Source: an uncultured bacterium | GTDB taxonomy: Bacteria; Edwardsbacteria; AC1; EtOH8 | Assembly: GCA_964588285.1 (NCBI GenBank) | Contig: CAZPNX010000001.1 | Location: 143 to 64,142, forward strand | Length of the DNA: 64,000 nt | Direction: 5' to 3' | Part shown: in pieces, positions 1-64,000 of the stretch | Position numbering within the stretch: the stretch's first letter is position 1 | How the letters are laid out: each line of letters begins with the position of its first letter | Program-made: the position numbers and the translations under genes | Notes under the pieces: model-generated | Seen by the model: only the letters and a program-made list of their open reading frames with translations | Told to the model about the DNA's origin: nothing | Database searches by the model: none

Positions 1-8
1 GGGAAGAG

Positions 9-1283
9 GTGGCCGGGCTGGTGATGGAGTTCAAGCCCAAGTTGGTAGTTGTGGATACCAGCACCCCCAGCATCTACAACGACGTCGAAGTGGCGGCCCG
101 GATAAAGGAATTGTCTCCGGATATCTTCACGGTCCTGGTAGGCCCGCATGTGTCAGCCTTGCCTAAAGAGACGTTGCAGCTGAACGCCAAAGTAGACGCC
201 GTGGCCCTCAAGGAATACGAGCACACCATGGCCGACCTGGCCAAGGCGCTGGAGGAGGGGAAGGACCCGGCCGCGGTTCCAGGGCTGGTATTGCAAAAGG
301 AAGGCCGGCTTATCACCACGCCGGCCCGCCCATTGGTCGAAGATCTGGACTCGATACCCTTCGTCAGCAAAGCATACAAGAGGCACCTGGATTATAAGAA
401 TTACTTCTACGCCCACAGCAAGTACCCCATCGTCACCATCATCACCGGGCGGGGATGTCCCTACCAATGCGTCTACTGCGTCTACCCCCAGGTGTTCTGC
501 AGCCACAAACCCAGGCTGCGCAGCATCCCCAACGTGGTGGACGAGATCGAGTACATCCTGCATGAGTTTCCCGACATCAAGGAGATCATGTTCGAGGACG
601 ACACCCTGACCTTCGACAAGAAACGCTGCCTGGAATTCTCCGAGGAGGTGCTGCGGCGCGGGGTAAAGTTCAAATGGTCGGCCAATTCCCGCTGCGATCT
701 GGACCTGGAGACCATGAAGGCCCTCAAGCGGGCCGGGGCCAGGCTGTTCTGCGTGGGGGTGGAGAGCGGCGACCAGGGCGTTCTGGATAGGATGAAGAAG
801 AGCCTGAAGGTGGAACGGGTGCGCCGGTTCTTTGCCGACGCCAAGCGGGCCGGGATAAAGATACACGGGTGCTTCATGGTGGGCAACCCGGGCGAGACCA
901 AGGAGACCCTGGAGACCACCCTGAGGTTCGCCATCGAGCTGGAGCCGGACACGGCCCAGTTCTTTCCCATCATGGTCTATCCCGGCACCGAGGCCTACGA
1001 CTGGGCCAAGCGAGAGGGGTATCTGACCACCGACAATTTTAGGGAGTGGCTGACGCCTGACGGCCTGCACAACAGCATCGTCAGCCGGCCCGGGCTTTCG
1101 AACACCGAGCTGGTCGAGTTCTGCGACCGGGCCAGGCAAAAGTTCTACATGCGTCCGTCCTATATCGCCAAAAAACTGGGGCAGAGCCTGACCGATTTTC
1201 AGGAGTTCAAGCGTCTGGCCAAGGGCGGTCTGACCTTGGGCCGCTATCTGTTCCGCGGCACCTATGGAAAGCCAAGGACATGA
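9..1283 (+). CDS. B12-binding domain / radical SAM protein (class B radical SAM; likely 5'-truncated by window edge)
   Basis: CxxxCxxC motif 'CPYQCVYC' after an N-terminal Rossmann-like B12-binding region. Frame is open to base 1, so the true start is probably upstream. Confidence 0.8.
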   Translation: MAGLVMEFKPKLVVVDTSTPSIYNDVEVAARIKELSPDIFTVLVGPHVSALPKETLQLNAKVDAVALKEYEHTMADLAKALEEGKDPAAVPGLVLQKEGRLITTPARPLVEDLDSIPFVSKAYKRHLDYKNYFYAHSKYPIVTIITGRGCPYQCVYCVYPQVFCSHKPRLRSIPNVVDEIEYILHEFPDIKEIMFEDDTLTFDKKRCLEFSEEVLRRGVKFKWSANSRCDLDLETMKALKRAGARLFCVGVESGDQGVLDRMKKSLKVERVRRFFADAKRAGIKIHGCFMVGNPGETKETLETTLRFAIELEPDTAQFFPIMVYPGTEAYDWAKREGYLTTDNFREWLTPDGLHNSIVSRPGLSNTELVEFCDRARQKFYMRPSYIAKKLGQSLTDFQEFKRLAKGGLTLGRYLFRGTYGKPRT

Positions 1284-2287
1284 AGGCTTCGGTCATCATA
1301 CCGGCCTATAACGCCGAGGAGTTGCTGCCCGAATGCTTGCGGTCGCTATCCGACCAGACCATCCCCAGGGACCAGTACGAGGTCATCGTGGTGGACGACG
1401 GGTCGACTGACGGCACGGCCGGGGTTGCCGGATCTTTTCCGGGCGTCAGGGTCATCAGCCAAAAGAACCAGGGGCCGGCGGCCGCCAGGAACCTGGGCGC
1501 CAAAGAGTCGAAGGGCGAGTTCATCCTTTTCACCGACTCCGACTGCGTGCCGGAGCGGGACTGGCTGGAGCGCATGCTGGAGCCGTTCGTCGATGACCAA
1601 AAGCTGGCCGGCGACAAGGGGCGGTACCTGACCAGACAGAAGGAGCTGGCGGCGCGTTTCGTCCAGGCCGAGTACCAAGACAAGTACCGCCTGCTGGAGA
1701 GGCACCGGGAGATTGACTTCATAGATACCTACTCGGCCGGGTTCCGCCGTGACGTCTTTCTACGCTACGGGGGCTACGACACCAGCTTTCCGGTGGCCTG
1801 CGCCGAGGATGTCGAGCTTTCGTACCGAATGTCCAACGGCGGGGAGAGGATGGCCTACGTGCCCGGGGCCGTGGTCTACCATCGCCATCCCGACCGCTGG
1901 GGGGCATATTTTCGCAAGAAGTACAAGTTCGCCTACTGGAGGATGCTGGCGGTGCGCAAGAACCCCAATAAGGTTATCAAGGATTCGCACACCCCCCAGT
2001 TGATGAAGCTGCAGCTGCTGCTGGCCCCGGCATCTCTGGCGGCGCTGGCGGCGGGTATCGCATTCAAACCTTTTCTTTGGCTGGCGGCAGCGCTGGCGTT
2101 TTTTTCCCTGATTTCCTCGATCCCTTTCGCATTGAGGGAGGGTAAAAGGGACGCGGCGGTTGGGCTGGCCGCTCCGGCCGCGCTTTTCGTGCGGGCCCTG
2201 TACCAGTTCGCCGGCGTGGCCGCGGGTACCGTGGATTCATTGCTGCTGGGAAGGCACAACCGACCGATAGGTGCGGCCAACGTCTAA
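1280..2287 (+). CDS. glycosyltransferase family 2 with C-terminal membrane anchor
   Basis: N-terminus 'VIIPAYNAEELL...VIVVDDGSTDGT...DSDC' (GT-A DxD-type fold signature); hydrophobic C-terminal helices; ATGA overlap with the upstream gene. Confidence 0.85.
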   Translation: MKASVIIPAYNAEELLPECLRSLSDQTIPRDQYEVIVVDDGSTDGTAGVAGSFPGVRVISQKNQGPAAARNLGAKESKGEFILFTDSDCVPERDWLERMLEPFVDDQKLAGDKGRYLTRQKELAARFVQAEYQDKYRLLERHREIDFIDTYSAGFRRDVFLRYGGYDTSFPVACAEDVELSYRMSNGGERMAYVPGAVVYHRHPDRWGAYFRKKYKFAYWRMLAVRKNPNKVIKDSHTPQLMKLQLLLAPASLAALAAGIAFKPFLWLAAALAFFSLISSIPFALREGKRDAAVGLAAPAALFVRALYQFAGVAAGTVDSLLLGRHNRPIGAANV

Positions 2288-3374
2288 AATTGCCATCGTC
2301 CACGACTGGCTGGTGAGGTCAGGAGGGGCGGAGAGGGTGCTGGAGCGCCTGCTCGGCATTTTCCCGGAGTCCGATCTCTACACGCTCTTTCGCATCCCCG
2401 GGGCGGTTCCCCGAACTATCGAATCGAGGATCAAGGGCGTTTCGTTCCTCCAGGGCCTGCCAGGGCTGGAACGCAACTATGGAAGATACCTGCCGCTGTT
2501 CCCCAAGGCGGTAGAGTCCCTGCCGCTGTCCGGATACGACCTGGTGGTGTCCTCGAGCTACTGCGTGGCCAAGGGGGCGGTGGCGGGCGGGAACGCCAGG
2601 CACCTGTGCTACTGCCACACGCCGATGCGCTATGTCTGGCACCAGCAGGCATTCTACGAAAAAGGATTAGATCCGGTTTCCAAAGCTCTTTTTAGGATAA
2701 CCGCTAAAAAGCTCAGAAAGTGGGATGTCTCAAGCGCGGCAAGGGTTGACATTTTTACCGCCAACAGCCGGTGTGTGGCCCAGCGCATAAAAGAATATTA
2801 CGGCCGGACGGCTGTGGTAATCCACCCTCCGGTGGATGTAGGTTTCTTTACTCCCGGCAAGTCCGGCAGCCGGGGAGAATATTATCTAACCGTCGGCGCC
2901 CTGGTCCCGTATAAGGGTTTCATGAGGGCAATCGCGGCCTGCGCCAGAACGAAACGAGGCCTGATCGTGGTCGGCGATGGGCCGGAAGCAAAAAACCTAA
3001 AAAAAATAGCCGGTTCTGGAATCACTTTCGTCGGCTGGCAGGACCGGGATGGCGTAAGAGAATTGATGCGGGGATGTCGTGCCCTGCTGTCTCCGGGTGA
3101 GGAGGACTTTGGCATAGTTTTGGCCGAAGCCCAGGCTTGCGGGCGGCCGGTGATCGCCCTGGACCGCGGCGGCGCCGGGGAGACGGTGGTTGACGGTGTG
3201 ACCGGCGTCCTATATCAAGAGGATACGGTCGAAGGCTTGATAGGTGCTTTGGAAAAAGCCGAGAACTGCCGTTTTGACCCCGAGGCCATCCGAAAGCATT
3301 CCTTGAAGTATTCGGCCGGTTTTTTCAAAGAAGGCATAACTTCCATGGTCAAGCGATTGACAAGAGGAAGCTAA
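2271..3374 (+). CDS. glycosyltransferase family 4 (GT-B, group 1)
   Basis: C-terminal 'EDFGIVLAEAQACGRPVIALDRGGAGETV' is the typical GT4 E-x7-E region; GTG start overlapping the upstream gene. Confidence 0.8.
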   Translation: MRPTSKIAIVHDWLVRSGGAERVLERLLGIFPESDLYTLFRIPGAVPRTIESRIKGVSFLQGLPGLERNYGRYLPLFPKAVESLPLSGYDLVVSSSYCVAKGAVAGGNARHLCYCHTPMRYVWHQQAFYEKGLDPVSKALFRITAKKLRKWDVSSAARVDIFTANSRCVAQRIKEYYGRTAVVIHPPVDVGFFTPGKSGSRGEYYLTVGALVPYKGFMRAIAACARTKRGLIVVGDGPEAKNLKKIAGSGITFVGWQDRDGVRELMRGCRALLSPGEEDFGIVLAEAQACGRPVIALDRGGAGETVVDGVTGVLYQEDTVEGLIGALEKAENCRFDPEAIRKHSLKYSAGFFKEGITSMVKRLTRGS

Positions 3375-3375
3375 A

Positions 3376-4794
3376 ATGCTGAGGAAAGGGCAGATCCCAT
3401 TTTCCGGCATACTGATGCTGGTTGACGCCGCCTTGGTATTCGCCTCATTCCTGATCGCCTTCATGTTCCGGTTCTATTCCGGCTGGATTCCGCTGCGCCA
3501 TGCGGTGCCGCCGTTCCAGCCCTATCTGGTGGGCTCGCTGGTGGTGGCCGCCTTGTGGATACTTGTCTTCTGGCTGCTGGGGCTGTACGAGACCCGCCTC
3601 CGGCTGACCAAGGACGAGGAGGTGTACCGGGTGGTCAAGGGCACCTTCGTCTGCGTGGTGGCGGTGATGGCCTTTTCATTCTTCTACCGCGAGGTGGTCT
3701 GGTCGCGGTTGGTGCTGATCATGGCGGTGGGCGTCTCCCTGGTCCTGGTGAGCGCGGAGAGGGTGGTGCTGGTAGGGGTCTTTCGCCGCTGGATGGCCGT
3801 CCACGGCTACGGCATCAAACGCTCGGCCCTCATCGGCAGCGGCAAGACCGCCAAGCACATACTGGAATACATAAACCAGCATCCGGAATACGGCTATCGA
3901 ATCGACTGTCTGCTGAGCGTCGAGGGTCTGGCGGAATCCGGTTGGCGCGGCTCCAAATCACTCCTCTGCGAGCGGGTGTCATCGATGTCCGGGCTATCCG
4001 ACGCCATAGATCGGCATCGACTGGATGCTCTGTTCATTGTTCTGCCCCATGAGCTGCAGCCCCGGGTGATGGACATCGTCAGCAGCACCGAACACCGGCC
4101 GGTGGAACTGAAATTTGTGCCCGATCTAATTGACGTCATCAGCAGCAATACCCGGGTCTCCCAGCTGGGCGAGATTCCGGTCATCGGCCTGCGGGAGCTT
4201 CCCTTGACCGCCTGGGATATAATCATCAAATCGGCCTTCGACTTCATTTTCGCTCTGCTGGGAATCATCCTAATATCGCCGCTGCTTCTGATAATCGCCG
4301 TCATGGTGAAGCTGACCTCGAAAGGGCCTTTGATCTATACCCAGGAGCGGGTGGGATTCGACGGCCGGGTTTTTAAGATGTATAAATTCCGCTCCATGAA
4401 AGTGGATGCCGAAAAGGAAACCGGCCCGGTCTGGGCCAAGGAGGGGGACGACCGGCGCACTCCCATAGGGGCTTTCCTGCGCAAATACAGTTTGGACGAA
4501 CTTCCCCAGCTTTTCAACGTTCTTAAGGGCGACATGAGTTTGGTCGGACCCAGACCAGAGAGACCTTTCTTCGTAAAGCAGTTCGAACAGAGGATTCCGG
4601 GCTACGCTTCCCGCCACCGGATGAAGTCGGGCATCACCGGCTGGGCCCAGGTTCACGGTCTGCGCGGGGACACCTCCATCGAGAAAAGGACCGCCTTCGA
4701 CATCTATTACATACAGAACTGGTCGCTGCTTTTGGACCTGAAGATCCTTATCAGAACCGTTCTCCAGGTGATCATCCCTGACAACGCCTATTGA
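3376..4794 (+). CDS. polyprenyl-phosphate hexose-1-phosphate transferase, WbaP/WcaJ-type initiating phosphoglycosyl transferase
   Basis: Four or five N-terminal TM helices, then the C-terminal bacterial sugar transferase domain 'KGPLIYTQERVGFDGRVFKMYKFRSM...DELPQLFNVLKGDMSLVGPRPE'. Confidence 0.85.
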   Translation: MLRKGQIPFSGILMLVDAALVFASFLIAFMFRFYSGWIPLRHAVPPFQPYLVGSLVVAALWILVFWLLGLYETRLRLTKDEEVYRVVKGTFVCVVAVMAFSFFYREVVWSRLVLIMAVGVSLVLVSAERVVLVGVFRRWMAVHGYGIKRSALIGSGKTAKHILEYINQHPEYGYRIDCLLSVEGLAESGWRGSKSLLCERVSSMSGLSDAIDRHRLDALFIVLPHELQPRVMDIVSSTEHRPVELKFVPDLIDVISSNTRVSQLGEIPVIGLRELPLTAWDIIIKSAFDFIFALLGIILISPLLLIIAVMVKLTSKGPLIYTQERVGFDGRVFKMYKFRSMKVDAEKETGPVWAKEGDDRRTPIGAFLRKYSLDELPQLFNVLKGDMSLVGPRPERPFFVKQFEQRIPGYASRHRMKSGITGWAQVHGLRGDTSIEKRTAFDIYYIQNWSLLLDLKILIRTVLQVIIPDNAY

Positions 4795-4803
4795 GGTGGC
4801 CTT

Positions 4804-5535
4804 ATGTCCTCAGAATACGTTATCGACATCTTCGAGCTGTGGCGCATCGTCCTGCGCAGACGGTGGCTGGTGTTGGCTTCTGTGCTGCTTTTTGTCGCCG
4901 GTACCGGCGTGGCAACCCTTTTAACACCTCGTATCTACCGCTGTCGTTCGACGATCTCCCTGCCTGGTGAGCCATACCGGTGGATCGGGATACCCGAGGT
5001 TAAGGAAATGGTGACCGCGGCCTGGGCTAGGGCCAATCGAGGGAAATTATTGAATGGGATGAAATCCGAAGATGTAAATAAAATAAAAGCGATTAAAGTT
5101 CAGGAAATACCAGGTAGTGAGACAATTTTTAAATTAGTAGTAACGACTAAAAATGATGCCAACCTGGCAAGGGAAATCTCAGGCGTTATTTTCCAATTTC
5201 TTGCCACAGATTCCACAGTTCAATCCCGGCTTAAGGTAGTGGCCCAAGGAGCCGATTCCGTAATTGCTTTTGCCGAGAAAATATTTCGCAATTACCAAAG
5301 CCGCAATCGTTTTCCAAATATGCGGGATGCGGAGTTAGTGGCCTTATATGATAAAGTTATAGAATATCGTATACGTAGGGCAAATATGCGCAATTTCGAG
5401 TATATAAGCCCGCCGGAATTGGAACTTTCTCCAGTCAGCCCCCGTCCTTGGATCAATTTATCCGTGGCTTCTCTGGTAGGGTTGATGGTTGGTATTTTGT
5501 TGTCGGTAACAATCGATCGCAAAAATGACTGTTGA
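4804..5535 (+). CDS. Wzz-like polysaccharide chain-length determinant (PCP) family protein, short
   Basis: N-terminal TM 'WLVLASVLLFVAGTGVATLL', soluble middle and C-terminal TM 'LSVASLVGLMVGILLSVTI' give a Wzz-type topology. The 3' half is markedly AT-rich. Confidence 0.5.
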   Translation: MSSEYVIDIFELWRIVLRRRWLVLASVLLFVAGTGVATLLTPRIYRCRSTISLPGEPYRWIGIPEVKEMVTAAWARANRGKLLNGMKSEDVNKIKAIKVQEIPGSETIFKLVVTTKNDANLAREISGVIFQFLATDSTVQSRLKVVAQGADSVIAFAEKIFRNYQSRNRFPNMRDAELVALYDKVIEYRIRRANMRNFEYISPPELELSPVSPRPWINLSVASLVGLMVGILLSVTIDRKNDC

Positions 5536-5579
5536 TCTTCCTTACCATACAATCTTGTTTTAACTACGATAACATTCAG

Positions 5580-7373
5580 ATGGCACGTTTCCGATACCGG
5601 GTGTTGTTCCTGACCAGCTGGTATCCTCACCCGGAGAATCCATATAACGGAATTTTCGTAAAGCGAAAGGCGGAGGCCCTAAAGCACCGCGCCGATGTCG
5701 CGGTGCTATTTGTTATTGGTGTGAAAGACACAAGGGGAAGATACCAAATTAAATCTTCTTACGAGTCTGGTATAAAGACTTGGAGGATATTTTATCGTTC
5801 TCCTTACTCCAAGCTGGGTCCTTTTAAAGTATTAACCGATCGGTTGCGATATCTTAGGTCTTGTCTGATAGGCCTTAGGATGGTTAAAGATGGTTTTGGA
5901 CGTCCTGACTTGGTTCATCTTCATGTCGTTCATCCAGCCGGATACGCGGCCTTGGCATTAAAACTATTTACCGGCATTCCTTATGTGCTGACAGAGCATT
6001 GCGATCTGGCCCTCAGGATTTCCCGAGGGCTGCAGAGGATCGGTCCAATCTCAAGGTGGCTGATGAGGCTGGTGATGGATCAGGCAGTAAAGGTAATGGT
6101 TGATTCCACCGCCATGCGCCAGGCATTGTGTGCCGAGGGTTTTCGAGACGATGCCGTGGTTATCGCCAATATCGTTGAGCCGGTTTCTGACACTGCGATT
6201 CGCCGACGGAAAGATAATGGATTTCGCTTGGTGCATGTGTCCTCGTTATGGGATCGGCAAAAAAATGTTTCCGGACTGTTGCATGCTTTAGTTGCTGCTG
6301 TCAAACAGTTGGTCCCGGAGAAAATTGTTCTCGATATTATCGGGGACGGGCCGGATAGAGAAATTTTACAATCTCTGGCTGGGGAACTTGGACTACTGGG
6401 GAAAGAGGTGCGTTTTCATGGGCAGCTGGATGAAGTAAATAAAAAAAAGCTTTTATTACAAGCCGATTGTTTTATATTAAGCAGCCGTTTTGAGGGTTTT
6501 TCTGTGGCCACCGCCGAAGCGTTATCTGCCGGATTGCCGGTGATCGTTACCGACTGCGGCGGTCCCCGTGACTTCGTGAATGAAGAAAACGGGATAACGG
6601 TACCGCCAGATGATCACCTTGCGCTTTCCCAAGCCATTGTCAGGATGTGCCGCGAAAGAGACAAGTATTCCCGGTTGGCAATCCAGAAGCAGGCCCAAAA
6701 AGCATTCGATTCGGAGAGCCTTATCAATGCCACTTTGGCAATTTATGACCAAGTGCCGGTGCGTTGGACGGCTGGCCTAAGCTGGGAAAGGATCGAGGTA
6801 AATCCAGAATGGCTGGTGCTGGATGTCGGCAGCGGCCACAACCCGAACGGACGGGCCGACATCCTGCTGGATCGCGGCCTGGAGCCCTCGGAACACCGTA
6901 CCGGGCAGCGAACGGTCATCCCTACAGGGAGAGGAATGGTCATCGGCGATGCCACCGCCATGCCATTTATTAACGGCGCCTTTGACTACGCCATCGCCTC
7001 CCACATAGCCGAACATGTGGAGCAAGTAGAGGCCCTGATGTCGGAACTACAGCGGGTTGCCCAGAGGGGGTATCTGGAGACTCCGGGTCTCTTGACCGAA
7101 TATATAAGCAACGTGCCTTATCACCGTTGGCTGGTGCGTAAAACCATTGATGGGATTGTATTTGAGCGAAAGAAAATATTCCGAGTTCCCAACCCGCTGC
7201 TCTTCGCTTTTTTTAATTTGAACGACAGCATAGACGGCAGAAAAACATATAAAAGCCATAATTCATTCTTGATGGCCGTCCACCGATCGATAACTAGAGT
7301 CTGGAAATTTCTGCCGTCGGCTTACACTAAATACCACTGGCAGGGAAACATAAAATATCAAGTCCGACGTTAG
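5580..7373 (+). CDS. GT4 glycosyltransferase fused to a C-terminal class I SAM-dependent methyltransferase domain
   Basis: N-terminal GT4 region ('RYRVLFLTSWYP', 'EGFSVATAEALSAGLPVIVTDCGGPRDFV'). C-terminal region has 'LVLDVGSGHNPNGRADILLDRGLEP...DATAMPFINGAFDYAIASHIAEHV' (SAM-binding motif I plus the Methyltransf_11-like post-I region). Start chosen at the internal Met 'MARFRY'. Confidence 0.75.
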   Translation: MARFRYRVLFLTSWYPHPENPYNGIFVKRKAEALKHRADVAVLFVIGVKDTRGRYQIKSSYESGIKTWRIFYRSPYSKLGPFKVLTDRLRYLRSCLIGLRMVKDGFGRPDLVHLHVVHPAGYAALALKLFTGIPYVLTEHCDLALRISRGLQRIGPISRWLMRLVMDQAVKVMVDSTAMRQALCAEGFRDDAVVIANIVEPVSDTAIRRRKDNGFRLVHVSSLWDRQKNVSGLLHALVAAVKQLVPEKIVLDIIGDGPDREILQSLAGELGLLGKEVRFHGQLDEVNKKKLLLQADCFILSSRFEGFSVATAEALSAGLPVIVTDCGGPRDFVNEENGITVPPDDHLALSQAIVRMCRERDKYSRLAIQKQAQKAFDSESLINATLAIYDQVPVRWTAGLSWERIEVNPEWLVLDVGSGHNPNGRADILLDRGLEPSEHRTGQRTVIPTGRGMVIGDATAMPFINGAFDYAIASHIAEHVEQVEALMSELQRVAQRGYLETPGLLTEYISNVPYHRWLVRKTIDGIVFERKKIFRVPNPLLFAFFNLNDSIDGRKTYKSHNSFLMAVHRSITRVWKFLPSAYTKYHWQGNIKYQVRR

Positions 7374-7383
7374 GATCCACGCC

Positions 7384-8661
7384 TTGTTGCGAATAATGAT
7401 GCATACCTTCATGTTTCGAGTGGCCGCTGCGCTGCTGTCGCTTGGACTTCTGATAGCCAGCACCAGGTATCTAGGGGCTGATGGCCGTGGTGTCCTGAGT
7501 TTGGCCTTGACCGGTATTGGGATCATTGGTATGCTGAGCGGCTTCATGGGTGGATCCAGCATGGTCTACCTGCTTTCCCAGAGAAAGGACAGAGCACATC
7601 GCCAACGAATCATCGGAATAGCAGCTGTTTGGTCGATAGTTTCCTCGGTTATAGGAACAATATTCATGGGGCTTTTAGGGATCATACCCCAGCCAGTTAT
7701 CGTTCACGTTTTCTTATTGGGAATGCTGGCAAATCTGTTGGCTATTTTTTCCTATGCACTTCTTTCAATCGAAAGGATAACTTATTATAATCGAATCGCT
7801 TTTCTCCAAGTGGCCACTACCTTGGCTATCTTCGGGCTATGGCCAAAGCTGGGGGGGAGGGCAAACGTAGGGCTATATTTGGCTGCATTGTATTGTTCCT
7901 ATCTGATATGTCTGGGAATAGCATCGGCTCTATTGGGCAGAATCAAACAGGCGCCCGAACCGATTGTTGAAAAAAACAGCAGCATAATTGATACAGCCCG
8001 GCAAGTTCTTGGCTATGGGATGATTTCCCAGGCCGGTTTGGTCATACAATTCTTAAATTATCGCCTGAGCTATTTTTTTCTGGACCATTATGCCGGCAGG
8101 GCGGCGGTCGGGATTTATTCAGTAGGGGCGATTTTAGCCGAGTCTCTATGGATGTTTCCCGGAAGCATCGCTCTGGTCCTTTACGCCAGGGTATCCTCGG
8201 TTGGCGAAAGCCGGACAGTTCAGGAAACGACTATCGCTCTGTCCAAATTGAGTTTGGTTGTCACCGCCGCAATGTTGATTGTTTTACTGGCAGTGCCGCC
8301 GGCTTCTTTATCCGCTATATTCGGGAAAGATTTCATCGGCGTGAGCCGGGTAATCTTGTGTTTGTCTCCAGGGATAATGGCCCTCAGTTATGCCATGATC
8401 ATTAACCATTATATGGCGGGTATAGGCCGTTTCAGGGTGAATACCGAGGCTGCGGCCTTGGGTTTGGTATTGACTGTAACCGGCAACGTTCTTTTAGTCC
8501 CCCGGCTAGGGTTGATGGGCGCGGCCCTAGCTGCCAGCATGGCTTATATGGCGGCCGCGGTATATGCAACCAGCTATTTTATAAAACGATCAGGGTTAAA
8601 ATTTGTAGAACTGCTTCCTGGTCGGGACGATTTTTTAAGGTTTAAGTCAATAATTACGTAA
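7384..8661 (+). CDS. Wzx-type oligosaccharide flippase (MOP superfamily polysaccharide biosynthesis protein)
   Basis: About 12 predicted TM helices across 425 aa; positioned between GT genes and asnB. TTG start; alternative ATG at 7396. Confidence 0.75.
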   Translation: MLRIMMHTFMFRVAAALLSLGLLIASTRYLGADGRGVLSLALTGIGIIGMLSGFMGGSSMVYLLSQRKDRAHRQRIIGIAAVWSIVSSVIGTIFMGLLGIIPQPVIVHVFLLGMLANLLAIFSYALLSIERITYYNRIAFLQVATTLAIFGLWPKLGGRANVGLYLAALYCSYLICLGIASALLGRIKQAPEPIVEKNSSIIDTARQVLGYGMISQAGLVIQFLNYRLSYFFLDHYAGRAAVGIYSVGAILAESLWMFPGSIALVLYARVSSVGESRTVQETTIALSKLSLVVTAAMLIVLLAVPPASLSAIFGKDFIGVSRVILCLSPGIMALSYAMIINHYMAGIGRFRVNTEAAALGLVLTVTGNVLLVPRLGLMGAALAASMAYMAAAVYATSYFIKRSGLKFVELLPGRDDFLRFKSIIT

Positions 8662-8668
8662 AAAGCGT

Positions 8669-10648
8669 ATGTGTGGTATAGCCGGATTCCACCTTCCAAA
8701 TTCAGAAAACATGTCTGACGCGCTGGAAGCCATGGCCCAAGCCCTCAGGCATCGCGGTCCTGACGATGAGGGCTATCTAGTTGTAGAATGCTCTACAGGT
8801 AAAACCAACCAGCTGGGGGGCGCTGATTGTCAGCTCGAATTGCCTCCGATAAAAACCTATCGGGGCAAGGCCGATCTCTATCTGGCTCATCGCCGTCTGT
8901 CGATTATCGACACCTCGCCCCGAGGCCATCAGCCAATGCCATCCCCAGACGGAAGACATTGGATAGTATTCAACGGAGAGATATATAATTTTGTAGAACT
9001 TAGGGGGGAGCTTAAATCACATGGCCATCGCTTTCGTACCGGCACCGATACCGAAGTGGCGCTGGCTGCTTATGGTACTTGGGGAATTGAAGCTTTGCAT
9101 CGCTTTAACGGCATGTGGTCTTTCGCTCTTTATGATGTCGAGAAAAAAGAATTGATTTTATGCCGGGACCGGTTCGGGGTTAAGCCCCTCTATTATTTTC
9201 ACCTGAATGACATATTTGCCTTTGCTTCCGAAATAAAATCTCTAGCCTCTTTCCCTCAGTTCAATTTAAATACCGACCTGGCACAAGTGTTTGACTATCT
9301 TCTTTTCGGATGGGAGGGAGAGGCGGGAAAGACCTTGTTCCAAGAAATACGGGAGTTGGAGCCCGGCTCAGTGCTGCGATATCGGCTGGACCGGCGTTCA
9401 CTAAAAATCAACAAGTATTATCAACTTCCGCAAAATGATGATTGTCCCGCTTATAATTCTGTTCTAGCACAGAATTATTCGCAGGAAATATCCTATCTTC
9501 TGAGGCAAGCAGTTGAGCTGAGGTTGCGTTCTGATGTGCCTATCGGTTCCTGTTTAAGCGGCGGATTAGACAGTTCAACTATCGTCTGCACCATTGACCG
9601 TCTTTTAAAAAAGGGGAAACTGGAGCAGGTGGGGGAAAAGCAAGCCGTTTTTACTGCAGGATATCATGATTACTCTAAGGATGAAACAAAATGGGCTAAA
9701 ATGGTAGCGGAATCTGTCGCCTTAACATGGTACATTTCATATCCTCGGGCGAGGGAACTTTTAACAGACATAGAAGATCTAGTATATTACCAAGAAATAC
9801 CATTTATTTCCACCAGCATCTATGCCCAGTACCGGATCATGAAATTGGCCAGGGAGCAAGGGATAAAGGTTCTTTTGGACGGCCAGGGCGGAGATGAGCT
9901 ATTTGGCGGTTATGCCAGCTTTTATGCGATGCAGCATCGAGAGATGTTGACAAATGGCAAATGGAGCGCCTTGTGGCAGGAATGGAAGTCACAAAAAGAA
10001 GCCTCGGTAAGCTTATGGGCGACCCTATTAAATCTAATTATGCCCGCCATTAAGCGGTTGGCGCCTTCCGACTTTATGTCGACCATGTACCGCAGCATTA
10101 GACCCGAGTGCAAATATATTTCAGGAGATTTCTGGAGGCATTATCGGCATCGGACCGAGGCTATAACGGAGAGATATCATCGTGGTTTGAACCATATGCT
10201 TCGTGATATGATGACCGGCCTCAGCCTTAAAAACCTTCTCCGTTACGAAGACCGTAATTCTATGCGTTTTTCCATAGAATCACGGACTCCTTTTGCCGAC
10301 GACCTGCCTCTGATTGAACGGCTTTTCTCAATACCCGGGATATACAAAATCCATCATGGATGGAGCAAGCATCTATTGCGCATGGCCGCCAAAGATTTAG
10401 TGCCAGAACCCATCCGCTGGCGTCACGATAAAATAGGATTTGCCACTCCGGAGTCCAAGTGGCTAAGGGAGATAGGGCCTTCTCTATTGGCCTACATGGA
10501 CCACAGGCTGTCGTCGGTTATCGATATCGGAAAATTTATAAGGGACTGGCCGTCCATTATCAATAATCAGAGCCGGGAAGGAGTGACCACTGTCTGGCGC
10601 TTTCTTAACCTAGGAATATGGGCCAGGGTTTTCAAGCTGAATTTATGA
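8669..10648 (+). CDS. asnB: asparagine synthetase (glutamine-hydrolysing) family amidotransferase
   Basis: N-terminal 'MCGIAGF' (Ntn Cys2 nucleophile) and PP-loop 'SGGLDSS'. The position suggests a sugar-amidating role, as for WbpS-like enzymes. Confidence 0.9.
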   Translation: MCGIAGFHLPNSENMSDALEAMAQALRHRGPDDEGYLVVECSTGKTNQLGGADCQLELPPIKTYRGKADLYLAHRRLSIIDTSPRGHQPMPSPDGRHWIVFNGEIYNFVELRGELKSHGHRFRTGTDTEVALAAYGTWGIEALHRFNGMWSFALYDVEKKELILCRDRFGVKPLYYFHLNDIFAFASEIKSLASFPQFNLNTDLAQVFDYLLFGWEGEAGKTLFQEIRELEPGSVLRYRLDRRSLKINKYYQLPQNDDCPAYNSVLAQNYSQEISYLLRQAVELRLRSDVPIGSCLSGGLDSSTIVCTIDRLLKKGKLEQVGEKQAVFTAGYHDYSKDETKWAKMVAESVALTWYISYPRARELLTDIEDLVYYQEIPFISTSIYAQYRIMKLAREQGIKVLLDGQGGDELFGGYASFYAMQHREMLTNGKWSALWQEWKSQKEASVSLWATLLNLIMPAIKRLAPSDFMSTMYRSIRPECKYISGDFWRHYRHRTEAITERYHRGLNHMLRDMMTGLSLKNLLRYEDRNSMRFSIESRTPFADDLPLIERLFSIPGIYKIHHGWSKHLLRMAAKDLVPEPIRWRHDKIGFATPESKWLREIGPSLLAYMDHRLSSVIDIGKFIRDWPSIINNQSREGVTTVWRFLNLGIWARVFKLNL

Positions 10649-11898
10649 TGGCCGATAAAGGTCGTAAGACCAATATATTATTTGTCTCGGCGCTGGATTT
10701 TAAGGAAAAATCGATTCAGGTTATTCGCAAAACCCCAGAAGCTTTCCGAGATAGCGGCTGGGAAGTGACTTTTATTGTCGCCCGGGACGAATCTAAATCC
10801 GGCGATTACTTCTACGAAAGGGTTTTTAACCCGACTGGGATAAGGGTGGTAAGGATCAATTGGCCGTTATCACGGCTGCAGGATCGGACCCGGGGAAGTG
10901 TCAAAGGGACCATCGTTTCAAAGCTGAGAAGCTATTTGGCCATCATTGGACTGGCGGCCAAGGCCGCCGGAATGCTGTCTATCGAGAGATTCGATGTTGT
11001 TTATGGATATGAAGTCCACGGCTATCTGGCCGTCTGCCTGATGCGTTTGTTAGGAATGGTCCGCGGAGCCAGGGTAGTGGCCCGTTTCCAAGGATTCAAA
11101 CAGAAACAAGGGTTGATGGCCCTGCTTAATTGGGAAATGTTTCTGGCGCTTTTAGTTCCGGCTCATGTTTGCATCATGACCGACGATGGGACCCAGGGAG
11201 ACCGGGTGCTGCGCTATCTGAGATCAGCCAATGCGGCTGGCCTCAGGTTCTGGACCAATGGTGTCGATCCAGTTCCCCCTTTATCAGAGAGTGAGAATAT
11301 TTGTATAAGACAGAAGATGGGATGCCCTAGTAAATGTTTTCTGTTGGTATCCATCAGCCGGTTGGTGCCCTGGAAACGGGTGGACCGGGGCATAAGGATA
11401 GTGGAACGTTTGGTCAAGGAGTACGGCCGAAAGAACATCTTCTATTGCATCGTCGGAGGAGGAATTGAGAGCGGCCGGCTGCAGAACCTGATAGCCGAAC
11501 TGGACCTGACCAGCCATGTCAAACTGGCCGGGCCGCTCGAGCATTCCAAGGCGCTGGATTTACTGAGAGCGGCCGACGCCTTTATCTCGACTTACGACCT
11601 CTCCAACGTCGGCAACCCCCTGCTGGAGGCCATCCGGGCCCACAAGATGATCTTCACCCTGGACAACGGCGATACTGGGAAATGGATAAAGCACGACGAG
11701 AACGGCTTCCTTTATTTACCCAACGATGAGTCGATCCCGGCCATAGCGCGCGACCTGGACCGGCTGATGGGATCCCCGGAACTTGCTATCGCTATAAAAA
11801 AAGGTATACTCAAAACCGAACACCGCCTATGGACCTGGGAACAGAGGATGAAGGCCGAGGTGGATGAAATCGCCGGGCTGGTCCAAGCATGTCGATGA
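10645..11898 (+). CDS. glycosyltransferase (GT-B, group 1-like)
   Basis: ATGA start/stop overlap with asnB. GT4-like C-terminal region 'LLEAIRAHKMIFTL...'. Divergent sequence. Confidence 0.65.
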   Translation: MMADKGRKTNILFVSALDFKEKSIQVIRKTPEAFRDSGWEVTFIVARDESKSGDYFYERVFNPTGIRVVRINWPLSRLQDRTRGSVKGTIVSKLRSYLAIIGLAAKAAGMLSIERFDVVYGYEVHGYLAVCLMRLLGMVRGARVVARFQGFKQKQGLMALLNWEMFLALLVPAHVCIMTDDGTQGDRVLRYLRSANAAGLRFWTNGVDPVPPLSESENICIRQKMGCPSKCFLLVSISRLVPWKRVDRGIRIVERLVKEYGRKNIFYCIVGGGIESGRLQNLIAELDLTSHVKLAGPLEHSKALDLLRAADAFISTYDLSNVGNPLLEAIRAHKMIFTLDNGDTGKWIKHDENGFLYLPNDESIPAIARDLDRLMGSPELAIAIKKGILKTEHRLWTWEQRMKAEVDEIAGLVQACR

Positions 11899-13208
11899 TT
11901 GGTGTCCTGTTGAAGGCTTTTCTGCTGTCCGCATTTATCGGACTTGGCATCAGTTACGGACCGTTCTACCTATCGCATATTGCTCTGGCCGGAGTGCTGG
12001 TTGTTATCCTGGTTCATCTCTATAAGCGGAGAGGTCTTTTACAATTACCCCGTTTGACCACCAACCTGCACCTTTTCCCGGCATTGATGTTAGCTTGGTA
12101 TCTGGTGACCTGTCTGTGGAGCCCCAACCTGACGGTCAGCCTAAAATATCTACTGTATCTGACGTTCGGTGCCTGTATATCGCTGGGGGTGGTTTATTAT
12201 TCCAGGAGCGAACAGCGTCTTCTATGGTTGATCCGGGCATTTCTGATACTTCTGGGGATTGAGATAGTTCTGAGCCTGTTGGAAGCTTTTACTCCTTTTC
12301 GGTATCCTATCTCGCCCCAATCTACGTTGGCGGCTTATTTCGGACGGGAGATGCTGTTGGAGCCTTGGACTATGGCAAAAAAAACGCTGGAGGTGGTGAC
12401 CAGCTATCCCACCGGTTTTCGTTGGAATCCAAACAATCTGGCTACGGTCCTGAACCTTTTCCTCCCATTCATTCTGATGCAGCGTCAGCGGGGGGTGAAA
12501 GCAGCCGGGGCCGGTTCGATTCTGTTGATCATAGTCATGACCAGCTCCAGAATAAATCTGGCTGTCTGCATATTAATCATTGCCCTTTACCTGATTTTCT
12601 TTTCTACCCACCGTGGTCTTTATACCGTTATGCTGTTGCTGGTTGTAACCACCTGGCTTTTGGCCATGCCTCTATTAAATGATAATTATGAGGGTCGGAT
12701 GCCACAATCCCTGAACGAGGTTCTGCACACCTGGGATGCAGTGAAGCGTTTTTTCTCGGAGGAAAGGTTCGTTGGAGACTCAGTCACTCTAAGAAGAAAT
12801 TACCTTAAAAACGGTCTGGAGGCCATTGCCGGTTCCGGCGGCTGGGGGGTGGGGGCAGGATGCGCTGGCGAGGAGCTATATCAATCCGGCGCAATAGCCC
12901 CGGGTGCGGAAAGGGCCAGCCTGCACAATTACTGGCTGGAGATGGCAGTCGATGCCGGTCTTCTCTTCGCTTTTCTTTTCTGGATGTGGTATGCTACTAT
13001 CGTTATTTGGTTGTTACGACTGTATGGTCGAAGCCTCAAGTCTACAATCAGATATCTGGCTTCGACGTCTGGCTTGGCTTTAATCGGAATGGTTCCGGCC
13101 GCGACCGGCACCAGCAGCGTTGTTTATGAGCCAGTCCTGTGGTTGATGTACGGCATCGGCATAGCCACCATCAATCTTGGCTATGCGGACAATCTAAAAG
13201 CCGGTTGA
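11889..13208 (+). CDS. Wzy-like O-antigen polymerase / O-antigen ligase family membrane protein
   Basis: At least 10 TM helices with a large loop late in the protein carrying 'HNYWLEMAVDAGLLFAFLF' (Wzy_C-like motif). Confidence 0.65.
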   Translation: MSMIGVLLKAFLLSAFIGLGISYGPFYLSHIALAGVLVVILVHLYKRRGLLQLPRLTTNLHLFPALMLAWYLVTCLWSPNLTVSLKYLLYLTFGACISLGVVYYSRSEQRLLWLIRAFLILLGIEIVLSLLEAFTPFRYPISPQSTLAAYFGREMLLEPWTMAKKTLEVVTSYPTGFRWNPNNLATVLNLFLPFILMQRQRGVKAAGAGSILLIIVMTSSRINLAVCILIIALYLIFFSTHRGLYTVMLLLVVTTWLLAMPLLNDNYEGRMPQSLNEVLHTWDAVKRFFSEERFVGDSVTLRRNYLKNGLEAIAGSGGWGVGAGCAGEELYQSGAIAPGAERASLHNYWLEMAVDAGLLFAFLFWMWYATIVIWLLRLYGRSLKSTIRYLASTSGLALIGMVPAATGTSSVVYEPVLWLMYGIGIATINLGYADNLKAG

Positions 13209-13209
13209 G

Positions 13210-14286
13210 GTGATGAAGATAATGATGCTGGCTCCGGCCAGCTCGATTCACACTAGGAGGATTGCATCTTCGCTGGCGGACAGAGGATGCCTTGTGGAGG
13301 TAGCCACCTATCATCCCGGTTTGATCCCTGGAGTCAGGATCCACGTATTGCCCAGGATCCCGATGTTTAGAAAAATCGGATATCTTTCGGCGATCCCTGC
13401 AATTAAGATCCTGATTAGGCTTATGAATCCTGACATTCTTCATGCCCATTACCTTTCGAGTTACGGAGCGGCAGCCTGGATCTGCGGTTTTCATCCCTTG
13501 GTAGTATCCGCCTGGGGCACCGACATCTTTGTTTTCCCTCATCATAGCCTGATAAATCGGTGGCTGATACGGCGGATTACGGATTCAGCCGATGCTATTT
13601 TGTCCACCAGCCGTTTCATGGCCTCCGAAGTTAAACGATACACCGCCAAGCAGGTGATGGTGACTCCATTTGGGGTGGACACCTCGCTGTTCCGGCCCAT
13701 GCCGATGATTAGAAGAAAAGGCCAAGAGGAAACTATCGGCTCGGTCAAGGCGCTGGAACGGCAATATGGCATGGATGTGGTCATAAAGTCATTCGCCGGA
13801 GTTGTTGCTGATAAAAAAAAGAAACCGCTGAAGCTGGAGATTGTGGGCTCGGGACAACAGGAGGGTGAACTTAAGAGATTGGCCATCCATTTAGGAATAG
13901 CTAGCAAGGTCAATTTTGCCGGTTTTATAGAGCATTCGAAACTTCCAGAAATATTCAACAGTTTTTCGGTGGCCGCCTATGGGTCGATATGTCCGGAATC
14001 ATTCGGGGTTTCCCTCTTGGAAGCCCAAGCTTGCGGGGTGCCGGTGGTGGCCAGCGATATCGGCGGTTTTCGCGAGGTGGTGCGTCATGGTTTTACTGGC
14101 CTTCTGGTACCTGCGGGCAATCATCAGGCTATGGCCGAAGCCATTGGGGAATTACTTGATGATCATGAGAAAAGAAAACGTTTCTCTCGTGCCGCCAGAG
14201 AATTCGTCGCAGCCGAGTATTTCTGGGAGAAAACAATCGACTGTTTTATGGCACAATACTACAGGCTAATCTCTACTGACAAATGA
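13210..14286 (+). CDS. glycosyltransferase family 4
   Basis: 'ESFGVSLLEAQACGVPVVASDIGGFREVV' is the GT4 consensus. Confidence 0.8.
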   Translation: MMKIMMLAPASSIHTRRIASSLADRGCLVEVATYHPGLIPGVRIHVLPRIPMFRKIGYLSAIPAIKILIRLMNPDILHAHYLSSYGAAAWICGFHPLVVSAWGTDIFVFPHHSLINRWLIRRITDSADAILSTSRFMASEVKRYTAKQVMVTPFGVDTSLFRPMPMIRRKGQEETIGSVKALERQYGMDVVIKSFAGVVADKKKKPLKLEIVGSGQQEGELKRLAIHLGIASKVNFAGFIEHSKLPEIFNSFSVAAYGSICPESFGVSLLEAQACGVPVVASDIGGFREVVRHGFTGLLVPAGNHQAMAEAIGELLDDHEKRKRFSRAAREFVAAEYFWEKTIDCFMAQYYRLISTDK

Positions 14287-15512
14287 GGCGGACTGCCAGA
14301 CAGACTACAGATACAGGGTTCGATTTCCTGATCGACAATTTACTGCGGGCCTCATTGGTAGGTTTTGTCGGCTCAATGCCGGTTTCCATAGCCTTTTGCC
14401 AAATTTCTTTAGGGGTTGCCTGGCTGTCATGGCTCGCTATTTGTTGGCGGAAAAAGCGGTGGCTTGGCTACGCCACCGGGCTCGAAATTGCAGTGGGCCT
14501 TTTCCTTGCTGCCTGTGTCCTATCTACGATTTTATCCGCCCAGCCTTTGGACAGCCTAATTGGTCTAAAGAAATTTTACCTGGCCTCGTCCCTTTTCCTA
14601 GTAGCCTATGCCTGCCATTCACCTGAAGATGGCAGAAAATTAATAACAGTCTTTCTTTTCTTTTCATCTCTTACAGCAGGCTATGGTCTGCTGATGTACC
14701 TTGCCGGAATGCAGGGAAGGGTGACCGGCATTCAAACCATGGCCCTGACGGCCGGCGGCATATTTATGATGGCCGCCTTGTTGTCACTAGTTTTTGCTAT
14801 CCAGGGAAGAATATTAACGCGCTGGCTATCGGTGCCCATTTCAATTATATTGTTAGCGGCATTATTATTAAGCCAAAGCGCCGGTTCGTTGGTATCACTT
14901 ATTATAGGGTCGATTAGCGTGCTTATTTTATCTCGTCGTTGGAAGATATTGGCGGCGACAGCAATAGCCGCTACCGTTATAACGGTTTTCTTTTTCAAAC
15001 TACCATCAGGGACTGGGTCGACAGTGGCGATCCAGAAGTCCAACACTTGGGAACTGCGGAAAACCATCTGGAACGTGGGATGGAAGGTTTTTAAGGAAAA
15101 ACCAGTGACTGGCCATGGGCTGATAGACCTGGGGGAAGCCTACCACCGAAACCGGGAGCGTTGGGACTTGGAAAGAGACCCATGGAACACCTGGAATTAC
15201 GGACACCTGCACAATATTTTTCTCCAGATTGCCGCCAACACCGGGGTGATTGGATTAGCGGCTTTTATTTTTCTGCTTTATTCGGTGCTGTCATTATCAT
15301 TGGGATTGATAAAATGCGTGAAACAAGACATAAAGGCTCTGGGTTTGGCTCTATCCGGTGTTATTATTGGGTTTATAGTCAATGGTTTGGCCGAATGGAA
15401 CTTTGGAGACTCCGAAGTAGTGACTGTCTTCTGGTTTGCCGTGGGGCTTTCGGTCCTGTTGAAGAAATCAATAAAATGGAATCCGATTGTTTCAGATAAT
15501 GCCGGCTATTAA
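14283..15512 (+). CDS. O-antigen ligase (Wzy_C) family membrane protein; WaaL/PglL-like
   Basis: Multi-TM protein with 'NYGHLHNIFLQIAANTGVIGLAAFIFLL', the Wzy_C/O-antigen-ligase hallmark (conserved His in the periplasmic loop). Confidence 0.7.
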   Translation: MRRTARQTTDTGFDFLIDNLLRASLVGFVGSMPVSIAFCQISLGVAWLSWLAICWRKKRWLGYATGLEIAVGLFLAACVLSTILSAQPLDSLIGLKKFYLASSLFLVAYACHSPEDGRKLITVFLFFSSLTAGYGLLMYLAGMQGRVTGIQTMALTAGGIFMMAALLSLVFAIQGRILTRWLSVPISIILLAALLLSQSAGSLVSLIIGSISVLILSRRWKILAATAIAATVITVFFFKLPSGTGSTVAIQKSNTWELRKTIWNVGWKVFKEKPVTGHGLIDLGEAYHRNRERWDLERDPWNTWNYGHLHNIFLQIAANTGVIGLAAFIFLLYSVLSLSLGLIKCVKQDIKALGLALSGVIIGFIVNGLAEWNFGDSEVVTVFWFAVGLSVLLKKSIKWNPIVSDNAGY

Positions 15513-16764
15513 ATTGAAACTACTATTTTTAACCCACTACTTTCCACCCGAGGTGGGCGCCCCTCAATCGCGCATTGATGAGATAGCGAAGGTACTAGCA
15601 AAGCGGGGCCATAAGGTATCGGTGCTGACCAATTTCCCCCATTATCCCGATGGTGTCATCAAAACGCCTTATCAAAGGGCTGTACTGCTTAAAGAGTCCA
15701 GGGGCGAGGTGGATGTAATCCGTTCCTATGTCTGGGCCAGACCCAATAAGGGTTTCGCCAGCAGAATGGCCAATCATCTTTCTTTCTGCATTACCTCGTT
15801 GGTAGCGGCATCCAAACTGCCGCCGTGCGATGTGGTGGTGACGGAATCGCCGCCCCTGTTCCTGGGATTCAGCGGTTGGATAATTTCCCGGATGCTGGGC
15901 GCCTCCCATATTTTCAATGTGGCCGACGTCTGGCCACAATCGGCAGTGGAAATGGGTGCCCTAACCAACCGAACAGCCGTTACGATGGCAGAATGGTTGG
16001 AACGTTTCATCTACGACCATAGCCATCTGATAACGGTGGTCACTGAGGGCATCAGAAAAGACCTGTTGGCCCGCGGGCTGGCGACAGAGAAGGTAGCCAC
16101 CCTGACCAATGGGGTGGACCTGGATTTTTTCCAGTCTCAGGGAAAGGGTTTGTCTGTTAAAAATGAACTAAATCTATCCGGCAAGTTCATAGCATTATAC
16201 GCCGGCACTCATGGGATGGCCCAGGGCTTGCATGTGGTGCTTAGAGCCGCAGGAATATTGGCAAACGAACCGAATATTGTTTTTGTGATGGCGGGCGACG
16301 GTGCCGAAAAAGCGGGGCTGGTGGAAACTGCCCAAAAAATGAACCTAAAAAATGTGAGATTTCTGAATACTTGGCCAAAATCACGCATGCCCGAGTTGCT
16401 CGAGGCCGCCGATGTCTGTCTGGTGACTCTGAGGAAACTGCCGGTTTTTCGACGGGCACTTCCGTCCAAGATGTACGAGGCTATGGCCATGGCCAGGCCT
16501 CTGGTTGTTTCCGCCGAGGGCATGGCCGCCGAATTGGTGGACTCAACCAACTGCGGAATGGCCATCCCTCCGGAAAATCCGGAAAAGCTTGCAGAAGCGG
16601 TTAAAGACCTGTTTCGGAATCCCTCTAAAAGAGCCAAAATGGGGCTTCGGGGAAGGAATTTGGTGGAGAGGGAATACTCACGTGAAAAGATTGCCGGGAA
16701 ATGGGAGCGCCTGCTGGCGGAAACGGCTGAGAGAATAGATTTGCAATCGTTGTATGGACAATGA
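15487..16764 (+). CDS. glycosyltransferase family 4 (WcaI-like)
   Basis: 'LKLLFLTHYFPPEVGAPQSRIDEIAKVLAKRGHKVSVLT' N-terminus and C-terminal GT4 region 'VSAEGMAAELVDS'. Confidence 0.8.
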   Translation: MFQIMPAIKLKLLFLTHYFPPEVGAPQSRIDEIAKVLAKRGHKVSVLTNFPHYPDGVIKTPYQRAVLLKESRGEVDVIRSYVWARPNKGFASRMANHLSFCITSLVAASKLPPCDVVVTESPPLFLGFSGWIISRMLGASHIFNVADVWPQSAVEMGALTNRTAVTMAEWLERFIYDHSHLITVVTEGIRKDLLARGLATEKVATLTNGVDLDFFQSQGKGLSVKNELNLSGKFIALYAGTHGMAQGLHVVLRAAGILANEPNIVFVMAGDGAEKAGLVETAQKMNLKNVRFLNTWPKSRMPELLEAADVCLVTLRKLPVFRRALPSKMYEAMAMARPLVVSAEGMAAELVDSTNCGMAIPPENPEKLAEAVKDLFRNPSKRAKMGLRGRNLVEREYSREKIAGKWERLLAETAERIDLQSLYGQ

Positions 16765-17315
16765 AAAGAGTATTTGATATAATTATTTGTTTTACATTGC
16801 TGCCGCTTCTTTTGCCTCTGATGCTGGCGGCTGGTTTGGCGGTGGTCATCGATTCCGGGCCTCCGGCGCTCTTTTTACAGGAAAGGGTGGGCCGCGGCGG
16901 AAAAATTTTTCGCATTTACAAGTTTCGCACCATGATTCGGGACGCCGAATCCAAGGGGCCTTTACTGGCGGAACGGGGAGATCCCCGGGTGACCAAGGTG
17001 GGAAGGTTTCTGAGACGCTGGAGTTTGGACGAGCTGCCCCAGTTATTTAATGTTATCAAGGGGGAAATGAGCCTGGTGGGGCCGCGGCCGGAGCTGCCGC
17101 CGCTGGTGGACGTCTATACTCCCTGGCAGCGACAAGTGCTTTCGGTGCTGCCGGGCGTCACCGGGTTTTCCCAGGTTCACGGCCGCGATGATCTTTCCAT
17201 GGACACCAAGCTACGTCTGGATGTTTACTATATAAAACACCGCAGCCTGGCGATGGACCTCTGGATCATCTGGCGTACCGCCTTCGAGCTTGTTTCCGGA
17301 CGGGGGGCTTTCTGA
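16761..17315 (+). CDS. small monotopic phosphoglycosyl transferase, PglC/WecP-like (bacterial sugar transferase)
   Basis: 184 aa with a single N-terminal re-entrant helix, then 'RVGRGGKIFRIYKFRTM...DELPQLFNVIKGEMSLVGPRPE'. This is the second initiating transferase in the cluster. Confidence 0.85.
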   Translation: MKRVFDIIICFTLLPLLLPLMLAAGLAVVIDSGPPALFLQERVGRGGKIFRIYKFRTMIRDAESKGPLLAERGDPRVTKVGRFLRRWSLDELPQLFNVIKGEMSLVGPRPELPPLVDVYTPWQRQVLSVLPGVTGFSQVHGRDDLSMDTKLRLDVYYIKHRSLAMDLWIIWRTAFELVSGRGAF

Positions 17316-17318
17316 CAT

Positions 17319-18011
17319 ATGGGAGAGGCCGAGAGGATTGCCGAACGCTATCAACGCCGCAAGATCTTGCCGGCCGGTCGTTATTCCATGTTCGATCCCG
17401 GCAACCTTTTCATCATCCACCAACGCGAGAGGCTTCTACTGCGGTTGCTCCGAAAACATGGTCTGGCAAACCTGGCCGGGGCCACCCTTCTGGAGGTTGG
17501 CTGCGGCGACGGTTGGTGGTTAAGAAGGTTTGTGGAATACGGGTTCAGGCCGGAGAACCTAAGGGGCATAGAGCTTTTGCCGGAGAGGGTGGAGCGGGCC
17601 ATGTTTTTAAGCCCCAACATCAGGATAGAGTCGGGCGATGCCTCTTGCCTGGCTCTTCCGGATGGTTCATTTGATATAATTTTCCAGAGCACCGTCTTCA
17701 GTTCGATGCTCGATACGGCTATGCGGCGGGAGACGGCCAAGGAGATGCTTCGAGTCCTTCGGCCGGGCGGGATGATCATCTGGTACGATCTTCGGGTGAA
17801 CAATCCAAGCAACCCCGACGTTAAGGGACTGGGCCGCCGGGAGATTGAATCTCTTTTTCCGGGTTGCTGCTACTGCTTCCATCGAACTACTTTGGCTCCG
17901 CCTTTGGCGAGAACCCTGGCTCCGGTAAGCTGGTCGCTCTGCCATCTGCTTTCGCGGCTGCCCCTACTTCTTACCCATTATCTGGCGTTCATATCCAAAC
18001 CCGCTTTCTAA
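17319..18011 (+). CDS. class I SAM-dependent methyltransferase
   Basis: 'LLEVGCGDGWW' (motif I) ... 'LRPGGMIIWYDL' (motif III/post-II). Confidence 0.75.
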   Translation: MGEAERIAERYQRRKILPAGRYSMFDPGNLFIIHQRERLLLRLLRKHGLANLAGATLLEVGCGDGWWLRRFVEYGFRPENLRGIELLPERVERAMFLSPNIRIESGDASCLALPDGSFDIIFQSTVFSSMLDTAMRRETAKEMLRVLRPGGMIIWYDLRVNNPSNPDVKGLGRREIESLFPGCCYCFHRTTLAPPLARTLAPVSWSLCHLLSRLPLLLTHYLAFISKPAF

Positions 18012-18014
18012 GCG

Positions 18015-19892
18015 ATGGAGAGATTCGAAAAAAGGCGCTGGTTTCTTTTTCTGGCAGATATCCTGCTGGTGAATTTGGCTCTGTGGCTGGCATTCGCTTT
18101 GCGATTCGAATGGGCCATCCCCGAGGTCTATCGGCCTTACTACTGGCAGATAGCGGTTTTCGTCACCCTTCTCAGGATAACGCTACTGGCGTTGCTAGGG
18201 CTTTATCGCGGTGTCTGGCGATACATCGGAATCAGCGACCTGATGGCCATCCTCAAGGCGGTCAGCCTGGGAACGGTGATGATGGCGGCTTCCGCTTTCC
18301 TGGCCAGGCGTTTGGATTACGCCTCCTGGGGATTGCCGCTGGAATGGCTGGAGGGCTATCCCCTGAGCGTGATGGTGGCCGAGTGGCTGGGAGCCATCAT
18401 CCTGATCGGTGGCCTGCGTCTGGGTCTGAGGCTACTGCAGCGGCACCGGGTGATTACCCGATACCGCCACCTGGAAAGGAAGCGGGTTTTGATCATCGGA
18501 GCAGGCGATGCCGGCGAAATGGTGGCCAGGCAGCTGCTGGCCCATCCCGAGTTCGGCTATCAGCCGGTTGGCTTTATCGACGACGATCCCCGCAAGCAAA
18601 ATAGGCGCATACACGGCCTGCCCATTATAGCCGGACGCGACCAGATATTCCAGGTGGTACTGGAACGCCGAGTGGAGGAGATCATTATCGCCATCCCCTC
18701 GGCCCCAGGCTCAGTTGTCCGGGAACTGGTGGAGCAGTGTCGTCGGGCCAAGCTCAAATTCAAGATCGTGCCCGGCATCAAGGACATCATCGAGGGGGAG
18801 GTCAGCCTCAGCCAGATCCGGGAGGTGGAGCTTGAGGATCTGTTGGGGCGCCAGCCGGTCAGCCTCAATATGGATGAGATCTCGGGTTATCTGACCGGAA
18901 AAAGAGTGCTGGTGAGCGGGGCCGGCGGCTCCATCGGAGCTGAGCTCTGTCGTCAGATAGCCGGTTTAGGACCGGAACGGTTGGTGATGTTGGGCAAGGG
19001 CGAGAACAGCCTCTACGAGATCGAGTATGAACTTACCCATCGCTTTAAGGGGCTTCCCCTGATAGCGGCGGTGGGGGATGTGGGCGACCGGGCGCGGATG
19101 GAACAAATCTTTGGAGAGTACCGGCCCCAAGTGGTATTTCATGCGGCCGCCCACAAGCATGTTCCCTTGATGGAAGCCAATCCCGGCGAGGCTGTTAAAA
19201 ACAACGTTTTCGGCACCAAAACGCTAGCCGAGGCCTCTATTGCGGCTGGTGTGGAACGCTTCGTATTCATCTCTACAGACAAGGCGGTCAATCCCACCAG
19301 CATTATGGGGGCCACCAAGCGGCTGGCCGAGGATGTGCTTTCCGCTTTGGAGGCTAAAGGCCGAACCAAGTTCATCACCGTCCGCTTCGGCAATGTGCTG
19401 GGCAGCCGCGGCAGCGTGGTGCCTCTCTTCAAGCGGCAGATCGCGGCCGGGGGGCCGGTCACCGTCACCCACCCGGAAGTGGAGCGCTATTTCATGACCA
19501 TCCCCGAGGCGGTGCAGCTGGTGATCCAAGCTGGGGCTATGGGCCGGGGCGGCGAGATCTTCGTCTTGGACATGGGCAAACCCGTCAAGATAGTGGATCT
19601 GGCCCGAGACCTGATAATCCTTTCCGGCTTGGAGCCGGAAACCGACATTTCCATCGAGTTCACCGGACTGCGGCCGGGAGAGAAACTCTATGAGGAATTG
19701 ATGACGGCCGAGGAGGGGGTAAACGCCACCAGACATTCCCAGATTTTCGTGGCCCGGGCCAGACGTTTCCAGCCGGGCCAACTCGACAAGATCCTGAAAC
19801 GTCTGGAGAATGCCTCACGTAGAGGACACCACAGACAGATCGTAAGCGCCCTGAAAAGCTGTCTTCCCAGCTATCGGCCGAGCGAAAAATGA
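18015..19892 (+). CDS. membrane-anchored UDP-N-acetylglucosamine 4,6-dehydratase (PglF/WbpM/CapD family)
   Basis: Four N-terminal TM helices, then two Rossmann domains: 'VLIIGAGDAGEMV' and 'VLVSGAGGSIGAELCRQI'; 'FISTDKAVNPTSIMGATKRLAE' catalytic region. Confidence 0.9.
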   Translation: MERFEKRRWFLFLADILLVNLALWLAFALRFEWAIPEVYRPYYWQIAVFVTLLRITLLALLGLYRGVWRYIGISDLMAILKAVSLGTVMMAASAFLARRLDYASWGLPLEWLEGYPLSVMVAEWLGAIILIGGLRLGLRLLQRHRVITRYRHLERKRVLIIGAGDAGEMVARQLLAHPEFGYQPVGFIDDDPRKQNRRIHGLPIIAGRDQIFQVVLERRVEEIIIAIPSAPGSVVRELVEQCRRAKLKFKIVPGIKDIIEGEVSLSQIREVELEDLLGRQPVSLNMDEISGYLTGKRVLVSGAGGSIGAELCRQIAGLGPERLVMLGKGENSLYEIEYELTHRFKGLPLIAAVGDVGDRARMEQIFGEYRPQVVFHAAAHKHVPLMEANPGEAVKNNVFGTKTLAEASIAAGVERFVFISTDKAVNPTSIMGATKRLAEDVLSALEAKGRTKFITVRFGNVLGSRGSVVPLFKRQIAAGGPVTVTHPEVERYFMTIPEAVQLVIQAGAMGRGGEIFVLDMGKPVKIVDLARDLIILSGLEPETDISIEFTGLRPGEKLYEELMTAEEGVNATRHSQIFVARARRFQPGQLDKILKRLENASRRGHHRQIVSALKSCLPSYRPSEK

Positions 19893-21085
19893 GCGACCGA
19901 GACGATTTTCTCCAAACAAGACGGCCTCTCAGACAAGAGATGCTGGCCTTTTCGCCTCCCGATATCAGCCAGGCCGAGATAGACGAAGTAGTAGATACCC
20001 TTCGCTCCGGATGGCTGACTACCGGGCCAAAAACCCAGAGGTTCGAGCGGGAATTCGCCGAATATGTAGGCGCCCGTTCCTGCCTGGGTCTGGGATCGGC
20101 CACGGCTGGGCTTTTTTTGGGTCTGAAAGCTTTGGGGGTTGGCTCGGGCGACGAGGTAATCACCACTCCCTACACCTTTGCCGCCACGGTCAATGTCATT
20201 CTTCACGTCGGGGCCAAGCCGGTGTTGGCCGACGTCAAGGAGCACGATTTCAACATCGACCCGGAGATGGTGGAGCGGGCGGTTACCTCGAGGACCAAGG
20301 CCCTCATCCCGGTTCATTTTGCCGGCCATCCCTGCGATATGGACGCCTTGGGAGAGATTGCGAAAAAAAACGGCTTGGTTGTTATCGAGGATGCTGCCCA
20401 TGCCGTCGGCGCCGAATACAAGGGCAAAAGGATCGGCTCCATAAGCCGGCTGACGGTCTTCAGTTTGCATGCCGTCAAGAACGTGACCACCGGCGAGGGG
20501 GGCATGGCGGCCTCGAACGATGACCAGCTTCTGCAGCGCCTGCGGGTTCTTTGCCTGCACGGCATGGACAAGGATGCCTGGTGCCGCTTCGCCCCGGGCG
20601 GAAAATGGAAGTACGACATCGTAGAGGCGGGCTACAAGTGCAACCTGATGGACATTCAATCGGCCATCGGCCTCCACCAGCTTAAGCGGGCCGAGAGCAT
20701 GCTGGCTCGGCGGCGGGAGATAGTTGCTCTTTATCGAAAACGTTTGGAGGGAGTGGAATATCTGAGGCTGCCGCCGGATGCCACAAACGGACGTCATGCC
20801 TGGCACCTGTTTCCGGTCATCATCGACTTCGACAAGCTAAGGTTAGATCGCGACGGCTTTATCGAACAGCTGGCGGCCAGGAAAATAACCGCCAACGTCC
20901 ATTATCAGCCGGTTCACCTATTCAGCTATTACCGAAGCCTGGGCTTTGCTCCCGGTGATTTTCCGGTAGCCGAGCGTCTGGCGCAAAACGAGGTCACCTT
21001 GCCGCTGTATACCCGGATGACCGATGAGGATGTTGAGGATGTGGCTGTTGCGGTCTGCGAGATCATCAAAGAGCATAGTAAATAA
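19889..21085 (+). CDS. DegT/DnrJ/EryC1/StrS-family PLP-dependent sugar aminotransferase (PglE/WbpE-like)
   Basis: 'DEVVDTLRSGWLTTGPKTQRFEREFAEYVGA', 'VIEDAAHAVGAEYKGKRIGS', and Lys in 'FSLHAVKNVT'. Confidence 0.9.
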   Translation: MSDRDDFLQTRRPLRQEMLAFSPPDISQAEIDEVVDTLRSGWLTTGPKTQRFEREFAEYVGARSCLGLGSATAGLFLGLKALGVGSGDEVITTPYTFAATVNVILHVGAKPVLADVKEHDFNIDPEMVERAVTSRTKALIPVHFAGHPCDMDALGEIAKKNGLVVIEDAAHAVGAEYKGKRIGSISRLTVFSLHAVKNVTTGEGGMAASNDDQLLQRLRVLCLHGMDKDAWCRFAPGGKWKYDIVEAGYKCNLMDIQSAIGLHQLKRAESMLARRREIVALYRKRLEGVEYLRLPPDATNGRHAWHLFPVIIDFDKLRLDRDGFIEQLAARKITANVHYQPVHLFSYYRSLGFAPGDFPVAERLAQNEVTLPLYTRMTDEDVEDVAVAVCEIIKEHSK

Positions 21086-21100
21086 ATAAAAGGATCAAAA

Positions 21101-21676
21101 ATGTCCGACTACTTCGTCCATCAGAGCGCCTTTGTCGACGAGCCGGTGGAGATAGGCGCCGGCACCAAGATCTGGCATTTCTGCCACGTCTCCAAGGGTG
21201 CCAAAATCGGAAAAGCATGTTCGTTGGGCCAGAACGTCTATGTGGGCAGCCGGGTGGTCATTGGTAACAACTGCAAGATTCAAAATAATGTCTCGGTTTA
21301 CGACCTGGTGACTTTGGAGGACGATGTTTTCTGCGGGCCATCCATGGTGTTCACCAACGACATGAACCCACGGGCGGCATTTCCCAAAGGGGGAAAGTGG
21401 ATACCGACTTTGGTCAAAAAGGGCGCCAGCTTGGGAGCCAATTGCACCATCGTCTGCGGCATCACCATCGGCAGCCATGCCTTTGTGGCCGCCGGCTCCT
21501 TGGTGCGCAAGGACGTGCCGGACTACGCGGTGGTGGCCGGGGTCCCTTCGAGAATAATAGGCTGGATGTGCCAGTGCGGGGGAAGGCTCAATTTCGAAAA
21601 GTCCGACCAGGAGGCCTGCGCACTTTGTCAGAGGAAATATCATAAGAGCGGAGATAAGGTCTCCATTGTTGATTGA
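21101..21676 (+). CDS. left-handed beta-helix (hexapeptide) sugar N-acetyltransferase, PglD/WbpD-like, with C-terminal Cys4 tail
   Basis: Tandem hexapeptide repeats ('IGAGTKIWHFCHVSKGAKIGKACSLGQNVYVGSRVVIGNNCKI'); C-terminal 'CQCGG...CALCQ'. Confidence 0.8.
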   Translation: MSDYFVHQSAFVDEPVEIGAGTKIWHFCHVSKGAKIGKACSLGQNVYVGSRVVIGNNCKIQNNVSVYDLVTLEDDVFCGPSMVFTNDMNPRAAFPKGGKWIPTLVKKGASLGANCTIVCGITIGSHAFVAAGSLVRKDVPDYAVVAGVPSRIIGWMCQCGGRLNFEKSDQEACALCQRKYHKSGDKVSIVD

Positions 21677-21732
21677 GCGATACAATTCAACAAACCAACG
21701 GCGATTGTTGGAAATAGTCTGATAGATTTTAT

Positions 21733-22803
21733 ATGTCCTTTGCCGAATTGGATGAAACCCGACGTCTGGAATGGGACCGTTCCGACATGGGAAGCCTGCT
21801 GGCGCAGTTCTCCCACCAGTGCCGACAGGCGATGGAGATAGGCTCTAATTTTCGCGCGGGGATGGCATCCGGCAAACCCCGCTGTGCCCTAGTCTGCGGC
21901 ATGGGCGGGTCGGCCATCGCTGGGGATGTGGCTGCGTCCTGGGCCGAAAGAACATTGGCCGGCCCCCTTTTGGTCCATCGCAACTACGACCTGCCGCACT
22001 GGGCTGGCCCCGAAGATCTGGTGGTAACCAGCAGCTATTCGGGAGACACCGAGGAAACGCTATCCTCCTATGCCAGAGCACGCCAGGTCGGAGCCGAAAT
22101 ATTGGCCATCACCACCGGCGGAGAGCTGGCGAGGAGGTGTGCGGCTGACGGCGTTCCCTTGATAAAAATACCGGGCGGCATGCCGCCGCGCTGCGCCTTC
22201 GGTTTTTCTTTTTTTACCCTGATCCATGCTTTGGCTGATCGCCATGTTATTGAAATCGGCCAAAACCAGTTATCCGAAGCAATAGAGACGTTGGAGCGGC
22301 TATCACAGGAATGCCATTGGTCGACAGCCGAGCATACCAACCAGGCAAAACAGATCGCCCGGCATCTGGAGAAATCCTTGCCGGTGATCTATGCCTCAGC
22401 CGATCTTTTGGGACCGGCGGCCAGGCGCTGGGCCAACCAGATTAATGAAAATGCCAAGCAGCCGTCGTATGCCGCATTTTTCCCGGAGCTTTGCCATAAT
22501 GAGATAGTGGGATGGGATCTTGGCGAGGGACCGGCCAAGGGGATGTCGGTGGTGATGCTGGGAGATCCCGACGATCATAGACGCAACGTTATCAGGTCCC
22601 AAGCGGTGGCCGAGCTGGTGGGAGACGCGGCCCGGGCGGTATTAAGGCTTGAGGGCAAGGGACAAGGGCTGCTGGCCCGGATGCTATACCTGATACATCT
22701 GGGGGACTGGGTGAGCTATTATCTGGCTTGGTTGAACCGAGTAGACCCCACCCCCATTGGGCCGATCGTAAAACTGAAGAACATCCTCAAGGAAGCGAAA
22801 TGA
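21733..22803 (+). CDS. bifunctional phosphoglucose/phosphomannose isomerase family protein (SIS domain)
   Basis: SIS motif 'ALVCGMGGSAIAGDVAASW'; ~350 aa is the typical size for the PGI/PMI family. Confidence 0.7.
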   Translation: MSFAELDETRRLEWDRSDMGSLLAQFSHQCRQAMEIGSNFRAGMASGKPRCALVCGMGGSAIAGDVAASWAERTLAGPLLVHRNYDLPHWAGPEDLVVTSSYSGDTEETLSSYARARQVGAEILAITTGGELARRCAADGVPLIKIPGGMPPRCAFGFSFFTLIHALADRHVIEIGQNQLSEAIETLERLSQECHWSTAEHTNQAKQIARHLEKSLPVIYASADLLGPAARRWANQINENAKQPSYAAFFPELCHNEIVGWDLGEGPAKGMSVVMLGDPDDHRRNVIRSQAVAELVGDAARAVLRLEGKGQGLLARMLYLIHLGDWVSYYLAWLNRVDPTPIGPIVKLKNILKEAK

Positions 22804-23777
22804 AGGCGATCATACCGGTGGCCGGGGCCGGGACCAGGCTGCGGCCGCACACCCACAGCACCCCCAAGGTGCTGATCGAGCTGGCCGGCAAGCCCATCAT
22901 CGGACACATCCTGTCCCAGCTGGAAGGCCTGCCCATCGACGAAGTGGTGATGGTGGTGGGGCAAAAGGGAGAGATGATCAAAGATTACGTCGACGCCCAC
23001 TACAAGATCAAAACCTCCTTTATAATACAGGAGGAAGCCAAGGGACTGGGCGACGCCATCTACCTCACCAAAGCAGCGGTGGGCAAAGATGCGGCGCTTA
23101 TTATTCTGGGGGACACCATCTTCAAGGCCGACTTCGGCTCACTGCTGGACAAGCCCACCAGCCTGATCGGGGTCAAAGAGGTGGAGGATCCCAGGAGGTT
23201 CGGAGTGGTGGAGCTGGAGGGCCGGCGGATAACCCGGCTGGTGGAGAAGCCCGAGCACCCAAAAAGCAAACTGGCTATCGTCGGTATTTACCTGATAAAG
23301 GAAACGGCCGGACTCTACCAGGCCATCGAAACCCTTTACCACCGCAAATTACGCACCAAAGGAGAATACCAACTGACCGACGCTCTCCAAGTGATGCTGG
23401 AACAGGGCACCGAGATGGAGGCTTTTCCGGTTGAAGGCTGGTTCGACTGCGGCAAGCCGGAGACCCTGCTGGAGACCAACCGCCAGCTGTTGGAGATGGC
23501 GGGCGACGTTGCGCCGTCTTACCCGGGCTCGGTGATCATCCCTCCGGTGTTCATCGATCCCAGCGTAAAAATCGAACATTCCATTGTCGGCCCCCATGTC
23601 TCCATCGCTGCCGGAAGCCAGATCAAGCAGACGGTGGTCAGCAACACCATCATCGGCGGCAATGTTCTGGTGGAGCGGGCCCTGCTACAAGGTTCTCTGC
23701 TGGGAGACAACGCCACCGTTAGGGGCAAGCTGGGAAGGCTCAACGTGGGGGACGACTCGGAGGTGGATATTTATTAA
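22800..23777 (+). CDS. sugar-1-phosphate nucleotidyltransferase with C-terminal hexapeptide domain (RmlA/ManC-like)
   Basis: 'MKAIIPVAGAGTRLRPHTHSTPKVL' (G-x-G-T-R-L NTP-transferase motif); C-terminal LbH repeats. ATGA overlap with the upstream gene. Confidence 0.8.
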   Translation: MKAIIPVAGAGTRLRPHTHSTPKVLIELAGKPIIGHILSQLEGLPIDEVVMVVGQKGEMIKDYVDAHYKIKTSFIIQEEAKGLGDAIYLTKAAVGKDAALIILGDTIFKADFGSLLDKPTSLIGVKEVEDPRRFGVVELEGRRITRLVEKPEHPKSKLAIVGIYLIKETAGLYQAIETLYHRKLRTKGEYQLTDALQVMLEQGTEMEAFPVEGWFDCGKPETLLETNRQLLEMAGDVAPSYPGSVIIPPVFIDPSVKIEHSIVGPHVSIAAGSQIKQTVVSNTIIGGNVLVERALLQGSLLGDNATVRGKLGRLNVGDDSEVDIY

Positions 23778-23893
23778 TTAATCTCACACAGATGATATCA
23801 ATAAAAACAGTTTTTCGCCGATCAACATTTCTTGAATAATATTCCTGTAAATACATGTATTAAATAAGCATATCAAACACGAAAGGCAAACAC

Positions 23894-25039
23894 ATGATTG
23901 AAAAAAGGCTTCTGACCTCGGAGTCGGTGACCGAGGGCCACCCCGACAAGATGTGCGACCAGATATCCGACGCCATCTTGGACGCCATCCTGGACAACGA
24001 CCCCAACGGCCGGGTGGCCTGCGAGACCCTGGTGACCACCGGGCTGGTGATGGTGGCCGGCGAGATCTCCACCTCGGCCTACATCGACATCCCGGGCCTG
24101 GTGCGGGAAACGGTCAAGGAGATCGGCTACACCGACGCCAAGAGCGGGCTGGACTACGAGACCTGCGGCGTCATTACCGCCATCCAGGAGCAGTCGTCGG
24201 ACATCGCCCTGGGGGTGAACACCGGCGGAGCCGGGGACCAGGGGATGATGTTCGGCTTCGCCTGCAACGAGACCCCGGAGCTGATGCCCATGCCCATCAT
24301 GATGGCCCACAAGCTCTGCCGCCGGCTGACCGAGGTGCGCAAGTCCGGGACCATGGACTACCTGCGCCCCGACGGCAAGTCCCAGGTGACGGTGGAGTAC
24401 GACAACGGGAAGCCCAAGAGGATCGACACCATCATCATCTCCGCCCAGCACCATCCCGACGTCCCCGAGGCCAGGGTGAAGAAGGACGTTGTAAAGCACG
24501 TCATCGCCCGGGTGGTCGACAAAAAGCTGATGGACGACAAGACCAAGATCCTGGTCAATCCCACCGGTCGCTTCGTCATCGGCGGGCCCCAGGGCGACTC
24601 AGGCCTGACCGGCCGCAAGATCATCGTCGACACCTATGGCGGGCTGGGGCGGCACGGCGGCGGCTGCTTCTCGGGCAAGGATCCCACCAAGGTCGACCGA
24701 TCGGCCGCCTACGCCGCCCGCTATATAGCCAAGAACGTGGTGGCTGCCGGACTGGCGGAGCGCTGCGAAATCCAGCTGGCCTATGCCATCGGCGTGGCCG
24801 ATCCGGTGTCCATCGCCGTCGATACCTTCGGCACCGGCCGGGCCGACGAGGCCAGGCTGTGCAAGGCCATCCGCCAGCACTTCGACCTGACGCCGCACGG
24901 GATAATTGACATGCTTAAATTGAAACGGCCCATCTACCGGCGGACCGCTGCTTACGGGCACTTTGGGCGTGAGGAGGAGGGCTTCACCTGGGAGAAGACC
25001 GACGTGGCCGCCAAGCTGAAAGCGGCGTTAAAGAAGTAA
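23894..25039 (+). CDS. metK: S-adenosylmethionine synthetase
   Basis: '[18 protein letters not shown]', '[12 protein letters not shown]', '[28 protein letters not shown]' are canonical MetK motifs. Confidence 0.95.
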
Positions 25040-25140
25040 CGAAAATTCACCACAAAGACACCAAGGCACTAATCCGGATAAATTTCGTATCTTTGCGCCT
25101 TGGTGGTTAACCCCGGTTCCAACCGGATTAGGAGATTTGA
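25040..25140 (+). ncRNA. candidate structured 5' leader of ahcY (pseudoknot-like; possible SAH-responsive element)
   Basis: Two interleaved perfect 9-bp helices: 25059-25067 with 25097-25105, and 25069-25077 with 25123-25131. The second overlaps the SD 'AGGAG' (25130-25134) of ahcY. Confidence 0.35.
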
Positions 25141-26397
<1,257 letters not shown>

Positions 26398-26659
26398 AAG
26401 CGAAGGTGCGAAACTGAGAAGTTGAGAGAATAAAATGGGTGGGTCCCCGCCGCCAGGAAGAACCCGCCCTAACCCATCTTACAGGGAGAATATCTAGCAG
26501 ACGCCTGAATGTAGGTTGTCCCGGCATCGTCAGACGAAACGATGGCACCGGAGCCAGAAGGCCCGGTGAAGGGACGGCCTATATTCAGGCGTATTTTTTG
26601 GCATCAGGCCGGAATTATCCGGGCAGATGTTGGGCCCGGCTCTTTGAACCAGAATCCGT

Positions 26660-27742
26660 TTACTTGGGAGCCCGGTGGAGCAGCCAGGCGCCCACCATTC
26701 CAAATACCAAGTTGGGCAGCCAGGCCGCCAGCAGGGGTGAGAGGGAGCCGCCGTGTCCTAAGGCCCGTCCCGTCTGGAGGATGCCCCAGAAGGCAAAACA
26801 GATGAGCATGGAGACGGCAAAGCTGAGGGCGGCCCCGCTGCGGCGGGCATTGGCCATAAGAGGAAGGCCGAACAGCAGGATAATAAGGTTGGCGAAGGGA
26901 AAAGAGAGCTTGAGATAGAGGTCGACCACCGGCCGACGGACGTCCCCACCGGAGCGGCGAATGCGGTCAATATATTTGCGCAGCTCGAAAAAGCCCATCT
27001 CATCGGGTAGCAGCACCGGCTCCACAAAGTCGGCCGGAGTTTCCGGGCAATCCTCCAACACCAGGCTGGCCAGGCTGTCGGCCTGCTCCGAGCCGTCGGG
27101 TCCGAAGCGGCGGCGGATGACCCCCGAGAGAACCCAGCGTCCTTCCCGCCATACCCCCCGGCCTGCGTCGAGGCGCAGCACGATGTTGTGGTTTTTGTCC
27201 AGCTGCAGCAGGCTGAGGGAATCCATCACCCCGCGGTCAGCGTCAAGGCGCTTGATGTAGTATTGGCGGCCCTGAGCTCCGTCGTATAGGAAATGATGGC
27301 GAAGGCTGCGGTCCACCTGAGCTTCCTGGCGGATGCGACGGCGCTCCAGCTCTCCCTTGAGCCGGTTGGTGGCCGGTATCAGGGTCTCGCCCACCGTCAG
27401 GGTGGCCAAGCTGACGGCCAAGCCCAGCAGGAAAAGGGGCAGAAAGATGCGGTAGAGGTGAAGGCCGGCCGCCTTCATGGAGATCATCTCATTATGGCGG
27501 GCCAGAGACCCGGTGACGGCCATGCTGGCCAGAAGCATGGCCACCGGCATCACCAGAACCGTGATGTAGGGGATCTGATAAAGATAATAGAGAAACGCCA
27601 GGGAGACGGTCACCCTGTGGTCTATTAAAAAATCGAGCTTTTCGAAAACATCCACCAGGACGAATATCAAAATGAAGGCCAACAGGCTGAAAAGCAGGGC
27701 CTGGAGAAATTCGGCTAGCAGATAGCGGTCTAAAAGTTTCAT
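26660..27742 (-). CDS. lptG: LptF/LptG-family LPS export permease (YjgP/YjgQ)
   Basis: 'MKLLDRYLLAEFLQALLFSLLAFILIFVLVDVF' is the family N-terminus; 6 TM plus a periplasmic beta-jellyroll insert. Assignment as G rather than F is by gene order only. Confidence 0.8.
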   Translation of the reverse strand: MKLLDRYLLAEFLQALLFSLLAFILIFVLVDVFEKLDFLIDHRVTVSLAFLYYLYQIPYITVLVMPVAMLLASMAVTGSLARHNEMISMKAAGLHLYRIFLPLFLLGLAVSLATLTVGETLIPATNRLKGELERRRIRQEAQVDRSLRHHFLYDGAQGRQYYIKRLDADRGVMDSLSLLQLDKNHNIVLRLDAGRGVWREGRWVLSGVIRRRFGPDGSEQADSLASLVLEDCPETPADFVEPVLLPDEMGFFELRKYIDRIRRSGGDVRRPVVDLYLKLSFPFANLIILLFGLPLMANARRSGAALSFAVSMLICFAFWGILQTGRALGHGGSLSPLLAAWLPNLVFGMVGAWLLHRAPK

Positions 27743-27743
27743 C

Positions 27744-28979
27744 TCAAAGATCTCCTTGTCCGGAACGGGTGCGGCGCCGAACCAGCCTCAGTTCCCATTG
27801 CTGCTTCAGGGTCAAAGCCAGGCCGCAGCAACCCAATATGATATTGGCCGCCCACATGGCCAGAACCGGAGACATCAGCTGTCGATCGGCCAGCTCTTCG
27901 CCGCCGATGAGGCAGGCCCAGTAAAGCAGGAAGAAAGCCAGGGACAGCCCGGCGCTGACGCCGAAGCCACCCCGCCGGGTAACGACACCTAAAGAGGCCC
28001 CCAACAGGACAAAGACGATGCAGGCGGCCGGGATGGCCAGCTTTTTCTGAATCTCAACCTCCAGGCTTCTTTTCTGGCGACACTGGCTCTTGATGTCGTT
28101 TTCCAGCTGCTGACGTTGCCAGTCCGCCGATGGGCCGGCTCCGGAAAGCTGGGCGCGCAGCGGAGCCACCTGGCTGTCGATTTTAGCGATGGCTTGGCGC
28201 ATCATGGCGATGGACATCTCGCGGTCTCCCCGATGCTCCCGGACTTGATGCCGAATCTTATCGTCCAGAGGTAGGTTGATGGTGTGGCGGGAGAAACTCA
28301 TGCGGTGGTAGCGGCCGGGATCGCCGGCGTCCAGTTCGTGGATCTCGCCCCGGGACAACTCCAGGCGCAGTACGTTAAGATCGGGCAGGGATATCAGCCG
28401 GCCTTTTTCGGCGATGATGGTGCGGGGAGTGGCGCCCACCCCCTGCTCGTAGATGGTGATGCCGTAAAGTTGGGATTTGGCCTCATCCACTCGCCGAATG
28501 AGAATGTTATAGCCGGGGAAGTCGCTGATAAAGGCGTTTTCCTGAAGCTTGACGGCCGGCTTGGCCTGGTGGATGTCCATCAGAAGATTTTTGAAGGCGT
28601 GGTTGGCTTCGGGCAGCACCCGGTCGGAAAACCAGAAAAGGCCCAGGCAGATCAGGACCGAGGCCATTCCGGGGAAGGCCAGCAGCCTGGCAAAAGAAAC
28701 ACCGCTGGAGCGCAGGGCGGTGAACTCGTTGTCCTGGGTGAGGCGGCCGAAGGTCATCAGCACCGACACCAGCACCGCCATGGGCACAGTCAGGGCGACG
28801 ATGTTGGGTAGGCCCAGGCCGAAAAGCTTTATCACCAAGCCCAGAGGTACCTTCTTGTTGACGAACAGGTTGATCAGCTCGAACAGCCGATCCATCAGCA
28901 AGATGAAGGTGCACACCGACAATGCCAGCAGGAAAGGCGCCAGGTGTTCGCGAAGCAGGTAGCGATCTATAATGCGCAA
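27744..28979 (-). CDS. lptF: LptF/LptG-family LPS export permease (YjgP/YjgQ)
   Basis: 'MRIIDRYLLREHLAPFLLALSVCTFILLMDRLFE'; tandem with the paralogue downstream. Confidence 0.8.
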   Translation of the reverse strand: MRIIDRYLLREHLAPFLLALSVCTFILLMDRLFELINLFVNKKVPLGLVIKLFGLGLPNIVALTVPMAVLVSVLMTFGRLTQDNEFTALRSSGVSFARLLAFPGMASVLICLGLFWFSDRVLPEANHAFKNLLMDIHQAKPAVKLQENAFISDFPGYNILIRRVDEAKSQLYGITIYEQGVGATPRTIIAEKGRLISLPDLNVLRLELSRGEIHELDAGDPGRYHRMSFSRHTINLPLDDKIRHQVREHRGDREMSIAMMRQAIAKIDSQVAPLRAQLSGAGPSADWQRQQLENDIKSQCRQKRSLEVEIQKKLAIPAACIVFVLLGASLGVVTRRGGFGVSAGLSLAFFLLYWACLIGGEELADRQLMSPVLAMWAANIILGCCGLALTLKQQWELRLVRRRTRSGQGDL

Positions 28980-29158
28980 GGGTCGAATATCTTTTGATTC
29001 ACGGATGCAAAGAGATATTTGATTTTTCAGGTATCGTCAGAGCGGGCCGGATCAAGGTAACCGGGCACGGGCCTTACATCCATAATATTAACCTTTATCG
29101 GCTGAAATATCAAGATTTATCTGTTGCCATCAACTGGCGGGTATGATAAACTAAAGCC

Positions 29159-32100
29159 ATGCCTAAAAGTAGGCTCAAGATAATTAAGGCTGCCGCCGGG
29201 CTGCTTTTGCTATTGCTGGCGGGAAAGCTGGAGGCCCAGGGCTTTGGGGCCATGGATTCCCTGGCCGGGACAGTGGCCGGCCGCGACCTGCAGATGCCCG
29301 CCACCACTGTTCAGTACGATCCCGACCTCGACCTCTGGCTGGAGCAGGAACTGGCCCAGGGCATCGTCTTTGATCTGCGCTACCGCACCTTTGATGGTCA
29401 ATGGCAGAGGCGGAGGGAGGAATCGTTGGAATCCCTGACCAGGGCCAGCCGCTACGATTTTCTCTCCAAACCGGCCGAAGCCAGGACCGGCGAAGGGCTG
29501 ATCCCGGATATCTCGGTGCCTCTGCCGGGGCTGGACAAAGTGCTGGGGGCCGGGGCCCAGGTCAAGATCAACGGCAATCAGAAGATCTCGGTGGGCGGCG
29601 AGCAGACGGTCTATCCCAACAGCAAGAGCACCTCGGAGCTGGAGAGGGCCCGAAGCAATTTCGACCTGAAGATCAAGCAGGAGCAGCGCATCAACTTGGA
29701 GGGGGTTATCGGCGACCGTGTCCACGTGCTCATCGACCACGACAGCCAGGCCGATATCGACAAAAAAAGCAAGGTGCGGCTGCGCTACGAGGGCAAGGAG
29801 GACGAAATCATAGAAAGCCTGGAGGCCGGGGACACCGAGTTCTCCATCCAGGGCTCCTCTCTGGTGGGCGGCCTGACCACGGTCCACAAGGGCCTGTTCG
29901 GCATAAAGGGGGTGGCCCGGCTGGGGGGACTGGAGCTTTCGGCCATCGCCAGCAAGGACGAGGGCCAGAGCCAAAGCGAAAGCTATACCGGCCAGAGCCA
30001 GAAGGACAGTTTCGCTTTGCGCGATTACGAGTTCATCAACTATCGATTCTATCGTCTGCCCCTGGCCCAGGGCGACTCCATCATGGACCTGCGGGTCTAC
30101 GTCAACGACAACACCCAGACCAGCCAGGCCATCAATGCCTGGCTCCTGGACCACAGCTGGCGGGACTTCGGCTATGACCCCAGCCGGGTTGACACCCTCT
30201 ACGGCAGCCTGACCCAGATCATGCTTAAGGAGAACCTTACCGACTACGTGCTGGATGACCGCCGCAACGGGATTCTGTACACCCGGCACAGCCTGGACCG
30301 CAGCCACATCATGGCGGTGGCCATGAAGGTCTACAATCCGGGATACGGCGTCCGCTACTATCCGGATTCCACCGCCTTCTATCCCGGAGTCTTCATCAAC
30401 CCCAACCTGGCGGTGATGAAGCGAAGCAACCCCCAGCCTCCGGACAGCATCAACGGCTACAGCTGGCTCTATCAGGAGCGGCGTTTCTACGACCTGCGCA
30501 AGCCGCAGATTATCCAGTCCAGCCTCAAGATCAGGATCTACAAGGACACCGGGGAGAATGTGTTGTTGGAGCGCGACACCCTGATGCCGGGCCGGCCGAC
30601 CTTCATCCACCGGCTGGGGCTGGACCGTGACGACAACGGCGAAATCGACCCCGATTTCCTCCGCCTGGGCGACGAGGGTTTCTTCTATTTCCCCTATAGC
30701 GAACCGTTCGCCATGGACAGTCTGCTTACGGATCCCAACACCGTCATCTACCGCAAGGTTGACCCCGAGCCCAGCGACTCCAAATACCGGGTGGTGATAA
30801 CCTTCCTGACGTCCACCGCCATTTTCAACCTGAGGGCGCCGGGCCGCATCATCGAGGGCAGCGTCAAAGTCTATGTCGGCGGACAGCTGCTGCCAGAGAG
30901 CGATTACCAAATGGACTACGACACGGGATTGATTACCTTTACCGCGGCGGCTTCGGACCGCATCAACCGGCCGGACGTCCAACTGAAGATAGACTATCAA
31001 TACTATCCCATCTTCGCCTTAGGATCCAAGACTCTGGCCGGGGTCCGCGGCCTCTACAAGTTCAACGAATCGTCCCAGCTGGGGGCCACCTGGATGTACC
31101 GCAGCGAACGGACGCCCGAGGACAAGCCGCGCTTGGGCGAAGAGCCGCGGCGCATCATCGTAGCCGGAGTTGACGGAAGTTTTACAGCCAAGCCCGAGCT
31201 GATGACCAGGTTGGCCGATGCCCTACCCGGAGTCGAGACAGAAGCCCCCTCCCGGATGAGCTTTTCTGGCGAGGCGGCCGCCAATTTTCCCAACCCCAAC
31301 ACCAAGGGTCAGGTCTATATAGATGACATGGACGGGGCCAAGCTTTCCGACGAGTTCACCCTGTCGCGGCTCAATTGGGCCCGCTCCAGCGTTCCGACCG
31401 GCAAGCAGGCGTCCCAGCTGGCCCGGACCTTCTATTGGTACAACCCCCGCAACCGGGTTACCATGGGCGAGCTCAACCCCAACCTAACCGACCCGGCCGA
31501 ACGCTCCCAGCAGCTGACCACCCTCAAGATGCACTTAGTGCCGGACACGGCCGCCGGGCCGGCCGATTCCTCTTGGGCCGGGATCACCACAGTCCTCAGC
31601 AAGACGGGTTTGGATCTCACGGAGCGCCGGCTGCTGAATGTTTGGGTGAGGTCGATACGGAGCGATCAGCCGACGGCCGGCCAGGGAAAGCTGCATATCG
31701 ACATCGGCAAGAGCATCCACGAGGACCAGGCCCGGCGCAACGCAGCCGGTCTGCTGGTGGGGCCCAACGATTCGGTGAACGGAGAGCCTCTGAGCGCCGC
31801 CGGGGAGCAGGTGACCACCGACGCCAACGATATCGGCATCGACGGCTTCGCCAACGGCAGCCCCTACGATGACGGCAGCGACGACTTCAACCGGGACGAC
31901 TCCACCCGGATGAACGGCACCGAGGGCAACGGCTACTACGACACCGAGGACCTGCTGTTGACCGGCAAGCCGCTGGGGACGCCCTACGGCACCCCTCAGA
32001 ACAACTACCACACCTTCAGCTTCGATCTTTCCGGCGGCTCGGGTTGGCAGAAACTGACGATCGCCTTGGACAGCGCCCGGCAGGTGGGCAACATCGCCCG

Positions 32101-34780
32101 GAACGAATGGAACAATCTGGTCTACGCCCGGGTCTGGATGGACGGGCTGTCGGCGCCGGGCGACATAGAATTGGCCATGGTCGAGGTCACCGGCAACCGC
32201 TGGCTTTCCCAGGGGGTGGCCACCGAGGACACGGCCAATCCGGTGGATCCGCAATCCGAACGTTTTGACATCAGCGTCAAGAACAACCGGGACGACGCCG
32301 ACTATTCCCAGAATCCGCCTTACACCCCGGACAAAGACGAACAGGGCCGGGTCAAATTCGAGCAGAGCCTGGTGTACAAGATCGCCTCCCTGGACTCGGG
32401 ACATACGGTCAGCGCCAGGAGGAGCCTAAGGGAGGGCGAGAACAACTACACCGGCTACCGTACCATGAGGCTCTACGTCCGCAACCACGGCCGGGCGGTG
32501 CGGGGCTCGTTCTTCGTCAGGCTGATAGCCAGCGACAGCAACAGCTACTATGAATACCGGGAGCCGTTGACCGGCTATTGGCGGGACGTGGGCATCGAGC
32601 TCGACCGTTTCAGCGATCTTAAAAAGCTGCCCCGGGATTCCGGCCAGATCTTTGTCCGACAGGGCAATTACAGCATGCGGGGCCGCCCCAACCTTACCCA
32701 GCTATCGCGCATCGCCCTGGGAGCCTATGTCGATGAAAACGTCGCCACCGGGGACAACGTCGAGGTTTGGTTCGACGACCTGCGGCTGGACGACGTTCGT
32801 CGCGACGGAGGCGCCGCCATGATCACCCGGCTGGACCTGGGCTTCGCCGATCTGCTAGATGTCAACCTGAGCTACAACGACCGGAGCAGCCATTTCTATC
32901 GGATCGATGAGAGGCCGCCGACTTCGGGCAGCCGCAGCCAGGCCTTTGGGGCCAGCGGCACCATCAGGCTTCATAAGTTTTTCCTGGAGAAGCTGGGGCT
33001 GACCCTGCCGCTAACCTACCGTTATGCCGCCAGCAACACCTATCCCGAATTCGGCCGGGACGATATCCGTTTGAACAAGGAGGAGAGCCGGGAGGAAGCG
33101 ACGCGCCGCCGGGAATTGGGCTTTGGGGCCGGCATCAGCAAAAGCCTGTCCAAGTATTGGCTGACCAACCTGACGGTGGACCGTCTGTCTCCCTCTGTCA
33201 GCTGGAGCCGGAACACCGGACGGGATCCCAATTCGGCCGACAGCAACACCACCCTCACCATGGCTTTGGGCTACCGTTGGTCCCCGGCGACTCGGAGGGA
33301 GCTCAAGGTATTCCGGGGTTGGAAACTTTCCTACCTGCCCTCCAACCTCTCTTGGGACTGGAATAGCTCACAAACCAGGATATGGCGCTGGGACAAGCTG
33401 GCCAATGTGGTGAGCACTGTCGGCAGCGGCCGGACCCGCACTGCCCAAGGCCAGTTCGGCTGGCAGCCGGTGGAGCAGCTGACCTACAGTTTTGGCACCC
33501 AGCGCAACCTGCTGCAGAAAAGGATGGCCGGCCATCTGGCCCAGAGGCTGGGGCTGGGTTCGGAGGTGGGCCGCAATCAGAGTATAGATTACCGCACCAA
33601 CGTCAAATGGCTGAAGGTGGTTCAACCCACCGTCTCCTACACCGTCCGGTACAACGAGAGCCACCAGATGTACGGAGGCCAGGCCGGCGCCGACTCGGTG
33701 GACGTTATGGCCACCACCAACTCCAACAGCTTTTCCTCATCGGCCGGATTGGGCCTGGGCAAATGGATGTCCTTCTTGACCGGGCTGCGAAACGAGAAGC
33801 ACGACACCTCGGCCGAAGCCGGCAGTCCCAGGTGGGCGGTGATCCAGTTGGAGAAGTTCTTCAAGAGATGGAACGGAGTCTCGCTGGAATTTTCCCAGAC
33901 CAAGTCCAGCCAGACTTCGGGACTGTTGAGCCGGCCCGGATTTCTCTATCAGATCGGATGGCAAAGGGATCCTTCAGGCATCGCCCGCTACCGGCAGGCC
34001 GGCTCGGATCAGAGCAGTTTGGGCAACAACTATTCGGCCACCACCCAGGCGTCTATGGGAAGGATAAGCCTGGACCTGGCCTGGAGGCTGGGCGATGAAT
34101 GGAGGTGGTCGGGAGGCGTCACCAGCAGCCGCCGAAGCTTGACCTGGCCGGACGTCAGGGCCACCATGGGGTCTCTGGAGAGGCTGGGTTTTTGGAGGAA
34201 GGCCATGTCCAGCTCCAGCCTGACCGCCAACTACAGCCTGACCGCCGACAGCAGCTGGCAGCAGGACCGCGGATTTTTAAGCAAGGGCCAAAGGCAGAGG
34301 ATAGGAGCCGCCTGGAACGGCCGCTGGAAGAACCAAATCAACTCAGACCTGTCGGCCGATTATTCGCTGGAGGAAACCCGCGAGCCCAACCAGAACTATC
34401 CCGACGGCATCTTCCACAAGGTGACCTCCAGCCGCAAGCTTTCCACTTCGCTCTCCTATGCTTTCAGCGCCCCCAAGGGACTGGTGCTGAATTTTGGCAA
34501 GCTGGGTAAGCGACGCTTTAGATTCACAAGCTCCTTGAGCATGTCGCTGCGGGCCGAGTACACCGAGCGCGAGGAGAAAAGCAACTCGGTCGCCTCCAGG
34601 GATCTGGTGCCGTCGCGGCGTAGCCAGGAACTTTCTGTAGCCCCCAGCGCCAGCTACAATTTCTCCCGCAGCATTACCGGAAACCTGGCTATGGAGTACG
34701 CCTTCAACAAAGACAGGATCTCCTCGGTCAACAATTGGCGCCGCTATAGCCTTAACGCCGCGGTGGATATCAAGTTCTGA
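29159..34780 (+). CDS. giant (1873 aa) secreted outer-membrane protein; predicted very large beta-barrel (SprA-like?)
   Basis: Sec signal peptide 'MPKSRLKIIKAAAGLLLLLLAGKLEAQG'. Long C-terminal region of alternating-polarity beta-strand patterns rich in W/Y/S/R/N. C-terminus 'LNAAVDIKF' matches the OMP beta-signal (terminal Phe). No secretin motif seen. Confidence 0.8.
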   Translation: MPKSRLKIIKAAAGLLLLLLAGKLEAQGFGAMDSLAGTVAGRDLQMPATTVQYDPDLDLWLEQELAQGIVFDLRYRTFDGQWQRRREESLESLTRASRYDFLSKPAEARTGEGLIPDISVPLPGLDKVLGAGAQVKINGNQKISVGGEQTVYPNSKSTSELERARSNFDLKIKQEQRINLEGVIGDRVHVLIDHDSQADIDKKSKVRLRYEGKEDEIIESLEAGDTEFSIQGSSLVGGLTTVHKGLFGIKGVARLGGLELSAIASKDEGQSQSESYTGQSQKDSFALRDYEFINYRFYRLPLAQGDSIMDLRVYVNDNTQTSQAINAWLLDHSWRDFGYDPSRVDTLYGSLTQIMLKENLTDYVLDDRRNGILYTRHSLDRSHIMAVAMKVYNPGYGVRYYPDSTAFYPGVFINPNLAVMKRSNPQPPDSINGYSWLYQERRFYDLRKPQIIQSSLKIRIYKDTGENVLLERDTLMPGRPTFIHRLGLDRDDNGEIDPDFLRLGDEGFFYFPYSEPFAMDSLLTDPNTVIYRKVDPEPSDSKYRVVITFLTSTAIFNLRAPGRIIEGSVKVYVGGQLLPESDYQMDYDTGLITFTAAASDRINRPDVQLKIDYQYYPIFALGSKTLAGVRGLYKFNESSQLGATWMYRSERTPEDKPRLGEEPRRIIVAGVDGSFTAKPELMTRLADALPGVETEAPSRMSFSGEAAANFPNPNTKGQVYIDDMDGAKLSDEFTLSRLNWARSSVPTGKQASQLARTFYWYNPRNRVTMGELNPNLTDPAERSQQLTTLKMHLVPDTAAGPADSSWAGITTVLSKTGLDLTERRLLNVWVRSIRSDQPTAGQGKLHIDIGKSIHEDQARRNAAGLLVGPNDSVNGEPLSAAGEQVTTDANDIGIDGFANGSPYDDGSDDFNRDDSTRMNGTEGNGYYDTEDLLLTGKPLGTPYGTPQNNYHTFSFDLSGGSGWQKLTIALDSARQVGNIARNEWNNLVYARVWMDGLSAPGDIELAMVEVTGNRWLSQGVATEDTANPVDPQSERFDISVKNNRDDADYSQNPPYTPDKDEQGRVKFEQSLVYKIASLDSGHTVSARRSLREGENNYTGYRTMRLYVRNHGRAVRGSFFVRLIASDSNSYYEYREPLTGYWRDVGIELDRFSDLKKLPRDSGQIFVRQGNYSMRGRPNLTQLSRIALGAYVDENVATGDNVEVWFDDLRLDDVRRDGGAAMITRLDLGFADLLDVNLSYNDRSSHFYRIDERPPTSGSRSQAFGASGTIRLHKFFLEKLGLTLPLTYRYAASNTYPEFGRDDIRLNKEESREEATRRRELGFGAGISKSLSKYWLTNLTVDRLSPSVSWSRNTGRDPNSADSNTTLTMALGYRWSPATRRELKVFRGWKLSYLPSNLSWDWNSSQTRIWRWDKLANVVSTVGSGRTRTAQGQFGWQPVEQLTYSFGTQRNLLQKRMAGHLAQRLGLGSEVGRNQSIDYRTNVKWLKVVQPTVSYTVRYNESHQMYGGQAGADSVDVMATTNSNSFSSSAGLGLGKWMSFLTGLRNEKHDTSAEAGSPRWAVIQLEKFFKRWNGVSLEFSQTKSSQTSGLLSRPGFLYQIGWQRDPSGIARYRQAGSDQSSLGNNYSATTQASMGRISLDLAWRLGDEWRWSGGVTSSRRSLTWPDVRATMGSLERLGFWRKAMSSSSLTANYSLTADSSWQQDRGFLSKGQRQRIGAAWNGRWKNQINSDLSADYSLEETREPNQNYPDGIFHKVTSSRKLSTSLSYAFSAPKGLVLNFGKLGKRRFRFTSSLSMSLRAEYTEREEKSNSVASRDLVPSRRSQELSVAPSASYNFSRSITGNLAMEYAFNKDRISSVNNWRRYSLNAAVDIKF

Positions 34781-34855
34781 TCGCAGAAGACCCCGGCCTG
34801 CAAATCGGCGGCTCCAGGGATGCTTGAAAAGAGCACAACTTAGGATGGTTTTTTA

Positions 34856-35299
34856 ATGCTGGGATTAACCAAGGACGAAAAGCTGGTCATCGTTTTCCTC
34901 AGCATCAGCCTGGCGGCGGGGAGCTTGTTGTTGCTCTATAAAAGATTTCACCCCTCCTTCGCTACCGGACTACTCCGGTCGGACAAAGTTCTGCCGGCTC
35001 CGCTTACGGATACACTGTTTTCAGAGGCATCAGATTCCCTGCTTTCCCAGGAACCGGCCGCTGTCCGGACGGAAAAAATTGGTCCCGCCCGGGTTCCCTT
35101 GGCTCCGGTAAACATCAACACTGCCGGCCAAAAGACACTGGAAGCCCTGCCGCATATCGGCCCCTCAATGGCCAAGAGGATCATCGAGTACCGCAGCGCC
35201 TCGGGCGGATTTACCAACATCGAGCAACTGGGAAGGGTCAAAGGCATCGGCCCCAAGCGTCTGGAACAGCTCAGGCAGCATGTGACGGTTGACAGATGA
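34856..35299 (+). CDS. comEA: ComEA-family competence protein (membrane-anchored helix-hairpin-helix DNA-binding protein)
   Basis: N-terminal TM 'LVIVFLSISLAAGSLLLLY'; C-terminal tandem HhH 'ININTAGQKTLEALPHIGPSMAKRIIEYR...GFTNIEQLGRVKGIGPKRLEQL'. Confidence 0.8.
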   Translation: MLGLTKDEKLVIVFLSISLAAGSLLLLYKRFHPSFATGLLRSDKVLPAPLTDTLFSEASDSLLSQEPAAVRTEKIGPARVPLAPVNINTAGQKTLEALPHIGPSMAKRIIEYRSASGGFTNIEQLGRVKGIGPKRLEQLRQHVTVDR

Positions 35300-35355
35300 C
35301 GGCCGGAGGACAAAGTTTGACCGCCGGCCTTTATATTCCGGGCTTAGTTTTTTTC

Positions 35356-35384
35356 TTGACAAGCTCGGCTGGGTGTGATATAGT
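35356..35384 (+). promoter_or_regulatory. sigma-70 consensus promoter for the pilB operon
   Basis: TTGACA (35356-35361), 17-nt spacer, TGaTATAGT extended -10 (35376-35384), then SD 'AAGGGGAGGA' and ATG at 35408. Preceded by a GGCCGG...CCGGCC hairpin after comEA. Confidence 0.55.
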
Positions 35385-35407
35385 AAAATCAAGGGGAGGA
35401 AAGGTTT

Positions 35408-37102
35408 ATGGCGTTGAAACTCGGCGATTTCCTGGTTCAGAATAAGCTGATCACCAATGATCAGTTAAATGCCGCTTTGGCCGAGCAGAAGAACTCCGGC
35501 GAGCGACTGGGCTCCTGCCTGATCAAGCTGAAGTTCATCTCCGAGGAAAAGATCACCGAGGCTCTGGGCAAGCAGTTCAACCTGCCCACGATCAACCTCT
35601 CCAATATTGAGATCGATCCCCAGATACTGAAGCTGATACCGCACGAGATGGCTCACAAGTTCCAGATCGTCCCCATATCCAAGACCGGCCGCGTTCTGCA
35701 GCTGGCCATGTCCAACCCAGCCGACGTCTTTACCATCGACAACATCCAGTTTCTTACCGGACTGGAGGTAAAACCGGTGGTCTGCGCCGAGACCGCCATT
35801 GCCCGGGCGGTGGACAAGCTCTACGCCGCCTCAACCGGCCTGACCGAGGCCATGAAGGCGGTGCAGGAGGAGGAGGCCGCCGAGGTGGAGTTCGTGGAGA
35901 GGGAGGCCGAGCAGAACGTCACCCAGGCCGACATCGACGCCGCCCCGGTGGTCAAGCTGGTCAACAGCATGATCTTTGACGCCATCAAGCGGGGAGCCTC
36001 GGACATCCACATCGAGCCCTACGAGAAGGTGCTGCGGGTGCGCTTCCGCATCGACGGGGTTCTTCAGGAGACCATGTCGCCTCCAAAGCGCATTGCGGCC
36101 GCGGTAGCCTCGCGCATCAAGGTGCTCTCCAAGCTCAATCTGACCGAGCGCCGCCTGCCCCAGGACGGACGCTTCTCGGTCAAATCCGGCGACCAGAACG
36201 TCGACTTCCGCGTCTCCACCATGCCCATCAAGCACGGGGAGAAAATCTGCATCCGCATCCTGCGGCAGTCCGGCCTGTCCGGGGACCTTAACAAGCTGGG
36301 CCTTCAAGGCAAACCGCTGGAAGACCTTCTCAGTGCCATTGCCAAACCTCAGGGCATGGTGCTGATCACCGGACCCACCGGTTCGGGCAAGACCAACACC
36401 CTCTACTCCTGCATCAGCCGGCTGAACACGCCCAAGGTCAACATCAGCACCGCCGAGGATCCGGTGGAATACGACATCATGGGCATCAACCAGGTAAACG
36501 TTCAGACCGAGATCGGCTACACCTTCGCTAAGGCGCTCAAGGCCTTTCTGAGGCAGGATCCCAACATCATCCTGGTGGGCGAGATCCGGGACCGGGAGAC
36601 CGGCCAGATCGCCATGGAGGCGGCCATGACCGGCCACATGGTGCTTTCCACCCTGCACACCAACGACGCCCCCAGCACCCTGAACCGCCTGATCGAGATG
36701 GAGATCCCCACCTTCCTGATCGCGGCCACGGTCATCCTGATCGAGGCCCAGCGGCTGGTGCGCACCATCTGCCCCCACTGCAAGCAGCCTGACAAGCTGA
36801 GCCCGGACGACATCGCCAAGATGGGGGTGGACCCCCAGCTTTTGGCCGGAGCCACCCTCTACAAGGGGGCCGGCTGCATGGAATGCAACCGCACCGGCTA
36901 CAAGGGCCGGGTGGGCCTGTTCGAGATCCTGCCGGTGACCCCGGCCATCCGGGCGGCCATTTTGGCCAAGGCCACCTCGGACGAGATTAGAAAGATCGCG
37001 GTCAGGGAGGGGGTGAAGCTGTTGCGCGAAGACGGACTGGACAAGGTGCGGGCCGGGATCACCACCCTGGAGGCGGTCATCGCCAAGACGGTGGTCGACT
37101 GA
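35408..37102 (+). CDS. pilB: type IV pilus assembly ATPase PilB/GspE family (paralogue 1) with MshEN-type N-domain
   Basis: Walker A 'GPTGSGKT', Asp box, His box, tetracysteine 'CPHC...CMEC'. N-domain repeats 'KLGDFLVQNKLITNDQLNAALAEQ' and 'RLGSCLIKLKFISEEKITEALGKQ' match the 24-residue c-di-GMP-binding MshEN motif. Confidence 0.9.
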   Translation: MALKLGDFLVQNKLITNDQLNAALAEQKNSGERLGSCLIKLKFISEEKITEALGKQFNLPTINLSNIEIDPQILKLIPHEMAHKFQIVPISKTGRVLQLAMSNPADVFTIDNIQFLTGLEVKPVVCAETAIARAVDKLYAASTGLTEAMKAVQEEEAAEVEFVEREAEQNVTQADIDAAPVVKLVNSMIFDAIKRGASDIHIEPYEKVLRVRFRIDGVLQETMSPPKRIAAAVASRIKVLSKLNLTERRLPQDGRFSVKSGDQNVDFRVSTMPIKHGEKICIRILRQSGLSGDLNKLGLQGKPLEDLLSAIAKPQGMVLITGPTGSGKTNTLYSCISRLNTPKVNISTAEDPVEYDIMGINQVNVQTEIGYTFAKALKAFLRQDPNIILVGEIRDRETGQIAMEAAMTGHMVLSTLHTNDAPSTLNRLIEMEIPTFLIAATVILIEAQRLVRTICPHCKQPDKLSPDDIAKMGVDPQLLAGATLYKGAGCMECNRTGYKGRVGLFEILPVTPAIRAAILAKATSDEIRKIAVREGVKLLREDGLDKVRAGITTLEAVIAKTVVD

Positions 37103-37142
37103 ACTGGGTTGCTGAACTATAATAATATAGCAAAATAGGTAG

Positions 37143-38867
37143 ATGGCACTCAAGATAGGCGACATGCTGCTCAAGGCCGGTCTGATTTCCGGCGAGCAGC
37201 TGGACAAGGCCCTCAAGGAGCAGCAAAACACCAGCGGCCGGCTGGGATCCATCCTGGTGAAGCTGGGCTTCATCACCGAGGACGAGATCGTCCAGTTCCT
37301 CTCCAAACAGTTCAACGTGCCCTCGGTCAACCTGTCGGAGTACAAGATAGACGCCGCCACCATCAAGCTGATCCCTCCCCACATCGCCCAGAAGTACGGG
37401 GTCATCCCCCTGACTCGGCTGGGCCGGGTGATCACCGTGGCCATGGTCAATCCCAACGACGTTCTGGCCATGGACGACATCAAGTTCTCCACCGGCTTCG
37501 ACGTCCGGCCGGTGGTGGCCTCGGAGGGAGCCATCTGGTCGGCCATCGACAAGCAATACGGGTCGGCCGGAATGCTGGAGGACATGATGAAGTCATTGGA
37601 CGAGGCCATGGAGTCCGAGGACGAAGCGGGGCTGGAGGTGCTGGAGGAGGAGAAGGAGGACCAGAACGACGCCGCCTCGGAGATGGCGGCCGCCATCGAG
37701 AACAGCCCGGCCGCCAAGCTGGTCAACAAGCTGATAGCCGAGGCGGTGCAGCGCAGGGCCACCGACATCCACATCGAACCCTATGAGAAGGAGATGAGGG
37801 TGCGGATGTCGGTGGACGGGGTGCTCCACGAGATCATGAACCCACCGCTGAAGATGAAATCGTCGCTGGTGGCCCGCACCAAGATCATCTCCAAGCTCAA
37901 GGTGGAGGAAAAGCGCCTGCCCCAGGACGGCCGCATCCGGATGGTGCTTCAGGGCAAACCCATCGACATCCGGGTGTCCATCGTCCCCACCGCCTTCGGG
38001 GAGAAGGTGGCCATGCGCATCCTGGACCGGAGCAACGTCTCCTTCGACTTCAAGGACCTGGGGTTCGAGGAGGGTCCGCTGAAGCACCTGATCAAGGCCA
38101 TCACCACCCCCTTCGGCATCGTGCTGGTGACCGGCCCCACCGGCTGCGGCAAGACCACCACTCTCTACGCCTGTCTGGAGTACGTCAACAAGCCGGACAC
38201 CAACGTCATGACGGCCGAGGAGCCGGTGGAATACAGCTTGGTGGGAATCAACCAGGTCCCGGTCAAGGAGGAGGGGGGCACCACCTTCGCCGCCGCCCTC
38301 AAGGCCTTCCTGCGGCAGGACCCAAACATCATCATGGTGGGCGAGATCCGGGACAAGGAGACGGCCGAGATCGCCATCCGCTCCTCTCTCACCGGCCACC
38401 TGGTGATGTCCACCGTCCACACCAACAGCGCCGCCCTGACCATCACCCGTCTGGTGGACATGGGGGTCGAGCCTTTCATGATCGCCTCGTCCCTGCTGTG
38501 CGTCGAATCGCAGCGTCTGGTGCGGAGGATCTGCCCCTACTGCAAGGAAGAGCACCGGCCGGACGAGAAGCTGACGGCCGAGTTTTTAGGCAAGCACGTG
38601 GACATGCGCAGCATGAAGTTCTACCGGGGGAGGGGCTGCGCCGAGTGCCGCAACACCGGCTACAAGGGGCGGCTGGGGCTCTACGAGATCCTGCCCATCA
38701 CTCCGGCCATCAGGGACCTGATCCTGCAGAGCGCCACCACCGAAATCATCGAGAAAAAGGCGGTGGAGGAGGGCATGCCCACTCTGCGGCGCGACGGCAT
38801 CCTCAAGGTCTCCAAGGGTCTGACCACCATCGAGGAAGTCATCAAGGAAACCGTGGCCGAGGACTAG
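37143..38867 (+). CDS. pilB: PilB/GspE-family ATPase (paralogue 2) with MshEN-type N-domain
   Basis: '[10 protein letters not shown]', 'CPYC...CAEC'. N-domain '[24 protein letters not shown]' / '[24 protein letters not shown]'. Confidence 0.9.
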
Positions 38868-38921
38868 GATTTCGCGACCACTTGTCACCAAAAAATTGAT
38901 CATTCTTTGCAAGATTAGATA

Positions 38922-40694
38922 ATGGCGCAGAACCTGGCCGAGATGCTGATGAAGATGGGCCTTTTAACCAAGGCCCAGTACGATAAAGCGGTGCTGGAGC
39001 AGAAGACGGCGGCCGAGCCTCAGGCGGCCACCTTGGTGCGCCTGGGCATGGTCACCGAGAACGTCATGACCCAGTTTCTCTCCCGCCAGTTCAACGTACC
39101 CTCCATGGACCTGTCAAACTTTCAGGTGGAGCCGGCAGTGCTGAAGCTGGTCAAGGCCGACGTGGCCAACCGCTTCCTGGCGGTGCCCATCAAGCGGTTG
39201 GGCCGCAGCCTGACGGTGGCCATGGTCGATCCCTCGGATATCTTCGCCCTGGAGGATATCAAGTTTCTCACCGGGCTGGAGGTCAAGCCGGTGGCCGCCG
39301 GCTACAACGCCATCCGCAAACTCTTGGAGCAGCATTATCCTCTGGGAAAGGACCTGACGGTCATCTCGGAGACGGCCGGAAATCTTGCCCAGATCAAGGA
39401 TCAGGTTCTGGAGGAGCTGCCCGTATCCGAACTGGCCGAGGCCGGCTCCGGGGACATGGAGATGGAGTGGGTGGACGATGGGGAGGTCGAGGAGGACGTG
39501 GACATCTCCCAACTGCAGCAGGCCGGCCAGGCCACCCCGGTGGTCAAGATGGTAAACTACATCATGACCGAGGCGGTGCGGCGAGGGGCCTCGGACATCC
39601 ACATTGAGCCCTACGAGAAACTGTTCCGGGTGCGCCTGCGTCAGGACGGGGTGCTGCAGACCCTGATGGAGCCGCCCCTGAGGATGAAGGCTCCGTTGGT
39701 GGCCCGCATCAAGGTCATGTCCAAGCTCAACGTCACCGAGAGGCGCAAGCCCCAGGATGGCCGCATCGCCCTCAAGGTGCTGGGGAAGAAGATCGACCTG
39801 CGGGTTTCCACACTGCCGGTGCTGTTCGGCGAAAAGGTGGTGATGCGTATCTTGGACGCCAGCTCCCTGACGCTGGACCTGGCCAACTTTGGCTTTACAG
39901 AGCTGGCCCTGCGCAACTTCATGAAGGCCATCCACGCCCCCTACGGCATTCTGCTGATAACCGGCCCCACCGGCTCGGGCAAGACCACCACATTGTACTC
40001 GGCCCTGTCCCAGCTGAACACGCCCGACCGCCACATTCTGACGGTGGAGGACCCCATCGAGTACAACCTTAAGGGCATAAACCAGATCCAGGCCGAGCCC
40101 CAGATAGGCCTGACCTTTGGGGCGGCCCTGAGGGCCATGCTCCGGCAGGCGCCCAATATCATCATGCTGGGCGAGATCCGTGACGGGCCGACGGCCGAAA
40201 TCGCGGTCCGGGCGGCTCTCACCGGACACCTGGTTCTATCCACCCTGCACACCAACGACGCCCCGTCCTCGGTGTCGCGTCTGATAGACATGGGCATCGA
40301 GCCGTTCCTGGTGGCCTCCTCGTGCATTCTGATCCAGGCCCAGCGTTTGGTGCGCCGCATTTGCAAACAGTGTAAGGCCCCGGCCAATGTCAACCCCCAG
40401 CTTTTGTACGACATGGGATACAAACCCGAGGACATCAAGGATGTGGCCTTCTTCAAGGGCAAAGGCTGCTCGGTCTGCAACAATACCGGATACAAGGGCC
40501 GGGTGGGTCTGTACGAGGTGATGCCCATCACCCCGGAGATACGGGAGATGATACTTACCAAGCAGGCGGTGACCACCATTCGGGCCAAGGCGGTGGAGCA
40601 GGGCATGCTCACCCTGCGCATGGACGCCTGGGGCAAGGTCAAGCAGGGGATGACCACGGTGGAGGAGATGATCCGGGAAACGGCCGAAGGCTAA
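38922..40694 (+). CDS. pilB: PilB/GspE-family ATPase (paralogue 3); N-domain MshEN motifs degenerate
   Basis: 'GPTGSGKTTT', 'CKQC...CSVC'. N-domain 'NLAEMLMKMGLLTKAQYDKAVLEQ' (LG to LA) and 'AATLVRLGMVTENVMTQFLSRQ' (leading RLG lost). Confidence 0.9.
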   Translation: MAQNLAEMLMKMGLLTKAQYDKAVLEQKTAAEPQAATLVRLGMVTENVMTQFLSRQFNVPSMDLSNFQVEPAVLKLVKADVANRFLAVPIKRLGRSLTVAMVDPSDIFALEDIKFLTGLEVKPVAAGYNAIRKLLEQHYPLGKDLTVISETAGNLAQIKDQVLEELPVSELAEAGSGDMEMEWVDDGEVEEDVDISQLQQAGQATPVVKMVNYIMTEAVRRGASDIHIEPYEKLFRVRLRQDGVLQTLMEPPLRMKAPLVARIKVMSKLNVTERRKPQDGRIALKVLGKKIDLRVSTLPVLFGEKVVMRILDASSLTLDLANFGFTELALRNFMKAIHAPYGILLITGPTGSGKTTTLYSALSQLNTPDRHILTVEDPIEYNLKGINQIQAEPQIGLTFGAALRAMLRQAPNIIMLGEIRDGPTAEIAVRAALTGHLVLSTLHTNDAPSSVSRLIDMGIEPFLVASSCILIQAQRLVRRICKQCKAPANVNPQLLYDMGYKPEDIKDVAFFKGKGCSVCNNTGYKGRVGLYEVMPITPEIREMILTKQAVTTIRAKAVEQGMLTLRMDAWGKVKQGMTTVEEMIRETAEG

Positions 40695-40789
40695 CACTAA
40701 GAAACACAAAATACAAAATCCAAATCTCAAAAGATCAGCGCCAAAGCCGTACTTTGAATTTTGAATTTTGGATTTAGAGGAGTAAAGAG

Positions 40790-41863
40790 ATGATCACCCT
40801 GCAGCAGCTTCTGGAGGAACTGATCCAAAAGAAGGCCACCGACCTCCACCTGACGGCCGGGGTGCCCCCGGTTTTCCGCATCGACGGGGAGCTGGTCCAG
40901 TCCAACCACGAGATCATGACCCCGCAGATGACCGAGCAGCTGGCCTACAGCATTCTTACCGACCAGCGGAAAAAGCGCTTTGAAATGGAAAAGGAACTGG
41001 ACCTGTCCATAGGCATCACCGGCCTGTCGCGATTTAGGGGCAACGTCTTCCTGCAGCGGGGCGGGGTGGCCATGGCCCTGCGCACCATTCCCTGGGAGAT
41101 CCGCTCCTTCCAGGCCCTGGGTCTGCCTCCGGTGGCGGCCGAGCTGTCCGACAAGCCCAAGGGGCTGGTGCTGGTGACCGGGCCCACCGGTTCCGGCAAA
41201 TCCACCACCCTGGCCACCATGCTGGACAAGGTCAATTCCGAGCGCCGCTCCCACATTCTGACAGTGGAGGACCCCATCGAATATATGCACCACCACAAGA
41301 AGTGCATCGTCAACCAGCGGGAATTGGAGTCAGACACCAAGAGCTTCGGAAACGCCCTGAAGTACGCCCTGCGCCAGGATCCGGACGTGGTGCTGATAGG
41401 CGAAATGCGGGACCTGGAAACCATCGAGGCCGCTTTGCGCATCTCGGAGACCGGGCACCTGACCTTTGCCACCCTGCACACCAACTCGGCCATGGAGTCC
41501 ATCCACCGCATCATCGACGTCTTCCCGCCGCACCAGCAGTCACAGGTGCGGGCCCAGCTGGCCTTTGTGCTGGAGGGGGTGATGACCCAGCAGCTGGTGC
41601 CTATGACCCGCGGGGGCCGCTGTCTGGCGTTGGAGATCATGATCTGCACCCCGGCCATCAAAGCCCTGATCCGCGACGACAAGGTTCACCAAATCTACTC
41701 CCTGATGCAGGCCGGCCAGAAGTACGGCATGCAGACCATGAACCAATCACTGTTCCAGCTGTTTATGGACAAGAAGATTTCTTTAGACACGGCCCTGGAT
41801 TACTCTCCGGCTGTGGAAGAGCTGGATCAGATGATCAAGCGGAGAACGGCAAACGCGGTGTGA
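40790..41863 (+). CDS. pilT: twitching motility retraction ATPase PilT
   Basis: Lacks the GspE N-domain. 'ATDLHLTAGVPPVFRIDGEL', Walker A 'GPTGSGKSTT', 'AIKALIRDDKVHQIYSLMQAGQKYGMQTMNQSL' PilT C-terminal motif. Confidence 0.9.
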   Translation: MITLQQLLEELIQKKATDLHLTAGVPPVFRIDGELVQSNHEIMTPQMTEQLAYSILTDQRKKRFEMEKELDLSIGITGLSRFRGNVFLQRGGVAMALRTIPWEIRSFQALGLPPVAAELSDKPKGLVLVTGPTGSGKSTTLATMLDKVNSERRSHILTVEDPIEYMHHHKKCIVNQRELESDTKSFGNALKYALRQDPDVVLIGEMRDLETIEAALRISETGHLTFATLHTNSAMESIHRIIDVFPPHQQSQVRAQLAFVLEGVMTQQLVPMTRGGRCLALEIMICTPAIKALIRDDKVHQIYSLMQAGQKYGMQTMNQSLFQLFMDKKISLDTALDYSPAVEELDQMIKRRTANAV

Positions 41864-42227
41864 GAGGACAGGAATTTTCATCCCGCGCATTTCCCATGCC
41901 TGGCAAATTGATGAGGTGCCCTGAGGCGGGCATACACGACTGCATGCGAAGGGGATGACGAGCAGAGTCGCCCTTCAGTTTGCCGGGCAGGGAGCCATCC
42001 CTCGGCAGGCGTTTGACCGAGCTCAAGCCTAGGTCTCGGGACAAGACTCAGGGTGACAAGTAAGCAGAAAACCTGTCATCCCGAGAAAGGCGGAGTGCCC
42101 GACAGGCTGTGGGATGACGATAAAGCAGAAAAGCCTCACCCTTCATCCAGTCAGGCGAGAATGCCAGATTCAGGGTGACAGCATGGAAGGTTAATAACAC
42201 TAGATAAACCCCATAGGGAGCACCAAA
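41864..42227. repeat. cluster of 4-5 imperfect ~40-nt dispersed repeats in the pilT-pilC spacer
   Basis: Units such as 'GGGGATGACGAGCAGAGTCGCCCTTCAGTTTGCCGGGCAGGG' and 'GGGATGACGATAAAGCAGAAAAGCCTCACCCTTCATCCAGTCAGGC'. Related copies lie at ~43490-43560 and 61930-62005. Confidence 0.5.
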
Positions 42228-43442
42228 ATGCCAGTCTACGTATGGAAGGGGCGGGACTCCAAGTCCGGCATTGCTACCGGCGAGATGACGGCCGAAAACG
42301 AGGCGGCAGTCATCGAGGCCCTGCGCAAACGGAACGTCATCGTCTCCTCGGTCAGGCCCAAGCCCAAAGAGCTGAAGATGCCGGGCTTCATGGCCAGCAA
42401 GGTCTCCAGCCGGGACCTGTCCATCTTTACCCGCCAGTTTGCCACCATGATCAACGCCGGCCTGCCCCTGGTGCAGTGCCTGGAGATCCAGGCCGCCCAG
42501 CAGGAGAGCCCGGTGTTCAAGAAGGTTATCGAACAGGTGAAAACCGACGTCGAGGGCGGCTCCACCTTGGCCGAGGCCCTTAAGCGGCAGAAGCAGGTCT
42601 TCTCCGAGCTATACATCAACATGGCCGCGGCCGGAGAGGCCGGCGGTATTTTGGACAACATCCTTCTCCGCCTGGCGGTCTACTTGGAGAAGGCCGAGGC
42701 CCTGGCCCGGAAGATCAAAGGGGCCATGATCTACCCGGTGATCATGATCTGCGTGGCCATCGGCGCGGCCGCGGTGCTCTTGATATTCGTCATCCCCATC
42801 TTCGAGAAAATGTTCGGCGAGATGGGGGCCAAGCTGCCGGGCCCAACCCTGTTTGTCATCGGGCTTTCCAAATTTCTTCAAAAATATATAATTCTGATAA
42901 TTGCCGTCATTGCCGGAGCCATCTTCGCCATTCGCAACTGGTACAAAACAGACAAGGGCCAGTTATTTTTAGACCAGTTGATGCTGAAGATTCCCATTCT
43001 GGGAGACCTGCAGCAGAAATCTTCCATCGCCCGGTTCGCCCGGACCCTGGGGACGCTCTTGGCCTCGGGCGTGGCCATTTTGGACGCTCTGGAGATCACG
43101 GCCAAGACGGCCGGCAACCGGGTGGTCCAGGACGCCATTTTGTCGGCCCGCAAGTCAATCGGCGGCGGCGAGACCATCTCGGCGCCTTTAAAGACCATGA
43201 AGATCTTCCCGCCGATGGTGGTCCAGATGATCTCGGTGGGCGAGGCCACCGGCGGCCTGGACGAGATGCTCAACAAGATCGCCGATTTCTACGACGAGGA
43301 GGTGGACACCGCGGTGGAGAACCTGACCGCGGCCATGGAGCCCATGATCATGGTGGTTTTGGGCTTGGGCATTGGCGGCCTGGTGATCTCCATGTATCTG
43401 CCCATCTTCACCATGACCTCGGCCCTGATGGGCGGTAAATGA
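42228..43442 (+). CDS. pilC: type IV pilus platform protein PilC (GspF family)
   Basis: Duplicated GspF domains, 3 TM helices, 'MPVYVWKGRDSKSGIATGEMTAENEAAVIEALRKRNV' N-terminus. Confidence 0.9.
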   Translation: MPVYVWKGRDSKSGIATGEMTAENEAAVIEALRKRNVIVSSVRPKPKELKMPGFMASKVSSRDLSIFTRQFATMINAGLPLVQCLEIQAAQQESPVFKKVIEQVKTDVEGGSTLAEALKRQKQVFSELYINMAAAGEAGGILDNILLRLAVYLEKAEALARKIKGAMIYPVIMICVAIGAAAVLLIFVIPIFEKMFGEMGAKLPGPTLFVIGLSKFLQKYIILIIAVIAGAIFAIRNWYKTDKGQLFLDQLMLKIPILGDLQQKSSIARFARTLGTLLASGVAILDALEITAKTAGNRVVQDAILSARKSIGGGETISAPLKTMKIFPPMVVQMISVGEATGGLDEMLNKIADFYDEEVDTAVENLTAAMEPMIMVVLGLGIGGLVISMYLPIFTMTSALMGGK

Positions 43443-43687
43443 CGGACACTCCTGTTAAAGCGATGTCCTGAGGTGGGCAAAGAGGAGGGAATGATTCTAG
43501 CGTCATTCCCTACGAAGTCAAACCAGAGATAGTGCTCGGCCTCATCCTTCAACCAGTAGGGCATGGACCAATCTCTCGGTGGCAGAAAACGAACCACCCC
43601 TCGTTCCTCTCAATAAAAATAGAGGGGAGTAAGGGGTGGTCAATTATAAGGATCAACTATTGTTAAGTACACCTCTAAAATCTACTC

Positions 43688-45904
43688 ATGAACCTTAAAA
43701 CCCCGTTTGCCGGCAATATTTCCTGGCTGGTTCGGTTGGGGCTTATGGTCCTGCTCCTGACCAGCGCGGCCGCCCTGGGCCGAATGGGCGTTCTTTCGAT
43801 CCGGCTGGGATGGGCTTTGTTGTTCAGCGCCGTATATCTGGCGGCCACCGCCGGACTGGCCGTCTGGAGGCGTCCGGATCTGAGGGCTGCAGCCGATTAC
43901 GCTCACATTTTGCTGGATATTTTATGGATTTTCGCCTTCATCCGGGCCGTGGGCGGGGCAGAAAGCCCGTTCTCACTGCTCTTCTTCCTGACCATCATCC
44001 AGGCGGCCAACGTCCGTTTTTTACGGGGGGCCATCGGGTCGGCGGCGCTCTCCAGCTTGGCCTTTGCCCTTTTGCTAGTCATGGAGTATAAATCCTGGGC
44101 CGCCGTTCAGCAGGGGGCGGGGTCGGCCGAGCTGATGGCCGCCTTCAGGGCCGACTTCCTTTTCCGGGGATATGTCTACGCCATCTGCTTCTTTGTGGTG
44201 GCCGCGCTTTCCGGCATCCTGGCCGAGAGGCTACGCCTTAAGGGCCGCCAGCTGGAGGCGGCCGCCCGCGGCTGGGAGGAGTTCCGTCTCTCCACCGGAG
44301 ACATCCTCAAGAAAATGGGCTCCGGCCTGCTGACGGTCAACGCCAACGGCCAGGTACGCTATTGCAACCGGACCGGGGCCGAAATTTTGGGCCTAGCAGA
44401 AGACAATATCGAGGGTTTGCAGATCAGCGAGGCCTTTAAGGGGAGGAACAACGCCTTTGGTTCGATTCTGGAATCAACCCTGCGGGCCGATCTGGAGCCG
44501 CCGGATGATGAAAGCCAGAGTGCCCAGGCCTCCAAGCGCCGATTGACCGATGTCCGTCGGGAACTGATTCTGCAGCGGGAGGATGGGTCGGAAATACCAA
44601 TCGGCATAAGCACCACCACGGTGCGGGACGCCGAGGGCAGGGTGCAGGGTCTGATCGCCATTTTCCAAAACCTGACAGAGGCCAAGCGCATTGAGGGCCG
44701 CCTGCAACAGATGGAGAAACTGGAGGCCCAGAACGAGCACACCCATATATTGTTGACCATGGTCCAGCCGATGCTGGCCGGCATCGAGCAGGACATCGGC
44801 CGGGCGACCGAGCGCTTTTCCGGGGCCGAGCTTGAAGAGTTGTCCCGGGACATCGGGGCCAAGGTGGAATCGGTGCGCCGGGTGATTGAGGACTTCATGC
44901 GCTATGCCCGGATCGAGATCCCCCAGGAACGCCGTGAGGACGGGGGGAATCCGCCGTCCGAAGAGAAGGCGGTCATCGGACGTTCCCGTATTTTTCTAAA
45001 AACCATGGAGCTGGTGGGACAGGTGGCGGCCTCTGACAGCACGGTGCTGCTCCAGGGCGAGTCCGGCACCGGCAAGGAGCTGCTGGCCCGGGAGATCCAC
45101 CGGTTAAGCAAGCGGCGCCACGGGCCTTTCGTCACCATCAACTGCGCCGCCCTGCCCGAGGGTCTTTTGGAGTCCGAGCTTTTTGGGCATGTCCGGGGCT
45201 CGTTCACCGGGGCGGTGCGGGACAAGGACGGTCTGTTTAGGGCAGCCGACGGGGGCACCTTCTTTTTGGACGAGGTTTCCGAGACTTCGCCGGCCATCCA
45301 GGTCAAGCTTTTAAGGGTGCTGCAAGAGAGGGAGATCGTTCCGGTCGGCGGTTCCAAGCCCATCAAGGTGGATGTCAGGTTGATTTCGGCCACCAATGCC
45401 GTTTTGGCAGACTTGGTGGAAAAGGGCCGGTTCCGCAGCGACCTGTTCTACCGGCTTAATGTAATCCCCATAAGCATTCCGCCCCTAAGGGAGCGGGAGG
45501 ATGACATCCTGCTGTTGGCCGAGCACTTTATCGCCAAATACTGCCAAAAGACGGGAAAGCCAATGATGGGGTTTTCCGAGCGGGCCGAGAAGGCCTTAAA
45601 ATCGTATAGATGGCCTGGGAACGTCAGGGAGCTGGAGAACGCCATGGAAAGGGCGGTGGTGGTTTCAGATTCGGTCAAAATAGAATTGGAGGACCTGCCC
45701 AAGAACGTTCAGGAGGCTGGGAAGTCACAGAAACAAATCCCTGAAATCAGGGCCGGCGAAGGGACCCTGCGCGAAAAGGAGATGGAGTCCATTGTCCGCG
45801 CTCTTAGGGAGGAGAAAGGCAACAAGAAGCTGGCGGCCAAAAGGTTGGGGATACATTACGCCACGCTGTATCGGAAGATCAAGCAGTATGGGCTGGAAGG
45901 CTAA
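43688..45904 (+). CDS. sigma-54-dependent transcriptional activator with N-terminal integral-membrane sensor and PAS domain (no receiver domain)
   Basis: ~190-aa N-terminus with 5-6 TM helices, then a PAS-like region ('[22 protein letters not shown]'). AAA+ sigma54 domain '[18 protein letters not shown]', 'GSFTGA', 'GGTFFLDEV'. C-terminal Fis-type HTH '[23 protein letters not shown]'. Confidence 0.85.
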
Positions 45905-45993
45905 CATACCCACCTCGAACATGCCCTTCGGCTATGCTCAGGGCAGCGCTCGGTATATGCCACGTTCCCATCGATTCTAAGTGAACAAGGCAT

Positions 45994-46025
45994 ATTGCAA
46001 AATGCGAAAAGTTGCATTTTGCAAT
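45994..46025. promoter_or_regulatory. perfect 12-bp inverted repeat (candidate enhancer/UAS) upstream of the pilin sigma-54 promoter
   Basis: ATTGCAAAATGC-gaaaagtt-GCATTTTGCAAT, ~115 bp upstream of the -24 element. Confidence 0.45.
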
Positions 46026-46138
46026 ATAAAAGAACAGTAAGAAAATTAAGAAAACATTGCTGGAAATATCTGTGATTTATAAACTCTTTATATTCAAAGA
46101 CTAACAAAATCATAAAAATTATAAAAAACTGTTGACTT

Positions 46139-46154
46139 TGGCACTTCGATTGCA
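46139..46154 (+). promoter_or_regulatory. sigma-54 (-24/-12) promoter of the major pilin gene
   Basis: TGGCAC-ttcga-TTGCA exactly matches the TGGCAC-N5-TTGC(A/T) consensus, 67 nt upstream of the pilin ATG and directly downstream of the sigma-54 activator gene. Confidence 0.75.
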
Positions 46155-46220
46155 TTATAATTTAATGGAATTCTAACAAAACCAACAACCAACCATTTAA
46201 CACTTTAGGAGGCAAAACGG

Positions 46221-46763
46221 ATGAACAACAAAGGCTTCACCCTCATCGAGCTGATGATCGTGGTGGTCATCATCGGCATCTTGGCAGCCATCGCCATCCC
46301 CAACTTCATCTCCATGCAAAACCGGGCTAAGGAAGCCAGCGTCAAGTCTAACATGCATACAATCCAGTTGGCGGCCGAGGACTTTAGCACCATTACCGAG
46401 GGAACATATCCTTCGGACTGCGCTACAACCATAGGGCAAGTAAGAACAGTCATTTTCGGCGCTGGCGATCCATTGGCAGCCGATCCTCGCTCGCTTTGTG
46501 GCGCAGCTGCCGGCTTAACTCCTGCCGCTGCCAACAGCATGGTCCCATCCAACATGAGAAATCCGATAGTGGGCGCCAATAACGCGTTCCAGTCGGTAGG
46601 TATCAATGCGGTGCACGCTCCCGGCACTTCGGGGACAGTCGGTTTCGAATCCTTTGACAACGCGGCAGCTACACCAGCTGCGATCGGAGCTGCCGTGCGG
46701 TACGAGATTGATGGTGACGGTGTCACCGCAGTCATAGCGACTGTATTGACCTCTGGTCAGTAA
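46221..46763 (+). CDS. pilA: type IVa major pilin (PilA-like)
   Basis: Prepilin leader 'MNNKG' then 'FTLIELMIVVVIIGILAAIAIPNF' (class III signal, Glu+5). SD AGGAGG. Ala/Pro/Ser/Thr-rich C-terminal half. Confidence 0.9.
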   Translation: MNNKGFTLIELMIVVVIIGILAAIAIPNFISMQNRAKEASVKSNMHTIQLAAEDFSTITEGTYPSDCATTIGQVRTVIFGAGDPLAADPRSLCGAAAGLTPAAANSMVPSNMRNPIVGANNAFQSVGINAVHAPGTSGTVGFESFDNAAATPAAIGAAVRYEIDGDGVTAVIATVLTSGQ

Positions 46764-46780
46764 TAATCAGCTCGATGGAA

Positions 46781-46815
46781 GATGGGCCGTATTGTAAAAT
46801 ACGGCCCATCTTTTT
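46781..46815 (+). terminator. rho-independent terminator after the pilin gene
   Basis: GATGGGCCGTAT-tgtaaa-ATACGGCCCATC followed by TTTTT. Confidence 0.75.
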
Positions 46816-46901
46816 CGAAATTCACAAAATGAATTTTAGGCGGACAGGAAATCTCTCGCCTCCTTTTCTCGAGAGAAGGGGTAAGGTGATGGGTTAAATT
46901 C

Positions 46902-47276
46902 TTGGATAAAAGATTATTAGCTTCTCTAGCTGTGATCGGACTCATGTCCTGCGCCTCCGACACGCCCGAGGCCGGGGTCAAACGCTACTGGCAGGCGGTG
47001 GCCGAGGGCAATGCCGACAAAATGCTGCGCACCCAGATTTACTATCGACCGGGGATGACCTCGGAATATCTGATGACGATAAAGGACATCGAATGGCTGT
47101 ATCTGGACAGCTGTTCCACGGTCTACCAGAGCCCGGCCCGAGCCATCGTCTACTACCAGGTGGTTTTTAAAAAAAGAGGACGGGCAAAGTCAACAAGATA
47201 TGCGACCGGCACCATGGTTATTCTACGCAACAGAAAGTGGCTGGTTGGGCGGCCGGTGGGTGCGATTCGCCGATGA
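46902..47276 (+). CDS. small predicted lipoprotein, unknown function
   Basis: TTG start; signal peptide with lipobox 'LMSC'. Sits between the two pilin genes. Confidence 0.5.
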   Translation: MDKRLLASLAVIGLMSCASDTPEAGVKRYWQAVAEGNADKMLRTQIYYRPGMTSEYLMTIKDIEWLYLDSCSTVYQSPARAIVYYQVVFKKRGRAKSTRYATGTMVILRNRKWLVGRPVGAIRR

Positions 47277-47360
47277 GTAATGCCGTCAATTATCCGGCCG
47301 GAATCTTAGCGAAGAGGTTGGGAAAAAATCGTTTTTTGCAGAAGAATACTGGAGGCCGAC

Positions 47361-48359
47361 ATGAAGCACGGGAACAGAAGAAAAAGCATTCTGCTCAATA
47401 AGCGGATGCAGCTTAGCCTGGTATTCAGGATACTTGGAATTTCTTTGATCAGCATCCTGCTGATTGGCGGTTGCATATATCTGACCATCTGGATCCACGT
47501 AACATCTTCGGCCTTTGCTTCCGGAAAGATGTCGATGATCCAGATTTTCGACCGAGTCCATATGTTGCTGGCAGCGGTCCTTCCGGCGGCAGTCCTCTTA
47601 GTATTGTGGATGGGATTGCACATTTCCCATTCGATACTGGGGCCGCTGGTGAGGCTGGAAAACGAGTTCAAATCCATCAGACAGAATGGCTGGCATGGCC
47701 AGCCATTGAAGTTCAGGAAAAACGACGGCTTCGCCGAGCTAGCGATGGAGTTCAACGCCATGATGGATAGTCTGCAGCCTCAGGGAAAACCCTCCATTGG
47801 CCCTACAACTCCTGCTACTGAGCCTGGGAAAGAAAAATTCAAGTACGCCGGAGGCTTCACCCTCATCGAGTTGATGATCGTAGTCGTCATTATCGGCATA
47901 TTAGCGGCTATCGCGGTCCCCAACTACATCTCTATGCGTTTGCGGGCGCTTGAGGCCTCCTTAAAAGCGAATATGCATACCCTACAATGCGTTGTCGAGG
48001 AGTTCAACACCATGGCCGACGGCACATACCCGGGCGGTCTTGATGTCAGAGTGTCTGCCGTCATTCCAGCAGGGATAAATTCGTCCATTGCCGAAGGCGT
48101 CAGGATACCACCATTCCCCGCCAATGCGCTTATAAGCCCCCATGCAGGATATGCTAACCCGTTCAACCGCGCGTCAAATGCACTAGATGACTTAGCGGCT
48201 GGACCACCAGCGGTTGCACCCAGCGGTAACGTTTATTATACAGCCTATAATCAATTAGGTAATGTGACAAACGGCGTAGAAAACGCCGCATCAAGATATG
48301 TAATAACAGCTTATGGCAATAATGCACCGCTAAGCTTAGTGTTGAGATCCGGGCAATAG
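47361..48359 (+). CDS. 2TM-HAMP module fused in frame to a type IV pilin domain (or pilin with an extraordinarily long leader)
   Basis: Residues 1-135: two TM helices plus HAMP-like 'ILGPLVRLENEFKSIRQNG...NDGFAELAMEFNAMMDSL'. Then a Pro/Thr-rich linker, then 'KFKYAGG|FTLIELMIVVVIIGILAAIAVPNY' at residue 166 (F codon at 47856). No stop codon between the two parts. Confidence 0.7.
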   Translation: MKHGNRRKSILLNKRMQLSLVFRILGISLISILLIGGCIYLTIWIHVTSSAFASGKMSMIQIFDRVHMLLAAVLPAAVLLVLWMGLHISHSILGPLVRLENEFKSIRQNGWHGQPLKFRKNDGFAELAMEFNAMMDSLQPQGKPSIGPTTPATEPGKEKFKYAGGFTLIELMIVVVIIGILAAIAVPNYISMRLRALEASLKANMHTLQCVVEEFNTMADGTYPGGLDVRVSAVIPAGINSSIAEGVRIPPFPANALISPHAGYANPFNRASNALDDLAAGPPAVAPSGNVYYTAYNQLGNVTNGVENAASRYVITAYGNNAPLSLVLRSGQ

Positions 48360-48412
48360 TGATTTGTGTGGTAGAAATATGGTTTTAGCAAGTTAATTGT
48401 TGGATACAAGAC

Positions 48413-49357
48413 ATGCACCTACCCATCCTCCAGATCGTAAACCTCTCCAAGACCTTCCACGACTGGGAGCACCTCAGATTCCGCCCCATCCCTGTGCTCA
48501 AGAGTATCTCGTTGGAGGTGCAAAAAGGGGAGATCTTTGGCTTTTTGGGCCCCAACGGGGCCGGCAAGACCACTACCATCAAGACCCTGATGGGCATCAT
48601 CCGGCCAACCTCGGGCACGGCCCGCATCCTGGGCCATGACCTGGTGGAGCATTCCCAGGAGGTGAAAAAACGCACCGGATTCCTGCCGGAGAACCCATAT
48701 TTTTACGATTACCTGAAGGTGGGCGAGTTCGTGGAATTCTGCGGGTCGCTGTTCGGCCAGGACCGGGCTTTCCGCCGTCGACGAGCGGCCGAGCTTTTGG
48801 AGATGGTGGGCATGTCTCATGCCGCCAACCTGCCCTTGAGAAAATGCTCCAAAGGGATGCTGCAGAGGACCGGCATCGCACAGTCCCTGGTCAACGACCC
48901 CGACTTCCTGGTGTGGGACGAGCCGGTCTCGGGCCTGGACCCGATAGGGAGGAAGGAGATCAAGGACCTGATGCTGGACTTGAGAAGGCGGGGCAAGACC
49001 ATCTTCTTCAGTTCCCACATCCTGCCCGATGCCGAGGCCCTGTGCGACAGGGTGGCCATTATTATCAATGGAGAAGTGAATACCATCGGAACCCTTCCCG
49101 AACTGATGAAAGACGCGGTTTCGTGGGTTGAAATCGTGGCCGAGGACCTCAAGCAAGGCTTTAAGTACCGGGAGGCGACGGTGGAGAACGTGGCCAATCA
49201 GACAATCTTTAAGATAAAAGATATCAAGCATTTAGATAATATTCTTAAAGCGATTATTGAGAAAAAAGGCAGAGTAATCTCCGTGACCCCACAAAGGGAG
49301 AACCTGGAAACCTACTTTGCCAGGCAGGTTAAGGCCCGGGGCCGGAAGCCGGGTTGA
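48413..49357 (+). CDS. ABC transporter ATP-binding protein (ABC-2 type exporter)
   Basis: Walker A 'GPNGAGKTTT', signature-like 'CSKGMLQRTGIAQSL', Walker B 'FLVWDEP'. Confidence 0.85.
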   Translation: MHLPILQIVNLSKTFHDWEHLRFRPIPVLKSISLEVQKGEIFGFLGPNGAGKTTTIKTLMGIIRPTSGTARILGHDLVEHSQEVKKRTGFLPENPYFYDYLKVGEFVEFCGSLFGQDRAFRRRRAAELLEMVGMSHAANLPLRKCSKGMLQRTGIAQSLVNDPDFLVWDEPVSGLDPIGRKEIKDLMLDLRRRGKTIFFSSHILPDAEALCDRVAIIINGEVNTIGTLPELMKDAVSWVEIVAEDLKQGFKYREATVENVANQTIFKIKDIKHLDNILKAIIEKKGRVISVTPQRENLETYFARQVKARGRKPG

Positions 49358-49359
49358 GG

Positions 49360-49965
49360 ACCTTACCCTCTGTTCCCTCCCCCGCAGGGAGAGGGACGGC
49401 CCCTTCCCCTGCGGGGAAGGGGCCGGGGTTAGGTCAAAGGGCTGGCTGGTCGTTGAGTGCCGCCTTGTCCCGATAAAACCTACGGCCACTTGACATGCGG
49501 CGGGTGTACTTGTGCCGAGCCGGGTCGAGGCTTCGAGACGGCCGGCGGCCCCCTCTCCGGGATCGGAGAGGGCAGGGTGAGGGCATGTCCCGCTTGGTGC
49601 GCCATGCCCGAAGCTTGAGACAGGGTTCCACTGATGCCGAAAGGTTATTGTGGAGGCATTTAAGGGATAGAAGACTGGCGGGTTTCAAATTCAGAAGGCA
49701 GTCCCCTATAGGTAGATATATAGTAGATTTCGTCTGCTTCGAAGCCAAGGTGATATTGGAATTGGATGGAAGCCAGCATGCCGAGGAAGCTCAGGCCGAG
49801 AGGGATTGTGTCAGGGACGAGTGGCTGGGAAGCCAGGGGTTCGAGGTGCTTAGGTTTTGGAACACGGAAGTGATAAAGAACGTAAGTGGTGTGCTGATGA
49901 AGATAAGGGAGGCGTGCCAGCGCACCCTCACCTAAGTCCTCTCCCATCAAGGGAGAGGTGTCGAG
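49360..49965. mobile_element. DUF559 (Vsr-like endonuclease) mini-element with flanking CCCTCTCC/GGAGAGGG hairpins, inserted between the ABC ATPase and permease genes
   Basis: Hairpins at 49398-49424 (GGCCCCTTCCCC-tgc-GGGGAAGGGGCC), 49551-49572 (CCCTCTCCG-ggat-CGGAGAGGG) and 49938-49958 (CCTCTCCC-atcaa-GGGAGAGG). Inverted GGGTGAGGG (49575-49583) / CCCTCACC (49924-49931) bracket the ORF. Confidence 0.65.
49585..49935 (+). CDS. DUF559 domain protein (very-short-patch-repair endonuclease-like fold)
   Basis: 'ERLLWRHLRDRRLAGFKFRRQSPIGRYIVDFVCFEAKVILELDGSQH...DEWLGSQGFEVLRFWNTEV' is the characteristic DUF559 sequence. Start chosen at internal Met 'MSRLV'. Confidence 0.75.
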   Translation: MSRLVRHARSLRQGSTDAERLLWRHLRDRRLAGFKFRRQSPIGRYIVDFVCFEAKVILELDGSQHAEEAQAERDCVRDEWLGSQGFEVLRFWNTEVIKNVSGVLMKIREACQRTLT

Positions 49966-49992
49966 CGGAGTAAGTAGAATCGGGTACAAGCC

Positions 49993-50760
49993 ATGAAACG
50001 CATACTTGCCATCGCCCAAAACACCTTCAAGGAGACGGTGCGGGACCGGATCCTCTACGGACTGGTGGTCTTCGTCCTGTTGCTGCTGCCGGGCTCCCGC
50101 CTGGTGATACCCCTGGCCATCGGCCAGGAGCTGAAAATCATGAAGGACTTCGGCTTTGCCGCCATCGCCCTGTTCGGGCTGATGATCGCAGTGGTGGTGG
50201 GCACCGCCTTGGTGCACAAGGAACTGGACAAACGGACCATCTACGTGCTGGTGGCCAAACCGGTGCGGCGCTGGGAGCTTTTGGTGGGCAAGTATTTCGG
50301 CCTGATGGCCACCATTCTGCTGGCCTTTCTGGTGATGTTCGCAGTTTTGGCGGCCACGGTGCTGTCGCTGGGAGGCAGGCTGGACTGGCTGCTGGTCCTG
50401 ACCGTGGCCGGTCTTTTCCTGCAACTGGCGGCGGTGACCGGCCTGGCCATTTTCTTTTCCACCTTGGCCTCCCCGGCCCTATCGGCCGTTTTCACCATCT
50501 GCCTTTATATCGCAGGCACGGCCGCCGATCAGCTGCGACTGTTCGCCGAGCGCATGCCGGGGACCTTCGTCAAGCTGGCGGTCAAGGGTGCCTCATATCT
50601 GGTACCCAACCTCCACCTGTGCAGCTTCCGCAACGAGGCCGTCTACGGACTGCCGGTGTCTGGGGGCAAGGTGCTGATCATGCTGGCATATATACTGATC
50701 TACACCTCCCTGGTCCTGCTGATATCCTCGGCCATCCTGGAGAGGAAGGACCTTAAGTGA
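49993..50760 (+). CDS. ABC-2 family transporter permease
   Basis: Six TM helices; 'MKRILAIAQNTFKETVRDRILYGLVVFVLLLL' is the typical ABC-2 permease N-terminus. Confidence 0.8.
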   Translation: MKRILAIAQNTFKETVRDRILYGLVVFVLLLLPGSRLVIPLAIGQELKIMKDFGFAAIALFGLMIAVVVGTALVHKELDKRTIYVLVAKPVRRWELLVGKYFGLMATILLAFLVMFAVLAATVLSLGGRLDWLLVLTVAGLFLQLAAVTGLAIFFSTLASPALSAVFTICLYIAGTAADQLRLFAERMPGTFVKLAVKGASYLVPNLHLCSFRNEAVYGLPVSGGKVLIMLAYILIYTSLVLLISSAILERKDLK

Positions 50761-50809
50761 CGGATTGTCGTCAGGCCGTGCAAGGTCGAATCATGACCTG
50801 ACTCGGCGC

Positions 50810-51658
50810 ATGAAAAAGCTTCTCCTCATAGTCATCATCCTGGCCCTGCTGGCCTCGGCCGTCTGGCTGCTGCAGGCCCATGACCGCAGTTATTTGAGCA
50901 GCGAGGAATCGGTGCGGGAACTGATGTACTTTCCCACCGCCCAAGCGGTCAGGCTCTTGGCGGCCGGCAACGAGCTGGTGGCGGCCGACTACCTGTGGCT
51001 GAGGATGATTCAGTACTACGCCTATCATATGCGCCGCGATCAGAAGTACGAATATCTCTTTCCCATTATCGACCGGCTGACCGACCTCGACCCCCGCTTT
51101 GTTTATCCCTACACCTTCGGGGCCCTGCTTTTAGTGCACGACGCACAGGATAGTATCCAATCGCTAAAACTTTTGGACAAGGCCAAGAGGCTGAATCCGG
51201 ATCGTTGGGAGTTTCCTTATATGAAGGGTTTCATCCTCTACACCTTTCTGCGCCGGGACGAGGAGGCGGCCCTCCAGTTTGTCGAAGCCTCCAAGAAACC
51301 CAACGCCTGGGAAGGCGCCTTGCGTTTTGCCGGATGGATATACCGCAAGACCGGCCGGCGCGAGGTTTCCAAGGCCATGTGGCAGGAGCTCTTCGATACC
51401 GCCAAAGATCCTCTGGATCGGGCGGTGGCCGAGTATTATTTGAGGGCCATCGCCATGGAGGAGGAGTTGGAGCGCTTAAACTCGCTGGCGGCCCGCTTCC
51501 GTTCGGAGCAGGGCCGGTGGCCGTCAGGTTTTCGCGATCTGATGATGGCCGAACTGCTTTCTGAAATACCGAAGGAACCCTTCGGCAGAAAATATTACTG
51601 GGATTTATCATCGAACACCTTTAAAAGCCAGACCAGGCTGAATAAAAGGGTCTACTGA
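50810..51658 (+). CDS. membrane-anchored hypothetical protein (TPR-like helical repeats?)
   Basis: N-terminal signal anchor 'MKKLLLIVIILALLASAVWLL'; helical Trp/Tyr-rich repeats. Co-oriented with the ABC transporter. Confidence 0.45.
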   Translation: MKKLLLIVIILALLASAVWLLQAHDRSYLSSEESVRELMYFPTAQAVRLLAAGNELVAADYLWLRMIQYYAYHMRRDQKYEYLFPIIDRLTDLDPRFVYPYTFGALLLVHDAQDSIQSLKLLDKAKRLNPDRWEFPYMKGFILYTFLRRDEEAALQFVEASKKPNAWEGALRFAGWIYRKTGRREVSKAMWQELFDTAKDPLDRAVAEYYLRAIAMEEELERLNSLAARFRSEQGRWPSGFRDLMMAELLSEIPKEPFGRKYYWDLSSNTFKSQTRLNKRVY

Positions 51659-51745
51659 AGTATAGTTTTAAGTTGTTCCGGATAAGATCAGTAGCCGCAG
51701 CCCGGCTACTTTTTTACTTTATGGGGCGGAAGCGTCCGGACGGGG

Positions 51746-51774
51746 TTGACAAAAGCGCCTTCATAGTGTATCAT
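51746..51774 (+). promoter_or_regulatory. sigma-70 consensus promoter of topA
   Basis: TTGACA (51746-51751), 17-nt spacer, TATCAT (51769-51774), ~35 nt before the topA ATG. Confidence 0.5.
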
Positions 51775-51809
51775 AGCCGTCCTTTGATGAAATCCAATCT
51801 CTGAACACG

Positions 51810-54050
51810 ATGGCCAAGAAGCTCGTCATAGTGGAATCGCCGGCCAAGTCCCGCACCATCGGCAAGTACCTGGGGCGGGAGTACTCGGTGGTATCCTCCA
51901 TGGGACACGTCCGCGACCTGCCGGCCAGCAAGCTGGGGGTGGATCTCAAGAAGGATTTCCAGCCCACCTATGTCCCCATCAAGGGCAAGGCCAAGGTCCT
52001 GGCCCAGATCAAGGCCGCGGCCGCCAAGGCCGAGAAAATCTTCATCGCCACCGACCCGGACCGCGAGGGCGAGGCCATTGCCTGGCACATCGCCGGAGAG
52101 ATCAAGGGCAAGGGCGGCAAGATCAGCCGGGCCATGTTCTACGAGATCACCAAGGAGAGCGTAGCCAAAGCCATCGCCCATCCCGGCAAAATTGACCAGA
52201 AGAAGGTGGACGCCCAACAGGCCCGGAGGATACTGGACCGGCTGGTGGGCTATCAGGTGAGCCCGTTTTTATGGAAGACGGTGCGAAGGGGCCTTTCGGC
52301 CGGACGGGTTCAGACAGTGGCCCTGCGCCTCATCTGCGAGCGCGAGGAGGAGATAAAAAATTTCAAGCCTCAGGAGTATTGGACCCTGGCCGCTCGCCTC
52401 CAGGGCAGGGATGACGGCCCGTTCGAGGCCGCCCTGGTCAAGATAGACGAAAAGAAACCGCACATCAAGGACCAGGAGGCCAGCCGGCGGATCGTCAACG
52501 AGCTGAGGGGTGCCGAGTTTGCGGTGTCCGGGGTCGACACCCGGGACAAAAAGCGCCACCCCTATCCGCCCTTCATCACCAGCACCATGCAGCAGGCGGC
52601 CTACCGCAGCCTGGGTTTTTCGGCCAAAAAGACCATGTCGGTGGCTCAGCAGCTCTACGAGGGAGTGGAGCTGGGGGCGGAGGGAGCGGTGGGCCTGATC
52701 ACCTACATGAGGACCGATTCGGTGCGCCTGGCTCCCGAGGCGGTGGCCGCGGCCCGGTCCTTCATTACCTCGCATTTTGGGAATGCCTATCTGCCGCCCG
52801 AGCCCCAGCATTATCGCTCCCGCAAGAGCGCCCAGGAGGGCCACGAGGCCATCAGGCCCACTGCGGCTGAGCGCACGCCGGAAAGCGTCAAACAGTACCT
52901 GACTCCCGACCAATTCAAGCTCTACGGCCTCATCTGGAGCCGTTTTCTGGCCTGCCAGATGACCTCGGCCGTCTACTCGGTGCGGTCGGCCGACATCAAG
53001 GCCGGCAGGTTTTTGTTCCGGGCCAGCGGCTCCAAACTGGTCTTCAACGGTTTTTTGGCCGCCTACGGCGTGCAGGAGGAAGACAGTGAGCAGTATGACG
53101 AGTCGAAAGACCTTCCGTTGCTGGAACCGGGCGAGGTCCTGAAGCTTTTGGAACTCTTGCCCAAACAACACTTCACCGAGCCGCCGCCGCGCTACAACGA
53201 GGCCAGCCTCATCAAGGCCCTGGAGGCCGACGGCATCGGCCGGCCCTCGACCTACGCCGTCATCCTGAGCACTATCATCGACCGGGAGTACGTCACCAAG
53301 GAGCGGGGGCCGCTGGAGCCCACAGAGCTGGGGATGGTGGTCAACCGCATCCTGACCGAGAAGTTCCCCCACGTCTTTCAGGTGCAGTTCACCGCCGACA
53401 TGGAGGGGGAGCTGGACAAGATAGAGCAGGGGAAGCTGGAGTGGGTCCAGGCACTGAAGGATTTCTACGGTCCGTTTTCCCAGGATTTGAAGTCTGCCGA
53501 AGCCGGACGCCAGGAAGTGAAGAGATCTTTGGAGGTGAAGACCGATATCGCCTGTCCGGAGTGCGGCCAGCCCATGGTCATCAAATGGGGCCGCTTCGGC
53601 AAGTTCTACGCCTGTTCCCGCTATCCGGACTGCAAAACCACCATGCCCCTGGACGCCGAGCAGGACCTGAAGGACGCCGAGGGCCAGACCTGCGAAAAGT
53701 GCGGCAGTCCCATGAAGGTCAAGCGAAGCAAGTTCGGAAAATTTCTGGCCTGCTCCAACTATCCCCAGTGCCAAAGCACTCGGCCTATCACCACCGGCGT
53801 CCCCTGCCCCGAGCCGGATTGCGGCGGAGAACTGGCCGAGAGGCGCTCCAAGCGGGGCAAAAGCTTCTATTCCTGCACCCGTTATCCCGACTGCAAGTAT
53901 GCGGTCTGGAACCGTCCCCTAGCCAAGGCCTGCGAATCCTGCGGCTTCGGACATCTGGTGCAGCGTTACAGCAAAGCCCGAGGCCAGTATCTGGCCTGTC
54001 CCAAGTGTAAGTGGGAGCCGCCGACCGAGGAGACCAAGAGGAATGAATGA
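51810..54050 (+). CDS. topA: DNA topoisomerase I with three C-terminal Cys4 zinc ribbons
   Basis: TOPRIM 'LVIVESPAKSRTIGKYLG...VVSSMGHVRDLP'. Active-site region 'GLITYMRTDS' (catalytic Tyr). Zinc ribbons 'CPECGQPM...C', 'CEKCGSPM...C', 'CPEPDCGG...C'. Confidence 0.95.
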   Translation: MAKKLVIVESPAKSRTIGKYLGREYSVVSSMGHVRDLPASKLGVDLKKDFQPTYVPIKGKAKVLAQIKAAAAKAEKIFIATDPDREGEAIAWHIAGEIKGKGGKISRAMFYEITKESVAKAIAHPGKIDQKKVDAQQARRILDRLVGYQVSPFLWKTVRRGLSAGRVQTVALRLICEREEEIKNFKPQEYWTLAARLQGRDDGPFEAALVKIDEKKPHIKDQEASRRIVNELRGAEFAVSGVDTRDKKRHPYPPFITSTMQQAAYRSLGFSAKKTMSVAQQLYEGVELGAEGAVGLITYMRTDSVRLAPEAVAAARSFITSHFGNAYLPPEPQHYRSRKSAQEGHEAIRPTAAERTPESVKQYLTPDQFKLYGLIWSRFLACQMTSAVYSVRSADIKAGRFLFRASGSKLVFNGFLAAYGVQEEDSEQYDESKDLPLLEPGEVLKLLELLPKQHFTEPPPRYNEASLIKALEADGIGRPSTYAVILSTIIDREYVTKERGPLEPTELGMVVNRILTEKFPHVFQVQFTADMEGELDKIEQGKLEWVQALKDFYGPFSQDLKSAEAGRQEVKRSLEVKTDIACPECGQPMVIKWGRFGKFYACSRYPDCKTTMPLDAEQDLKDAEGQTCEKCGSPMKVKRSKFGKFLACSNYPQCQSTRPITTGVPCPEPDCGGELAERRSKRGKSFYSCTRYPDCKYAVWNRPLAKACESCGFGHLVQRYSKARGQYLACPKCKWEPPTEETKRNE

Positions 54051-54056
54051 GGGAAA

Positions 54057-54080
54057 GCGGGGGACACCCCGCTTTTTTAT
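54057..54080 (+). terminator. rho-independent terminator after topA
   Basis: GCGGGG-gaca-CCCCGC followed by TTTTTTATT. Confidence 0.6.
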
Positions 54081-54350
54081 TGCTTGGTTAAATAAACTAG
54101 TACACTAAATCGGTTGTCATACCCTTGAAAAATAATATTCAGGTCTTGATTGCCTTTGGTTCTTGCTTCTGTATTTCCGCCGGAGCCTGGACCGAACCCA
54201 TCATGTCTTTCAGATTATGCTTTGTGGACGTGCGGGAATGACAAAAGAAAGGAAATGGCATAAGGCTAGATTTAGCTGTCAACCCATTGGGCCGGTTCGA
54301 GCTCTTAAAAAATACTTTGTGTCTTCGTGTCTTTATGGTAAAATATTCCC

Positions 54351-54989
54351 ATGCGAAATTCACGGGAGAAACCGCGCTGCCCCGTTTGCCTGATGGTCCG
54401 GGAATTATGCCTCTGCTCCTTAGCTCCGCGGCTTGAGCTTAAGACCAGGGTGGGTCTGATCATGCACGTTTCGGAGCGCGGCCGCACCAGCAATACCGGG
54501 CGTTTGGTGCCGCTGGCGCTTTCAAACAGCTATGTTTGTCTTCGCGGAGACAGGAACGGGCCGACCGAGTCCTCGGGCCTGGTGCCTGATGGCTATTGCG
54601 GCCTGGTGCTTTACCCTTCGTCCGATTCCGTGGCTCTGGACAGGGCCTTTGCTGAAGGACTGGACGGCCCGGCGGCCCTGATCGCCCTGGACGGCAGCTG
54701 GAGCCAGGCAGCCAGAATGGCCCGGCGAGAGCCTTCGGTGAGAAACCTGACCAGGGTCAGACTTCCGCCAGGAGGGCCATCATCCTACCGCCTTAGGACG
54801 CAAAGCCACCCGTCCAGGGTCTGCACCTTCGAGGCCGTGGCCAGGGCTTTGGGCGTTCTGGAGGGGCCGGCGGTTAAGAGTGTCCTAGAAAGATTTTTCT
54901 GCATCATGGTAGAAAGGATGCTGTGGGCCCGGGGAAAACTCAAACCTGAGGAAGTAACCGGCGGTCTGCCGTTATCCGCTTTATCTTGA
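54351..54989 (+). CDS. DTW-domain tRNA-uridine aminocarboxypropyltransferase (TapT/YfiP family)
   Basis: N-terminal 'CPVCLMVRELCLCS' Cys cluster and 'ALDGSWSQA' (DTW/DxxW motif). Confidence 0.7.
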   Translation: MRNSREKPRCPVCLMVRELCLCSLAPRLELKTRVGLIMHVSERGRTSNTGRLVPLALSNSYVCLRGDRNGPTESSGLVPDGYCGLVLYPSSDSVALDRAFAEGLDGPAALIALDGSWSQAARMARREPSVRNLTRVRLPPGGPSSYRLRTQSHPSRVCTFEAVARALGVLEGPAVKSVLERFFCIMVERMLWARGKLKPEEVTGGLPLSALS

Positions 54990-55014
54990 TTTTGCCTTCA
55001 TCTTGGTGTAAGCT

Positions 55015-56376
55015 TTGAATTTTAAAACCGGCAAATCGGTGGCAGTCATCGGCGGAGGTCTGGCCGGGTGCGAGGCTGCTTGGCAGCTGGCCGAACGCGG
55101 GGTCGGGGTGGAATTGTACGAAATGAGGTTCACCGGCAGACAGCAGCCGGCGGCCCGGACTACCCCGGCCCACAGCACCGGCCTTCTGGCCGAGCTGATC
55201 TGCAGCAATTCTCTCAAATCGGTGGAAAGATGCAACGCCCACGGATTGCTGAAAGCCGAGCTGGAGGTGCTGGATTCTGTAGTGATTAAATCCGCCAAAA
55301 CCTGCGCCGTGCCGGCAGGCAAGGCCCTGGCAGTCGACCGAATGATGTTTGCTTGGGAGATGACCCAAAAAATCATTTCCCACCCCTTGATAAAAGTTAT
55401 ACCCGAAGAGTTCAATTCGGTTCCCCAAGCGCCGGCCATAGTGGCCACCGGCCCGCTGACCTCGGAACCGATGGCAGCCTCCCTGGCCGCGCTGTTCGGA
55501 TCGGAAAATCTGTTCTTCTTTGATGCCATCGCTCCCATCATTTCGGCCGAATCCATAGACCTGGCCAAGCTTTTCAGGGCCAGCCGCTACGGCCGGGAGG
55601 GCGGAGATTATCTCAACATTCCCCTGGACCGCCGGCAGTACCAAAGACTGGTCGAAAACCTGATAACGGCCAGGCGTCACCAGCCTCACGGTTTCGAGGA
55701 AGGCAGATATTTCGAGGGCTGCTTGCCGGTTGAGGTACTGGCCTCCAGGGGCGTAAACACTCTACGATTCGGCTTGATGAAACCGGTCGGACTGCGCGAT
55801 CCGGCCACCGGCCAAAGGCCTTACGCCGTAATCCAGCTAAGAGCCGAAGACCGTCAAGGCTCCATGTATAACCTGGTGGGCTTTCAGACCCAGCTGGTTC
55901 GGGAGGAGCAGAGGCGGGTGTTCCGCCAGCTCCCGGGTCTGGAAAGGGCTGAGTTCCTGCGCTATGGCAGCATGCACCGCAACACCTTTATTGACTCGCC
56001 CCGCGTCTTGTCGGAAAGCCTGGAGTCAAGAGGCCTAGCCGGTCTTTTCATTGCCGGCCAGCTGTGCGGTGTGGAGGGCTATGTGGAGTCGGCGGCAGCC
56101 GGTCTGCTGGCCGGTATAAACTGTGCCCGGGTTTTGTTAGGAAAGCCGGCCTCAACCCCACCCCGTGAGACCATGATCGGGGCCCTCGGCCGCTATGTAT
56201 CCCAAGGCCCGGCCCAAGGGTTTTTCCAACCGATGAATGCCAATTTTGGGCTATTGCCGCCGCTGGGTTCCAGGATCCGGGATAAAAGACAGAAGGGGCA
56301 GGCCCTGGCCGAAAGAGCGCTGCAGTCTTTATGTCAATGGATTAGGTCTGACTTTATCCAAACAACAAAGCAGTGA
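55015..56376 (+). CDS. trmFO: methylenetetrahydrofolate--tRNA-(uracil54-C5)-methyltransferase (FADH2-oxidising)
   Basis: 'VAVIGGGLAGCEAAWQLAERG' FAD-binding motif. 'GQLCGVEGYVESAAAGLLAGINCAR' matches the TrmFO/Gid C-terminal FAD region. TTG start; GTG alternative at 55039. Confidence 0.9.
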   Translation: MNFKTGKSVAVIGGGLAGCEAAWQLAERGVGVELYEMRFTGRQQPAARTTPAHSTGLLAELICSNSLKSVERCNAHGLLKAELEVLDSVVIKSAKTCAVPAGKALAVDRMMFAWEMTQKIISHPLIKVIPEEFNSVPQAPAIVATGPLTSEPMAASLAALFGSENLFFFDAIAPIISAESIDLAKLFRASRYGREGGDYLNIPLDRRQYQRLVENLITARRHQPHGFEEGRYFEGCLPVEVLASRGVNTLRFGLMKPVGLRDPATGQRPYAVIQLRAEDRQGSMYNLVGFQTQLVREEQRRVFRQLPGLERAEFLRYGSMHRNTFIDSPRVLSESLESRGLAGLFIAGQLCGVEGYVESAAAGLLAGINCARVLLGKPASTPPRETMIGALGRYVSQGPAQGFFQPMNANFGLLPPLGSRIRDKRQKGQALAERALQSLCQWIRSDFIQTTKQ

Positions 56377-56386
56377 TGAACCGTAG

Positions 56387-57256
56387 ATGGAATACGGAAA
56401 GCTAATCAAGGATGCCCTGGGTTTGGCCTGGCGCAAAAGATACCTATGGGTGTTCGGCTTTTTCGCCGGGGCTGGTTCGCCCAATATCGACAACAAGATG
56501 GCGGCCGAGAAGCTTGGCGATGCCTGGGAATGGGCGGCCGCCAATCCGGGGCTGGTGGCTGTATTGCTCTTGGCGGCCTTGGCTTTGGGGCTGGTCTTCT
56601 GGGTTCTGCAGGTGGTCTCGCAGGGAAGCCTAGTGCGCGGGGCTTCCGACGCCGAACAGGGGATGGAGAGCGGTTTCGAAACGGCTCTGTCGCATGGCCT
56701 GAGATCTTTCTGGCCGGTGTTGGGCCTTCAATTGCTGCTGATCGCCGCCATCGTCGGAGCCGTGGCCCTGACGGCCGGCCCGCCTATTATGATGGTCATC
56801 TTCGGCGGCACCGGCGTCAAGGTGCTGGGCGTGGCTTGGCTGGTGGCCGCGGCCATACCCCTGCTGGCCGGTTTGGTAACCGCCGGGCTGATCTGGAACT
56901 ACTCGTTGCGCTTTTGCGTGCTGCACCGGCAACGGGTTTTCCAGTCGATCGGCTCCTCTTGGTCGCTTATTAAGTGCGATTTTTCGGAATCGGTCATCCT
57001 GTTCGCCATCGGCTTGGGCATCGGGCTGGCCCTGGGGCTGGCGGTGGTTCTGGCTTTAATTGTACTGGCCATTCCCTTTGTCATCCTGGGGATCATCAAT
57101 TTGGCGCTGGGTCTGGTGCCCGGACTTCTCATCGGCGTTCCGGCTTTCATTTTATCTATCTGCATTCTGGGCGTCTTCCAGTCGGCCTACTGGACTTTAG
57201 GGTTCATGCGCCTGCCTTCGATCAGGTGCCGGCCGCCGGAGCCGACTGAGCCGTGA
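56387..57256 (+). CDS. polytopic membrane protein, unknown function
   Basis: Six to seven predicted TM helices; no recognisable catalytic motif. Confidence 0.5.
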   Translation: MEYGKLIKDALGLAWRKRYLWVFGFFAGAGSPNIDNKMAAEKLGDAWEWAAANPGLVAVLLLAALALGLVFWVLQVVSQGSLVRGASDAEQGMESGFETALSHGLRSFWPVLGLQLLLIAAIVGAVALTAGPPIMMVIFGGTGVKVLGVAWLVAAAIPLLAGLVTAGLIWNYSLRFCVLHRQRVFQSIGSSWSLIKCDFSESVILFAIGLGIGLALGLAVVLALIVLAIPFVILGIINLALGLVPGLLIGVPAFILSICILGVFQSAYWTLGFMRLPSIRCRPPEPTEP

Positions 57257-58248
57257 AAAGAATCCTGCTTATCAGGCTGGGGGCCATCGGAGATATCGTC
57301 CTGGCCACCGCGGCGATCGAGGCTCTTAAAAAGGCTTTCTCCCAAGCCTCGGTCGAGTTTCTGGTTAAGGAGCGTTTCTCAGGCCTGCTGGAAGGAGATT
57401 CCCGGATCTCAAGACTCTGGTGTTTCGACGAACAGGGCAGACACCGGGGCACCAGGGGCCTGCTGTCCTTTATGCGACAGATCCAATTCCAGCACTTTGA
57501 CCTGGCGGTGGACCTGCAGGATAACCTACGAAGCCGGATGATCTGCCGTTGTCTTAGGGCGGCCCGGGTTTTGAGATGGGACAAGAGAGCCTGGCAAAGA
57601 AGGCTGATGCTTTTGGGCCGGAGCTCTGTCGAAGCCGGCGCTCCGGTATATGTACGCTATCTGGAAGCATTGCGACCGTTGGGGATCAACCTGGATGGTA
57701 TTCGCCCAAAATTAAAACCCCAAAAAGCCGGCACCGATACCGGAGCAAAAAAAGAATTCATGGCCATGGCTCCCGGAGCCCACTGGCCTTCCAAGAGGTG
57801 GCCGGCCGGCCACTATGCGGAGCTGGCCGCCCGCATCATTAAGGAGACATCCTTCGATCTGGTCCTGTTCGGCAGCGCCGAAGACCGGGAGGTTTGCGAA
57901 AAAATCCAAACAGCGAGTTCCGAAAGGATAGTCAACCTTTGTGGCCAGTTAGAATTGAAACAGCTGGTTTCAAACATTGCCGGAGCCAGAATACTGATAA
58001 CCAATGACACCGGCCCCATGCACATCGCCGAGGCGGCGGGGGTTCCGGTGCTGGCCTTCTTCGGCCCCACGGTCAGGGGCTTCGGTTTTGCGCCCTGGAT
58101 GAGTGAGAGCCGGGTGCTGGAGAGGGAGATGACATGCCGCCCCTGCAGTTTGCACGGACGCAAGCCATGTCGCCGAAAAAGCAGATGTCTGTCGGACATT
58201 TCACCGCAGGAGGCTTGGCGGGTGTTGAAGGGAATGCTGGATGGCTGA
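57253..58248 (+). CDS. ADP-heptose:LPS heptosyltransferase (GT9)
   Basis: 'ILLIRLGAIGDIVLATAAIEALKKAF' GT9 N-terminus and C-terminal 'ITNDTGPMHIAEAAGVPVLAFFGPT'. Confidence 0.85.
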   Translation: MKRILLIRLGAIGDIVLATAAIEALKKAFSQASVEFLVKERFSGLLEGDSRISRLWCFDEQGRHRGTRGLLSFMRQIQFQHFDLAVDLQDNLRSRMICRCLRAARVLRWDKRAWQRRLMLLGRSSVEAGAPVYVRYLEALRPLGINLDGIRPKLKPQKAGTDTGAKKEFMAMAPGAHWPSKRWPAGHYAELAARIIKETSFDLVLFGSAEDREVCEKIQTASSERIVNLCGQLELKQLVSNIAGARILITNDTGPMHIAEAAGVPVLAFFGPTVRGFGFAPWMSESRVLEREMTCRPCSLHGRKPCRRKSRCLSDISPQEAWRVLKGMLDG

Positions 58249-59236
58249 GCGGATTCTGGTTCGGGCGCCCAACTGGATCGGCGACGCGGTGATGTCGCTG
58301 GGCTTTCTGGCCGCACTGAGAAAAGCCTCTCCGGAGGCCGGGATCTCGGTGCTGGCCAACGAAGCCGTGACCGATATATTCCGATGGCATCCGGCGGTGG
58401 GCGGATTGATGGAGTTTCGTAGGGGCGAGTCGCTTTTTTCGATCGCTTTGAGATCGAAAAGCTATCGGTTCGACTCCTGCTATATTCTGCCTCTCTCTTT
58501 CTCCTCGGCCGCCATCGCCTTTCTGTCCGGGATCCCGGAGAAGATAGGATTTGATTCGGAATGTCGCGGCTGGCTGTTGACGAAAAGGTATCCGTACCGA
58601 AAGAATGATTTCCGCTCCCGCCATCTGTTGCTGGACTATTGCCGGCTTTTGGGAGGGGATTCGCCGCCGGAAGATCCGGTTGTCAAATTATTAGAGGAGG
58701 AGTTAGTTTCTGCCGACAAATGGCTTGCCAAAAAAGATATCCGTGTAATGCCGATCGGCCTTGGCCCCGGCGCCACCTATGGACCAGCCAAAAGATGGCC
58801 TGAGGATCGCTGGATAGAATTGGGACGGGCGCTGATAAAGAATGGCCGCCGCCTTATAATTTTCGGCTCGGCGGCCGAGGCGGATCTTTGCCGGCGGATT
58901 GCGGCCGCTATCGGTAGTGGTGCCTCATCCTGCGCCGGGGAGACGGACCTGCGGCAGAGCGCGGCCTTGCTCTCGAAATGCCGCCTGTTCGTCAGCAACG
59001 ACACCGGTGTCATGCACCTGGCGGCTGCCGCAGGGACTAAAGTGGTGGCCCTGTTCGGCTCCACCAACACGGGCTGGACCAGGCCCTGGGGAAGCGGTCA
59101 TTTGGTGATCTATGAGAAAGAACCGTGCAGCCCCTGCTATGGCCGCACCTGCCGCTACGGCCATTATCGCTGCTTGACGAAAATATCGGCAGCATCGGTG
59201 ATCGAGGCCATTGACAAAGAAGCCCAAATTCGATAA
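58241..59236 (+). CDS. ADP-heptose:LPS heptosyltransferase (GT9), second paralogue
   Basis: 'ILVRAPNWIGDAVMSLGFLAALRK' and 'VSNDTGVMHLAAAAGTKVVALFGST'. Confidence 0.85.
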   Translation: MAERILVRAPNWIGDAVMSLGFLAALRKASPEAGISVLANEAVTDIFRWHPAVGGLMEFRRGESLFSIALRSKSYRFDSCYILPLSFSSAAIAFLSGIPEKIGFDSECRGWLLTKRYPYRKNDFRSRHLLLDYCRLLGGDSPPEDPVVKLLEEELVSADKWLAKKDIRVMPIGLGPGATYGPAKRWPEDRWIELGRALIKNGRRLIIFGSAAEADLCRRIAAAIGSGASSCAGETDLRQSAALLSKCRLFVSNDTGVMHLAAAAGTKVVALFGSTNTGWTRPWGSGHLVIYEKEPCSPCYGRTCRYGHYRCLTKISAASVIEAIDKEAQIR

Positions 59237-59297
59237 AATTATATGAGATTTCGGAGGCAATTCGCCAGCGCCAGATTGAGGGCGCAGTTGTATATAA

Positions 59298-59372
59298 GCG
59301 GGTGTAGTTCAGTGGTAGAACGTCAGCTTCCCAAGCTGAATATTGTGGGTTCGATTCCCATCACCCGCTCCA
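59298..59372 (+). tRNA. tRNA-Gly (anticodon CCC), CCA encoded
   Basis: GCGGGTG acceptor stem pairs with CACCCGC; D-arm 'TAGTTCAGTGGTAGAAC'; anticodon loop 'TTCCCAA'; T-arm 'GGGTTCGATTCCC'; 3' 'TCCA'. Confidence 0.85.
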
Positions 59373-59425
59373 ATAAATAGATTATGGGAGATGGAGTTCT
59401 CCTTAGCGCCGAAAGGCTGATGACT

Positions 59426-59462
59426 CCTATCGGATACTTCAATCCGATAGGCTTTTTGTTTT
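59426..59462 (+). terminator. rho-independent terminator after tRNA-Gly
   Basis: CCTATCGGAT-acttca-ATCCGATAGG followed by CTTTTTGTTTT. Confidence 0.6.
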
Positions 59463-59483
59463 GCGATCGATGAGGAGACGAAC

Positions 59484-60686
59484 ATGGAGCATATCTTCAC
59501 CGTGGCCTTTGTTTGGCTTGGACTGGCGGTGCTCTCGGCCATCATCGCCTATCACCTTAAGATCTCCATCGCCCTGGTGGAGATCTGTGTCGGCATCTTG
59601 GCCGCCGCCGTAGCCGCCAGGATGGGGTTGATGGAGCTGCTGGGGCCGAATCAGGAATGGCTGCGCTTTTTGGCATCATCAGGAGCGGTTCTGCTCACCT
59701 TTCTGGCCGGGGCCGAACTGGACCCCGAGGTCATCAGGACCAAGTGGAAAGAGGTGTCCGTCATCGGTCTGGTCGGTTTCTTAGCGCCGTTTCTAGGATG
59801 CAGCGCCGTGGCTTTTTTTCTCCTTCACTGGAGCGTCAAGTCTAGCCTGCTTTGCGGGGTGGCCCTGTCCACCACCTCCATGGCTGTGGTCTACGCGGTG
59901 ATGCTGGAGACCGGACTCAATAAGACCGAATTCGGCAAGGGGATACTGGCAGCCTGCTTTGTAAACGATCTGGGAACGGTGATCGCCTTAGGCCTGTTGT
60001 TTGCCCCCTTCACTTACCGGACGCTGATCTTCGTGGCCGTCATGGCCGCCGCGCTCTGGGCCCTGCCCCATCTCACCCACTGGCTGACCAAGTTATACGC
60101 CTACCGGACCGCGGCCATCAGAACCAAATGGGTGATGCTCATCGTCTTTGGATTGGGAGCCTTAGCCCTGTGGTCGGGCAGCGAGGCGGTGTTGCCGGCC
60201 TATCTCATCGGCATGGTGCTGGCCGAGTTCTCCAGCGCCGACACCTTCTGGATCCGGCGCCTCCGCACCTTGACGGTGGGTCTTTTGACTCCGTTCTACT
60301 TCATCCGGGCCGGATCGCTGGTCTCATTGCCGGCCCTGGTTTCGGCGCCGCTGGTGTTTTTGGTATTGTTCTTATCCAAGGTGGCCTCTAAGATATTCGG
60401 ACTTTTTCCGATGGTCAGCCGTTTCCGACAGGAACATCATGAGCGCTGGTATTACACCTTGCTGATGTCCACCGGCCTCACCTTCGGGACCATTTCCGCC
60501 CTCTACGGATATTCGCACGGGATAATCGACGCCGGCCAGTACTCCTTCCTGGTGGCCGTGGTCATCGCCAGCGCCGTGATCCCGACCCTGATTGCGGGAT
60601 ACGCCTTCCTGCCCAAACACCTTCTGCCAAAGGTCAAACAGGAGATCGGGGTATTGCCCGAGGAGGACCTGGAGGAGGAGGGATGA
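59484..60686 (+). CDS. cation:proton antiporter (CPA family Na+/H+ or K+/H+ exchanger)
   Basis: ~12 TM helices; 'FLAGAELDPEVIRTKWKEV' and 'VNDLGTVIALGLLFAP' are typical Na_H_Exchanger family segments; acidic C-terminal tail. Confidence 0.8.
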   Translation: MEHIFTVAFVWLGLAVLSAIIAYHLKISIALVEICVGILAAAVAARMGLMELLGPNQEWLRFLASSGAVLLTFLAGAELDPEVIRTKWKEVSVIGLVGFLAPFLGCSAVAFFLLHWSVKSSLLCGVALSTTSMAVVYAVMLETGLNKTEFGKGILAACFVNDLGTVIALGLLFAPFTYRTLIFVAVMAAALWALPHLTHWLTKLYAYRTAAIRTKWVMLIVFGLGALALWSGSEAVLPAYLIGMVLAEFSSADTFWIRRLRTLTVGLLTPFYFIRAGSLVSLPALVSAPLVFLVLFLSKVASKIFGLFPMVSRFRQEHHERWYYTLLMSTGLTFGTISALYGYSHGIIDAGQYSFLVAVVIASAVIPTLIAGYAFLPKHLLPKVKQEIGVLPEEDLEEEG

Positions 60687-60766
60687 GCTTGGATGATTTT
60701 CGGATTGATAGTCAAGAGGGTGGGGCCGCGGTCCCACCCTCTTGACTATGGGATGCCTAAAGAAGG

Positions 60767-61081
60767 CTATTTCTTGTTCGGGGGCTGGCCGTCGAACTTG
60801 AATCCCATGGCCTTCTCCTCCGGCCCGGGCACCTTGATGGTCCCGAACTGGGCCTCGAACTTCTTGATGTTTTCCTCCAAGGCCATTAAAAACATCTTGG
60901 CGTGCTGTGGGGTGGTGACTATCCGGGCATGAACCTTGGCCTTGGGGACTCCAGGCAGCACCCGGGCAAAGTCGATGATGAACTCTGATGGGGAGTGGGT
61001 GATGAAGGCCAGGTTGGAGTAAACTCCCTCGGCCTCCTTCTCGCCGATCTCGATGTTCAGCTGCGGGGGCATGTTTTCCAT
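60767..61081 (-). CDS. DUF3467 family protein
   Basis: 'LNIEIGEKEAEGVYSNLAFITHSPSEFIIDFARVLPG...AKVHARIVTTPQHAKMFLMALEENIKKFEAQFG' is the conserved DUF3467 sequence. The only minus-strand gene in the 3' half. Confidence 0.75.
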   Translation of the reverse strand: MENMPPQLNIEIGEKEAEGVYSNLAFITHSPSEFIIDFARVLPGVPKAKVHARIVTTPQHAKMFLMALEENIKKFEAQFGTIKVPGPEEKAMGFKFDGQPPNKK

Positions 61082-61273
61082 TTAAGCTTCCTCTCGTAAA
61101 GCAGATTTCCCTTTGGCCATTATTATAGGCCAGTCGGAGCCATATGTCAAGCGATGTAAAATGATTACCGTTTGCGCCTTCCTCTCTTTATCCTTGAAAT
61201 AATGTCCAACTCGTGTTATACTAAATCTGAATTTTAAGGAAAGAACCGTAGAATCATATAAGAAAGCATAGCC

Positions 61274-61909
61274 ATGGCTGGACAGGAATTCGAAAAAACA
61301 CTAAAGCCCGGCGAGGTACTCTTTAAGCAGGGCGATCCCGGCAACGAGATGTTCCTTATCCGCTCCGGCAAGATCAAGATAACCCGAAGCGCCGGCGGAC
61401 AGGAGAAGACCTTGGCGGTGCTCAAGGAGGGGGACTTTTTCGGGGAGATGGCGGTCATCGACGGCAGCCCCCGGTCGGCCACGGCTTCGGCCGCCGAGGA
61501 AGTCAAACTGCTGATCATTGACCGGGAGGCCTTCAAGGCCCACCTCAAGAGCAATCCCATGATCGAATACGTACTGGAAACCATGGCCCGCCGTCTGAGG
61601 GATACCAACAAGATGGTGGAGTTCCTGATGATCCGCGACGAGCTGCGGCGGGTGGTCTCGCTGCTGGTGAACATGGCCAACGAACGCGGCGCCCAGACTC
61701 CGGAAGGCATCATCGTCGATTTCCCTTACGACTACAACGCTCTAGGTGACATGGTTGGCATCGAGGGCGCCAAGGTGGAGGAGATCGTCAAAAAGCTGGT
61801 AGATCTGAAGCTGGTGAGGATTTCGGACCGGAAACTGGTCATTCCCAGTCTGGCCAACATCGACGAGTACCTGCGGTTCATAACCCTCAAGGAGAAGTTC
61901 GGGGCCTAA
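61274..61909 (+). CDS. Crp/Fnr-family transcriptional regulator (cNMP-binding + HTH)
   Basis: 'LKPGEVLFKQGDPGNEMFLIRSGKIKITR...GDFFGEMAVIDGSPRSATASA' cNMP-binding fold; C-terminal HTH 'YNALGDMVGIEGAKVEEIVKKLVDLKLV'. Confidence 0.85.
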   Translation: MAGQEFEKTLKPGEVLFKQGDPGNEMFLIRSGKIKITRSAGGQEKTLAVLKEGDFFGEMAVIDGSPRSATASAAEEVKLLIIDREAFKAHLKSNPMIEYVLETMARRLRDTNKMVEFLMIRDELRRVVSLLVNMANERGAQTPEGIIVDFPYDYNALGDMVGIEGAKVEEIVKKLVDLKLVRISDRKLVIPSLANIDEYLRFITLKEKFGA

Positions 61910-62044
61910 GGCCCATCACCCGTCATCCTGGGGTCTCTTCTCGCCTTGCAAGCTGAAGGATGACGTGAACGCGTTAGAGTCACCCTTCAGCCCGTAGGGC
62001 AGGAGCACCAACATCAAGGCGACAATTGTAGATAGTATGAATCG

Positions 62045-63337
62045 ATGATCGAACGCTACACCCGGCCCCGGATGGGGGCCATCTGGTCGGAACAGCACAA
62101 GTTTGACACTTGGCTGCGTATCGAGCTTTTAGCCTGCCAGGCCCAGCACCGGCTGGGTCGAATCCCGGACGGAGACCTCAAGGCCATCGAGGAGAAGGCC
62201 GGGTTCGACATCGAACGCATAAGCGAAATTGAAAACGAAGTCCAGCACGACGTCATTGCCTTCCTGACGGCAGTGGGGGAGAGAGTAGGGCCTTCATCTC
62301 GATACATCCACCTGGGCATGACATCGTCCGACGTCTTGGACACGGCCTGGGGGGTGCTGATGAAAGAGGCCGGTGAAGAGCTTCTTTCCGGACTGGACAG
62401 GCTGGCCCAGGCTTTAAGGGAGCGGGCCGTCGAGCACAAATACACCGCCATGATGGGCCGAAGCCACGGGGTGCACGCCGAGCCCACCACCTTCGGATTG
62501 AAGCTGGCCCTGTGGTGGCAGGAATGCCTCCGCCAACGGGAACGTCTGAAAAGGTCGGTGGAATCGGTTTCCTGCGGCAAAATATCAGGGGCGGTGGGGA
62601 CTTTCGCCCATATCGATCCCTCGGTGGAGGAATACGTCTGCCGGGAGCTGGGGCTGACCCCGGAGCCGGTATCCACCCAGGTGGTGCAGCGGGACCGTCA
62701 CGCCGAATTCCTCTGCTCTTTGGCCCTTTGCGCCGCCTCCCTCGAGAAGATGGCCTTGGAGATCCGCCACCTGCAGCGCACCGAGGTGCGCGAGGCCGAG
62801 GAGCCTTTCTCCGCCGGGCAGAAGGGTTCATCGGCCATGCCCCACAAACGCAATCCCATCGTCTGCGAGCGGCTGTGCGGCCTGGCCAGGCTGGTGAGGG
62901 CCAACGCTGTGGCCGGCCTGGAGAACGTGGCTCTGTGGCACGAACGCGACATTTCCCACTCCTCGGCCGAGCGAGTGATAATACCCGACAGCACCATCAT
63001 CCTGGACTACATGCTGAACAAGGCTGTCTGGCTGGTGCAGGGGCTGCGGGTCTATCCGGAGCGGATGAAAGCCAACCTCGAGTCCTCAGGGGGACTTTTC
63101 CACTCCCAAGCCCTATTGCTGGCTTTGGTGGGTTCCGGGCTTTCCCGCGAGGAGGCCTATGCCGTTGTCCAGAAAAACTCAATGGAGGTCTGGGAAAAGG
63201 GCGGCTCGCTCCGCCAATTGGCCGGCAGCGATCCTTTGATCTCCCAGAGGCTTTCTTCCCAGCAACTTGACGTCGTTTTCGACCTGGGACGTTACCTCGA
63301 CAAGGTGGACTACATTTTCCAGCGGATCGGATTGTAA
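62045..63337 (+). CDS. purB: adenylosuccinate lyase
   Basis: 'MIERYTRPRMGAIWSEQHKFDTWLRIELLA', 'GSSAMPHKRNPIVCERLCG' (fumarate-lyase signature S-S-x-M-P-x-K-x-N). Confidence 0.95.
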   Translation: MIERYTRPRMGAIWSEQHKFDTWLRIELLACQAQHRLGRIPDGDLKAIEEKAGFDIERISEIENEVQHDVIAFLTAVGERVGPSSRYIHLGMTSSDVLDTAWGVLMKEAGEELLSGLDRLAQALRERAVEHKYTAMMGRSHGVHAEPTTFGLKLALWWQECLRQRERLKRSVESVSCGKISGAVGTFAHIDPSVEEYVCRELGLTPEPVSTQVVQRDRHAEFLCSLALCAASLEKMALEIRHLQRTEVREAEEPFSAGQKGSSAMPHKRNPIVCERLCGLARLVRANAVAGLENVALWHERDISHSSAERVIIPDSTIILDYMLNKAVWLVQGLRVYPERMKANLESSGGLFHSQALLLALVGSGLSREEAYAVVQKNSMEVWEKGGSLRQLAGSDPLISQRLSSQQLDVVFDLGRYLDKVDYIFQRIGL

Positions 63338-63355
63338 ATAAAGGGAGGATCCGGC

Positions 63356-64000
63356 ATGACCATGCTTTTCATTGTGGCCGCCGCGGCCGCGGTGATATTC
63401 TTTATCTCCTTTTTGGTGACCAGTAGCAAGGCGGCCAAACTGGCCCTCGAGAACAAGGCCAGGGAGGAGGAGGCGGCCCGCTTCCGTCTGGAGGAGCGGC
63501 GGCTAAAGGAGATGGCCACCAACCTCAAGTGTAGCTTGAGCAATCTGGAGAAGGAAAGCCACGAGCGTTCCCATGCCTTCATGGTGCTGCTGGAACTGGC
63601 CCGAACCCTGGGCGGCAAGGTTGAGCAGGAAAAACTTCCCCAATTGCTCATCCGCATCGCCCAACAGCTGTTCGATGCCGAGGAGTTGGCTTTCTTCCGC
63701 TATAACGAGGGGCGTCAGGATCTGGTGGTCTTCACCTCCATCGGCATTGCCCCCGAGACGGCCAACAACCTTATCGTCAAGGTGGGTGACGGCTACGTGG
63801 GGCACACCGCCGCCAAGCGGGTGACCATGACCAAGGAGGATTTCCAGCTGGAAAGCAACTTGATCAAGCAGCGTCTGGAGCAGACCAAGGAGAAGGGCAT
63901 CAATCCGGTATTCTGCATTCCGTTCATCCAGCATGATATCCTGCTGGGGGTGGTGGAGGTGGGCAAGATCCAGAGGCGCTCCAAGGAGGAACGCGACCTG
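63356..64000 (+). CDS. membrane-anchored GAF-domain protein (3'-partial; runs off window)
   Basis: ATG at 63356 preceded by SD 'AAGGGAGGA'. N-terminal TM 'LFIVAAAAAVIFFISFLV', coiled-coil, then GAF-like 'LLELARTLGG...VVFTSIGI...GYVGHTAAK...FCIPFI..LLGVVEVG'. Absent from the ORF track because no stop occurs within the window. Confidence 0.55.
   Translation, partial: MTMLFIVAAAAAVIFFISFLVTSSKAAKLALENKAREEEAARFRLEERRLKEMATNLKCSLSNLEKESHERSHAFMVLLELARTLGGKVEQEKLPQLLIRIAQQLFDAEELAFFRYNEGRQDLVVFTSIGIAPETANNLIVKVGDGYVGHTAAKRVTMTKEDFQLESNLIKQRLEQTKEKGINPVFCIPFIQHDILLGVVEVGKIQRRSKEERDL

Follow-up and report, generated by a model that had tools for sequence, protein, structure and literature searches.

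A type IV pilin joined in frame to an N-terminal two-helix HAMP module in uncultured Edwardsbacteria

The defining feature of type IV pilins is a short leader at the N-terminus, removed by the prepilin peptidase. In the stretch of DNA analysed here (64,000 nucleotides from an uncultured bacterium of the Edwardsbacteria, hereafter the window), a first-pass annotation had singled out a reading frame in which a pilin follows, without interruption, two transmembrane (TM) helices and a HAMP-like segment. Such a gene raises a testable question, namely which substrates the prepilin peptidase accepts, and a folded membrane-spanning signalling protein in the place of the leader stretches the definition of the class III signal peptide. 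A full-text search of the literature for HAMP-pilin fusions, long leaders or pili of Edwardsbacteria returned no relevant account, and we found no published description of a conserved pilin precursor with a HAMP leader. Is this fusion real, is its N-terminal half made, and what would become of the product?

Architecture and conservation of the HAMP-pilin fusion

The HAMP-pilin reading frame spans positions 47361..48359 of the forward strand, on which all features described below also lie, and encodes 332 amino acids (aa) followed by a stop codon, with no internal stop or frameshift. Its product begins with a predicted cytoplasmic tail (aa 1-16, 47361..47408) that carries a conserved NRR...K..Q motif, with N5, R6, R7 and Q17 invariant and a family mean of 4.1 Lys plus Arg residues (K+R). 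The first helix (TM1, about aa 17-46, 47409..47498) is hydrophobic and free of acidic residues, and a short conserved loop, predicted to be periplasmic and low in K+R (about aa 47-66, 47499..47558; T48, G55 and F63 invariant, D64 near-invariant), leads to TM2 (about aa 67-88, 47559..47624). The HAMP-like domain follows directly (aa 88-139, 47622..47777), with no output domain attached. Then come a disordered linker rich in Pro and Thr (aa 140-164, 47778..47852), the predicted prepilin-peptidase site G165|F166 (47853..47858), which opens the stretch G165|F166-TLIELM, and a complete pilin, composed of the alpha-1 helix (aa 166-218, 47856..48014) and a globular head of the 'PilA2' type with a PPFP motif (aa 219-332, 48015..48356). 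The junction between the HAMP part and the pilin spans ...FKYAGGFTLIELM..., and both the linker sequence and the ...SGQ ends of this pilin and of pilin 1 upstream are as initially described.

The AlphaFold (AF2) model of the window protein fits the layout that had been read from the sequence, with predicted helices at residues 6-47 (TM1), 59-109 (TM2 and beyond) and 125-138, disorder at 139-167, the pilin alpha-1 helix at 168-218 and a beta-sheet head (strands 275-277, 291-296 and 312-318), with a pLDDT of 82-92 across much of the pilin half. The long alpha-1 helix and beta-sheet head thus model as the lollipop fold typical of pilins. Foldseek returned no significant match of the entire model to the PDB, the top hit being NarQ (E 1.6). 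The assignment of the HAMP-like domain (Pfam PF00672, E 1.1e-4) stays below the gathering threshold in the window (22.9 vs 25 bits), as does the reported score of another family member, P0013 (21.5 bits), and at E<=0.01 the domain is recognised in 12 of the 21 members of the family. Full-length homologous proteins without a pilin score 34-46 bits, and the family profile of the N-terminal module (N-module) matches the TM2-HAMP region of Tsr and NarQ (E 0.0025-0.006).

In the pilin half, Pfam N_methyl, the class III signal motif, matches residues 163-185 above threshold (E 1.3e-7), TIGR02532 gives 28.8 bits for a cut-off of 16.3, with the signal G165|FTLIELMIVVVIIGILAAIAVP, and there is a match to NCBIfam typeIV_PilA_Myxo. 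Sequence matches of alpha-1 in the PDB are major T4a pilins, namely Geobacter PilA-N, Myxococcus xanthus PilA and PAK pilin. The signal has the usual Gly at -1, hydrophobic stretch of about 20 residues and Glu at +5, yet it begins only at residue 163 of 332, after two TM helices, where a short leader would be expected. G-1, F+1 and E+5 are invariant in 21 of 21 sequences and positions -2 to -6 are variable; in the window, alpha-1N shows no deviation at 23 near-invariant positions, and its first 24 residues equal those of pilin 1 except for one V/I change. The putative determinants of cleavage and assembly are under selection.

Could two genes have been joined by an assembly or sequencing error? 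The 999 nt of the gene recur with 0 mismatches in three additional assemblies, made from different samples (L001-L003), and the same fusion is kept in 20 further distinct full-length homologues, divergent in sequence (44-53% identity). This rules out an artefact, to which we assign a negligible probability, and the reading frame proposed at first sight, supported by Pfam, the AF2 model and the conserved fusion, is upheld. Those homologues that bear an organism name belong to Candidatus Edwardsbacteria, some relatives are annotated as candidate division WOR-3, and the evidence comes throughout from uncultured lineages. Of the 20 homologues, 18 have an N-terminal extension of exactly 189 aa and are here called canonical; that of the window has 164 aa. 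A scan of species genomes with the N-module gave 2 loci (one Candidatus Edwardsbacteria, one uncultured bacterium), a count that, with such narrow search patterns, carries no weight as an estimate of distribution. The HAMP-pilin fusion is genuine and conserved.

Translation of the N-terminal half and divergence of the window copy

The first-pass annotation had also considered that translation might start at an internal MMDSL preceded by GGAG. This feature exists: GGAG lies 10-13 nt ahead of the codons for Met134/135, and a start there would give a pilin with a leader of ~31 aa, the 2TM-HAMP part being left unmade or reduced to a by-product. However, the internal GGAG is found in the window alone (0 of 4 homologous loci), where it derives from Met-Glu codons, and the internal Met corresponds to the M of the HAMP motif FNxM, which is invariant. 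The full-length start, on the other hand, is preceded by a Shine-Dalgarno-like motif in 5 of 5 sequenced loci, as GGAGG in the window (47351..47355, 5 nt ahead of the ATG) and as AAGGA or AAGGGA in the same place in the four homologous loci. The upstream part is moreover conserved at the protein level and homologous to real proteins: among homologues, the N-terminal 139 residues show a pN of 0.13-0.21 vs a pS of 0.57-0.69, so that this half is under purifying selection. Since pN is lower than pS, and since a Shine-Dalgarno motif precedes the full-length start in all five loci but the internal Met in the window alone, we consider an internal start highly improbable.

A difference in promoters between the two pilin genes had been pointed out as well. 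Pilin 1 is preceded by a perfect sigma-54 promoter (TGGCACTTCGATTGCA, 46139..46154), and our scan likewise gave no GG-N10-GC element up to 120 nt from the start of the window HAMP-pilin. A sigma-54-like GG-N10-GC is present 49-53 nt ahead of the full-length start in all four canonical loci. Together with the low pN and the conserved Shine-Dalgarno motif at the first ATG, this element indicates that the N-terminal part is translated.

The window copy is an atypical member of the family: neither the coiled coil nor the sigma-54 promoter has been retained, and its HAMP part has diverged. The Pro/Thr linker stands where other members have a coiled-coil hairpin of ~50 aa, included in canonical members within the 189-aa extension; AF2 predicts the canonical linker as a helix-turn-helix that ends about 5 residues before the pilin helix. 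The window departs from the family at 11 of 52 near-invariant positions of the N-module vs 2 of 67 in the pilin half, and its N-module has 46% identity to those of the other members, compared with 65% between the latter, whereas its pilin half is typical. These changes, with the loss of the hairpin and promoter in a rearranged locus, would be expected if the N-module of this lineage were a decaying relic, that is, an oversized and possibly still cleavable membrane-targeting leader without HAMP signalling. Against such decay, the frame is intact, 41 of the 52 near-invariant positions are kept, three samples carry the same sequence and the pN towards homologues (0.38-0.40) is still lower than the pS (0.65-0.72). 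We regard the relic explanation as quite unlikely, and the window copy may nevertheless work differently from canonical members.

Gene neighbourhood and stand-alone relatives

Upstream of the fusion, the window carries type IV pilus machinery: pilB (38922-40694), a pilT-like ATPase gene (40790-41863) and pilC (42228-43442), which together span 38922..43442, then a gene for a protein with a PilS-like 6TM domain, a PAS domain, a sigma-54 AAA+ activator domain and a HTH, devoid of kinase and receiver domains (43688..45904), and finally pilin 1, of the PilA1 type, with a 5-aa leader and probably the major pilin (46221..46763). The same synteny is seen in three loci with the fusion (L004-L006), in which the PilS-like activator lies directly upstream of the HAMP-pilin. 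Pilin 1 is followed by a terminator-like hairpin of -32 kcal/mol with a T-run (46772..46818), missed by a simple scan. Between the two pilins lies a small lipoprotein-like reading frame with the lipobox LMSC (46902..47276), 48-51% identical to reading frames in L007-L009 and thus conserved in related pil clusters.

Downstream, the block 48413..51658 contains genes for an ABC ATPase (48413-49357), a DUF559 protein (49495-49935), an ABC-2 permease (49993-50760) and a protein of 297 aa that Pfam does not recognise (50765-51658). Its position resembles that of PilGHI, and the same trio adjoins pilins in L006, L007, L009 and L012-L015. The ABC transporter was considered as a specific partner of the HAMP part and rejected, for its position is that of the general Myxococcus-type pilGHI layout (PMC6060248) and it is absent beside the fusion in L004 and L005. 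Pfam scans of 40 of the larger reading frames of the 64-kb window, and the Pfam annotations of nine downstream genes, contained no Peptidase_A24 (PilD); because pilin 1 is present, we assume that PilD is encoded elsewhere in the genome.

The two halves also occur apart. In L007-L009, orthologues of the pilin half at the same position of the cluster have leaders of 13-15 aa and no HAMP remnant, so they probably work as ordinary prepilins. A pseudogenised HAMP upstream of these pilins was looked for by tblastn and by a six-frame profile search at maximum sensitivity, and none was found; these lineages have no HAMP module at the pilin site. For its part, the N-module profile matches stand-alone proteins of 185-210 aa end to end, 693 of them at E<1e-10. 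They share the N-tail RR..Q, TM1, the short loop, TM2, a SHRIAGP...LRKGDE HAMP and the coiled-coil hairpin, and their C-terminus, typically F-[KR]-[LI], aligns with the junction at which the fusion runs on into G|FTLIEL. Canonical fused members cover positions 1-185 of the 190 in the profile; the window protein, devoid of the hairpin, matches to about residue 139. The stand-alone family comprises hundreds of clusters at 50% identity, and its members are labelled 'HAMP domain-containing protein' or 'methyl-accepting chemotaxis protein' in the sources.

The genes of the closest stand-alone relatives immediately follow that of the orthologous pilin, which gives the arrangement PilA1-PilA2-HAMP (L012-L015). 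Other loci show the order pilin-HAMP-pilin with overlapping stops and starts (L049, L050, L057 and L071) or pilin-HAMP (L052 and L079), and for more distant members a pilin or a degenerate pilin-like gene usually adjoins the HAMP gene. However, the stand-alone family is not exclusively linked to pili: of 80 stand-alone loci that were sampled, the majority have no canonical pilin as a neighbour, and many members of the family lie in settings unrelated to pili (for example Lsp/Lgt, or PDZ-TPR with glycosyltransferases). Separate genes in homologues had been named as an observation that would speak against the fusion. Such genes do exist in sister lineages, but as neighbours, which backs a functional link and leaves the fusion standing. 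The search for HAMP-pilins in related lineages, for its part, returned the 20 homologues described above.

As both halves exist, and adjoin each other, as separate genes elsewhere, the fusion can be read as a Rosetta stone for a partnership of pilin and HAMP protein, and the split arrangement (L012-L015, L049 and others) suggests that two separate products are the ancestral working state. In split loci the pilin precedes the HAMP gene, the reverse of the fusion, which therefore did not arise by simple read-through. Fusion and adjacency in several unrelated arrangements tie a widespread, uncharacterised 2TM-HAMP family without output domain to pilins; they provide it with a first functional hypothesis and suggest that type IV filament systems have a further, newly recognised accessory or regulatory component.

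Predicted processing and comparison with known systems

We propose that the gene product is a three-pass inner-membrane precursor, in which a 2TM-HAMP protein would take the place of the short prepilin leader. Its N-terminus would be cytoplasmic, TM1 would lead out, the 20-aa loop would be periplasmic and TM2 would lead back in, leaving HAMP and linker in the cytoplasm; alpha-1N would then cross outward, with the head in the periplasm and G165|F166 at the cytoplasmic face of the membrane, where PilD acts. This predicted topology suits PilD because K+R residues are abundant in the N-tail, HAMP and linker and scarce in the loop, and because the G|F site falls in a non-helical, low-confidence segment of both AF2 models. 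In our preferred reading, which agrees with all of the in-silico evidence and to which we give about even confidence, cleavage at G|F by the prepilin peptidase takes place on the cytoplasmic side and yields an assembly-competent pilin and a HAMP protein that stays in the membrane. The former would be a mature PilA2-type pilin of 167 aa able to co-assemble with the major pilin PilA1, and the latter a counterpart of the stand-alone HAMP proteins of sister lineages; we infer that cleaved and split products are equivalent. The fusion would enforce co-synthesis of the partners at 1:1 and their co-localisation. Devoid of an output domain, the HAMP partner would most likely act through protein-protein contacts within the membrane, by binding or escorting the pilin or by sensing alpha-1N as PilS does, and it might communicate with the neighbouring PilS-like sigma-54 activator. 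A contact with the pilin is suggested only by gene fusion and gene adjacency.

Alternatively, the junction might stay uncleaved, giving a three-pass protein with a permanently tethered periplasmic pilin domain, in which the state of the pilin helix would be passed on through HAMP and coiled coil to a partner in the cytoplasm. Such a protein might imitate a pilin and so signal to the PilS-like activator or titrate it, or it might serve as an anchor or stopper at the base of the pilus. HAMP domains, which form dimeric parallel four-helix bundles, normally relay signals along a continuous chain to an output domain placed downstream, and we know of no prepilin peptidase substrate with TM helices in its leader. 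The fixed extension of 189 aa, with its helix-turn-helix ~5 residues from the pilin helix, could moreover mean mechanical coupling, although the fixed length is accounted for by the fold of the stand-alone family itself. Reading of pilins in the membrane has precedents in PilS and PleC, as stated in PMC6058289 (and its reference 22) and PMC7196804. However, invariant G-1, F+1 and E+5 amid variable positions -2 to -6, and an alpha-1N like that of PilA1, serve processing and packing and not a tether; the disordered Pro/Thr linker of the window is unable to transmit a conformational signal; and in other loci the orthologous pilin and the HAMP protein function as two polypeptides. We thus regard the absence of cleavage as possible but rather unlikely.

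A broader proposal extends the cleavage reading: the 2TM-HAMP-coiled-coil protein would be an unrecognised accessory of type IV filaments that acts on membrane pilins and, when fused, gates by its HAMP state the access of prepilin peptidase to G|F. We consider this doubtful; if true, a signal would control, after translation, whether an alternative pilin is set free for assembly, a new layer in the control of pilus composition, and the class III signal peptide would have its first polytopic 'leader'.

Among known systems, the pilin half is closest to T4a prepilins (M. xanthus PilA, Pseudomonas aeruginosa PilA, Geobacter PilA-N), with which it shares G|FTLIELM, E+5, alpha-1 and the beta-sheet head. 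Their leaders are short and hydrophilic, whereas that of the HAMP-pilin has 164 aa (189 aa in canonical members) with two TM helices and a HAMP domain. In type IVb pilins, the leader has ~15-30 aa, the +1 residue varies, the head is large and the gene cluster is of the T4b type; their leaders, like those of Streptococcus sanguinis PilE1/PilE2, are soluble peptides a few tens of residues long. These long-leader pilins resemble the HAMP-pilin in exceeding the usual 5-10 aa, but differ from it in that its leader would be a folded polytopic protein; the window pilin moreover has Phe at +1, a head of 114 aa and a T4a/Myxococcus-like cluster. A review describes prepilin leaders as hydrophilic peptides, 'much longer' or 'very long' in some pilins (PMC10191384). 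The Myxococcus pilB-pilT-pilC-pilS/R-pilA-ABC cluster has the same layout as the window (PMC6060248). In modular pilins such as S. sanguinis PilB with its grafted adhesin (PMC8179133), a pilin is likewise fused to an extra functional module; however, the known modules are C-terminal and retained in the filament, whereas the HAMP module is N-terminal and located in membrane and cytoplasm, and its removal is predicted. Finally, P. aeruginosa PilS and Caulobacter PleC, in the papers cited above, offer the example of a polytopic inner-membrane signalling protein that works with pilin alpha-1N by sensing it in the membrane. The activator adjacent to the HAMP-pilin shares the PilS-type 6TM domain, and the HAMP module, in contrast to PilS and PleC, has neither a kinase nor any other output domain.

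The HAMP-pilin gene and its translation start

The HAMP-pilin gene (47361..48359 (+)) constitutes a single open reading frame of 332 aa without stop or frameshift, as claimed in the first-pass annotation, whose description of the linker, internal MMDSL and ...SGQ endings also holds. Pfam detects a prepilin N-methylation motif at residues 163-185 (E 1.3e-7) and a HAMP match at residues 88-139 (E 1.1e-4; 22.9 bits, slightly below the 25-bit cut-off). In NCBIfam, the pilin half best matches models of type IV pilins, typeIV_PilA_Myxo ranking first. In the AlphaFold model (input alignment of 21 sequences, mean pLDDT 72), the N-half consists of helices 6-47 and 59-109, a connector and a helix at 125-138, followed by a disordered stretch (139-167), a pilin-type alpha-1 helix (168-218) and a beta-sheet head.

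Two checks proposed in that annotation, of the frame in independent assemblies and of databases for HAMP-pilins in related lineages, both recovered the fusion. The 999-nt gene recurs with 0 mismatches in three further assemblies, which come from different samples, and 20 more full-length homologues (346-362 aa, 44-53% identity, 95-99% query coverage) were retrieved from 5.8 billion proteins; all those with an organism name belong to Candidatus Edwardsbacteria. An assembly or sequencing artefact is ruled out by these results. Databases label the fused members either 'prepilin-type N-terminal cleavage/methylation domain-containing protein' or 'HAMP domain-containing protein'. Both halves contain many invariant positions in the alignment: NRR, G36-G37, W44, T48, G55, F63, S89-H90, G94-P95-L96-V97, K117-F118-R119, D122, F131-N132 and M134 in the N-half, and G165, F166-T-L and E170-L-M, among others, in the pilin half.

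The first-pass annotation had also considered a start at MMDSL. Over the first 139 codons, where synonymous sites are close to saturation and ratios are rough, non-synonymous differences per site were 0.13-0.21 versus 0.57-0.69 for synonymous ones among four homologous loci, and 0.38-0.40 versus 0.65-0.72 between the window and these four loci. This pattern points to an N-terminal half that is translated and selected. A Shine-Dalgarno-like motif is present at the full-length ATG in five of five loci; ahead of the internal Met, which corresponds to the invariant M in the FNxM motif of HAMP, it is found in the window alone. Moreover, all four canonical loci (fused homologues with a coiled-coil hairpin) carry a sigma-54-type element GG-N10-GC (e.g. 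GGGCACGATAACTGCA) 49-53 nt 5' of the full-length start. Taken together, these observations leave the internal start unsupported.

The window copy is atypical. About 25 coiled-coil residues are missing, with the Pro/Thr linker in their place, and the protein deviates at 11 of 52 near-invariant N-module positions versus 2 of 67 in the pilin half. N-module identity is 46% between the window copy and the other members, compared with 65% within the latter group. The locus is rearranged, and no sigma-54-like element was found before the gene, in agreement with the first-pass annotation. The frame is intact and the gene still looks selected, but the N-module may differ in how it functions, or its constraint may be partly relaxed.

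Stand-alone relatives of the N-module

Among 1.84 billion cluster representatives, 693 proteins matched a profile of the N-part at E<1e-10, the fusion family forming one 50% cluster. Outside it, nearly all top matches are stand-alone proteins 130-250 aa in length; many of those with 185-210 aa align to the profile from positions 1-5 up to about 185. This family shares a cytoplasmic RR..Q motif, two TM helices with a short loop, an SH(R/K)IAGP...LRKGDE HAMP (34-46 bits, above the Pfam threshold) and a C-terminal coiled-coil region; in the PDB, the sensible profile matches are TM2-HAMP of Tsr and NarQ. In the alignment, the stand-alone proteins end, often in F-[KR]-[LI], exactly at the fusion junction G|FTL. 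These end-to-end matches and the position of the C-terminus indicate that the 'leader' of the HAMP-pilin is an entire protein of a stand-alone 2TM-HAMP family. The N-extension is exactly 189 aa in 18 of the 20 homologues. In the model of a canonical member (lower confidence, pLDDT 58), the post-HAMP region folds as two helices separated by a turn, followed by a ~6-residue non-helical break containing the G|F site, a geometry that would return the chain to the membrane.

The representatives search also returned another fusion within the same HAMP family (P0240, 395 aa), in which the C-terminal ...SFFKI motif is followed by a hydrophobic signal-peptide-like segment (IALVSAFMLCAPAVQA|N) and a ~180-aa domain without Pfam match; its topology logic is that of the HAMP-pilin. 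In two other proteins, P0156 and P0200, the 2TM-HAMP unit is duplicated in tandem.

Genomic arrangements of pilin and HAMP genes

The canonical fused loci L004-L006 contain, in order, pilB, pilB, pilT, pilC, a PilS-type 6TM + PAS + sigma-54 activator + HTH gene, the HAMP-pilin and an ordinary pilin. The window order is activator, pilin 1, small lipoprotein and HAMP-pilin. Its regulator (43688-45904 (+)) joins a PilS-type 6TM + PAS directly to a sigma-54 AAA+ activator and HTH, with neither histidine kinase nor receiver domain, an arrangement reminiscent of PilS-PilR reduced to a membrane-bound one-component regulator; L004-L006 and L009 encode regulators of the same build. Pilin 1 is preceded by a perfect sigma-54 promoter (46139-46154 (+)) and followed by a strong hairpin. 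A near-consensus sigma-70-like promoter (TTGACT, 18-nt spacer, TATAAT; 11/12 matches; 46132-46161 (+)) overlaps the sigma-54 promoter. The lipoprotein-like ORF between the two pilins (46902-47276 (+); TTG start, lipobox LMSC) has no Pfam or NCBIfam match, and its homologues (48-51% identity) come after the second pilin in L007-L009. The genes of a PilHI-like transporter, for an ABC ATPase and an ABC-2 permease, are separated by a DUF559 (endonuclease-like) ORF (49495-49935 (+)). In assembly L002 this ORF is shortened to 57 aa, and the equivalent operons of L006, L007 and L009 lack it. Just upstream of the pilus cluster are genes for a 1873-aa SprA_N-containing protein (type IX secretion or gliding-related translocon family; 29159-34780 (+)) and, next, a ComEA-like helix-hairpin-helix protein (34856-35299 (+)).

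In loci L007-L009, the HAMP-pilin slot is occupied by a 182-aa pilin that shares 63-68% identity with the fused pilin half and has a leader of 13-15 aa; no remnant of the HAMP module is present. Between activator and this pilin, L009:7040-8000 comprises ~960 nt without called gene, holding an internally repeated segment (translated motifs ...IQIK...SLRLFI.L...) unrelated to the HAMP module. In the split loci L012-L015, the closest stand-alone N-module relatives (129-146 aa) are encoded 8-70 nt 3' of a pair of pilins, of which one, the first, is of PilA1 type and ends ...SGQ, and the other is the orthologue of the fused pilin half (RALEASVKANMH...PPFP motif, 10-14-aa leader). All adjoin a PilR-like sigma-54 activator, here receiver-containing, and the same ABC transporter trio. 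Separate neighbouring genes, one of the counter-findings named in the first-pass annotation, exist in these lineages in the order pilins then HAMP; they speak for a functional link of the two parts rather than against the fusion, which is kept in 20 homologues.

For distant stand-alone members, 80 metagenomic loci were considered, those closest to one query rather than a random sample. A canonical pilin abuts the HAMP gene in six (L049, L050, L052, L057, L071 and L079), with gaps, where measured, of -4 to +9 nt and pilins on both sides in L049, L050, L057 and L071. A pair of pilins follows the HAMP gene after 232 nt in L047, and L090 has a pilin next to a HAMP gene that is cut by the contig end. 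All but two canonical pilin genes in the 80 loci are beside the HAMP gene (adjacent, or <=232 nt in L047). A degenerate pilin-like protein is encoded 5' in L054 and L075, and a PDZ/TPR protein upstream in about 20 of the 80. In 26 loci (context A, L016-L048 and L082; e.g. L035:4585-4974), downstream of lspA-lgt-lgt-rluD, the HAMP gene is directly preceded by that of a ~125-aa bitopic protein starting ...RQG-NFALYAIVF...FFPQF...SCREIR...AVEEY, with conserved Cys residues. This may be a degenerate pilin-like partner; its match to pilin alpha-1 (hhalign probability 76%, E 2.3e-5, 55 columns) is no more than suggestive, as scores of this kind are inflated by transmembrane composition. The fused, split and distant neighbourhoods together indicate that the HAMP-pilin partnership recurs in several independent arrangements, the fusion being its covalent form.

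Wzy_C/TPR proteins also follow the pilin-HAMP operons of L052, L071 and L079, so that a link to pilin glycosylation is possible for the long same-strand polysaccharide or glycan biosynthesis cluster at 1-21085 (+). It encodes many GT1/GT2/GT4 glycosyltransferases, two Wzy_C O-antigen-ligase-like proteins, two Bac_transf initiating transferases, a PglF-like dehydratase, a DegT aminotransferase, an asparagine synthase and a radical SAM/B12 enzyme.

Proposed processing and comparison with known pilins

Positive charge is concentrated in the N-tail, HAMP and linker (mean K+R 4.1 in the N-tail versus 0.8 in the loop), from which we infer an N-in, out, in topology of the N-module. With this topology, the pilin helix would insert in-to-out as normal, placing G165|F166 at the cytoplasmic face, where prepilin peptidases cleave (PMC10191384). 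G-1 is invariant in 21 of 21 sequences, positions -2 to -6 being variable (TRG, QKG, VKG, AGG...), and F+1 and E+5 are invariant across the alignment. The alpha-1N helix deviates at none of 23 near-invariant positions and is almost the same as in pilin 1. These elements are the determinants of processing and filament packing. PilD, the prepilin peptidase, was not seen in the window, where Pfam scans of 40 of the larger ORFs and existing annotations of nine downstream genes gave no Peptidase_A24. The evidence throughout is from sequences of uncultured organisms. The main alternative, a junction that stays uncleaved with the pilin domain tethered, seems to us rather unlikely; the predicted topology, the kept cleavage and assembly determinants and the separate proteins of other lineages favour cleavage by PilD at G165|F166 into a mature PilA2-type pilin and a membrane HAMP protein. 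Since it has no output domain, the HAMP partner would have to act by contacts, a candidate being the pilin helix within the membrane, by analogy with PilS and PleC, for which such contact has been shown; alternatively, it could contact the adjacent PilS-like activator.

A full-text literature search found no description of this architecture. Apart from a short N-terminal hydrophilic leader, the HAMP-pilin displays the other testable prepilin features. It is not of the type IVb long-leader type, and it also differs from modular pilins, whose modules are C-terminal (PMC8179133).

Follow-up and report, generated by a model that had tools for sequence, protein, structure and literature searches.

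How does a small nuclease-like gene come to lie between the two partners of an ABC transporter operon, enclosed on both sides by inverted repeats? The question is raised by a locus within a 64-kb stretch of DNA from an uncultured bacterium, referred to here as the window. An initial annotation had read the locus as a small selfish insertion, a DUF559 gene with hairpin termini that had separated two co-translated partners.

The DUF559 gene and its inverted repeats

The ATPase gene, the upstream partner of the operon, lies at 48413..49357 on the + strand (Pfam ABC_tran 3e-28; 91% identical in L003, the closest cassette-bearing relative, and 68% in L008), and the ABC-2 permease gene, the downstream partner, at 49993..50760 on the same strand (Pfam ABC2_membrane_2 5e-16). 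Between them, just where the annotation had put a DUF559 ORF of about 115 aa, we find one of 116 aa (49585..49935, + strand), co-oriented with the operon and matching Pfam DUF559 (PF04480) over profile positions 3-108 of 109 (E=5.8e-44, 148.9 bits vs a cut-off of 20.6). A scan of the + strand at the locus for promoters and terminators gave no match, the hairpins described below carry no T-tract and the DUF559 ORF has no promoter of its own. For the 236-nt spacer the folding energy is -131.9 kcal/mol, compared with -111.9 +/- 4.5 for shuffled sequences (z = -4.4), and in the 227-nt spacer blastx detected no DUF559 coding remnants, its matches being repeat-encoded peptides only. No second DUF559 copy was found in the 64-kb window.

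Pfam finds DUF559 as the sole domain of the cassette and no recognised transposase family; its other reports for the ORF were MTES_1575 (below cut-off) and DUF2726. The protein, which belongs by fold to the Vsr-like PD-(D/E)xK enzymes, is matched neither by the Vsr family model (PF03852) nor by Y1_Tnp or an HUH motif. It aligns end to end with PDB 3HRL (E=5e-28), is 48% identical to E. coli YcjD, and keeps 15/15 of the invariant family positions in a 44-sequence alignment (A2) and the core residues D48, E59, D61, Q64, H65, R77, R90 and W92 (window numbering). An exact-sequence look-up of the 116-aa protein returned no match, because the gene call began at an internal start and gave a 95-aa product. 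Libraries of defence and phage models gave only weak, sub-threshold matches to nuclease domains (DpdF 4e-5, ProA 4e-4).

Inverted motifs bracket the ORF as described, GGTGAGGG at 49576-49583 and CCCTCACC at 49925-49932. The strong C-arm/G-arm hairpins that the annotation reported are present too, though they number four instead of three, and what it gave as a perfect stem of 12 bp is indeed perfect but 13 bp long, with a loop of 3 nt (49397-49425). Their role as termini of the unit holds for the two proximal hairpins, whereas the two distal ones form a separate repeat pair.

The left end, TM-L (49551..49583, + strand), is a BoxC-type triplex motif, CCCTCTCCG-GGAT-CGGAGAGGG-CA-GGGTGAGGG, and ends 1 nt ahead of the ATG; its hairpin (49551-49572) has a 9-bp stem and the loop GGAT, and its third strand GGGTGAGGG mirrors the G-arm CGGAGAGGG at 8/9 positions. 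The right end, TM-R (49925..49958, - strand), is the inverted motif, CCCTCACC-TAAGT-CCTCTCCC-ATCAA-GGGAGAGG, with a hairpin (49938-49958) of 8-bp stem and loop ATCAA and a third strand that mirrors the G-arm at 8/8 positions; this third strand and the spacer next to it contain the last three DUF559 codons and the TAA stop. Both ends are C-arm first, that is, a pyrimidine arm, a loop and the complementary purine arm, the spacer before the third strand falls within the 1-6 nt of BoxC/PIT/TM repeats, and their hairpin part folds as DNA at -9 to -12 kcal/mol. The DUF559 unit is 408 bp long (49551-49958), and its ends are the two proximal hairpins with the GGGTGAGGG and CCCTCACC strands. They are inverted copies of the BoxC/PIT/TM motif of E. 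coli, which consists of C-arm, loop, G-arm, spacer and mirror G-strand. From TM-R to the permease start there follows an unconserved spacer (49959..49992, + strand; ~40% identity to L003, alignment A1).

By itself the 9-mer GGGWGAGGG is no rarity in the 64-kb window (2 found vs 2.9 expected), but the hairpin pattern CCCTCTCC-N3-8-GGAGAGGG is (1 found vs 0.00 expected). There is no further TM or hairpin of this type elsewhere in the window, where fewer than one would be expected at E. coli density (23 per 4.6 Mb). As Rfam families the hairpins gave only sub-threshold, miRNA-like chance matches. The annotation had also pointed to the target site at both ends; neither in the window nor in L003 did we see a target-site duplication or direct repeat outside TM-L and TM-R.

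The DNA to the left of the cassette (49360-49550) is extra and absent from L003. It begins with the distal repeat pair: hairpin A (49374..49396; TCCCTCCCCC / GGGAGAGGGA, imperfect, 9/10) is preceded by a weak C-rich strand (~49365-49372) that makes it resemble an antisense TM, and hairpin B (49397..49434; perfect 13-bp stem CGGCCCCTTCCCC-TGC-GGGGAAGGGGCCG, then GGGGTTAGG) is a sense-oriented TM-like unit standing tail-to-tail with A. Together, as 49362-49438, they fold as DNA at -27.5 kcal/mol (z = -4.5). Next to them lies a segment, X (49439..49548), whose two ends, CTGGCTGGTCGTTGAGTGCC and CTTCGAGACGGCCGGC, reappear in a palindromic insert within the truncated DUF559 ORF of L156 and L157. 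Segment X is probably a separate small MITE-like element; this assignment is tentative, because its DNA fold is unexceptional (z = -0.5) and not that of a strong palindrome. What lies between the two copies of a 13-nt repeat (49347/49518) is the extra segment and not the DUF559 cassette.

The same site in related genomes

With permease orthologues as the probe, empty and filled sites could be located in relatives. In L008 there is no DUF559 gene and the TGA of the ATPase overlaps the ATG of the permease (ATGA), the permease being 72% and the ATPase 68% identical to those of the window. A DUF559 match was found in 0/36 of the related ABC loci L008-L043, and in 33/33 of those with an ATPase match the ATPase lies directly upstream of the permease. 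The proposal that an insertion has split a coupled ATPase and permease is thereby borne out, and the comparison of the junction that the annotation had suggested did turn up an empty site, in L008. These loci support the view that the cassette entered a junction that was ancestrally coupled in translation through the ATGA. Because the closest empty site is ~30% diverged, no nucleotide-precise junction can be defined, nor, with an empty allele so diverged, a recognisable target sequence spanning it.

In L003 the same place is occupied by an orthologous DUF559 gene (81% aa), and its repeats are conserved; the case that would have told against an insertion, a DUF559 gene at the same place in relatives that has no repeats, was not encountered. 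TM-L and TM-R are 92% and 94% conserved between the window and L003, though dS is ~0.95 and the adjacent spacer only ~40% identical. The dN/dS of the DUF559 gene in this comparison is 0.11, equal to that of the permease, and such purifying selection argues that the protein, a putative nuclease, is functional. Of the phrase "small selfish insertion" the noun stands; "selfish" goes further than these data, since the ORF is under purifying selection like the permease, and a gene constrained as strongly as host genes may equally be domesticated or selfish. In the window/L003 lineage the cassette has been passed on vertically since its entry and has remained a working gene.

L006 and L150-155 are filled as well, with cassettes only 47-50% (aa) and 54% (nt) identical to that of the window, next to permeases that are 83-88% identical (nt). 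L156-158 have a truncated cassette at the ABC site and L159 has no DUF559 ORF there. There is, then, a presence/absence polymorphism at one site, filled in the window, L003, L006 and L150-155 and empty in L008, and the same site in sister genomes has gained a second, different cassette of the same design, and decayed. A neighbor-joining tree of the permease genes, built to look for interleaving of cassette types, was star-like and did not resolve, and for this reason the argument for replacement is made from identity levels alone.

DUF559 genes and triplex motifs across bacteria

The survey of the family comprised 80 unrelated metagenomic DUF559 loci, picked by protein motifs only, in which we counted hairpins that were perfect, C-arm-first, at least 7 bp long and within 150 nt of the ORF. 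Such hairpins stand upstream of DUF559 in 60/77 loci and downstream in 56/78, which gives strong family-wide support to the remark in the initial annotation that DUF559 genes are associated with repeats of this kind. Its companion remark, that they are often multi-copy, did not hold: there is one copy in the 64-kb window and one per E. coli genome, and the identical proteins P0074 (24 contigs) and P0071 (12 contigs) each occur at one locus only. Recent transposition is not evident, because copies are single and identical proteins keep to one locus.

Hairpin density near DUF559 is 5.6-6.4 per kb and falls with distance; 294 kb of unrelated loci give 0.037 per kb, which makes the enrichment ~150-fold. 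The C-arm comes first in 140/141 proximal hairpins, and the third strand faces the ORF in 42/62 upstream and 49/58 downstream TMs. It covaries with the G-arm, being its mirror in 84/119 TMs, compared with 51.6 +/- 3.6 (max 61) in 500 permutations of the pairings. The ORF starts 0-25 nt past TM-L in most surveyed loci and overlaps the downstream TM with its 3' end in 49/57 family loci, while a detectable TM is missing on one side in about a quarter of the loci.

Named hosts belong to the Deinococcota, the Alpha-, Beta- and Gammaproteobacteria and the Cyanobacteriota. Pseudanabaena has the same design in a different sequence, in Deinococcus and Synechocystis the TMs have the opposite orientation, and L075 and L113 hold tandem and inverted double cassettes. 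The sequence types of the TMs include GGGAGAGGG, GGGGGAGGG, GGGGGAAGG and TGGGGGG. One Synechocystis DUF559 copy adjoins a BREX methyltransferase. Solo TMs occur near L050 and L065 and are dispersed in rhizobia, where TM units match 158 records and the ORF matches 1; in S. meliloti no filled/empty pair was found, as the ORF matched its own record only and so gave no junction.

Repeats of the BoxC/PIT/TM kind, familiar since 1992 and present in over 260 genomes, form triplexes in vitro and are markers of unstable loci; the BoxC and PIT elements of E. coli were reportedly dealt with by Bergler in 1992 and by Hoyne and Maher in 2000. We know of no function, origin, spreading mechanism or protein partner for them. 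The E. coli TM sequence matches the design of the window motif (Holder et al., 2015, PMC4666352), and it is only for the E. coli sequence that CD and NMR have demonstrated an intrastrand triplex (PMC4666352). Mobility functions were never found near TMs, and TM loci were more rearranged among E. coli strains, so that recombination or instability hotspots were proposed (PMC4666352). Four BoxC pairs of K-12 consist of TM(+), 16-29 nt and TM(-), which is the layout of the cassette minus the ORF. The E. coli DUF559 gene, ycjD, itself reads into CCCTCTCCC, with a complete TM lying downstream; it is missing from 38% of E. coli genomes, and its locus alternates with the eefRABCD operon (PMC12817139). 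In the literature that we covered, which is that available without subscription, we found no paper linking DUF559 to BoxC/TM repeats.

Origin of the cassette and comparison with known systems

The best explanation overall, and one that we consider probable, is that of a compact, horizontally moving nuclease cassette in which the triplex repeats serve as cis-acting ends. In such a cassette the nuclease would recognise and nick the TM, either as an extruded hairpin or triplex in single-stranded or supercoiled DNA or as duplex sequence, and the TMs of ~35 bp would be both cis-acting ends and homology handles. Break-induced copying or gene conversion could in turn carry cassettes from one TM-bearing site to another or replace those already there, and this movement may leave ORF-less TM pairs with the look of the E. 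coli BoxC pairs; first entry into a TM-free site, as here, would need an additional step. By analogy, the logic may resemble that of a free-standing homing-endonuclease gene or of the REP-RAYT partnership. We suggest more tentatively, as an idea that could well be wrong in its full breadth, that BoxC/PIT/TM repeats across phyla have their missing protein partner in the DUF559 nucleases, with the cassette of ~410 bp as the autonomous form and BoxC pairs and solo TMs as derivatives or landing pads.

Less likely, but to be taken seriously, is a domesticated, host-beneficial nuclease, Vsr-like and active in repair or structure processing, that travels with or beside the TM repeats and whose position is accidental. 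Its task might be to resolve or repair the hairpins and triplexes of TMs, or it might serve a solitary cytosine methyltransferase through very-short-patch repair, the role proposed for VsrA. A dN/dS equal to that of the permease and a gene that is single-copy and positionally stable within species are what one would expect of such a helper, and RAYTs, the closest analogy, are likewise single-copy and vertically inherited. In Caulobacter, moreover, the methyltransferase ScmA is linked to a cellular phenotype of the DUF559 protein VsrA (PMC12907096). However, none of the 11-12 genes called inside +/-6 kb of the cassette (L001, L003) encodes a C5-cytosine methyltransferase, the DUF559 gene is patchy (missing in L008, in L159 and in 38% of E. 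coli genomes), sibling genomes hold two different cassettes in the same intergenic site, and start and stop codons inside inverted repeats are the anatomy of a mobile unit.

It seems improbable that TM hotspots simply capture assorted DNA, with DUF559 as a frequent passenger without functional tie. The rearranged TM loci of E. coli strains (PMC4666352) and the alternation of ycjD with eefRABCD (PMC12817139) would suit this reading, as would the extra TM pair and segment X gathered at the window site; yet the geometry is too regular, with the same gene family each time, third strands toward the ORF, a start 0-25 nt past TM-L in most loci and a stop within TM-R, and the ~150-fold hairpin enrichment is specifically beside DUF559. 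A defence or addiction module, in which a stand-alone restriction-like or toxin nuclease has its expression regulated by the repeats, is very unlikely: in its favour are weak matches to nuclease domains of the defence proteins DpdF and ProA, both far below cut-offs, and the one Synechocystis copy beside a BREX methyltransferase, whereas the cassette holds no antitoxin or methylase partner gene, no defence-system model is significant and the neighbours are housekeeping genes. We give hardly any credence to a DUF559 gene that was original to the operon and lost elsewhere, with the hairpins as terminators or attenuators, for despite the L003 gene at the same position and a co-oriented ORF that has no promoter of its own, the gene is missing from all 36 related loci, which represent many phyla, a ~640-nt deletion is unlikely to have left the 4-nt ATGA overlap of L008, the hairpins lack a T-tract and have sequence in common with repeats that range from E. 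coli to Deinococcus, and two cassette lineages occupy one site.

The mobile nuclease cassette, our preferred reading, matters beyond this locus. DUF559 is among the commonest uncharacterised nuclease domains in bacteria, and its regular coupling to TMs gives each of two orphans a candidate partner. It opens the questions of what spreads BoxC and what DUF559 cuts, and E. coli has both ycjD and 23 TMs. If true, this would be the first structure-forming triplex motif to serve as the end of a mobile cassette. An element of 0.4 kb can also uncouple the translation of an ABC pair, and the S-type variant re-couples it through an ATGA overlap of its own.

Among known systems, the repeats come closest to BoxC/TMECO, with which they share the tripartite, near-identical sequence CCCTCTCCC-loop-GGGAGAGGG-spacer-GGGTGAGGG, inverted pairs with inward third strands, an intergenic position and a TTA/TAA spacer. 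The E. coli pairs enclose 16-29 nt, however, and are dispersed, whereas the pair in the window encloses a nuclease ORF with start and stop inside the repeats and has no dispersed copies in the 64 kb. On the protein side, YcjD (b1289) and NGO0050 of N. gonorrhoeae (PDB 3HRL) are likewise uncharacterised DUF559 proteins with TM-like repeats at their flanks, but the window protein falls below the NCBIfam YcjD equivalog cut-off (110 vs 218 bits), and the flanks of ycjD are degenerate and rearranged where the window cassette is intact and symmetric. Vsr and Caulobacter VsrA, which has a DUF559 domain, are similar in fold and size (PMC12907096); unlike them, the window protein has no PF03852 match and no methyltransferase neighbour (+/-6 kb), and vsr genes lack the anatomy of a repeat-bounded cassette. 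The EDxHD homing endonuclease I-Bth0305I has a related Vsr-like catalytic fold (PMC3424549), and a small ORF found at a fixed site in some genomes but not in others recalls free-standing homing endonuclease genes, but I-Bth0305I is intron-encoded in phage, has an added DNA-binding region and is not flanked by repeats. With IS elements and MITEs the cassette has in common terminal inverted repeats of ~35 bp, an ORF running into the right repeat and ORF-less pairs elsewhere; it differs from IS elements in having no DDE, HUH, serine or tyrosine transposase, no target-site duplication was seen, and every autonomous IS is far longer than its 408 bp. The REP/RAYT systems (REPtrons/REPINs) also place a single-copy nuclease gene, vertically stable and under selection, between inverted short palindromic repeats that are dispersed elsewhere without the gene, as solo TMs are in E. 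coli, in rhizobia and near L050 and L065. RAYTs, as HUH/Y1 enzymes, work on simple hairpins, whereas the protein here has the Vsr-like PD-(D/E)xK fold and the window repeat an extra mirror strand with triplex potential. The DUF559-TM system that we propose would thus be analogous to REP-RAYT, but built from a Vsr-like PD-(D/E)xK enzyme and DNA capable of forming an intrastrand triplex.

The inserted DUF559 cassette and its limits

An ABC ATPase gene (48413-49357) and an ABC-2 permease gene (49993-50760) enclose the DUF559 ORF (49585-49935, + strand, 116 aa; full-length match to the Pfam DUF559 domain, E=5.8e-44), and no second DUF559 gene was found elsewhere in the 64-kb window. Its product matches PDB 3HRL, an uncharacterised N. 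gonorrhoeae protein (E=5e-28), shares 48% identity with E. coli YcjD and retains every family-invariant residue. Against the homologous locus L003, DUF559 has a dN/dS of 0.11, the permease 0.12 and the ATPase 0.07, and as judged from sequence the protein is under selection for function.

Searching species genomes for the permease gave 38 loci. At the junction in one of these, L008 (permease 72%, ATPase 68% identical), there is no DUF559, and the TGA stop of the ATPase and the ATG start of the permease overlap as ATGA. DUF559 was matched in 0 of the 36 loci L008-L043, including Acidobacteriota, Fibrobacter, WOR-3 and Nitrospiraceae, and the two transporter genes are adjacent in all 33 of these with a detectable ATPase match. 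The suggestion in the initial annotation that an insertion has split two coupled partners is thus borne out by an empty site, and the comparison identifies the cassette as an insertion. It is also present in L001 and L002, both metagenome contigs of the same sequence as the window, in L003/L007 (DUF559 81% aa identical) and in a clade of close permease relatives; the nearest genomes are MAGs that carry the labels 'bacterium UBP2_UBA4780' and 'uncultured bacterium'.

All the repeats named initially are found in the window, which has the inverted bracket GGTGAGGG (49576-83) / CCCTCACC (49925-32) and four hairpins, at 49374-96 (9/10 paired), 49397-425 (perfect 13 bp), 49551-72 (9 bp) and 49938-58 (8 bp). 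The single 9-mer GGGWGAGGG is not rare in the window (2 found vs 2.9 expected); the hairpin pattern is (1 vs 0.00), and the spacer folding is unusually structured (z = -4.4). We found no comparable repeats elsewhere in the 64 kb, and searches for Rfam families and for + strand promoters or terminators gave no match. Three other long perfect hairpins, of unrelated sequence (45992-46027, 46779-46812 and 60708-60749, with 14-, 15- and 17-bp stems) may be terminators or other repeats.

The cassette ends are inverted BoxC-type triplex motifs (TMs), of which the left (49551-49583) and right (49925-49958) copies align with L003 at 92% and 94% identity. Synonymous divergence between the two loci is ~0.95 and the cassette-to-permease spacer is only ~40% identical, a contrast that, with the dN/dS of 0.11, shows constraint on both motifs and gene. 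As the gene and its proximal repeats are conserved while 49358 to ~49545 is absent from L003, the DUF559 unit spans 49551-49958 (408 bp); the unit first proposed, 49360-49965, was right in its repeats and ORF and too wide in its limits.

By this alignment, the DNA between the ATPase stop and 49551 consists of secondary arrivals. It contains the distal hairpins, a tail-to-tail TM-like pair (49374-49434), and a segment X of ~110 nt (49439-49548), single-copy in the window, whose ends CTGGCYGGTCGTYGAGTGCC ... TCGAGACGRCCGGC recur in homologous loci L156 (196-334) and L157. There they flank a clearly palindromic insert, with perfect arms of 13 and 12 bp, within a truncated DUF559 ORF, which suggests that X is a second small element. 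A 13-nt direct repeat, AGCCGGGTTGAGG / AGCCGGGTCGAGG (49347-49359 and 49518-49530, 171 nt apart), brackets the DNA missing from L003, and its first copy provides the stop of the ATPase gene; target duplication, partial duplication of the 3′ end of that gene and chance are all conceivable origins. AAACCTAC also occurs at 49308 and 49476. Just upstream of the ATPase, 47361-48359 encodes 332 aa with a HAMP-like region and a type IV pilin N-methylation motif; a 174-aa pilin-like protein replaces it in L003, so this flank is variable too.

Triplex-type motifs across the DUF559 family

Unusual N- or C-terminal tails, e.g. PSPQPSPTRGEG and HPPLNPLPSREG, are seen in many distant DUF559 homologues and represent translated CCCTCTCC...GGGAGAGGG. 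We scanned the flanks of 80 metagenomic DUF559 loci picked by protein motifs only. C-arm-first perfect hairpins of at least 7 bp lie within 150 nt upstream in 60/77 and downstream in 56/78 loci, in keeping with the initial remark that DUF559 is linked to such repeats. Their density near the gene is 5.6-6.4 per kb, dropping with distance, against 0.037 per kb in 294 kb of unrelated ABC loci, and the C-arm comes first in 140 of 141 proximal hairpins.

Most motifs are tripartite, with the G-arm followed by a 1-6 nt spacer and a second G-rich strand (42/62 upstream, 49/58 downstream) that faces the ORF on either side. This third strand mirrors the G-arm, often with T for A, and covaries with it (GGGGGAGG + GGTGGGGG; GGGGGAAGG + GGATGGGGG; GGGAGGGG + GGGGAGGG); 84/119 motifs obey this mirror rule, compared with 51.6 +/- 3.6 (max 61) after random re-pairing. 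The upstream loop is often the reverse complement of the downstream one (CTTGT/ACAAG, TTGAT/ATCAA), which makes the two ends inverted copies. The ORF stop falls in or just past the right motif in 49/57 loci, often as the spacer TAA.

Named hosts of TM-flanked DUF559 include Deinococcus aetherius, Azospirillum, N. gonorrhoeae, Synechocystis, S. meliloti and Pseudanabaena, and these comparisons establish, at the level of sequence, a family-wide and cross-phylum coupling of gene and motif. A Pseudanabaena plasmid (L165 205-902) keeps the tripartite design in a variant repeat, CCCCCCA-GAAT-TGGGGGG-CTA-GGGGGG, with six copies around the gene. In rhizobia, 158 plasmid records each contain several matches to the 45-48-nt TM units; the DUF559 ORF matched its own record only. 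Two loci (L050, L065) have arrays of solo C-arm/G-arm hairpins within 2 kb of DUF559, up to 15 in L050, which suggests that ORF-less repeats multiplied locally. Many DUF559 genes are on ENA contigs of 0.5-1 kb, such as L139 and L144, some at very high coverage (e.g. cov 317, cov 147), a pattern to be expected of assemblies that break at repeated TMs.

Repeated occupation of one junction

Five states of the junction are seen among close permease relatives. L008 is empty, and L159 has 177 nt of spacer, no ORF and a doubtful remnant of a TM. The window and L003 carry the window-type cassette, L006 and L150-155 a second, S-type cassette, and L156-158 a truncated S-type cassette broken by X. The AT-rich spacer of L159 (229-404; 80% permease identity) holds CCCTCTT...AAGAGGG-ATATC-GGAGAGATGG and is possibly the scar of a lost cassette. 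The S-type ORF (133 aa; L006 1-432; L150 1633-2034) reads through the right TM to a TGA on the permease ATG, restoring the ATGA coupling lost by insertion. In L006 it is put out of frame by an 'nn' at 241-242, perhaps an artefact of assembly.

The S-type ORF shares only 47-50% aa and 54% nt identity with the window-type ORF, and neither is nearer to the other than to unrelated DUF559 genes, whereas their host permeases are 83-88% nt identical. The site thus either received two or more insertions or had a resident cassette swapped, and the star-like permease tree gives no order for these events. Taken together, the alignments indicate one site repeatedly occupied and decayed. Elsewhere, two cassettes lie in tandem, each TM(-)...TM(+)-ORF-TM(-) (L075 320-1190), or inverted side by side (L113 1659-2492). 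We saw no sign of recent high-frequency transposition: identical DUF559 proteins were found at a single locus only, and ycjD, present in 3378/5426 E. coli genomes, occurs once in each.

Relation to BoxC and proposed role of the nuclease

The TMECO motif, CCCTCTCCC-TGT-GGGAGAGGG-CCG/TTA-GGGTGAGGG (Holder et al. 2015, PMC4666352), is the same motif as BoxC and PIT elements. It is known from >260 genomes, with 23 copies in E. coli K-12, five as inverted pairs; it forms a triplex in vitro, its loci are unstable, and the authors write that they never met mobility functions near it (PMC4666352). The words 'endonuclease' and 'DUF' are absent from that text. The four K-12 pairs that we read directly (hrpB-mrcB, near fepB, ygfF-gcvP, near alx) are each TM(+), 16-29 nt, TM(-), with third strands inward, a layout identical to the window cassette minus the ORF. 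E. coli ycjD ends ...SPSP* (CCCTCTCCC TGA), and downstream of it come a degenerate hairpin, a duplicated 3′ gene fragment and a full TM (TMECO no. 9). The fragment, GGAGACGGTGCTGGAGAATATTC... (L124 2700-2940, K-12), looks like a relic of a second cassette. At one E. coli locus ycjD and eefRABCD alternate (PMC12817139).

We suggest that the DUF559 nuclease acts on the motifs, which would serve as cis-acting ends and as homology handles for break-induced copying or replacement, and that BoxC pairs may be landing pads or cassettes that lack the ORF. This proposal does not account for how a cassette first came into a junction without TMs. In the main alternative, the nuclease is domesticated and services the repeats, like a RAYT in the 'beneficial' sense, which fits the selection and single-copy data but leaves unexplained the start and stop built into the repeats, the patchy presence and the double occupation of the site. 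We disfavor three other readings: that the gene was resident ancestrally, that it is a random passenger of a fragile site, and that it acts in defence or as a toxin.

DUF559 and BoxC/TM are each already known, and we found no paper connecting them in the literature searched, outside which subscription journals lay. The proposed mobile cassette is akin to repeat-associated or homing-type nuclease elements, and it stands a substantial chance of being a distinct repeat-nuclease system not described before.
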